DNA from: Nitrososphaerota archaeon
GTDB taxonomy: Archaea > Thermoproteota > Nitrososphaeria > Nitrososphaerales > UBA57
Direction: 5' to 3'
NCBI GenBank assembly: GCA_002713205.1
Contig: PAVW01000013.1
Span: 30,001-62,000 of the forward strand
DNA: 32,000 nucleotides
Numbering within the stretch: position 1 is the first letter of the stretch; each line of letters starts with the position of its first letter. The notes under the pieces are model-generated. The model did no database searches. It saw nothing but the letters and a program-made list of their open reading frames with translations, and was not told the origin of the DNA. Below, one piece after another: positions 1-32,000 of this stretch. Both the position numbers and the translations under genes were made by a program.

Positions 1-2
1 AA

Positions 3-1340
3 GTATTAGTAAGCGGAGCCAGTGGATTCATTGGAAAGAAGCTTGTAGAACGTCTATTAAAATCAAACATATCAGTTAGGGCAATTTCTCGAAATATAAA
101 AAATCTTTCAGAATTAAAACACGATAATTTAGAGAAAATGGAAATAAATGCATTAAACTACAATGAATTAGTAAATGCATTAAATGGAATTGATGTAGCA
201 TATTTTCTAATTCACTCCATGGAAGGTGAATCAAATAATTGGACAAAATTCATTGAATTAGATAAAAAAATTGCAAAAAATTTTGCAATGGCTGCCACAA
301 AAAACAATGTAAAAAGAATAATCTATCTAAGTGGACTTGTCAGTATTCCAGACAGGGAAATGTCAAAACATATGGCAAGTAGGAAAGAAGTTGGCGAGAT
401 ATTAAAGACATCAAAAGCTAAGGTTACAATTTTTCGAGCATCAGTAATAATAGGAAACGGAAGTGGAGGATTTAAAATGATGCATTACTTGGTTGAAAGA
501 TTACCTATAATGATATGTCCAAGATGGGTACTAACAAAATTACAACCAATATTTGTCGATGATGTAATATCATATCTTTTTGAAAGTCTATTTAAAAGAG
601 AAACCGAAGGAAAAATGTTTGATGTGGGAGGCCCTGATACAATACCATACAAAGATCTGATGAAATTGTATGCTAAAAAAAATAATAAAACAATACGAAT
701 GATAATAATTCCATTTTTGAGTCTAAGATTAACATCCTATTGGGTTGACTTGATAACCCCAATGAAAAAGTCACTCACCAGGCCTTTAGTAGAAGGATTA
801 AAAAATGAATCTGTAATAACGGAGAATTCAATTAAAAAAATCATACCATTGAAATTGAAAGGAGTAGATCAATCATTGGATATTGCAATAGGTACGCAGA
901 TACAGAACCAGAAACATACTGCAAGAAAAGAAATTCTATTATCATATTTGCTAATTTTATTAGGAATTACAGGTGCTGCGCATTATTGGGTAGATGAAAG
1001 AATAATGTCAATGCATCTTCTGGGACATATAAGTACAGGAATCTGGTTCTTATTGTTATTAGTTGGTTATTTTTTTATAAAGAAAGGAGCTCGACTTGGA
1101 GCACTATTGGCAGGGATTGTTGGTTGGACTGCTGCATTGTTTTTGTTAATCGATAGCATGTATTTAATTTCTTATTTGCCAAAAATTGGATCTTATACTG
1201 TAAGTAAAGGAATAGCAATTCTAGGTAATTATCCAGATGCAAATACTGTTTTATTGAATATAATGGGTTTGTTTGTAATTGCAATATTACTAGTTGTAGC
1301 ACATTTTACATTTTATGATAAAAATAAAAACGTAAAATAA
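3..1340 (+). CDS. NAD(P)-binding Rossmann-fold protein (NmrA/atypical-SDR-like) fused to a C-terminal multi-helix membrane domain; 5' end cut by the window
   Basis: Frame 3 is open from the window edge and reads VLVSGASGFIGKKLVERLL (GxxGxxG dinucleotide-binding motif) upstream of the tracked ORF 138-1340. The last ~130 aa contain four hydrophobic helices (ILLSYLLILLGITGAAHYW, GIWFLLLLVGYFFI, LLAGIVGWTAALFLLI, GLFVIAILLVVAHFTF). Confidence 0.8.
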   Translation, partial: VLVSGASGFIGKKLVERLLKSNISVRAISRNIKNLSELKHDNLEKMEINALNYNELVNALNGIDVAYFLIHSMEGESNNWTKFIELDKKIAKNFAMAATKNNVKRIIYLSGLVSIPDREMSKHMASRKEVGEILKTSKAKVTIFRASVIIGNGSGGFKMMHYLVERLPIMICPRWVLTKLQPIFVDDVISYLFESLFKRETEGKMFDVGGPDTIPYKDLMKLYAKKNNKTIRMIIIPFLSLRLTSYWVDLITPMKKSLTRPLVEGLKNESVITENSIKKIIPLKLKGVDQSLDIAIGTQIQNQKHTARKEILLSYLLILLGITGAAHYWVDERIMSMHLLGHISTGIWFLLLLVGYFFIKKGARLGALLAGIVGWTAALFLLIDSMYLISYLPKIGSYTVSKGIAILGNYPDANTVLLNIMGLFVIAILLVVAHFTFYDKNKNVK

Positions 1341-1393
1341 TATAAAAAGTAAGAAAATATGGGGTTTTTAAATTAAAAATTAAGAAGGCCGAA

Positions 1394-1969
1394 ATGATTG
1401 GGAAAATTCAAAGGATATCGGGCAATGTTAACAACTTTCCCACATACACTACACAAATAATGAATCTGGCAAACCAGAATGCCAAAGGAACAAGGCCTAA
1501 AGTAGTTGGACAGCTAACTGATTTAATTCAAGAATGTCCATATAATGAACACAAAAAATGGAAAGAATGGTATCTTAACGAACAGCCCAATGCAATAGAC
1601 AATGCAACCCAGAAAGTTCTTGATGGGGTTGAAAAGCTAAAAGATGGAATTAATAAAATAGATGAAAATATGGTCCGATCTTGGGTAAAAGAATTAGTTA
1701 TAGATAAGACTTTCATTGGTTTAAGATTACAAGAAGTAATATTAATAAAATTCTCAGAGATGTTGAAGACTAAGTATCGTTTAGCAACACCTGAACAGGA
1801 AAGCAAAGGTATAGATGGCTTTTTAGGAGATGTTCCTGTTTCGATAAAACCAGTTACGTATAAAATTAAGAAGTCGTTGCACGAAGATATAGATGTTAAA
1901 ATGATTTTTTACGATAAAAAGAATGATGAAATTATTATTTCTGATGAATGTATAAATCAATTTTATTAA
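1394..1969 (+). CDS. Putative type II restriction endonuclease (possibly MjaI-like family; family assignment from memory only)
   Basis: A 191-aa ORF with an ATG start, convergent with and overlapping the stop of the adjacent DNA methyltransferase. The C-terminal half has a nuclease-like segment, EQESKGIDGFLGDVPVSIKP (D ... S-x-K, a possible PD-(D/E)xK variant). No other family is recognisable. Confidence 0.55.
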   Translation: MIGKIQRISGNVNNFPTYTTQIMNLANQNAKGTRPKVVGQLTDLIQECPYNEHKKWKEWYLNEQPNAIDNATQKVLDGVEKLKDGINKIDENMVRSWVKELVIDKTFIGLRLQEVILIKFSEMLKTKYRLATPEQESKGIDGFLGDVPVSIKPVTYKIKKSLHEDIDVKMIFYDKKNDEIIISDECINQFY

Positions 1970-3066
1970 GCGTATTCAATCTCGAATATGTTATCCTTAA
2001 TTTTGCTAAATGTCTTTACCATGGGTATGACCATTCTTGTTTCTTGTCTTGTCATTACTGGAAATTTATATCTTTCATTAAAGTAACTTAGTTTTCCGTT
2101 TTCTTTTTCTCTTTTTTTAACGAAATCTAGATGTTGTTTAATTCTTGTATTGTTATATCCGTTTGCTAATTCTAAAAGATTATCCATACGTAGATTTATT
2201 ATTTCCATGAAATTCGAATCTATCTCATATCCAATGCTGTTCCGTCCAGATGCCATAGCTCCAAGGGTAGTGGTACTCGTTCCCAAATATGGATCTAATA
2301 CTACATCGCCCTGGACCGAAAACATGGTTATTAATCTATACGCTAACTCGAAGGGATAAGCAGCACTTCTTTCTCTAATGTTTTTATGGTTTAGTTTCTG
2401 TCTGTCACCCATTAAGCCTTCCCAAATGTCCGAAAACCATTTATTTCGTTCTTCCCAAAAAAAAGCACTTCTGTGTCTATTCGATTTTTCTAATTCGGTG
2501 TTAAACTCTCTTTTGGCCCCCTTTCTTAAAATTAAAATGTATTCATGTTCTAAAGTTACATAAGCTCCCACTGGCAACATCCCAGAACCCATAAATTTGT
2601 TCGGTTTATTAGACTGCTTTCTCCAAAGAATGTCGGGTAAAACATGGAACCCTAATTCTGTGCAAAATGATAATATTCGTGCGTGATTTGAATATAATTT
2701 AAAGGAATTATCTATTTTTCTGGTTGCATCACCAATGTTAATACAAGCAATACACCCAGGCTCTAAAACCCTATAAACTTCTTTCCAGACTTTATCTAGT
2801 TCTTGATGCATTAATTCAAAGGCCGAATCATCATCATAATCTGCAAGGGCTTTTTCTATATCTTTGTTCTGTTCTGAAAACATCTCATCCCACATCTCTA
2901 TCATGGGATATGGTGGAGATGTAACAACAAATTGAATAGAATCATTGTCTATATCATTCATAATTCTACTATCGTCTATGATTATTTTGTGTGATGTTTT
3001 GACACTCCCACTATTGTTTTCCAGTGAATTATTTACATAATAATCTATACTATGACTCTCTTCCAT
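1966..3066 (-). CDS. DNA methyltransferase, beta-class amino-MTase (N4-cytosine/N6-adenine family; the SPPY motif suggests N4-cytosine)
   Basis: Catalytic motif IV, FVVTSPPYP, lies near the N-terminus. The AdoMet motif I, VLDPYLGTSTTTLGA, lies near the C-terminus. This IV...I order is the beta-class arrangement. 366 aa, ATG start. Confidence 0.9.
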   Translation of the reverse strand: MEESHSIDYYVNNSLENNSGSVKTSHKIIIDDSRIMNDIDNDSIQFVVTSPPYPMIEMWDEMFSEQNKDIEKALADYDDDSAFELMHQELDKVWKEVYRVLEPGCIACINIGDATRKIDNSFKLYSNHARILSFCTELGFHVLPDILWRKQSNKPNKFMGSGMLPVGAYVTLEHEYILILRKGAKREFNTELEKSNRHRSAFFWEERNKWFSDIWEGLMGDRQKLNHKNIRERSAAYPFELAYRLITMFSVQGDVVLDPYLGTSTTTLGAMASGRNSIGYEIDSNFMEIINLRMDNLLELANGYNNTRIKQHLDFVKKREKENGKLSYFNERYKFPVMTRQETRMVIPMVKTFSKIKDNIFEIEYA

Positions 3067-3333
3067 CGTTCTGACTCCTTTTTCTTTGGCTTAACAACAA
3101 TAATGAAATCCTTTTCCTCGTCATCTTATCTTCCAAGCTAAATAATCTCCCTTCTCAAGTTCAAACTGTTTAATAATACAAAGGGCATGGTAGTCCTGTT
3201 ACACACTTTTTGTTTGTTTTATTCAGAATTATAGTCTGTCCATTAACCATGTTTAATACTATGATTGTCTTTTATATGAATGAAATCATAATTAAGAAAA
3301 ATATGGGATTAGAAAAAACAAGAGAGAAGAATA

Positions 3334-4188
3334 ATGGTATATATTCGAAATAAGCAAGTAAAAGGAAAAAATTATGCATATCTAGTTCGTAGTGTTTGGA
3401 ACAAAGACAAAAAATCCACTAGTCAACAGACAATAAAATATTTGGGAAGATCATCGAAAGTGACGATAGATAATATTCCTGTAAGATTTCGGAATAATCC
3501 TAATGTAATCAAATTCATAGTTAGAAAGAAACACATACAACATGAAGATTTATCAGAATTAATTTATGCAACACAAAAAGAAATCTTAATTAAATTATCA
3601 GAATCAGTGACAGTTGATTATACTCGGTTATATGAACAATATAAAAAAAATTTTTCCACTGTAGAATTTTTTGACAAGATAATTAAACCGATTCTCTATG
3701 ATGTAGGAGACCGTTGGAAACAAAATAAATTACTCATTGGAACTGAGCATGTAATTAGTAACAGAATTAATACAGTTATTAAACAAACAATAACTCATAG
3801 AAAAAAAAGAACAAATTATAAAATTTTGATTTGTAATCCTACTGGTGAAAGACACAACATAGCGTGTAATATATTAGAATCAGTATTAATCAACAATGGT
3901 TTCAATGTTTTTAATATTTCACCATCAACTCCAAGTGAAGATGTATTACAATACATAGATGAGATAAAACCGAACTTAATATTGATATCAATAACCTTAC
4001 CCAATAACATTAAAGCGGGAATTAATTTGGTGGAAAGAACAAGTAATTCATGTAAAATACCTATAATAGTAGGTGGGCAAGCAATTAATTCTAAAAATTC
4101 AAATAAATTTTTATCAGCAACAGTAATGGATTCAAATAACTCATTTAACCAAATTGTGAAAAAAATAACAATGATACAAAAAAGATGA
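3334..4188 (+). CDS. Cobalamin (B12)-binding domain protein with a CarH-like helical-bundle + Rossmann architecture and a basic N-terminal putative DNA-binding module
   Basis: FFDKIIKPILYDVGDRWKQNKLLIGTEHVISNR matches a B12-binding_2-type bundle with W-x9-EH. KILICNPTGERHNIACNILESVLINNGFNVFNIS...LILISITL...IPIIVGGQAI matches the B12-binding Rossmann domain with (D/E)xHxx(G->A). The N-terminus is MVYIRNKQVKGKNYAYLVRSVWNKDKKSTSQQTIKYLGR. Confidence 0.75.
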   Translation: MVYIRNKQVKGKNYAYLVRSVWNKDKKSTSQQTIKYLGRSSKVTIDNIPVRFRNNPNVIKFIVRKKHIQHEDLSELIYATQKEILIKLSESVTVDYTRLYEQYKKNFSTVEFFDKIIKPILYDVGDRWKQNKLLIGTEHVISNRINTVIKQTITHRKKRTNYKILICNPTGERHNIACNILESVLINNGFNVFNISPSTPSEDVLQYIDEIKPNLILISITLPNNIKAGINLVERTSNSCKIPIIVGGQAINSKNSNKFLSATVMDSNNSFNQIVKKITMIQKR

Positions 4189-4344
4189 TGGGGACGGCAG
4201 GATTTGAACCCACGATCTCCCGGTCACTGCTGCTCCAAAGGTGCATCATCCGTTATGTCAGTTACCTAATTATACTATTAGCTTCTGGAGCCGTTAGCGG
4301 CACAATAATGTGCTGACGCCATAACCGAGCTAGGCTACGTCCCC
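4189..4344 (-). tRNA. tRNA-Trp (anticodon CCA) with two introns: 21 nt at 4294-4314 (position 28/29) and 60 nt at 4225-4284 (position 37/38). No encoded CCA.
   Basis: The reverse complement reads GGGGACG UA GCCU AGCUCGGUUA UGGC G UC[21 nt]CGG CUCCAG[60 nt]A CCGGG AGAUC GUGGG UUCAAAU CCUGC CGUCCCC A. The spliced product is a 75-nt cloverleaf with a 7-bp acceptor stem, anticodon stem UCCGG/CCGGG, loop CUCCAGA (anticodon at 4286-4288) and T-loop UUCAAAU. Intron 1 forms a bulge-helix-bulge whose predicted cuts fall exactly at the exon junctions. Confidence 0.8.
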
Positions 4345-4413
4345 TGTTATTTGAAATATATATCCAATATTTGAATGGTAATATATTTCAATAATTATTT
4401 ATAACATGTATTT

Positions 4414-5016
4414 ATGACAAGTTTCGAATTCAAACCACTTTCACGTTCTTTTTACGATTCAAGTACAGTACTAGTAGCAAAAAAATTACTAGGTAAATTA
4501 ATTATCAGGAAGCTAAATGGACGGATTATAAGTGGAAGAATAGTGGAAACGGAAGCTTATACATCAGGTAAACATGATGCTGCAAGTCATGCATGTAAAG
4601 GTATAACTGAAAGAAACAAAGTCATGTTTGGTAAAAATGGCATTTCTTACGTTTATTTTACATATGGAATGTATTTCATGTTTAATGTAGTAGCAAAGAA
4701 AAAAACAGAAGATGCAGGAGCTGTGCTAATACGTGCATTAGAACCAATTAATGGCATTAAAATAATGGAATTAAATAGACATGTAAAAAATAAATTAAAT
4801 ATAACTAATGGTCCAGGTAAACTTACAAAAGCGCTTGTAATTGATAAGAAATTCAACGGTATAGATATGACAAAAAAAGGGAAATTATATATCACAAACT
4901 TTGAACGAAGAAGAGAGGAAATATCAGCTTCTACAAGAGTTGGAATATCATCTGCTATGGATAAAAAATGGAGATTTTACTTGAAAGGAAACAAATTCGT
5001 GTCAAAAAAGGACTGA
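4414..5016 (+). CDS. mpg: DNA-3-methyladenine (alkylpurine) glycosylase, Mpg/AAG family
   Basis: FYDSSTVLVAKKLLGKLIIRK...GRIVETEAYTSGKHDAASHACKGITERNKVMFGKNGISYVYFTYGMYFMFNVV is the characteristic N-terminal core of the AAG/Mpg family. 200 aa, ATG start. Confidence 0.9.
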   Translation: MTSFEFKPLSRSFYDSSTVLVAKKLLGKLIIRKLNGRIISGRIVETEAYTSGKHDAASHACKGITERNKVMFGKNGISYVYFTYGMYFMFNVVAKKKTEDAGAVLIRALEPINGIKIMELNRHVKNKLNITNGPGKLTKALVIDKKFNGIDMTKKGKLYITNFERRREEISASTRVGISSAMDKKWRFYLKGNKFVSKKD

Positions 5017-5142
5017 AAACAAGAACATCATGAGTAATTAGTATAAAAATCAAAATTGGCAATCGATATAGAACAATAAATTATTAACTTAGGAAAAGAC
5101 AAACAATAAAGTTAATTTACATCCTTTTTCTATACGTTAATG

Positions 5143-5260
5143 TTGCCGGCCATAGCAATGGTGTTCCACCTGGTCCCATTCCGAACCCAGAAGTTAAGCC
5201 CATTGACGCTGTTGTGTTAGTTAGGTCCGAAAGGTCTTGCGAAGCAATAGTGCCGGCACA
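5143..5260 (+). rRNA. rrf: 5S ribosomal RNA (orphan, not linked to 16S/23S in this window); ends +/- 3 nt
   Basis: GCCGGCCAUAGCAAUGGUGUUCCACCUGGUCCCAUUCCGAACCCAGAAGUUAAGCCCAUUG contains the universal 5S loop C/helix III motif CCGAAC...GAAGUUAAGC. The terminal helix I pairs UGCCGGC (5144-5150) with GCCGGCA (5252-5258). It is a local G+C-rich island followed by T-runs. Confidence 0.9.
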
Positions 5261-5316
5261 TTTAATATTTAACAAACCTTATTTTCGAGTATTAATTAAT
5301 TTATAATCTATAACAA

Positions 5317-6462
5317 GTGATTAATTTGGAACTATTATTAATATTAGGTGGAGTAGGTAATGCATTTGGAGATAATCCATGGCTCAACAATCCAGTAATT
5401 AGTATAATGATTTTTTATCTTCCTTTAGCTCTTTTGATTTTATATGGTCAAAAAATTCAATCATGGATGATGTTAAATGACATATCAAAATCAATTGGTA
5501 AATTAAAAGAAATGAAAGAAAAAAGCAGAGACGAGGCTATAAATCACATCACTGAAGGAGTAGATAACAAAGATAACGTAATTAAGAAGATTGATTCATT
5601 TTTAGAATATTTTACAATTATGCCAGTTGATTTAGATCCAGCAGGTGTTGTCAACAAATTAGATCATTTAATGACAACAAGAGATGAACGAATGAGAATA
5701 GAAATAAAAAATATGTTGCCTGAATTAGATTCAATAAAAGCTAATTCTGTAGAAAATATTATTGAGATTGCTACATCGTATAATTTTGTTTATAAAATTG
5801 CTAGGCATTTTTACTTGATAGGAAAAAAATCAAGCAATATTCTAATCTTAGCACAATTACAAATGATTATGCCTTTTATATTAATGCAGGCAGATGCGTT
5901 AACAAAAGCTATGAGTACATTCAGGGAAAGTCAACCGATTGGAGATTCAATAGGTCCGATGATTGTAGGTAAATTAATGTTAGAGAAAGAAAAACATGAA
6001 ATAGCTAGAGACACAATTTATGCTGAATCAAATATCGAAAATCGGAAAGTCTATTTAATTACTGCAAAAGGTCCAGGAGGTACTGTAGGTCAACCAGGAA
6101 ATGCATTAAAAAATATCATTGAGAAAGGAACTAAGCCTTCTATTTTGATAATGATTGATGCTGCATTAAGATTAGAGGGAGAAAAAACTGGAGAGATAGC
6201 AGAAGGAATAGGAGCAGCTATAGGCGGGATAGGTGTAGATCGATTTAAGATAGAAGAAATAGCTACGGAAAATAACATACCAATTTATGCAATAGTCATA
6301 AAACAAACTTTGGTAGAGGCAATATCAATTATGAGAAAAGAAATAGCTGAAACTACAGAACCTGTACACGATATTTTGAATCGATTAATAATGGAAAGAA
6401 CCAAAGAAGGCGATTCAGTGATAATAATCGGAGTAGGTAATACAGCAGGAGTGGGTCAATAG
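5317..6462 (+). CDS. Conserved archaeal membrane-anchored protein of unknown function (resembles the DUF1512 family from memory)
   Basis: A 381-aa ORF with a GTG start. It has N-terminal hydrophobic helices (ISIMIFYLPLALLILYG). The C-terminal globular part has a Gly-rich segment, GPGGTVGQPGNALKNIIEKGTKPSILIMIDAALRLEGEKTGEIAEGIGAAIGGIGVD. Its stop codon directly abuts the next ATG. Confidence 0.75.
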   Translation: MINLELLLILGGVGNAFGDNPWLNNPVISIMIFYLPLALLILYGQKIQSWMMLNDISKSIGKLKEMKEKSRDEAINHITEGVDNKDNVIKKIDSFLEYFTIMPVDLDPAGVVNKLDHLMTTRDERMRIEIKNMLPELDSIKANSVENIIEIATSYNFVYKIARHFYLIGKKSSNILILAQLQMIMPFILMQADALTKAMSTFRESQPIGDSIGPMIVGKLMLEKEKHEIARDTIYAESNIENRKVYLITAKGPGGTVGQPGNALKNIIEKGTKPSILIMIDAALRLEGEKTGEIAEGIGAAIGGIGVDRFKIEEIATENNIPIYAIVIKQTLVEAISIMRKEIAETTEPVHDILNRLIMERTKEGDSVIIIGVGNTAGVGQ

Positions 6463-6882
6463 ATGTCAATGCCGCTTATGGGTGTACCTGACAAAAAACA
6501 ACGGAAATTCAATATATATACTATAGAGGAATGCGGTCATGGTTCAAAGGACAAAAATGGAAAATTTGAAAAAGGTACAAAGTCCGAAGGAGAATTTAAG
6601 TTTGAAAAAGGTACAAAGTACGAAGGAGAATTTAAGGATGGGAAAAAACATGGTCAGGGAATATTAAAAGATTCAGACGGTAAAATTATCTATGAAGGAG
6701 AATGGAAGGATGACAAACCAGATGGTAAAGGAACAATAACAATTCCAGATAGTGCGTGTAAAAAATCAATTAAAAGAAAATTTGTAAAGGGAGATTATGT
6801 TCATAAAATTATTGATGAATGTAAAGAATGCAAGAATAACAAGATTATAACAATGATATTTGCAGAAGAAGAAAAAAGCTAG
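6463..6882 (+). CDS. MORN-repeat protein with flanking Cys pairs
   Basis: The repeats YEGEFKDGKKHGQGILKDSDGKIIYEGEWKDDKPDGKGTIT fit the MORN pattern Y-x-G-x-(W/F)-x-x-G-x-x-x-G-x-G. There is a C-terminal CKECK (CxxC). The start ATG immediately follows the upstream TAG (caaTAGATGtca). Confidence 0.85.
   Translation: MSMPLMGVPDKKQRKFNIYTIEECGHGSKDKNGKFEKGTKSEGEFKFEKGTKYEGEFKDGKKHGQGILKDSDGKIIYEGEWKDDKPDGKGTITIPDSACKKSIKRKFVKGDYVHKIIDECKECKNNKIITMIFAEEEKS
6565..6636 (+). repeat. In-frame 2 x 36 bp tandem duplication inside the MORN gene (35/36 identical)
   Basis: tttgaaaaaggtacaaagtCcgaaggagaatttaag (6565-6600) is repeated at 6601-6636 with one C->A change. The copies encode FEKGTKSEGEFK / FEKGTKYEGEFK. 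Confidence 0.9.
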
Positions 6883-7787
6883 GTTTCTGTTAAAATTACG
6901 GCGCCATCTTCAGTAGGCGTTATAGTATGTTCAAATTGTGCTACTATTGCATTAGTAGCTTCAATCAGGTCAGGATACACGCGGAAAATTTTACGTGCAA
7001 CTAATTTATTTAATATTTCATTTAGTTCTTCTTTAGAGTAATTGTCTAAATACCAACGAGGAGAGAAAGGCAATGTATTTCGTGTTTTCCAGATTGTGTC
7101 AGTGAAATTATCCAATTTTTTATCACCTGTATGTTTTCTTCTAATCAACATGTATATTGTCTTTGTAGTTCCGTCAACTACATAACCGGCTGCATTTTTT
7201 AATGTGAGAAAAGGTTCTATTGCATAAACATGTCCAATATTGAGGTTACTTCCAAATGGAGTAGAAATATTAGGGATTGAAATCCCTGCATGTATTTTAA
7301 ACCTTTCAATAGAATGTCCAGAAAGATTAGAAATAGGTTTAAAGCCATATTTATGAGCTGTTTCTTCAATTATTTTACCAATAGTTGCTGAAGAAGTTCT
7401 ATGTTTTACATTTTTTATTGCCTCGTAAAGAACTTTTTCGGTAGCTAAAGTTAATTCATAATAATCAGGATTATAAGATATTGTAACTGCTGTGTCTGCT
7501 ACAAATCCATCAATGTGAGCACCCAAATCCAGTTTTATTACGGAATTATCGGTTATTACACGATCCTCAAATAATTCACCACTATAATGTGCTGTTACAT
7601 CATTTATCGAAACACCGCAAGGAAAACCAGGTTCGGCACCAAGTTTTCTAATCATATCTTCAACTTCAGTACATACCTGCGTAACAGTCATACCAATAAG
7701 ATTTCTTCGTTTGAATTCATCTCGAACTTTTGCTGTTATATTACCTGCTTTAACGAATTTTGGATCAATTTCAAGCGCCGTATTCAT
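6879..7787 (-). CDS. map: Methionine aminopeptidase, type 2 (archaeal)
   Basis: Metal-ligand and pita-bread fold motifs are present: FPCGVSINDVTAHYSG, DLGAHIDGFVADTAVT, SGHSIERFKIHAGISIPN, YAIEPFLT, AQFEHTI. 302 aa, ATG start. Confidence 0.95.
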   Translation of the reverse strand: MNTALEIDPKFVKAGNITAKVRDEFKRRNLIGMTVTQVCTEVEDMIRKLGAEPGFPCGVSINDVTAHYSGELFEDRVITDNSVIKLDLGAHIDGFVADTAVTISYNPDYYELTLATEKVLYEAIKNVKHRTSSATIGKIIEETAHKYGFKPISNLSGHSIERFKIHAGISIPNISTPFGSNLNIGHVYAIEPFLTLKNAAGYVVDGTTKTIYMLIRRKHTGDKKLDNFTDTIWKTRNTLPFSPRWYLDNYSKEELNEILNKLVARKIFRVYPDLIEATNAIVAQFEHTITPTEDGAVILTET

Positions 7788-7883
7788 TAATTCAACGTTA
7801 GTATTCTAACTAATAAAAAAATATCAATTAATTCACATTTATATTGGTTAAATCTAAATTTAAGAGACTTATAGTAAATATAA

Positions 7884-8360
7884 ATGAAAAAATATGCTCG
7901 AATTGCAGTAGGTGGAACATTTGATATATTGCACAAAGGGCATGAAAAGCTGATAAATGAGACATTTAAATTAGCAGATGAAGTATTTGTAGGATTAACT
8001 TCAGATAAATTTGCAGAGAAACTTGATAAACAATTAATAAATTCTTATTCTAAAAGAAGTAATAAATTAGAAAATTATATTCGAGATAATTTTTCCAATT
8101 CGAGTTACAAAATATTTGAATTAAGTGATTATTTTGGACCGGCAATTTTTTATGAAAATCTTGATGCTTTAATTGTCACTGTAGAAAATCAACATAGAAT
8201 AAATGAAGTGAATGAAGAAAGGGGAAAAAGAGGAATGCCTCTACTAAAAGCAGAGGTTATTGAATTAGTAAGAGCTGATGATGGCAAACCAATATCAACA
8301 ACTAGAATAAAGCGTCTAGAAATAGACAATCAGGGAAATTTATTGAAAAAAACAAGTTAA
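7884..8360 (+). CDS. coaD: Phosphopantetheine adenylyltransferase, archaeal type (cytidylyltransferase fold)
   Basis: The nucleotidyltransferase signature VGGTFDILHKGHEKLI is followed by VGLTSDKFA, DYFGP, and ...DGKPISTTRIKR, typical of archaeal PPAT (COG1019-like). 158 aa. Confidence 0.8.
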   Translation: MKKYARIAVGGTFDILHKGHEKLINETFKLADEVFVGLTSDKFAEKLDKQLINSYSKRSNKLENYIRDNFSNSSYKIFELSDYFGPAIFYENLDALIVTVENQHRINEVNEERGKRGMPLLKAEVIELVRADDGKPISTTRIKRLEIDNQGNLLKKTS

Positions 8361-8402
8361 AAAACACCTATATTATATTAAGGAATGAAAACCGATAATT
8401 GA

Positions 8403-9530
8403 GTGATAAATTTGGCTGAATATTCTGTTACGCCATGGGAAGTCAAGGGAGATTTAGATTATGACAAATTAGTAAGAGATTTTGGAACTTCATATATTGA
8501 TGATGAATTACGTACTAGAATTAAAAATCACACAGGTGAACTACACTTCATGTTAAGAAGAAATGTGTTTTTCAGTCATAGAGATTTGGGATGGATTCTG
8601 GATAGATTTGAACATGGCGAAAATTTTTTCCTATATACAGGAAGAGGGCCATCAGGAAATACTCATCTGGGTCATTTGTTACCATGGATATTTACACAAT
8701 ATCTTCAAGAGAAATTCGGCGCAGAATTATATTTTCAGATTACAGATGATGAAAAATTCTTACATGATCGTAAATTAAGTCGTAAACAAGTTACTGAATT
8801 TACTCATGAAAACATATTAGATATAATAGCATTAGGGTTTGATCCAAAAAAAACATTCGTATTTTCAGATACAGATTATATTAAAACACTCTATCCAATT
8901 TCAATAGATATTGCTAAACATATTACATTTTCTACAGCAAAATCAGTTTTTGGTTTTAAAAATAGTTCTAATATAGGAATGATATTCTTTCCTGCATTAC
9001 AAGCGGCAACATGTTTTTTGCCATCTATTTTACAGAAAAAAAACATACCATGTTTAATTCCTGCTGCAATAGATCAAGATGACTACTGGAGAGGAATAGC
9101 TCGCGACATTGCACCCAAGTTAGGATATTACAAACCTGCTCAAATTCATTCAAAGTTCTTGCCAAGTTTGCAAAAAGGAGGAAAAATGAGTGCCTCATCA
9201 CCAGAAACTGCTATTTTTACTACAGATGAGTTAGAAATTGCGGAAAAGAAAATAAAGAATGCATTTACTGGAGGTAGAGATACATTAAAAGAACATAGAA
9301 AATATGGAGGAAATCCTGATATTGATAGTGCATTTCAATATCTAAAAATGCTAATCGAAGAAGATGATAAGAAACTTTCAGAAATAGAACAAGAATACAG
9401 GTCTGGAAATCTTTTGTCAGGAGAATTGAAGGAAATAGCTGCAGAAAAAGTTAAAACATTCTTAAAAGAACATCAAAGAAAAAGAATGCAAGCTGAAAAG
9501 ATATTCGATAAATTTATTTTGAGAGATTAG
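8403..9530 (+). CDS. trpS: Tryptophanyl-tRNA synthetase (archaeal/eukaryotic type)
   Basis: N-terminal VTPWEVKGDLDYDKLVRDFG, a class I HIGH-like motif (PSGNTHLGHLLP) and a KMSKS-like motif (KMSASSP). 375 aa. GTG start at 8403 directly after an in-frame TGA. Confidence 0.9.
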   Translation: MINLAEYSVTPWEVKGDLDYDKLVRDFGTSYIDDELRTRIKNHTGELHFMLRRNVFFSHRDLGWILDRFEHGENFFLYTGRGPSGNTHLGHLLPWIFTQYLQEKFGAELYFQITDDEKFLHDRKLSRKQVTEFTHENILDIIALGFDPKKTFVFSDTDYIKTLYPISIDIAKHITFSTAKSVFGFKNSSNIGMIFFPALQAATCFLPSILQKKNIPCLIPAAIDQDDYWRGIARDIAPKLGYYKPAQIHSKFLPSLQKGGKMSASSPETAIFTTDELEIAEKKIKNAFTGGRDTLKEHRKYGGNPDIDSAFQYLKMLIEEDDKKLSEIEQEYRSGNLLSGELKEIAAEKVKTFLKEHQRKRMQAEKIFDKFILRD

Positions 9531-9536
9531 ATTAAA

Positions 9537-11057
9537 ATGAGCGAATTAAATCCTGATTCACTACATGTGCTAGAAAAGAAGGTGCTAGTGTATCTTCGAG
9601 AAAATAGAGAGGCAGAATTAAAGAAAATTTCTGCTGAAGTAAATTTAACTTTAGATCAAGTTAGAAGATCAATTGAATGGCTTAAAGAAAAGAATTTAAT
9701 AAAAATAGATATAACCCAAAAAAGAACAATTTCTCTGGATAAAGAAGGAATAAAAGCTGTAAAACAAGGATTGCCAGAAAGACAACTGATTAAGAAATTA
9801 GAACAGTTAGGTGGAAAAAGTGAATTAAGGATACTATCTCATGAATTGAAATTATCTATAAATGAAATTTCTGCAGCTTTAGGTTATGCTAAAGCAGCAA
9901 AATGGATCAATGTTAAAAAAGAAAATCAACAAGTAATGATACACAAGAACAATGAAACTAAACTTTCTGAATTAGAAAAGTTATTATCAAAAATGAAAAA
10001 TTCTATGGATTTATCATCTTTTTCGAAAGAGGATATTGTCTTATTAAAACAACTGAGCAGAAGGGCAAACTACATAACAGAAACTACCATGAAAAATTAC
10101 AATATATTATTAACAGAAAAAGGGTTAAAAGTTGCCAATAAAACGAAGATTGATAATGCTTTAGAATCTCTAACTCCGAAGCTATTGGAAACTGGTACAT
10201 GGCGTGAAAGGAGTTTCAGGCCATTAAATGTAGAAGCACCTGCACCTCCAATTTATTCAGGTAGAAAGCACCCAGTACAAAGATTTATTGATGAAGTTAG
10301 GGAAATTTTTGTATCTTTAGGGTTTGAGGAAATTGAGGGGCCGGTTATTCAGTCTTGTTTTTGGAATTTTGATGCCCTTTTCACGCCTCAAGATCATCCA
10401 GCACGTGAAATACAAGACACATTTTATATTAAAGATGGTATTTCTAGCGAATCAAATTCAGAAAAACTAAGTAACAATATAGCAAACGTACATGAAAGTG
10501 GAGGAAAAACAGGATCAAAAGGATGGGGTTATAAATGGAATCCTAAATTAGCAAATAAATTAGTAATGAGAACACATACAACATCGGTAACTGTTAAGCA
10601 TCTAGCAGACAATATTCCAAAAGAAGCAAGAGTATTTTCAATAGGTCGTGTATTTCGGAATGAAAAAGTTACCTTTAAGAATTTAGTTGAATTTCATCAA
10701 ATAGAAGGAATAGTAGTTGGTAAGGAAGTAACATTAAGAGATCTAATGGGTTTACTAACTAAGTTCTATCACAAACTAGGGCTTAAAAAGGTAAAATTTT
10801 GGCCATCCTTCTTTCCTTACACTGAACCTTCGTTACAATCTATGGTGTATCATGAGGGTTTATCGAAATGGATAGAACTTTGTGGAATGGGAATATTTAG
10901 ACCTGAAGTGACATTACCTCTTGGAGTAAATAATCCAGTATTAGCTTGGGGTGGCGGCCTTGAAAGACTTGTAATGTTAAAGTATGGAATAGATGATGTT
11001 AGAAAATTATATGAAAATGATCTTGATTGGTTAAGGAGAACTGCATTATGCCCGTAG
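9537..11057 (+). CDS. pheS: Phenylalanyl-tRNA synthetase alpha subunit
   Basis: Class II core motifs are present: FDALFTPQDHPARE, MRTHTTSVT, FSIGRVFRNE, FHQIEG, FFPYTEPS, AWGGGLERL. The archaeal-type N-terminal winged-helix repeats are also present. 506 aa. Confidence 0.95.
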   Translation: MSELNPDSLHVLEKKVLVYLRENREAELKKISAEVNLTLDQVRRSIEWLKEKNLIKIDITQKRTISLDKEGIKAVKQGLPERQLIKKLEQLGGKSELRILSHELKLSINEISAALGYAKAAKWINVKKENQQVMIHKNNETKLSELEKLLSKMKNSMDLSSFSKEDIVLLKQLSRRANYITETTMKNYNILLTEKGLKVANKTKIDNALESLTPKLLETGTWRERSFRPLNVEAPAPPIYSGRKHPVQRFIDEVREIFVSLGFEEIEGPVIQSCFWNFDALFTPQDHPAREIQDTFYIKDGISSESNSEKLSNNIANVHESGGKTGSKGWGYKWNPKLANKLVMRTHTTSVTVKHLADNIPKEARVFSIGRVFRNEKVTFKNLVEFHQIEGIVVGKEVTLRDLMGLLTKFYHKLGLKKVKFWPSFFPYTEPSLQSMVYHEGLSKWIELCGMGIFRPEVTLPLGVNNPVLAWGGGLERLVMLKYGIDDVRKLYENDLDWLRRTALCP

Positions 11058-12700
11058 TAACAGTATATTTTGAAAGACTACTTTCAATGTTAAATGGAAA
11101 TATTTCAAGAGAGGAACTAATTGATAAAATTCCATATCTAAGCTTAGATATTGAAGAAATTACTGATGATTATATAAGAATTGAATACAATCCAAATAGA
11201 CCTGATTTTTCGACTGATTATGGTCTTGCAAGAGCATTAAATAGCTTTCTTCAATTTGAATCAAAATTTGATTCATATAATGTAAAGGAAAGTAATGTAT
11301 CAGTAACTGTAGACAAATCAACTAGTAAAGTCAGGCCGTATATTGTTGCAGCATTAGTTAAAAACATCAATCTAGATGATGAATCCATAAGGCAAATAAT
11401 TAACATGCAAGAAGATCTTCATAACGGAATAGGAAGAAAAAGAAGAAAAATCTCGATAGGAATTCATAATTTTGATGTTATTAAACCTCCAATTTATTAT
11501 AAAACGGTTAGTGAAAATTTTTCATTTGTTACATTAAATAATGCGAAATCGTCAACAATTCGGGAAATATTAGACAATACTGATGTAGGCAAGTCATATG
11601 GTCATATAATATCAGGAAATTCAATTTACCCAATTCTTGTCGATTCAGCAGATGGGGTTTTATCATTTCCACCGATAATTAACGGTGATTTAACTAGATT
11701 AACAAATGAAACCAGTAATCTTTTTATTGATATAACAGGAACCGACTTTAATGCGGTGAATAATGCACTTTCTGTATTATTTACTACGTTAGCAGATGCA
11801 GGAGGTCAAGTGTATTCTGTTAAAGTGAATTATAGTGATCAAGTTTTTGTTACACCCAAAATCAATCCAAGTAAATTACCTCTTGATCTGTCATATGCAA
11901 CATCATTGTTAGGACTTGAAATAAGCGAAAAAGAAGCTGTTAATTACTTGCAAAGATGTAGGATGAATTCTATAATTGAAAATAATATAGTTATGGTAGA
12001 ACCACCTCCGTATAGATTTGATTTAATTCATCCTGTAGATTTAGTTGAAGAAATCGCAATCGGATATGGAGTTGACAATATCACACCGACTGTACCTAGT
12101 ACTGATCTAGCAGGTAAGCCAAATAGTAAACAACGAATAATTTCAGCGGTTAAAGAAGTTTTAATCGGTTTAGGTTTGATAGAAATAATGACATATGGAT
12201 TAATTAGCAACGATAATTTAATGAAATCAAATATGGAAGATGAACAGATCAAAGTAATTGAAACAAAGAGTATTGAGCATGAAATATTAAAAAAATCAAA
12301 TATTCCTTCAATTCTTTATACGTTATCTCGTAATATACATAATTCCTACCCACAAAGAATTTTTGAAGTGGCAAAAATATTCAAGAAGTCAGAATCATTA
12401 ATTATTGAACCATATCACGTTACAGTGGCTTTAGCACACGCTGAAGTTAATTTTACTGAAGGGAAATCTTTTCTAACTGCTCTGGGACGACAGTTATTTA
12501 ATCGTCAATTTACAACAAGGAGAATAAATAATGCAGTGTTTTTGAATGGTAGATCTGCTGAGATACTTGATTCTGATAAGACAAACATTGGAGTGGTTGG
12601 GGAAGTTCATCCAAAGGTTTTAGAAAATTTTTCTATCAGAACACCGGTAGTATTATTTGATATCAACTTAGAGAAATTAATCAAGTCAGAAATTACTTAA
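11048..12700 (+). CDS. pheT: Phenylalanyl-tRNA synthetase beta subunit
   Basis: Archaeal PheT features are present: MPVVTVYF...EYNPNRPD (B3/4 region) and PPYRFDLIHPVDLVEEIAIGYG (B5 region). I prefer the ATG at 11048, preceded by aaggag, over the tracked TTG at 11027. It overlaps the pheS stop by 10 nt. Confidence 0.93.
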   Translation: MPVVTVYFERLLSMLNGNISREELIDKIPYLSLDIEEITDDYIRIEYNPNRPDFSTDYGLARALNSFLQFESKFDSYNVKESNVSVTVDKSTSKVRPYIVAALVKNINLDDESIRQIINMQEDLHNGIGRKRRKISIGIHNFDVIKPPIYYKTVSENFSFVTLNNAKSSTIREILDNTDVGKSYGHIISGNSIYPILVDSADGVLSFPPIINGDLTRLTNETSNLFIDITGTDFNAVNNALSVLFTTLADAGGQVYSVKVNYSDQVFVTPKINPSKLPLDLSYATSLLGLEISEKEAVNYLQRCRMNSIIENNIVMVEPPPYRFDLIHPVDLVEEIAIGYGVDNITPTVPSTDLAGKPNSKQRIISAVKEVLIGLGLIEIMTYGLISNDNLMKSNMEDEQIKVIETKSIEHEILKKSNIPSILYTLSRNIHNSYPQRIFEVAKIFKKSESLIIEPYHVTVALAHAEVNFTEGKSFLTALGRQLFNRQFTTRRINNAVFLNGRSAEILDSDKTNIGVVGEVHPKVLENFSIRTPVVLFDINLEKLIKSEIT

Positions 12701-13296
12701 GAATCCCTGATAGAAATTCGTTTCACGATCACTTTATCATTTGGATTATCAAGATTATCTCTAGGGACATTAACTATTTTATCAGCGACATCCATACCTT
12801 CAACTACCTTGCCAAAAACCGTATATTGCTTATCAAGAAATGGAGAATCAGAAACAACAATGAAAAACTGAGAACCAGCACTATTCGGATCATTAGTTCT
12901 TGCCATTGAAACTATTCCTCGTACATGACTGATATCATTAAATTCAGCATTTATTGTATAACCTGGACCGCCTTGACCATGACTGCTTCTGTCATCACTT
13001 TTAGTATTAGGGTCGCCACCCTGAATCATAAATCCAGGAATTACACGATGAAAGGTTGTGCCGTTATAAAATCCATCATTTGCGAGTTTAATGAAATTCT
13101 CAACATGCCCTGGTGATTTATCAGGAAAGAGCTCAATCACTATATTGCCAAAATCAGTCTCAATAACAGCTACTGTGCTCATTGTATTAACTGAGTCAGA
13201 GTCATTATTAAATGCAAAAAAGTATACAGCGCCAATTAGAACTAGCAAAGCAATAAATCCGCCTATCATTTGTGTTCTGTTATTACCACTAGACAT
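12697..13296 (-). CDS. Peptidyl-prolyl cis-trans isomerase, cyclophilin type, with an N-terminal membrane anchor
   Basis: The cyclophilin core is present: FHRVIPGFMIQGGDP...GIVSMARTNDPNSAGSQFFIV...YTVFGKVVEGMDV. The N-terminal helix is IGGFIALLVLIGAVYFFAF. I prefer the ATG at 13296 (MSSGNNRTQM...). The tracked ORF extends to 13359 through an AT-rich, non-conserved stretch. Confidence 0.88.
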   Translation of the reverse strand: MSSGNNRTQMIGGFIALLVLIGAVYFFAFNNDSDSVNTMSTVAVIETDFGNIVIELFPDKSPGHVENFIKLANDGFYNGTTFHRVIPGFMIQGGDPNTKSDDRSSHGQGGPGYTINAEFNDISHVRGIVSMARTNDPNSAGSQFFIVVSDSPFLDKQYTVFGKVVEGMDVADKIVNVPRDNLDNPNDKVIVKRISIRDS

Positions 13297-13382
13297 AAAG
13301 TAAGGAAAGACACGATTGTTATTTATTTCTTTAAAAATACATAAATTAGAAAAACGCACTATATAATTTGACTGTATTAAGC

Positions 13383-13545
13383 ACTGAGACGGCCGATTAC
13401 GAGTTAAGTATAAACATTATACATCGATGATTAGTTGGCCACCCAGCAGTGTTACAGGTCACAAAAACCCCGATTTAAGAAGGCCTATCAAGTTAAGCTA
13501 ATTTAGCGAAACGATGAGATATTTCTGTCAGAGGCGGGGTACAAT
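13383..13545. ncRNA. Candidate structured RNA of unknown class in a G+C-elevated intergenic island; strand and ends unknown
   Basis: My hand count gives ~43% G+C over 13381-13540, inside a 280-340 bp divergent spacer. Other spacers here are far more AT-rich. Possible helices are ACCCCG (13467-13472)/CGGGGU (13535-13540), GUAUA/UAUAC, and GCUA-AUU-UAGC. No match to tRNA, box C/D, RNase P or SRP motifs. Confidence 0.25.
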
Positions 13546-13639
13546 CAATAATTTATAATCAGATTAAATAATTGACAATAAATTAATTTTTTAATTATTG
13601 AAGTTATATAAATAAGTAAATGAATTTTATAATGAAATC

Positions 13640-14491
13640 TTGAATCGAGATGAATTATCCAGAGCATTAGAATTACGTTCAAAGGATTATAAAGAAAGAT
13701 TAGATGATAAATGGGAAAAAGTTCTTGAGAGTCACAAGTGGTCAAGTTTTTATGAACCGTTAAGATATGCAACTAAAGACGGTAAAAGAATTCGACCTTT
13801 GATTCTTATGTTAGCTGGTGAAAGTGTAGGAATTCCTGGAGGTAAAACTGACTTAGCTGCTGTAGCGGTAGAATTATTGCATACGGAATCAATAATTCAT
13901 GATGACATAATAGATAACCAAATACAAAGACGAAACAAGGATTCGTTTCATCTTCGATATGGTAATCATACAGCCTTATTAACTGCTGATTTTGTTTTTG
14001 GTATTATTCTCGAAATAGCATCACGATATAATGATCCACGTATAGCAAAAGAACTATCTTTAGCTGCATTAAAAATGTGTGAAGGGCAACAGAAGGAATT
14101 AAATGTTAATTCTAGAAGAATCCAATGGATAGAATATCTCACTGTAATTAGTCAAAAGACAGCATCACTATTTCAAACATCTTCAAAGTTAGGTGCTATT
14201 ATTGGTGGTGGAAATGAAAGCGAGATTAATGCATTAGCGAATTATGGCCTAAATTTAGGCATAGCATACCAAATCCATGATGATATACTTGATTGGGAAG
14301 AAGATGATAAATTTTTAGAATCAACACAAGATAAAAGGATACAAGAAAACATTGTAAGTTTAAAAAAACTCAGAGAGCACAGCACATTATACTCAGAAAA
14401 TGCAAAAAGACAATTAGATAAAATTAAAGAATCAGATTATAAAGAATTTTTATATTATCTGGCTGATTTTACAGTTAAACGAGATTATTGA
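13640..14491 (+). CDS. Polyprenyl diphosphate synthase (geranylgeranyl diphosphate synthase-like, trans-IPPS)
   Basis: The first Asp-rich motif is LLHTESIIHDDIID and the second is YQIHDDILD, with GKRIRP upstream. TTG start at 13640. The in-frame stop at 13613 and the absence of an upstream ATG/GTG force a non-ATG start. Confidence 0.9.
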   Translation: MNRDELSRALELRSKDYKERLDDKWEKVLESHKWSSFYEPLRYATKDGKRIRPLILMLAGESVGIPGGKTDLAAVAVELLHTESIIHDDIIDNQIQRRNKDSFHLRYGNHTALLTADFVFGIILEIASRYNDPRIAKELSLAALKMCEGQQKELNVNSRRIQWIEYLTVISQKTASLFQTSSKLGAIIGGGNESEINALANYGLNLGIAYQIHDDILDWEEDDKFLESTQDKRIQENIVSLKKLREHSTLYSENAKRQLDKIKESDYKEFLYYLADFTVKRDY

Positions 14492-15927
14492 TTAAAAAAA
14501 GAATTTGTGATTTCTTGTGACAAGTCATAAATCAAATTCGGAAACAAACCTGTTATTATAATAACTATTGTAGCAAATAACAGAACAGATTTGAATGACA
14601 TAGGTTCTATTATATTACTGACAGTCTTTGGTTCGTCCATATACATTCTTTTTATTACAAGAAGGTAGTAAGCAACAGAAATTGCACTATTAATCAAACC
14701 AATAAAAGCTAACCAAGCATAACCCCCATCAACAGCAGCACCGAATAATACTAATTTACTCCAAAATCCGTTCAAAGGAGGAATACCAGCAAGGCCCAAT
14801 AAAGAAATTGCTAAGCAAAATGAAGTTATTGGCATTATTTTAGAAAGACCTTGATAGGATGTTAGATCAGTACTAGAAGTTTTTAATCGAACTAAAGCGG
14901 CTGCAATAAAAGCAGTGGCTTGTAATATAGCATGATTTAAAGAATGATATAATAAACCGATCAAGCCCAAATCAGAATATGGTAGAACTACTAAACCTAT
15001 CAACAAATAACCTGCTTGAGCTATACTAGAATATGCCAGAAGTCTGGTTATTGATTTTTGAGTTAAAGCTGCTAAATTACCTAAACTCATTGTAATTACA
15101 GCTACTATAGCAAGTGCAAATGACAAATCAAAGGAGAATAAAGGGAAAATAACAGCGAATATTCTTATAGCAGCTGCAAAACCAGCTTTCTTAGTAGCTG
15201 CAGAGAGTAAGGCACTGATTGGAGTGGGTGAACCTTGGTATGTATCAGGAATCCACATATGAAATGGCACGATTGATAATTTTAATCCAAGACCAGCTAG
15301 CAATGCTATAGTTGCAAACATAACCAATGGAATTAGATTCGAATTGAGACTTGCAAGATTATCTGCTATTACATATAAATTGGTAGAACCAACTAAACCG
15401 AAAATTAATGAAATGCCATAAAGTAAAATTCCTGATGAAAGTGCTCCAAGAACGAAGAATTTTACTGCGCCTTCATTTGATAGCTTATCTTGTTTATTAA
15501 AACCAGCCAGAATAAATGTTGGAAGGCTCATTAGTTCCCAAGCAACAAATATTAGAAGTAAATCTATTGCAAATGAAAGGAGCAACATTCCAATGGATGT
15601 GAAAAGTAGCAGAGAATAATAAATTGCTTCATTACTATGATCTTTTACATAATCAAAGGATGAAATTACTACAAAAAGTGAAACTAGTATCACAATGAAA
15701 CCAAAAAAGGAACCTAAAAGATCAGTTCGAAGTAAATGCGGTAATGTTGATTCTTGTGAAATTAAACCAATTAATGAACCAAAGAGCAATAATAAAGAAA
15801 TTGATAGAGAAATAGCAGTCAAATACCTGATATAACTTATGCCTTTTTTACCGAATAGAATATGTATAATCGGTATAGAAAGTGCAGTAATTGATAATAA
15901 AACTAGTAAAATAATTGGAATATTCAA
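14485..15927 (-). CDS. nuoN: NADH-quinone oxidoreductase (complex I-like) subunit N
   Basis: A 480-aa polytopic antiporter-like protein. LLIFVAWELMSLPTFILAGF is the NuoN/ND2-type motif. It is the last gene of the nuo operon. The TTG start directly follows the nuoM TAA. Confidence 0.9.
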   Translation of the reverse strand: MNIPIILLVLLSITALSIPIIHILFGKKGISYIRYLTAISLSISLLLLFGSLIGLISQESTLPHLLRTDLLGSFFGFIVILVSLFVVISSFDYVKDHSNEAIYYSLLLFTSIGMLLLSFAIDLLLIFVAWELMSLPTFILAGFNKQDKLSNEGAVKFFVLGALSSGILLYGISLIFGLVGSTNLYVIADNLASLNSNLIPLVMFATIALLAGLGLKLSIVPFHMWIPDTYQGSPTPISALLSAATKKAGFAAAIRIFAVIFPLFSFDLSFALAIVAVITMSLGNLAALTQKSITRLLAYSSIAQAGYLLIGLVVLPYSDLGLIGLLYHSLNHAILQATAFIAAALVRLKTSSTDLTSYQGLSKIMPITSFCLAISLLGLAGIPPLNGFWSKLVLFGAAVDGGYAWLAFIGLINSAISVAYYLLVIKRMYMDEPKTVSNIIEPMSFKSVLLFATIVIIITGLFPNLIYDLSQEITNSFFNQ

Positions 15928-17415
15928 TTATGCGACACCACTAGAAATCAAATTCACGTAAACTTCGGCAATAGGATTAGAAACACCAAGGATTAACCAA
16001 GGCACAACTAAAGTCAAAACTAGAGGTATTAAATATAAAACAAGAGTTAAGGTAGAAAAATTACCCAAGTCATGATGACGGATACGAGAAGTAGTTGGAT
16101 CAGACATAACTACTCGCTTTAACATCCATAAGAAATATGCAACTGTAATAACAGGTATAGCAACTATTACAGCATAAATTGGATTCACAGCAATAGCTCC
16201 CACTATAACCATATATTCGCTAAGAAAACTACTGAAAATTGGAAGTGCCATAGCTGCCATAGAACCGAAAACTAAGAGACTGGCAAGTCGAGGACTTGTG
16301 AATTTAAGTCCTTTAATAACAGTAATATCTCTAGTTCCTGAAACTTTATGCAAGTAACCAGATAGCATAAACATCAATCCAACGGCTGCTGCATGTGTAA
16401 ACATTTGAAAAATAGCACCAGATATTCCAAATACTGTCCCAGTAAATGCGCCAAGAATCACAAATCCCATATGATTTACACTTGTAAGGGCAATCATTTT
16501 TTTAATGTCTGTTTGAACTAAAGCTACAAAAGCGCCATAGAACATTGTAATAACACCAATTAAAATAAAGACCCAAGCGTACTGAGCTGAAGCTTCTGGG
16601 AGAAGTCCTATATTAAATCGTAAAAATCCATAACCGCCCATTTTTAAAAGAAGACCTGCCAAAAGAACGCTAATCGGTGCAGGAGCTTCAACATGTGCAT
16701 CAGGTAACCAAGTATGAAATGGAACTATAGGTAATTTAACTCCAAATCCTATTAAGAACAATACCGAAGAAATAATTTGCAATCCTAAAGGAATTCTTCC
16801 AGCAACATCAGTAATATTAAATGAATTAGGGGCGACTGAGAAATAAATTAAGATAAATGCAAACAGCATAAAGATACTACCGACAAATGTGAATAAGAAA
16901 AATTTTATCGCTGCATATTTTCTACGTGGCCCACCCCATATACCAATGAATAAGAACATGGGAATAAGAACAACATCCCAGAAGACATAAAACAGAATCA
17001 TATTCAACGAAGTGAAAACTCCCATTATTGCACCTTGGAAAAGTAATAGAAGCGAATAATACAGAACTTTTCTATCAGAAATTAAATCTCTTGATCCAAT
17101 TACTACTAACAAAGACAACATAGAAGTAATAATTACAAGAGGTGCGCTAAGACCATCCATTGCAACATAATAATCTATTCCAAAATGTCGAATGATAGAA
17201 ATTGGCCCTTCAATAAAATTGTAACTTCCACCCGTTCCATTAACTAAAATTAATCGATATGCATAAAATGATAATAATAATTCAATAAATGAAATTATCG
17301 CTGCATAAATTACAATATATTTTTGAGAAGTTTTAAAAATAAGTGGCATAAGTGAAGCGCCTAAAATTGGCAAAGCAATTAAAACTGAAATTATTGGGAA
17401 ACTAAGCTCTATCAA
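15928..17415 (-). CDS. nuoM: Complex I subunit M (canonical copy)
   Basis: FYVFWDVVLIPMFLFIGIWGGPRR is the NuoM/ND4 signature. HTWLPDAHVEAPAPISVLLAGLLLKMGGYG is also present. 495 aa, TTG start. Confidence 0.9.
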   Translation of the reverse strand: MIELSFPIISVLIALPILGASLMPLIFKTSQKYIVIYAAIISFIELLLSFYAYRLILVNGTGGSYNFIEGPISIIRHFGIDYYVAMDGLSAPLVIITSMLSLLVVIGSRDLISDRKVLYYSLLLLFQGAIMGVFTSLNMILFYVFWDVVLIPMFLFIGIWGGPRRKYAAIKFFLFTFVGSIFMLFAFILIYFSVAPNSFNITDVAGRIPLGLQIISSVLFLIGFGVKLPIVPFHTWLPDAHVEAPAPISVLLAGLLLKMGGYGFLRFNIGLLPEASAQYAWVFILIGVITMFYGAFVALVQTDIKKMIALTSVNHMGFVILGAFTGTVFGISGAIFQMFTHAAAVGLMFMLSGYLHKVSGTRDITVIKGLKFTSPRLASLLVFGSMAAMALPIFSSFLSEYMVIVGAIAVNPIYAVIVAIPVITVAYFLWMLKRVVMSDPTTSRIRHHDLGNFSTLTLVLYLIPLVLTLVVPWLILGVSNPIAEVYVNLISSGVA

Positions 17416-17423
17416 AATATCAC

Positions 17424-19529
17424 CTAACCAAATAACAACAATGTTAACAATATAATTCCTAGTGCAAAGAAGAATACATATTGTTCAGTAATTCCAGTTT
17501 GAATCTTACGAACATTACGAGAAATCAATATATTAAAATTAGCAATTCGAGTTGCAGTGCCGTCAACTATGTATTTATCAAATTTCCCTCCTAAAGTTGA
17601 TAAAATAATAGAAAATTTTGGCACCACTGTATTCAATTTATCAAGAATTCCAACTTCAACATGTTTATGTATTAACTGTGAAAGTTTTAATGAGCCATTA
17701 ATGAATACGATATAATAAAGTGAATTAATATACCACCTATTAACAAAGAATTTTTGCAAAGTTAATAAGCCTGGAATATTTTTTACCGTTTCAATAGGGT
17801 TTAATTTTCCATTAATATAAAATAAATAGCCAGAGCCACAACCAACTAGAACTGCAAGAATAGATGTAGAAACAGCAATTAAATTAATAGAAAACACATG
17901 TTCGTGAATTTCCATACCAACAGCATATTCAAGATGATGTCCCAGTGAATTCGCTAAGAATCCTTCATAAATAGGTCCAGTAAATCCAAGGGCGAGTGTA
18001 AGTATGGCAAGAATAACATATGGTGCATACATTAGAACGGGTGCTTCATGAATATGTTTGCCACTCGACTTTTCTAATTTAGAAAGGTGTCTGCTTTTTT
18101 TCCCGAAAAAGATCATTCCAATCATTCTGAAGCTATAAAACGCAGTCATGATAGCAGTAATACTTGCTAATCCATAAAGTGCTATTAGAGTAAAGGAACT
18201 TTCTACGCCAAGAATTGAAGCTAAGATTGCATCTTTACTCCAGAATCCACTAAGAAGCGGAATGCCTGCTAATGATGCAGCGCCAATTGTCATTGCAATA
18301 AAAGTTAAACGCATTTGTTTACGTAATCCACCCATTTCATTCAGATATTTAGTGTGTGTTTGATGAATTATTGCGCCAGCTCCCATGAATAATGAAGCTT
18401 TAAAAATTGCATGACTGGTCAAATGAAAGAATCCTGCAACATACCCTACAATAAAGTTTGAAGTTAATCCTGCAACACCAAATGCAAGCATCATAAAACC
18501 AATTTGAGATACAGTAGAATAGGCAAGAACTTTTTTCAATTCATTTGATACCATAGCTTGGGACGCAGCTAGAAATGCAGTAATGGCTCCTATCCAAGCT
18601 ACAAATTCGAAGAAGGGCATAATTAGAGAAATATTTTCAACTGCAGTAACAAAAATCGGACCAATACGAGCAATTAAGAATACTCCTGCTTTAACCATTG
18701 TAGCAGCATGAATCAAGGCAGATACAGAAGTTGGGCCGGCCATTGCATCAGGAAGCCATTCCTGTAAAGGAAACTGAGCTGATTTTCCAATTGCGCCACC
18801 AAAAATGAAAAGTGCGACGGGTATCAATAATCCTGACTTTGCTAATTCAACAGCCCAAGTATGAGATTTTGATAATTCCATGAAATCAAATGTTCCTGAG
18901 AAATAGAACAATGTAAGAATTCCAATTAAAAATGATGCGTCGCCAACTCTAGTCATTAAGAAAGCTTTGCTACCAGCATGTGTAGGAGAATAAGCTAACG
19001 GAATTCCCCAAGCTTTCTTTCCTACGGTTCCAACATAATCTTTTTTGTGATCTTTATTCCAGAAGCTAATTAATCCATATGAACATAATCCAACACCTTC
19101 CCAGCCAAAGAATAGTTGAAGAAAATTATCGGAAAATATAATTAATTGCATACTTCCTATGAAAAATACCATTAGGAACCAATATCGGGTCATATTATTT
19201 TCACCTTTCATATAACCCATACTGTAAACCATAATTGAGAATGAAAGCCAACCGACAATATTTGACATTAAAATACTAAGTGGGTCAGCTAAAACTCCTG
19301 CAGTTATATCTAATGCAGAGATCCACATAACTTGATGATGAAATGTTTCACCAGCTAGTGCAATAGGTAGCATTGATGCACAAAGAATTGCAGAAATTAA
19401 TGTAATAAATATCGCATAATAATCTCTAATTTTTTCGCCAATACGTGCAACAATTGGCATTAATAAAGCGCCAAGTATTGGAATGGCAAATACTAACCAT
19501 GGAATTAAATAATTAATTTCAGTTGACAT
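17424..19529 (-). CDS. nuoL: Complex I subunit L, unusually long (701 aa), with an extended C-terminal lateral-helix region
   Basis: NuoL/ND5 motifs FFGWEGVGLCSYGLISFW and QEWLPDAMAGPTSVSALIHAATMVKAGVF. The C-terminal part has WYINSLY...IVDG...KIQTG followed by a final TM helix. The ATG overlaps the upstream TAA by 1 nt. Confidence 0.92.
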   Translation of the reverse strand: MSTEINYLIPWLVFAIPILGALLMPIVARIGEKIRDYYAIFITLISAILCASMLPIALAGETFHHQVMWISALDITAGVLADPLSILMSNIVGWLSFSIMVYSMGYMKGENNMTRYWFLMVFFIGSMQLIIFSDNFLQLFFGWEGVGLCSYGLISFWNKDHKKDYVGTVGKKAWGIPLAYSPTHAGSKAFLMTRVGDASFLIGILTLFYFSGTFDFMELSKSHTWAVELAKSGLLIPVALFIFGGAIGKSAQFPLQEWLPDAMAGPTSVSALIHAATMVKAGVFLIARIGPIFVTAVENISLIMPFFEFVAWIGAITAFLAASQAMVSNELKKVLAYSTVSQIGFMMLAFGVAGLTSNFIVGYVAGFFHLTSHAIFKASLFMGAGAIIHQTHTKYLNEMGGLRKQMRLTFIAMTIGAASLAGIPLLSGFWSKDAILASILGVESSFTLIALYGLASITAIMTAFYSFRMIGMIFFGKKSRHLSKLEKSSGKHIHEAPVLMYAPYVILAILTLALGFTGPIYEGFLANSLGHHLEYAVGMEIHEHVFSINLIAVSTSILAVLVGCGSGYLFYINGKLNPIETVKNIPGLLTLQKFFVNRWYINSLYYIVFINGSLKLSQLIHKHVEVGILDKLNTVVPKFSIILSTLGGKFDKYIVDGTATRIANFNILISRNVRKIQTGITEQYVFFFALGIILLTLLLFG

Positions 19530-21034
19530 TATCCTATACCTCCAAATACATTTTGAAGTAACGGGACTAAATTATCAGTAATAACAGATGGATAGATACC
19601 AATTATGAGAGTTAAGGCAGAAAGAAAGAGCAATGGAATGGTTATATGAAATGATGGATCTTTTATATTTTTAAATTCTGATGGTAGTTCGCCAAAGAAA
19701 ACTTTACGTATAGTAAGTAGAGCATATCCAGCAGTAATTGGCGTACCAGCTAGAGCAATGGCTGTAAGAATAAGTTTACCAGTAGAACCAGTCTCAAGTG
19801 CGCCAGCAAATGAACCTGCAAAAATCATCCACTCAGATTGAAATCCACTTGTAGGTGGAACTCCAACTATTGCAAGAAAACCTATCATTGCTGCAATACC
19901 TGTTATTGGAAGTTTGCTACCAAGTCCTCCGAGTTTTTTTATGCTTCTTACACCACCAGTTTGCATTATGATAGAACCAGCAGCCATGAACAGAAGAGCT
20001 TTTCCTGTTCCATGACTAACATAATGAAACACAGAACCAGTTACACCCAAGTAATAGAGCGAACCCATTCCAAAGATGATATAACCCATTTGACTTACAC
20101 TGGAATAAGCCAATAATCTTTTCAGATCGTCTTGAGCATATGCCATTAAGCCACCATAAATCATTGTCAATAATCCCCACAAACTAATTGCAAATACAAT
20201 AGTTGGATAAATTGAAGGGAGTATAAACAGAAATATTCGTAGAAATGCATATGCACCAATACCAATCATAGCTGGTGAAAGTAAAGCACTTATTGGAGTT
20301 GGTGATTCTGCATGTGCGTATGGTAACCAAACATGAAGTCCTGCAGCAGCTAATTTAGTCAATAATCCAACACTAATTGCAATGCCAACCCAAACGCGTA
20401 GTGAAGAAGGCAATCCACTTTCATTTAAATCAAAAAAGTTGAAACTTCCTCCAAAGAATCCAATTGTTAAAATTCCTCCAAGAAGAAAAATTGCTCCGAC
20501 ATGAGTCCATAAGAAATACATTAATGAAATTTTTTGGCGTTCTCCATAACCAAATTCTGCTATTAAAAAGAATGAAGGAATAAGCATTAGTTCAAAGAAT
20601 ATATAAAATTGGATTAAATTTGTGGCAAGTACAGTTCCAAGCATTCCTGCAGCATAAACAAGATACAAAGCATAATATAATGAAATTTTTCGATTGATGG
20701 TATCACTAATTGCCTTTTTAGAATGAAGATCTTCTTTGATTCTATGGGCCATGTAAGGAATAGAATACATTGCAATAACGGTAGAAAGAATATAGATAAG
20801 TGCTGCAAATGGAAAACTTAATCCGTCAAGAAATAATCCAAATTCGCCAATAGGTTCCCAATTATAGCTTTCTAAGTGTTCTGGGGATGAAAATCCTGAA
20901 TAAAGTAACAAAGACGTGCAATAAAAAAGAATTAGAAATACTAACCATCCTACATTCTTGCCAATTCTTAATCCAATAAAATAAATCAGAGGGGCTAAAA
21001 TTATTGGTAAAAACACGGCTTGTAAAAGTAGCAT
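19529..21034 (-). CDS. nuoM: Additional NuoM-like antiporter subunit (second M copy, divergent)
   Basis: A 501-aa polytopic protein with FYIFFELMLIPSFFLIAEFGYG and HVWLPYAHAESPTPISALLSPAMIGIGAYA (Mrp/NuoM-type). It lies between nuoK and nuoL. Confidence 0.85.
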   Translation of the reverse strand: MLLLQAVFLPIILAPLIYFIGLRIGKNVGWLVFLILFYCTSLLLYSGFSSPEHLESYNWEPIGEFGLFLDGLSFPFAALIYILSTVIAMYSIPYMAHRIKEDLHSKKAISDTINRKISLYYALYLVYAAGMLGTVLATNLIQFYIFFELMLIPSFFLIAEFGYGERQKISLMYFLWTHVGAIFLLGGILTIGFFGGSFNFFDLNESGLPSSLRVWVGIAISVGLLTKLAAAGLHVWLPYAHAESPTPISALLSPAMIGIGAYAFLRIFLFILPSIYPTIVFAISLWGLLTMIYGGLMAYAQDDLKRLLAYSSVSQMGYIIFGMGSLYYLGVTGSVFHYVSHGTGKALLFMAAGSIIMQTGGVRSIKKLGGLGSKLPITGIAAMIGFLAIVGVPPTSGFQSEWMIFAGSFAGALETGSTGKLILTAIALAGTPITAGYALLTIRKVFFGELPSEFKNIKDPSFHITIPLLFLSALTLIIGIYPSVITDNLVPLLQNVFGGIG

Positions 21035-21037
21035 AAA

Positions 21038-21346
21038 TTATCCCCTTAACTTTTTGAGTTCCAAAACGTCAATATCGTTGTTCAGTCTAAATGCTTGTAC
21101 AATTATTGCCAATCCTACTGCAGCTTCTGCTGCTGCTAATGCTATAGCAAAGATAGCAAATGTTTGGCCAGTAACAATAGGAGTTTCAGAATATCTTGCA
21201 AAAGCAACGAAATTAATTATTGCAGCATTAATAATTATTTCAACTGAAAAAAGAAGTCGAATCGCATTACGTTTAGCAATTAGTCCATATATCCCCACGG
21301 ATAATAAGGCCAACGATAAAATAAAGTAATTAAAAAGCGGTTCCAT
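21038..21346 (-). CDS. nuoK: Complex I subunit K
   Basis: 102 aa, three TM helices, with the conserved membrane Glu context (LFSVEIIINA, AAAEAAVGLAI). Confidence 0.9.
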   Translation of the reverse strand: MEPLFNYFILSLALLSVGIYGLIAKRNAIRLLFSVEIIINAAIINFVAFARYSETPIVTGQTFAIFAIALAAAEAAVGLAIIVQAFRLNNDIDVLELKKLRG

Positions 21347-21347
21347 A

Positions 21348-21851
21348 TCAATTCTTCCTCTCTATCTTCGCCATAGTTAATGCACCAATAACTGAGACTG
21401 CAAGAACTAGACCAGTGACCTCGAGGATTAACCAATAATCGTTAATCATTTGGATTCCAATATCATAAAAATCTGGAATGGATGAATTTGGTGTAATTAT
21501 ATTAGATAGACCTGAATTATATGAGACGTATCCAATAACAAGAAAGAATGTAAGTGCGGTAACAATTCCAACAATTCGTTCATTACCAGATTTAATTGTT
21601 GACCATTTCTCTCTTCGGACAAGCATTATAACAAATATAATTAGTACTGAAATTGAACCAATATAAACAAGAATCTGGAACATAGCTAAATATAACGCGT
21701 CTAGAAGAATGAATATTGCAGCAACACCAAGAAAAGAAAGAGCTAGAGCTACCGCACCATATACTAGTTCCCGAGATTCTAATGATAGAATTGCAGCAAT
21801 TAACGTAACAAGAGATATTACCAAAAAAACCAAATCAGTCGTGATGAGCAC
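21348..21851 (-). CDS. nuoJ: Complex I subunit J
   Basis: A 167-aa hydrophobic protein in the canonical operon position between nuoI and nuoK. The tracked start is GTG at 21851, overlapping nuoI by 17 nt. A TTG at 21833 is an alternative. Confidence 0.85.
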   Translation of the reverse strand: MLITTDLVFLVISLVTLIAAILSLESRELVYGAVALALSFLGVAAIFILLDALYLAMFQILVYIGSISVLIIFVIMLVRREKWSTIKSGNERIVGIVTALTFFLVIGYVSYNSGLSNIITPNSSIPDFYDIGIQMINDYWLILEVTGLVLAVSVIGALTMAKIERKN

Positions 21852-22338
21852 CTCGTTTACCAGGTACTAATTTAACAGTGCCTTTCTTTTCTGGAAATAC
21901 TGCAAGTTGAAAAGGCGTATGGACAAGTTTTCTTTTGTCAGTGACAGAGAGTTCATATTCTGGAGTCATAAACAAACAATCAAATGGGCATGCATCAACA
22001 CAAAAACCACAAAAAACACATCTGCCATAATCAATTTGAGGCATAATACTTCTTTCATTAATTGGCCAGTTACCCTCTACACGGACCATATCAATGCAAT
22101 CAGCAATATTTTCACAGGCAATGGCACATAAGGAACAACCTGTACATTTGTCTGTATAAAGAATATGCCTACCCTTAAAACCAGGACTTCCAGTATCGGT
22201 TTTGTAATCAAAAGTATAACCTGAATCTATCTCCAGTTTTTCTTCAGGATAACGTAATGTCATTCGTTTTTTAAATATATTACGAATGCCTACAGCAAAT
22301 GCAATAAAAATTGCTTTAATAACGGTATAAATCATCAA
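21835..22338 (-). CDS. nuoI: Complex I subunit I (2 x [4Fe-4S] ferredoxin)
   Basis: Two cluster motifs are present: CTGCSLCAIAC and CVFCGFCVDACP. ATGA start/stop overlap with nuoH. Confidence 0.93.
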   Translation of the reverse strand: MMIYTVIKAIFIAFAVGIRNIFKKRMTLRYPEEKLEIDSGYTFDYKTDTGSPGFKGRHILYTDKCTGCSLCAIACENIADCIDMVRVEGNWPINERSIMPQIDYGRCVFCGFCVDACPFDCLFMTPEYELSVTDKRKLVHTPFQLAVFPEKKGTVKLVPGKRGAHHD

Positions 22339-23504
22339 ATCACTCCTAATGATACTTCAATTACGGCAATAAATAAATTTATGAAAGAGAGTACAATTAA
22401 CCAGACCCAGCCAAGACGTATCAATTGATCAATTCGAAGTCTTGGCATTACTGCTCGTGGAAGAATTACAATAGTAATAACAAAAAATAGCTTAATGAGC
22501 AACCAAGCTAATGGTGGAAGAAAAGCAGGTCCATACCATCCTCCAAGAAACAATAAAGTAAACAATAATGAAAGAGCATAGAACTTAATATACACACCAA
22601 GTTGTAATAAACCAAAGTGCATTCCGGTATATTCTGTCAACCAACCCGAAACTAATTCTGTTTCAGCTTCTGGAATATCAAAAGGTACTCGTTCAAGTTC
22701 GGAAAGAATTGTTATATAGAATATAATTGCTCCAAGTAACTGAGGGAATATAAACCAGACTTGTTGTTGGGATTCAACAATACTAATTAGGTCTAATGAT
22801 CCACTTAGAATAACTACTCCTAATACTGAGATTAACATTGGTATTTCATAAGCAACAAGTTGGTGTAAAGCTCTTAATCCACCAATAAAAGCAAATTTAT
22901 TACTACTAGCCCATGCAGCAATCAACACTATCAATGGACTAAATCCAATTATTGCAAAAGGAATTAATAAACTAACATCTGAACGTGCAATGTAAATATT
23001 TGGAGACAATGGCAATACTGCTAATAGAGCCGCACCGAGTCCAATAGACAAAATAGGTGCTGACCAAAAGAAGAATTTATCTGCTTTTTCTGGTACAACA
23101 ATTTCTTTACCTAGTAATTTAAAGAGATCGGCAATTGGCTGAAGCACTCCTTCAAATCTTCCTGCGTATAGAGGACCAACTCTTAATTGTACTTTAGCAA
23201 TCAATTTTCTTTCATATAAAATGGTTATAGTAGCAATTAATGCAGCAAATGTAAATCCAGGAAAAGCAGCAATTTTAAAGAATGTGGAAGAGGGGCCAAC
23301 CCCATATTTATTTGCAAGTTGAATGCCCTTTATTGGATCAATTAATGCAGTAAGGAATTCATTGGTTGTTGGAACTGATATTCCAAGTAGTGGGATAAGA
23401 AGAAAGAATACAGGAAATATAATTACTGGAGATAGTAACAGTAACCAGAATAGAATTGAAAGTATACGTTTTAAAAAATCTTCAAATGTTTCCATAATTC
23501 TCAC
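22335..23504 (-). CDS. nuoH: Complex I subunit H (with an N-terminal extension)
   Basis: YERKLIAKVQLRVGP matches the NuoH/ND1 signature ERK..a..Q.R.GP, and ELVSGWLTEYTG and a polytopic profile are present. The start is either GTG at 23504 (GTGA overlap with nuoD) or ATG at 23495. Confidence 0.9.
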   Translation of the reverse strand: MRIMETFEDFLKRILSILFWLLLLSPVIIFPVFFLLIPLLGISVPTTNEFLTALIDPIKGIQLANKYGVGPSSTFFKIAAFPGFTFAALIATITILYERKLIAKVQLRVGPLYAGRFEGVLQPIADLFKLLGKEIVVPEKADKFFFWSAPILSIGLGAALLAVLPLSPNIYIARSDVSLLIPFAIIGFSPLIVLIAAWASSNKFAFIGGLRALHQLVAYEIPMLISVLGVVILSGSLDLISIVESQQQVWFIFPQLLGAIIFYITILSELERVPFDIPEAETELVSGWLTEYTGMHFGLLQLGVYIKFYALSLLFTLLFLGGWYGPAFLPPLAWLLIKLFFVITIVILPRAVMPRLRIDQLIRLGWVWLIVLSFINLFIAVIEVSLGVI

Positions 23505-24607
23505 TTATCTGCTTCTACAGGCCAATAGTCTAGACTCCAATAAATAGCAGGCATATCAGCTAATCTGCTACCTACAAGCAAGTGAGACATTCCAATTAGA
23601 TTTCTAAAAGAAGGAACACTAATTTTTACGCGGTAAGGAAATCTTTCACCATTACTAACAATATGATAAAACATTGTTCCACGAGCAGCTTCAGTTCGTA
23701 CAAATGCTTCACCAGGTTCTCCTCGCATAACTCCACGAATAACGTGTTTTATAGGACCGGGTTTCATACGATCCAAAACTTGCCGAATTATATCCATACT
23801 TTGTTGTAATTCTCTTAAACGAACCATACATCTGGCATATGAATCACCTTCTTTGTATACAGGAATATCGAAACGAATTTTATTATAAAAACAATAGGGT
23901 TCATCTTTACGTGTATCTGAATTTATTCCAGATGCTCGAAGATTTGGTCCTGTAATACCCAATTTTACAGCATTTTGTTTTTTCAGAATTCCAATTCCAA
24001 CAGTACGACTCTGCATTAAAGGATTATTGAAGAAGATTTCTTCATATTCTTTAATTCGTTTTTCAAAATATTGAAAGGTCTTGAGAGCACGTTCTTTAAA
24101 ACCTCCTGGGATATCATTTCTCACTCCGCCTGGAACCACATATGAAAAGGTAACTCGAGTTCCACCAATAGATTCAGCCAAGTCAATAAATAACTCTCGA
24201 TCGCCCATTGGCCACATAAACATAGTTGAATGTCCAAGAAAAATCCCATATATTGCCAACCAATACAAATGAGAAATTATTCGATTTAATTCTGCCATTA
24301 TCATTCTGATATATTGAGCTCTTTCTGGTGGTTCTACATCCAGTATTTTTTCTGCAGTTAACACATATGGTAATGTTATTCCTGTAGCATCGATTATAAC
24401 AGGTCTTTCTAAATGAGGGATGTTTTGAATATAGGTTCTATATTCAGCCATTTTCTCTGCACCACGGTGAACGTAACCAGGATCAGGTTTAGCATCTATT
24501 ATGTAATCACCATCAAGTGTAATAACAATACGAAAATGTCCGGAACCTGGATGTTGCGGTCCCACATGAAGAACCATTTTGTCTCCGCCTTGATCAACGA
24601 CTTGCAT
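23501..24607 (-). CDS. nuoD: Complex I subunit D (49 kDa)
   Basis: VGPQHPGSGHFRI, HRGAEK, ERPVIIDA... and the C-terminal SLDYWPVEADK are typical of NuoD. The ATG is 1 nt after the nuoC stop. Confidence 0.93.
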   Translation of the reverse strand: MQVVDQGGDKMVLHVGPQHPGSGHFRIVITLDGDYIIDAKPDPGYVHRGAEKMAEYRTYIQNIPHLERPVIIDATGITLPYVLTAEKILDVEPPERAQYIRMIMAELNRIISHLYWLAIYGIFLGHSTMFMWPMGDRELFIDLAESIGGTRVTFSYVVPGGVRNDIPGGFKERALKTFQYFEKRIKEYEEIFFNNPLMQSRTVGIGILKKQNAVKLGITGPNLRASGINSDTRKDEPYCFYNKIRFDIPVYKEGDSYARCMVRLRELQQSMDIIRQVLDRMKPGPIKHVIRGVMRGEPGEAFVRTEAARGTMFYHIVSNGERFPYRVKISVPSFRNLIGMSHLLVGSRLADMPAIYWSLDYWPVEADK

Positions 24608-24608
24608 A

Positions 24609-25088
24609 TTAGTCCCTGCCTGGAAGTGAAAAATCCTTTCTTAGAGGAGGTATATCATCCCAATCTTCAGGAAGAAGTAATCTTTCCATACGGGGATGAT
24701 TGAGAAATGTAATTCCAAAATTTTCAAATGTTTCCTGTTCATGAAATTCTACACTGGGCCAAATATCAAGTAAAGTTTCAATCTCCGGTTTGTTCTTAGG
24801 AATAGTTGTCATTATAGCAAACATAATACGTCGAAATTTTTTGATTGAAACACATATAGCATGATATTCAACTCGGAATAAATTATCGTCAGGATAATCT
24901 GTTGCACCTTGGGAAATTATTTGATCAAACCCAAGTTCCTTAATTGCAAGTGCAACTGCTTTGAGATTAGTTGGAGAAGTTGAAATTTTTATTCTATTAG
25001 GTTCTACATACTCTTCAGTTATTTGTTTATTAAATTTGGTTTTTAGACCTTTAACTAATTTAGTTTCGGTAATTGTATTTTTGGACAT
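24609..25088 (-). CDS. nuoC: Complex I subunit C (30 kDa)
   Basis: DIWPSVEFHEQETFENFGITFLNHPRMERLLLPEDW matches the NuoC core (W..a.w.ERE..D.fG..F.gHP). Confidence 0.9.
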   Translation of the reverse strand: MSKNTITETKLVKGLKTKFNKQITEEYVEPNRIKISTSPTNLKAVALAIKELGFDQIISQGATDYPDDNLFRVEYHAICVSIKKFRRIMFAIMTTIPKNKPEIETLLDIWPSVEFHEQETFENFGITFLNHPRMERLLLPEDWDDIPPLRKDFSLPGRD

Positions 25089-25100
25089 GTTTTAAATTTA

Positions 25101-25613
25101 TTACACCTTAGATTTTCTTATTTTGTTTTGTAATTCAATTATTCCTTGAATTAGTGTTTCTGGTCTAGGAGGACAACCAGGAATGTAAACATCAACAGGA
25201 ACTATTTTATCAACTCCTTGTAATACATTATATGAATCAACATACAAACCGCCAGAAATAGCACATGCCCCCATTGCAATAACCCATTTAGGTTCTGGCA
25301 TTTGTTCATATACCCATTTCATTCTAGGTGCCATTTTTCTAGTAACGGTACCTTGAACTACTAAAATATCACATTGTCTTAAGGATCCAAAAGCTTCTAA
25401 CATACCAAATCTTTCAAGATCATGGCGTGGACCTGAAGCAGCTCCAAACTCAATACTACAGCAAGCAGTTTCTAGATGTACTGGCCATAATGAATAGAGT
25501 CTACCCCAATTAATTAAATAACGAATAGGTTCTCTAACGTTTTTTTCTATAACATTGGCAAATAAATCACTAGCTTTTCCAACCAGTAAATTTAGTGTAG
25601 GATCAGTTACCAA
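25101..25613 (-). CDS. nuoB: Complex I subunit B (20 kDa, N2 cluster)
   Basis: CCSIEF...GACAISGG...IPGCPPRPE provides the Cys ligands of the NuoB [4Fe-4S] cluster. I place the start at the TTG at 25613, overlapping the nuoA TAA. The tracked ORF start at 25730 would overlap nuoA by 124 nt in another frame. Confidence 0.85.
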   Translation of the reverse strand: MVTDPTLNLLVGKASDLFANVIEKNVREPIRYLINWGRLYSLWPVHLETACCSIEFGAASGPRHDLERFGMLEAFGSLRQCDILVVQGTVTRKMAPRMKWVYEQMPEPKWVIAMGACAISGGLYVDSYNVLQGVDKIVPVDVYIPGCPPRPETLIQGIIELQNKIRKSKV

Positions 25614-25969
25614 TTTTCTCGTTTTCCTGCTAATGTAAGTGCATATGCCATAGGTATAAGAACAATTGCTAAGAATGGTAACAAGACTTGTAAACTCTGA
25701 ATTCCTAATTGGGAAAATGATACGCCCCAAGCGAACAAGAACATGATTGTAACATCAAAAACTACGAACATAATCAAATAAGAATAATACTGCATGATTA
25801 AATGGATACGTGATTCACCGGTTGGGGGCTGGCCAGACTCAAAAGTCTGTAGTTTAATAGGATTCCTTTTTTTTGGTGCAAATAAAGTAGGTAAAAGCAA
25901 CATAGGAAGCGAGGCCAGAACGCCAAATAATCCCAAGATTATAATAAAGGCGAATTCGCTTGTAATCAT
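25607..25969 (-). CDS. nuoA: Complex I subunit A
   Basis: 120 aa, three TM helices, FESGQPPTGESR loop (NuoA/ND3 ECG-type loop), YLIMFVVFDV. It is the first gene of the operon. Confidence 0.9.
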   Translation of the reverse strand: MITSEFAFIIILGLFGVLASLPMLLLPTLFAPKKRNPIKLQTFESGQPPTGESRIHLIMQYYSYLIMFVVFDVTIMFLFAWGVSFSQLGIQSLQVLLPFLAIVLIPMAYALTLAGKRENW

Positions 25970-26002
25970 TTTGAATACAATTGATAAATCGGTAAATTTG
26001 TT

Positions 26003-26010
26003 TATTTAAA
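26003..26010 (-). promoter_or_regulatory. Candidate TATA box of the nuo operon promoter
   Basis: The minus strand reads TTTAAATA, 34-41 nt upstream of the nuoA ATG, so it is positioned for a short leader. There is no experimental support, and AT-rich background makes such matches common. Confidence 0.3.
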
Positions 26011-26032
26011 GATTAAGTAAAAATTTAATGTT

Positions 26033-26101
26033 ATTTCTAAATAATAAGTTGTAATATTTCTAAATAATAAGTTGTAATATTTCTAAATAATAAGTTGTAA
26101 T
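26033..26101. repeat. Perfect 3 x 23 bp direct tandem repeat (atttctaaataataagttgtaat) between the TFS-like gene stop and the nuoA promoter
   Basis: Units at 26033-26055, 26056-26078 and 26079-26101 are identical, read directly from the sequence. Confidence 0.95.
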
Positions 26102-26106
26102 ATATG

Positions 26107-26454
26107 TCAATTAGCACGCCAAGTATGAGAACATGAAACACATCGAAAGAACTGCGTAGAAGCCCGTTCTAAACTACTTGTTTGTTTATCCCAGAAATAT
26201 GCAAAATTGTGACGGCATTTTGGACATGTAATTTTAGTAGTAGGAAGTGAACGTAGTTTTTCAGCCTTGGCATCTACAACTTTAATGGTTGTTGCAGGTT
26301 CAACAGGTACTTCTTTAATTTTTACTCTTTTTGTTTCTTGGGAATAATCACATGATATGCAAGACAATAGGAGTTTAGTTTTGGGTTTAGAACCAGATGT
26401 ATCTTCAAACTTTTTAGTTTGGAGTTTTGCGTTACATTTAGGACAAAATTGCAA
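26107..26454 (-). CDS. tfs: Transcription factor S / RNAP subunit M-like double zinc-ribbon protein with an altered acidic hairpin
   Basis: The N-terminal ribbon is CPKC...CISC. The C-terminal ribbon is CPKCRHNFAYFWDKQTSSLERASTQFFRCVSCSHTWR (TFIIS-type). TTG start at 26454, forced by an in-frame TGA 9 nt upstream. This gives (M)QFCPKC, as in canonical TFS N-termini. Confidence 0.85.
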   Translation of the reverse strand: MQFCPKCNAKLQTKKFEDTSGSKPKTKLLLSCISCDYSQETKRVKIKEVPVEPATTIKVVDAKAEKLRSLPTTKITCPKCRHNFAYFWDKQTSSLERASTQFFRCVSCSHTWRAN

Positions 26455-26528
26455 AGCCCATCATCGACCTGAAACAATGCAATAATAATAAGTAAAAAGT
26501 TTTACGGAATTTCTTAATTTTAAAATTC

Positions 26529-26936
26529 TCATATATAACAATTATTGTTATGATAATCGGGAAATTTATTCAGTTCTTCTATATATCGTATTCTGCCTCT
26601 CGAAGCATATGATAATTCACGTCTGTAAGTTACATCAACTAAAGCTCTTCTTTCCAAGGTTTTTATTGCTCTACTTGTAAGATATCTTCCTTGACGATCA
26701 TAATCAAATAATAAAATAGTTTTTTTGTATAACAATGTTTTATCCACGAATTTAGAAAGAGTATTATTATTGCAATAAGTAAATATGTTGCCAGAAAATC
26801 CTAAAGAAAAAAGCGCTATGGCATCATTTTTTCCTTCAACAACTATTAAAGCACCATTCTGAAATTCATGATTCAATCGAGAAATAAATCTTGTAAGAAA
26901 ATTAATAAAATCTGAGTCGTAATGAAGTATGTTCAC
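26529..26936 (-). CDS. Small Toprim-domain protein (primase-like/RNase M5-like)
   Basis: Toprim Glu in ALIVVEGKNDA and the DxD motif in LLFDYDRQG. 135 aa, GTG start. Confidence 0.8.
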   Translation of the reverse strand: MNILHYDSDFINFLTRFISRLNHEFQNGALIVVEGKNDAIALFSLGFSGNIFTYCNNNTLSKFVDKTLLYKKTILLFDYDRQGRYLTSRAIKTLERRALVDVTYRRELSYASRGRIRYIEELNKFPDYHNNNCYI

Positions 26937-26974
26937 TAGATAAAATAAATATCAATGTACTAAAAATGTATGTA

Positions 26975-27250
26975 TTATTTTCGATTTATTATTTTTTCAA
27001 GAATTGGAATAAATAATAAAGGAATCATGGTCCCTATAATTATACCAATTACCATATCATTCATAGAAGGATCAAGAATCGCACCAAGACCATTAGAGAA
27101 AGTATGTCCAACGCCAGCACCAATTAATCCGCCAAATAATCCTTTAGACTTATTATCAAAAAATTTTTCAATATTAATACCTGTATAAGCTCCAAGTAGT
27201 AACAAAAAATTATCAATGAATCCAAAAATGAATCCATCAGGTAATATCAT
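26975..27250 (-). CDS. Small 3-TM Gly-rich membrane protein, paralog B (unknown function)
   Basis: 91 aa: MILPDGFIFGFIDN...GGLIGAGVGHTFSNGLGAILDPSM...IPLLFIPILEKI. Its ATG overlaps the upstream paralog's TGA (ATGA). Confidence 0.75.
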   Translation of the reverse strand: MILPDGFIFGFIDNFLLLLGAYTGINIEKFFDNKSKGLFGGLIGAGVGHTFSNGLGAILDPSMNDMVIGIIIGTMIPLLFIPILEKIINRK

Positions 27251-27522
27251 TTATTTCGAATTCTCTCAATTATTGGAACAAAAAAGATTGGAATAATAGT
27301 ACCAAGTATTATACCAAACAACATACCACGCATTGATGGATCTAAAATCGCACCAAGAGCATCAGAAATAGAATTTCCAATAGTAGCACCCAATACACCA
27401 CCCAATACACCACTGCCTTTTTTGTTCATATATTTTTCAATACTAACTCCGGTATAAGCTCCAAGTAATAGAATAGAATTATCAATAAAGCCGAAAATAA
27501 GACCATCAGGAAGAGCTAACAT
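27247..27522 (-). CDS. Small 3-TM Gly-rich membrane protein, paralog A (unknown function)
   Basis: 91 aa: MLALPDGLIFGFIDN...GGVLGATIGNSISDALGAILDPSM...IPIFFVPIIERI. It is collinear with paralog B over its full length. Confidence 0.75.
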   Translation of the reverse strand: MLALPDGLIFGFIDNSILLLGAYTGVSIEKYMNKKGSGVLGGVLGATIGNSISDALGAILDPSMRGMLFGIILGTIIPIFFVPIIERIRNK

Positions 27523-27632
27523 AACAATAATGTAATTATAATGATATAAAATCTTGTAATTAAAATATTAATAATTAAATAATTATTAATTATTCATATA
27601 TTTTAAAAATAAATTATTAATTTCTATAATAA

Positions 27633-28835
27633 TTATAATCCTAAACCGAGTAATTCTTTAGCAATTATCATGCGTTGTATGTCATTAGTACCTTCATAAA
27701 TTTCTGCAATAAATGAATCTCGAAATCCTCGTTCAATTTCTGAACCTTCTTTTATTCCAGAAATGCCCTGAATCTCAATAGCACGAATAATTGCACGAGA
27801 AGCTACTTCAGTTACATACGCTTTTGAAATTGCAGAACCTCGAGATATGGAATCACGTAATCGTCGAGGAACCTTTTCACGAGATTCAATAATTTTGTAA
27901 TACTTTTCCAATTCTACAAGATTATTATAAACAAGATACTTGGAAGCATATACCTCCATAGCTATATCAGCAAGTTTCCATTGTACAGATTGTCGATTTG
28001 ATAAAGAGCCGCCTTCGGATTGATTTTTTCTAAGAAAGTCAACGCATAGATCTAAAGCTCTTTGCGCAGCACCAAGTGCACCAACAGCCAATGAAACTCT
28101 TCCACCATCCAAAGTGGTTAATGCTACCATAAATCCTGCACCAACATCTCCCAATACATTAGACTTGGGAATTTTACAATTTTCAAAAATTAATTCTGCA
28201 GTTGAAGAAGCTTTCAATCCCATTTTCTTCTCAATTTTACCAACTGAAAAACCAGGTGTGTTTTTTTCCACTAAAAATGCAGTAATACCACCCATTGGTC
28301 CTAAGTTTTTATCATTTGTTGCAAAAACAATTGTTAAATCAGCTTGGTCTCCGTTTGTACAAAAAATCTTGCTTCCGTTAAGAATGAAATCCTCACCGTT
28401 AATATCAGCAGTTGTTTGGATATTAGCTGCATCACTACCAGCAGCTGGTTCGGTTAATGCAAATGCGCCAAGTGAATTTCCAGATGCAAGAGAAGGAAGA
28501 TATTTCTTTTTTTGTTCTTCAGTGCCAAATAGCACAATAGGCGTAGCACATAGACCAAGATGAGCGCCAAGAATTGTTCCGTGGGAACTACAGATTCCTC
28601 CAATCTCCTCCAATAAAATTCCATATTCGATCTTGCTTAATTCTTGACCACCATAATTTTTTGGAATTGTTAAACCAAAATATCCTTGAGATGCCATTTT
28701 TTGAATGTTATCAAGAGGAAACTCTTCGTTTTTATCATAATCTTGCACAGTAGGAAGGATATTTTCGTGTAGGAATTCCCGAACTGTCCTTCGAAATTGT
28801 TCTTGTTCCTCTGTAAAAGAGAATTCAAAAGGCAT
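27633..28835 (-). CDS. Acyl-CoA dehydrogenase (canonical, catalytic Glu present)
   Basis: FALTEPAAGSDAANIQTTA, LNGSKIFCTNG, and FRDSFIAEIYEGTNDIQRMIIAKE (the YEGT catalytic base). I prefer the ATG at 28835 (MPFEFSFTEEQEQF) to the tracked TTG at 28856. Confidence 0.9.
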   Translation of the reverse strand: MPFEFSFTEEQEQFRRTVREFLHENILPTVQDYDKNEEFPLDNIQKMASQGYFGLTIPKNYGGQELSKIEYGILLEEIGGICSSHGTILGAHLGLCATPIVLFGTEEQKKKYLPSLASGNSLGAFALTEPAAGSDAANIQTTADINGEDFILNGSKIFCTNGDQADLTIVFATNDKNLGPMGGITAFLVEKNTPGFSVGKIEKKMGLKASSTAELIFENCKIPKSNVLGDVGAGFMVALTTLDGGRVSLAVGALGAAQRALDLCVDFLRKNQSEGGSLSNRQSVQWKLADIAMEVYASKYLVYNNLVELEKYYKIIESREKVPRRLRDSISRGSAISKAYVTEVASRAIIRAIEIQGISGIKEGSEIERGFRDSFIAEIYEGTNDIQRMIIAKELLGLGL

Positions 28836-28891
28836 TGTATAAAAAAGGAAATCCAATCAGTATAAAGGTTATCGTTATAATTTGAACGGAA

Positions 28892-30022
28892 TCAGCTCGT
28901 GAAGTGTTTTGCAATTAAAACTCTAAGATCATCATTCGAGTCTATGAGAGATTTTACTGCTTCTGCATCTCTCACAAAGCGTTCAACAGGATAATCCTTA
29001 ATGTATCCATATCCACCATGAATCAAAAGTGAAAATTTTGTATTTCTTTGTGCCATTTCTGAAGATGCGATCTTTATCATTGCAGCTTGAATATGAACAT
29101 CTAAACTATTGTCTTTATTATTAGAAATATTACCAAGCATTGCGGAAGCAGCTTCAATATCCAAAGCTATACTTGCAATTTTATGTTGTATAGCTTCAAA
29201 TTTTGATATACGTTTAGAAAATTGTTCGCGTTCGTTAGAATATTTAATAGCTTGGTCCAAAGCAGATTGCATTATTCCAATACTAATAGCACTAATACCC
29301 AACCATATAGTCTCTTGTATAATTTTAATAATGTCTGGTGTATCTTCAAATTTTCCGATTAAATTAGTTTTTGGCACCTTACAACTATAAAATGAAATAG
29401 AAACTAATTCATTGCCGTTTAATCCAATCGTCGATATTGGTTTACTAAAAGATATATCGGGATTGTCTTTTTCTACCAAAACAAGTCCAGAATCTTTTCC
29501 AAAATTACATAAAACAATAAAAAAATCCGATAATGCACCATTCAGTACAAAAGATTTAGTTCCACTGATTGAATAGTAATCGCCTTCTTCCGTTGCTTCT
29601 GTACGGATGTTGTCTACATTTATAAAACTTCCATCATCCCCAAGCACTGCAGTGCCTATCTTTTTACCAGTTGTTAGTTCTGTGAGAAGATTACTTTTCT
29701 GTGAATCTGTGCCAAATTTGTTAATAAGTTGGACTGACAAGATATTATGAAAAATCAATAACGAAGACAATGCTGGTGAATACTTTGTAAGTTCAAGCAT
29801 TCCATGAATAAAGGTAGAGAAACTGGTTTCAGCGCCACCAAACTCACTTGAACCTAACATTCCGTACAAACCGAATTCAGAAACCTTTTCGAGAATAGAG
29901 ATAGGAAGTTCTGAATTGCTATCAATATCTGAAACAATTGGATTAATTTCGTTTTCGCCAAAATTCTGTATTACTTCCTTGATCATTTCGATTTCTTCGT
30001 TCAAAGATGACAATTTATTCAT
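28892..30022 (-). CDS. Acyl-CoA dehydrogenase-fold protein, degenerate (lacks the canonical catalytic Glu and substrate/FAD motifs)
   Basis: The ACAD fold is recognisable (ISGTKSFVLNG, EREQFSKRISKFEAIQHKIA, IHGGYGYIKDYPVERFVRDA). However, TEPxAGSD reads LGDDGSF, and IYEGT reads SLIDS in an ungapped alignment with the neighbouring paralog. Confidence 0.8.
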   Translation of the reverse strand: MNKLSSLNEEIEMIKEVIQNFGENEINPIVSDIDSNSELPISILEKVSEFGLYGMLGSSEFGGAETSFSTFIHGMLELTKYSPALSSLLIFHNILSVQLINKFGTDSQKSNLLTELTTGKKIGTAVLGDDGSFINVDNIRTEATEEGDYYSISGTKSFVLNGALSDFFIVLCNFGKDSGLVLVEKDNPDISFSKPISTIGLNGNELVSISFYSCKVPKTNLIGKFEDTPDIIKIIQETIWLGISAISIGIMQSALDQAIKYSNEREQFSKRISKFEAIQHKIASIALDIEAASAMLGNISNNKDNSLDVHIQAAMIKIASSEMAQRNTKFSLLIHGGYGYIKDYPVERFVRDAEAVKSLIDSNDDLRVLIAKHFTS

Positions 30023-30146
30023 AATAGATTCTCATAACATAATAATCTTATCCATAGAAAACCGTCTGGTTATGATGAACAATAAGAATAAATAATGATT
30101 TATCAACTGCCAAGAACAACAAGTTGTTGTCAGTGTGTTGTAAAAA

Positions 30147-30734
30147 ATGATTATGACAGGAACATATATTCTATTAGGAATTAACTTTCTATTCTTTTTA
30201 GTTCTAAATGTCATACTAGGCAGTACAGTATGTGGAGACATACCATGGAGAATGTTTTGCATAAAAAGCAATTACCTTTTTCAATTTGCACAAGTTAATC
30301 AATTCATATTTGCAGGAGAAAATCTATATCAATTAATTACAAAAATGTTTGTTCATCTAGCTATATTGCATTTTGTTTTGAATATGTTTTTTTTATGGTT
30401 TTTCGGTATAAGATTAGAAAAAATTTCTAGTTCAGTATTTCTTATTCTTGTATTTTTATTATCAGGTATTTCTACGAGTATCGCAAATTTATTTCTTGGA
30501 ACAATTATTTCTGCAGGGGCATCAGGAGCAATTTTTGGTATTGTTACAGTATTCACAGTTCTAAATTGGAATCAAAAAAATACAAAATTATTGTTTCTAG
30601 CTTTTTTGATCTTTATACATGCACCAGCATTACTAGGATCTAGCATTAATTATCTTTCGCATTTTACTGGATTGGCATGTGGTGCTTTGCTTGGACTAAT
30701 TAGGTTTAAAATGTCAAGTAAAAATATCAAGTAA
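30147..30734 (+). CDS. Rhomboid-family intramembrane serine protease
   Basis: Six hydrophobic helices. FVHLAILHFVLNMFFLWFFG gives the H..xxN region, GASGAIFG gives the GxSG catalytic Ser, and LSHFTGLACGALLG gives the catalytic His helix. Confidence 0.85.
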   Translation: MIMTGTYILLGINFLFFLVLNVILGSTVCGDIPWRMFCIKSNYLFQFAQVNQFIFAGENLYQLITKMFVHLAILHFVLNMFFLWFFGIRLEKISSSVFLILVFLLSGISTSIANLFLGTIISAGASGAIFGIVTVFTVLNWNQKNTKLLFLAFLIFIHAPALLGSSINYLSHFTGLACGALLGLIRFKMSSKNIK

Positions 30735-30768
30735 TTACTTTTTTATTGCGCTAAATTAAAGATAAAAC

Positions 30769-31926
30769 ATGAACAAGGTATTTTTGCTTAGTGCTGCAGG
30801 AACATCATATGGAAAAACAGATTTAACTGGAAGAGATTTATCAATGTTAGCTTCAAAACATGCAATAGAAAGAGCAGGAATAAAATCACAAGATATTCAA
30901 GCCGCGTTTATAGCAAACGCATTTGGCATGGCTGAGAAGCAAGGTCATTTGGGCCCATTATTGATGAGTAGCTTGGGTATTCCTCATGCCCCGTCATCAA
31001 CTATAGAAGCTGCTTGTTGCAGTGGAGGATCAGCAATTAGGGAGGCTTACATTAACGTTGCATCAGGTTTTTATGATGTTATTTTGGTTGCTGGAACTGA
31101 AAAAATCAGCCACCTAGATACGCTTACAGCGACAACTTATTTTTCATATGGGGGAGACTATTGTTTCGAGGGAAATTCAGGTGCATCTTTTCCTGGATTA
31201 TATGCCACAATGGCAAGATCTCACATGCATGAATACGGTACAACAGAAGAAGAATTAGCTGCCGTTGCTGTAAAGAATCACGATAACGGATTTTTGAATG
31301 ATAAAGCGCATTTTCAAAAAAGGATTACAATAGATGATGTGTTGAAATCCGCAGTAGTTGCAGATCCATTAAAGCTTTATGATAGTTGTCCTTTCTCAGA
31401 TGGTGCAGCTGCAGCAATAATTGCTAGTGAAGAGTTCATGGATAAAAACAATTTACAGAAACGTGTATCTATAAAAGGTTCAGGAAGGTCAGGAGGCTCT
31501 GGATCATTACACACTCGAAAAGATATGACCAGTTTAGAATCCACCATTAGAGCATCAAGGGAAGCACTAAAACATGCAAATATAAATATTAAAGATATAG
31601 ACTTCGCCGAAGTTCATGATTGTTTTACAATCGCTGAGATAATTGCAATGGAAGATTTAGGAATATTTGAAAAAGGTGAAGCTGGTAAGGCAGTAGTTGA
31701 AGGGAGAACTAAAATCAACGGAGACATTCCAATAAATCCGTCTGGAGGTCTCAAATCAAAGGGTCATCCTGTTGGTGCAACTGGAGTTGGTCAGGTAGTT
31801 GAAGTCTTCGAACAATTAACAAGAAATTCTAAAAAAAGACAAGTTGAAGATGCAAGAATTGGATTAACTCATAATGTTGGTGCGACTGGAGGCAGTTGTG
31901 CAGTTCATATATTCGAGGGTGAATAA
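30769..31926 (+). CDS. Thiolase (archaeal acetoacetyl-CoA thiolase / SCP-x-type)
   Basis: The active-site Cys context is TIEAACCSGGSAIREA. Also present are EVHDCFT, the His region GGLKSKGHPVGATG, and the C-terminal NVGATGGSCAVHIFE. 385 aa. Confidence 0.9.
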   Translation: MNKVFLLSAAGTSYGKTDLTGRDLSMLASKHAIERAGIKSQDIQAAFIANAFGMAEKQGHLGPLLMSSLGIPHAPSSTIEAACCSGGSAIREAYINVASGFYDVILVAGTEKISHLDTLTATTYFSYGGDYCFEGNSGASFPGLYATMARSHMHEYGTTEEELAAVAVKNHDNGFLNDKAHFQKRITIDDVLKSAVVADPLKLYDSCPFSDGAAAAIIASEEFMDKNNLQKRVSIKGSGRSGGSGSLHTRKDMTSLESTIRASREALKHANINIKDIDFAEVHDCFTIAEIIAMEDLGIFEKGEAGKAVVEGRTKINGDIPINPSGGLKSKGHPVGATGVGQVVEVFEQLTRNSKKRQVEDARIGLTHNVGATGGSCAVHIFEGE

Positions 31927-31927
31927 A

Positions 31928-32000
31928 TTGGCTGAGGATTCTGTATTTGTAGGAGATATATATGAAGGCACTAGAAATGGAAAGATCAGAGCGTATGAAT
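31928..32000 (+). CDS. Probable DUF35 (OB-fold/zinc-ribbon) thiolase-associated protein, N-terminal fragment cut by the window
   Basis: A frame opens with TTG 2 nt after the thiolase TAA and reads (M)AEDSVFVGDIYEGTRNGKIRAYE. It resembles the DUF35 N-terminal pattern (f.eg...gkl....C). The position after the thiolase is the conserved archaeal arrangement. Only 24 codons are visible. A second open frame (ATG 31962) cannot be excluded. Confidence 0.4.
   Translation, partial: MAEDSVFVGDIYEGTRNGKIRAYE

Follow-up and report, generated by a model that had tools for sequence, protein, structure and literature searches.

The question raised by this locus is what an ammonia-oxidising archaeon (AOA) does with a protein in which a CarH-type cobalamin sensor follows an N-terminus unrelated to the MerR domain of CarH. 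The gene, referred to here as the regulator gene, lies on the forward strand of the 32-kb stretch of DNA analysed (the window) at positions 3334–4188, stop codon included, and the ORF listing and the sequence give a product of 284 amino acids with an ATG start and a TGA end. The start codon is fixed in the ortholog alignment by the N-terminal residues MVYIR, which are kept in all orthologs, and every peptide quoted in the first-pass annotation was found in this translation. An identical protein is listed by NCBI under a Thaumarchaeota/Nitrososphaerota MAG. A homolog search returned 486 homologs; the family spans at least 208 species, and all 80 loci examined belonged to AOA. Orthologs occur in Nitrosopumilus, Nitrosotenuis, Nitrososphaera and Nitrosocosmicus, and also in soil lineages. 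Conservation was assessed on a set of 20 orthologs, with identity down to 39% and a mean column identity of 52%. AOA drive nitrification in the sea and in soil. Light inhibits them and thereby affects the places at which nitrite and nitrate arise in the ocean; we know of no light sensor or light-response pathway for these organisms. A search of the literature on CarH, LitR, B12 photoreceptors and cobalamin-binding in combination with Thaumarchaeota, Nitrosopumilus and archaea found no published description of the regulator family, and one supplementary file of the SignatureFinder paper (PMC11796333) names no archaeal members.

The sensor region consists of a four-helix-bundle cap (B12-binding_2, PF02607; residues 99–152, positions 3628–3789, forward strand), which Pfam matched over residues 99–149 with 23.2 bits against a cutoff of 23.0, and a Rossmann-type B12-binding domain (PF02310; residues 163–251, positions 3820–4086, forward strand), matched with 37.3 bits against a cutoff of 32.1. 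The cap carries G125-x-x-W128 and E138-H139. W128 is encoded at positions 3715–3717 and E138-H139 at 3745–3750, with a spacer of exactly nine residues, just as the first-pass annotation had read it, and this W-x9-EH segment was placed in the B12-binding_2 bundle by Pfam, by profile search and by predicted fold. The Rossmann domain contains E172-R-H174-N-I-A177 from position 3847 (H174 at 3853–3855), in which H174 is the proposed lower axial cobalt ligand. The earlier description of a (D/E)-x-H-x-x-G motif with the His kept and the Gly replaced by Ala was borne out, and the full motif, E172-x-H174-x2-A177-x41-S219-x-T221-x25-G247-G248, fits the classic B12 motif D/ExHx2G/P-x41-SxT/V-x22-27-GG (PMC9304148) at all positions except G/P, where the regulator has Ala and its orthologs have A, G, V or S. 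Invariant in all 20 orthologs were G125, W128, E138, H139, G171, E172, H174, S219, T221, G247 and G248, so that the Trp, Glu and His of the cap and the lower-ligand His are retained across the four named genera. A light-responsive cobalamin-binding signature, defined with SignatureFinder, comprises the elements GxxW, EH, GxxH and GxxxP (PMC11796333). Three of these four are exact in the regulator (G125xxW128, E138H139 and G171xxH174) and invariant in orthologs; the fourth reads S196xxxP200, with S, G or T at the first position in orthologs and P200 invariant.

Comparisons with annotated families and structures were used to place this sensor. The best NCBIfam model was CarH (NF052513), which aligned to the cobalamin part only (residues 104–270 against model positions 107–269 of 274) and scored 53.7 bits against a cutoff of 400, short of a full-length CarH assignment. 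When the family profile was searched against the PDB, photoreceptors came first (8j2x/8j2w at 1e-19, 8jbs at 9e-18 and 8j2y at 1e-13); methionine synthase (MetH) matched at 4e-13, without the W and EH residues in the printed alignment, and corrinoid proteins at about 2e-12 to 4e-12. The AlphaFold2 model of the full-length regulator had a pLDDT of 84, and ranks 1–37 of its Foldseek matches in the PDB were all B12 photoreceptor domains, with TM to target of up to 0.8. By these sequence and model comparisons, the sensor is closer to proven 5'-deoxyadenosylcobalamin (AdoCbl) photoreceptor domains than to methionine synthase or corrinoid proteins. The same data bear on the idea that the protein is a corrinoid carrier for methyl transfer, with an N-terminal module unrelated to DNA. 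Several members have been named 'methanogenic corrinoid protein MtbC1' by JGI, and NCBIfam corrinoid-protein models do match weakly. These matches, at 30–34 bits, are however far under the model cutoffs of 215–420, photoreceptor domains score better in the profile search, and methyltransferase partner genes are absent from 86 neighbourhoods. Together with an N-terminal module common to transposases and nucleases and a conserved operator on the regulator's own promoter (both described below), this leaves a carrier function barely credible. Assignment to the MtbC, MtaC or MttC families was tried and rejected on these bit scores and the lack of cognate methyltransferase neighbours in the 86 loci.

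CarH and LitR (from Thermus thermophilus, Myxococcus xanthus and Bacillus megaterium) are MerR-type AdoCbl photoreceptor repressors. The regulator shares with them the succession of a four-helix cap with W-x9-EH and a Rossmann domain with E/DxH...SxT...GG, as well as an overall order in which the DNA-binding domain, here predicted, is N-terminal and the sensor C-terminal. The key residues of T. thermophilus CarH (TtCarH) are W131/E141/H142/H177 (PMC11796333), and W128/E138/H139/H174 of the regulator have identical spacing with an offset of 3; the regulator model also matches the CarH structures 5c8d and 5c8a with E ~1e-10 in Foldseek. Unlike CarH, the regulator has Ala in place of the Gly of xHxxG. 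Unlike TtCarH, in which a His after the Trp forms the bis-His adduct of the light state, it has Lys at this position, which is never His in the 20 orthologs, so the photocycle may differ. In this respect it is similar to CtMerR from Chloracidobacterium thermophilum (8jbs/8jbt), where the residue after the Trp is likewise not His. CtMerR and the photocobilins SasPcob and AbDPcob (8j2w, 8j2x, 8j2y) are the regulator's best matches in sequence and fold, with W, EH and GxxH aligning residue for residue, and they illustrate how such a sensor combines with a range of outputs. These proteins are all bacterial, and in place of a beta module they have a MerR HTH, bilin-binding globin or GGDEF output domain. 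The AerR/PpaA antirepressors also combine a cap with a Rossmann B12-binding domain (the family profile matches 7te2 with E=3e-7); AerR lacks a DNA-binding domain, works through CrtJ and is a more distant match than the CarH-type domains.

In place of the MerR winged helix of CarH and LitR, the regulator begins with a beta-sheet module some 40 residues long. Neither Pfam nor NCBIfam gave a MerR or other HTH match at E<=10, in agreement with the non-MerR scaffold noted in the first-pass annotation. The basic N-terminal region as a whole (residues 1–55, positions 3334–3498, forward strand) comprises antiparallel strands at residues 2–9, 12–23 and 28–39, followed by a conserved I48-P49 turn, and is joined to the sensor by a linker that is helical in the model (residues 56–98, positions 3499–3627, forward strand) and varies more than any other part of the protein. 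Residues 1–39 contain 10 Lys or Arg residues versus a single acidic one. Modelled alone with AlphaFold2 (pLDDT 93.5), the module is predicted to form a basic three-stranded beta-sheet over residues 1–40, and Y14, Y16, L17, V18, S20, W22, Q31, K35, Y36, L37 and G38 are invariant in orthologs. The module had no family match in Pfam, NCBIfam or PHROG and no sequence match in the PDB, and Foldseek found nothing below E=0.27 for its fold in the PDB and nothing below E=0.079 in the viral BFVD. It may resemble the three-stranded DNA-binding sheets of the arm-type or AP2-like kind. A likeness to the N-termini of IS1634-type transposases, proposed in the first-pass annotation, was recovered by a profile of residues 1–64, which matched the N-terminus of protein P0264 (E=5.3e-8 over residues 1–40), and P0264 is itself assigned to the IS1634 family of transposases by NCBIfam model NF033559, on which it scores 215 bits (cutoff 100). 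The pattern K-x-Y-x-Y-L-V...Q...K-Y-L-G is common to both; in the transposase the module precedes the DDE domain and presumably recognises the element ends. The same module is also N-terminal in HNH endonucleases and an AbiEii protein. Because these relatives are fused to proteins that act on DNA (DDE transposase, HNH nucleases, AbiEii), the module is proposed, on sequence and model, to be the DNA-binding domain of the regulator.

The promoters of orthologs provide a candidate binding site. They carry two direct 10-bp repeats, TTAGCACTAG-N9-TTAGCACTAG, spaced 19 bp from start to start and abutting the TATA box; in Nitrosopumilus the layout is TTAGCACTAG-N9-TTAGCACCAG-TTAAATA. The strict 10-mer has a density of 8.9 per kb within 170 bp upstream of the gene versus 0.54 per kb elsewhere, and 41 strict pairs were found in direct orientation at exactly 19 bp. 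Operator pairs scoring >=20 numbered 128 in 633 kb of loci, the null for this score being a maximum of 20.2 in 100 shuffles of 32 kb. Among a further 129 operators from metagenomes, the start codon lies 28–31 nt after the operator in nearly all. No third repeat was present upstream of the operator. TATA boxes in the operator promoters are strong and match the consensus (TTTATATA or TTAAATA); the proximal repeat immediately adjoins the TATA box, at the BRE position, and takes the place of the usual BRE sequence. Each of the four AOA genera has the operator on the regulator promoter, with both orientations represented. In Nitrosopumilus it lies on both of the divergent promoters of the regulator and SDR genes, and it also precedes neighbouring SDR, CrtI-like, TspO and small membrane-protein genes.

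From this co-location we infer that the regulator protein binds the predicted operator, and the conserved two-repeat arrangement on ortholog and neighbour promoters strengthens the reading of the protein as a DNA-binding regulator, itself a prediction. It could instead be that some other factor binds the operator, that the beta module binds an RNA or protein partner, and that gene and repeats coincide through shared regulation. This would suit a module whose fold matches no known DNA-binding fold in the PDB or BFVD and whose profile has, as its sole sub-threshold match among PDB sequences, a dsRNA-binding domain (E=0.17). The operator's presence on the regulator promoter in every one of the four genera regardless of orientation, the DNA-acting partner domains of the module and the suitability of direct repeats for an oligomeric sensor argue against such a coincidence, which we regard as very improbable. 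CarH is said to bind direct repeats that overlap a core promoter element (Jost et al. 2015, PDB 5c8e). The predicted operator of the regulator similarly consists of direct repeats over a core promoter element, and its neighbouring targets likewise include a CrtI-like enzyme. It differs from that of CarH in having two 10-bp repeats 19 bp apart rather than three adjacent 11-bp repeats, and in lying on an archaeal BRE/TATA promoter rather than a sigma-70 -35 region.

The computational observations are the domain identities, ligand-residue conservation, the predicted fold and the operator's occurrence, its geometry and the genes with which it is associated; from this point we infer AdoCbl binding, light as the signal and repression by the regulator. 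The reading we favour, with a probability of roughly 60%, is that the protein is a cobalamin-dependent transcription factor of AOA, most likely an AdoCbl-dependent, light-relieved repressor that works as CarH does through a different DNA-binding domain, without being a member of the CarH family. In the dark, AdoCbl would be sandwiched by the four-helix cap and the Rossmann domain, with W128, E138 and H139 packing on the adenosyl group and H174 serving as the lower cobalt ligand. The AdoCbl-loaded state would favour an oligomer that sets two N-terminal beta-sheet modules on the two 10-bp direct repeats, the promoter-proximal one on the BRE against the TATA box, and binding there would keep TFB and TBP off and so repress transcription. 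Light would then break the Co-C bond, the oligomer would fall apart and the genes would be expressed.

Placement on the BRE is in principle also compatible with activation. A light- or B12-dependent activator bound beside the TATA box would recruit TBP and TFB, or one of the numerous TFB paralogs, to promoters without a normal BRE, consistent with the replacement of the usual BRE sequence by the proximal repeat and with the presence of a TFB paralog gene (cluster c4) within a few kb of the regulator at 21 of 86 loci. By contrast, the operator promoters already possess strong TATA boxes, the proximal repeat covers the BRE itself, as sites of archaeal repressors usually do, and does not lie upstream of it, and the precedent of CarH is repression. 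Activation therefore appears quite unlikely.

For a light-relieved repressor of this kind, the predicted targets, based on the operators that precede them, are the regulator gene itself, an SDR-type membrane protein, a CrtI/HpnE-like flavoenzyme and TspO, along with DUF6789 membrane proteins and a number of zinc-ribbon or small membrane proteins; genes for a c8-like protein and for 66-aa and 78-aa proteins are also preceded by the operator. Among the neighbours, it is the SDR-type membrane protein (cluster c1) that is conserved across clades. Its gene adjoins the regulator gene at 49 of 86 loci, where three relative orientations occur, and is preceded by the operator in 11 Nitrosopumilus loci. 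The window holds the 3' part of c1 (positions 1–1340, forward strand; the 5' end lies beyond the window start), which encodes an SDR/NmrA-type NAD(P)-binding domain, matched by Pfam NAD_binding_10 from profile position 45 onwards, and a C-terminal membrane domain. An adjacent DUF1722 (YbgA family) gene was also noted. The predicted regulon has a flavour of CrtI/HpnE-like oxidoreductase, HpnA-like SDR and TspO; neither a photolyase nor a carotenoid operon appeared among the operator targets. The contig with the TspO target was assigned to AOA solely by its operator, its 28-nt spacing and its GC content (0.32), and at locus L101 the ORFs after TspO were judged Dps-like and Usp-like from reading of the sequence only.

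The composition of this gene set also bears on whether light is the signal. The same protein and operator could make up a light-independent cobalamin sensor that responds to the availability or form of cobalamin (e.g. AdoCbl versus apo) and tunes expression to B12 status in organisms that make and need B12. The conserved B12-binding residues fit such a sensor, and the presence of the gene in soil lineages and Nitrosotenuis, whose habitats are assumed to be largely dark, is a counterpoint to light sensing. To our knowledge, cobalamin riboswitches are not an established regulatory route in these archaea, and Rfam found none in the window. Against this, no gene for cobalamin biosynthesis, salvage or transport or for a B12-dependent enzyme was present among the operator-preceded or neighbouring genes, the nearest relatives in both sequence and fold are photoreceptors and not enzymes or carriers, and the W-x9-EH cap motif has been reported to be crucial for photoreceptor activity (PMC9304148). 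On balance, we consider a light-independent sensor unlikely, if plausible.

We give about even odds to the broader proposal that this is the first transcription factor of the photoreceptor type to be described for this archaeal group, i.e. an AOA light sensor in which a CarH-type sensor is coupled to an uncharacterised beta-sheet DNA-binding fold and controls a light or photo-oxidative-stress regulon (SDR, CrtI-like, TspO and small membrane proteins), whose leaderless genes carry the two-repeat operator over their BRE/TATA. The family is a concrete candidate for an AOA light sensor, with a predicted ligand, operator sequence and target genes. If true, the proposal would extend CarH-type sensing to archaea and to BRE/TATA promoter logic, and provide B12 photobiology with a compact new output domain that is possibly useful in optogenetics. 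The unannotated module that heads IS1634 transposases and some nucleases would, at the same time, gain a probable role in sequence-specific DNA binding and a candidate 10-bp site.

In the window itself, the operator has been lost. No operator pair scored above chance across the 32 kb (best 13.7 versus a mean shuffle maximum of 12.3), whereas in sister strain L089 the position that corresponds to the window's upstream region carries an operator with a score of 22.2. This intergenic region (3067–3333) retains a TATA-like TTTTATAT at 3270–3277 and a decayed proximal half-site CTATGATTGT at 3259–3268, and the distal half-site is absent. Short repeats within 3067–3340 were considered as an operator and set aside as apparent chance matches in AT-rich sequence. 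The regulator gene is separated from its usual upstream partner by a restriction-modification (R-M) cassette (1394–3066), made up of an MjaI-type endonuclease (1394–1969, forward strand; Pfam RE_MjaI, 3.9e-64) and an N6/N4 DNA methylase (1966–3066, reverse strand; Pfam N6_N4_Mtase, 1.3e-40). Similarity between the window and the same-lineage strains L086, L088, L089 and L090 upstream of the gene starts at ~3250; the cassette is absent in L089 and L090, and L086 has the methylase only. The cassette is a strain-specific, strain-variable insertion where the operator is expected, and it has displaced the operator of the window copy, which would thus act only on targets elsewhere and not be autoregulated. 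The R-M system and a DNA-repair glycosylase (methylpurine-DNA glycosylase, 4414–5016) had been singled out as neighbours in the first-pass annotation. Both are present, neither is a conserved partner, and their proximity carries no functional signal.

Across strain variants of the regulator, substitutions cluster at residues 62–116, and one variant carries W128L. Close strains of the window lineage differ by 7 non-synonymous versus 2–3 synonymous changes, numbers too small for interpretation. A tRNA gene downstream was found by Rfam and missed by ARAGORN.

The open reading frame at nt 3334–4188 (+) encodes a 284-residue protein containing every peptide quoted in the first-pass annotation, which had described a W-x9-EH motif plus a lower-ligand-type His on a non-MerR scaffold; all quoted residues and their spacing were recovered. 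W128 (nt 3715–3717, +) lies nine residues before E138-H139 (nt 3745–3750, +), which ends the W-x9-EH motif, and the Rossmann part reads G171-E-R-H174-N-I-A177. The spacing from A177 to S219-I-T221 is exactly 41 residues, with G247-G248 a further 25 residues past T221. The regulator matches the whole classic B12 motif, given as D/ExHx2G/P-x41-SxT/V-x22-27-GG (PMC9304148), its sole departure being Ala at the G/P position, and its four key residues are spaced as are W131, E141, H142 and H177 of Thermus CarH (PMC11796333). Pfam B12-binding_2 was matched barely above its cutoff (residues 99–149, 23.2 bits, cutoff 23.0) and B12-binding more clearly (residues 163–251, 37.3 bits, cutoff 32.1). The top NCBIfam model was the CarH equivalog, covering the cobalamin-binding part only, at 53.7 bits versus a cutoff of 400; at the N-terminus, no MerR or other helix-turn-helix model from Pfam or NCBIfam matched even at E ≤ 10. 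Lacking a MerR domain and falling short of the curated model's cutoff, the protein does not belong to the CarH/LitR family as defined. Identification as a methyltransferase corrinoid protein, a name given in some JGI records, was also excluded, with scores far below cutoffs and no partner genes in 86 neighbourhoods.

When the family profile was compared with all PDB sequences, four experimentally proven B12 photoreceptors ranked first (photocobilins 8j2x and 8j2w, 1e-19; CtMerR 8jbs, 9e-18; 8j2y, 1e-13), ahead of methionine synthase (4e-13), corrinoid proteins (~2e-12 to 4e-12), CarH (1.5e-9) and AerR (3e-7). In the profile alignments, the W, EH and GExH columns of the family match identical residues in the photoreceptors, whereas at these columns methionine synthase lacks both W and EH. 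An AlphaFold2 model built from a 20-sequence alignment (mean pLDDT 84) gave as its first 37 Foldseek PDB matches only cobalamin-binding domains of photocobilin, CtMerR or TtCarH/LitR (E about 1e-11 to 1e-10, TM to target up to 0.8). Three of the four SignatureFinder elements of light-responsive domains (GxxW, EH, GxxH, GxxxP; PMC11796333) are present exactly, the fourth reading SxxxP. In TtCarH, the Trp is followed by a His that takes over as upper ligand in the light-state protein (PMC9304148), whereas the regulator has Lys at this position and its orthologs never His; CtMerR likewise carries a residue other than His (Arg) there. Sequence and model together assign the sensor, as a prediction, to the photoreceptor type.

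The database search returned 486 homologs, nearly all full length, with source names including Thaumarchaeota, Nitrososphaerales, Nitrosotenuis, Nitrosocosmicus and Nitrososphaeraceae; the identical protein, deposited under the label hypothetical, comes from a Thaumarchaeota/Nitrososphaerota MAG. When each species was represented by a single genome, the scan showed relatives in 208 stretches, and all 80 kept were from Nitrososphaeria. The regulator represents a conserved family of ammonia-oxidising archaea. Across 20 aligned members, the most distant at 39% identity (mean column identity 52%), invariant residues comprised G125, W128, E138, H139, G171, E172, H174, S219, T221, G247 and G248 in the sensor, and Y14, Y16, L17, V18, S20, W22, Q31, K35, Y36, L37 and G38 in the N-terminal module. 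Among 21 close strain variants, substitutions were concentrated in the linker (residues 62–116). A protein from a 2.4-kb environmental ENA contig (P0005), 99% identical to that of the window, carries W128L at the otherwise invariant Trp, which may reflect either an error in sequencing or a naturally occurring loss-of-function allele. Searches of openly accessible full-text literature on CarH, LitR, B12 photoreceptor or cobalamin-binding in Thaumarchaeota, Nitrosopumilus and archaea yielded no description of the family.

Modelled alone, residues 1–64 (pLDDT 93.5) form a three-stranded antiparallel sheet (2–9, 12–23, 28–39) followed by a short helix, and residues 1–39 contain ten Lys/Arg against one acidic residue. 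No match to this module was found in Pfam, NCBIfam, PHROGs or PDB sequences, Foldseek against PDB and BFVD gave no significant structural neighbour, and the effector domains of the SignatureFinder survey (HTH, DGC, BBD, GAF and MEDS; PMC11796333) include nothing resembling it. A module profile run against 1.84 billion representative proteins produced 577 hits, among them the family itself. One, P0264, is a 526-aa DDE transposase headed by the module and identified as NCBIfam IS1634 family (215 bits, cutoff 100), bearing out the likeness to IS1634 transposase N-termini proposed in the first-pass annotation. The module also stands at the N-terminus of two HNH endonucleases, an AbiEii toxin-type nucleotidyltransferase and an uncharacterised family of about 170 aa (160–185 aa), and occurs as a tandem double in one 102-aa protein; the module-bearing proteins examined were P0264, P0244, P0222, P0229, P0220, P0224, P0226 and P0242. 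The beta module is mobile between protein families, and its partner domains (transposase, HNH, AbiEii) point to a putative role in DNA binding. The analysis thereby proposes a function for an unannotated module.

The 170 bp upstream of the regulator gene were extracted from 86 loci. In nearly all clades this region contains two direct repeats with the consensus TTAGCACTAG-N9-TTA(G/T/C)CAC(T/C)AG, the second directly against a TATA box (TTTATATA or TTAAATA). The strict 10-mer occurs at 8.9 per kb in upstream regions versus 0.54 per kb in the remaining locus sequence, and 41 neighbouring sites lie at exactly 19 bp in direct orientation, with every other spacing represented at most three times. 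A pair-scoring matrix found 128 pairs scoring at least 20 in 633 kb of loci, and 100 shuffled versions of a 32-kb sequence reached 20.2 at most; no third repeat was found at the operators. An exact-pattern scan of metagenome contigs added 120 loci with 129 operators, nearly all followed by a start codon after 28–31 nt, and operator-preceded genes are therefore predicted to be leaderless. This places the TATA box around −29 to −22 and puts the proximal repeat over the BRE, around −39 to −30. The geometry suggests competition with TFB/TBP, i.e. repression; activation in its place is the less likely reading. The operator of the regulator gene is inverted, yet still abuts the TATA box, in the marine clade to which the window is related. 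Of the 86 loci, 21 have a TFB paralog gene no more than a few kb away from the regulator gene (for example L047 3272–4189, L064 4983–5894, L070 3449–4357 and L075 5255–6238).

The regulator gene is itself operator-preceded in most loci. Further predicted targets include a 450-aa protein joining an SDR/NmrA-type NAD(P)-binding domain to a C-terminal membrane domain (top NCBIfam HpnA, below cutoff), a 448-aa amine-oxidase-type flavoprotein (top named models HpnE and CrtI family, below cutoff), DUF6789 membrane proteins, a protein of ~300 aa that looks secreted, a Pyr_redox_2 enzyme, a nucleotide cyclase and an epimerase with DUF1731. Most frequent in the metagenome loci (L091–L210), at 18 times each, were a 66-aa two-helix membrane protein and a 78-aa cysteine-rich basic protein, neither with a family match, the latter resembling a zinc ribbon. 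TspO/MBR is operator-preceded in one metagenome contig (L101 133–1826, −; GC 0.32), where the next two ORFs, judged by eye from sequence, resemble a Dps/ferritin-like protein and a universal stress protein (Usp).

Of the 86 loci, 49 have the SDR gene next to the regulator gene. The two stand in tandem in Nitrosocosmicus, in tandem but separated by a DUF6789 gene in Nitrososphaeraceae, and divergently in Nitrosopumilus, where each promoter has an operator. In five Nitrosopumilus loci (L023, L037, L051, L078 and L082, about 2400–6250), the regulator is flanked by the divergent HpnA-like SDR gene and a convergent HpnE/CrtI-like flavoprotein gene, each with its own operator, and a DUF1722 (YbgA family) gene is close by. 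The HpnA-like and HpnE/CrtI-like pairing hints at possible light-controlled isoprenoid or lipid modification. Two regulator paralogs are present in several Nitrososphaeraceae genomes (L013/L069, L015/L030, L016/L020 and L060/L077). In three of these four pairs one copy adjoins the SDR gene or its DUF6789 companion and the other has a different context; in L060/L077 the SDR gene is beside L077 only, and L016/L020 says nothing on context, as L016 has only ~200 bp of upstream sequence.

Among the predicted targets no photolyase was seen; in character the set resembles membrane and redox protection and would be consistent with a light or photo-oxidative response. A B12 sensor operating independently of light is the unlikelier reading, since the operator-preceded set contains no genes for cobalamin synthesis, transport or use. 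We put at about 0.85 the probability that the protein is a cobalamin-binding transcription factor recognising the two-repeat operator; that light is its signal and repression its mode of action is favoured with moderate confidence. The original proposal of a light- and/or B12-responsive regulator with a new domain combination is thus supported as far as computation goes. The likeness to CarH extends to an N-terminal DNA-binding domain (putative here), a C-terminal cap-plus-Rossmann AdoCbl-type sensor with the photoreceptor signature, a direct-repeat operator on a core promoter element and a CrtI-like neighbour. Through this family, light sensing in ammonia-oxidising archaea becomes directly approachable by experiment.

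In two sister strains of the window (L089 and L090, protein 87% identical), 197 bp separate the SDR gene from the regulator gene downstream of it, and an operator scoring 22.2 abuts the TATA box TTTATATG. In the window, a restriction-modification cassette of MjaI-type endonuclease and N6/N4 DNA methylase genes (nt 1394–3066) lies between the two genes; a third strain, L086 (regulator 98% identical), has the methylase only, and L089/L090 have neither. This cassette varies between strains (compared over window nt 1394–3066, L086 3818–4915 and L089 3029–3224) and occupies exactly the operator position of the strains that lack it. Similarity between strains starts again at about nt 3250, and the window keeps a TATA-like TTTTATAT (nt 3270–3277) and a decayed proximal half-site CTATGATTGT (nt 3259–3268), the distal half-site being gone. 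No operator pair above chance was found in the entire 32 kb. The coding sequence is intact with every key residue present; the window copy is therefore probably functional and no longer autoregulated, with targets outside the window. The dN/dS of the regulator gene between the window and L089 is 0.36, and the cassette-bearing lineage shows 7 non-synonymous versus 2–3 synonymous differences, too few to interpret.

One base past the regulator stop codon lies a tRNA gene of 156 nt (nt 4189–4344, −; Rfam RF00005, 35.7 bits), long enough for an intron; ARAGORN reported no tRNA in the whole window and thus missed it. A stand-alone 5S rRNA gene (nt 5142–5261, +; RF00001, 84.8 bits) is situated between the methylpurine-DNA glycosylase and DUF1512 genes, and the 52-aa ORF overlapping it (nt 5117–5275, −) is surely spurious. 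After the DUF1512 gene comes a gene for a 139-aa MORN-repeat protein (nt 6463–6882, +), conserved in L086 and L089; MORN-repeat proteins are not known to be common in archaea. Minus-strand ORFs of NADH:quinone oxidoreductase subunit families (Proton_antipo_M twice, NADHdh; nt 14485–25730) suggest a Nuo-type operon. Genes for tRNA synthetases, a cyclophilin, a polyprenyl synthetase, two acyl-CoA dehydrogenases and a thiolase occupy other parts of the window; together with the Nuo-type ORFs they form ordinary core-genome context.
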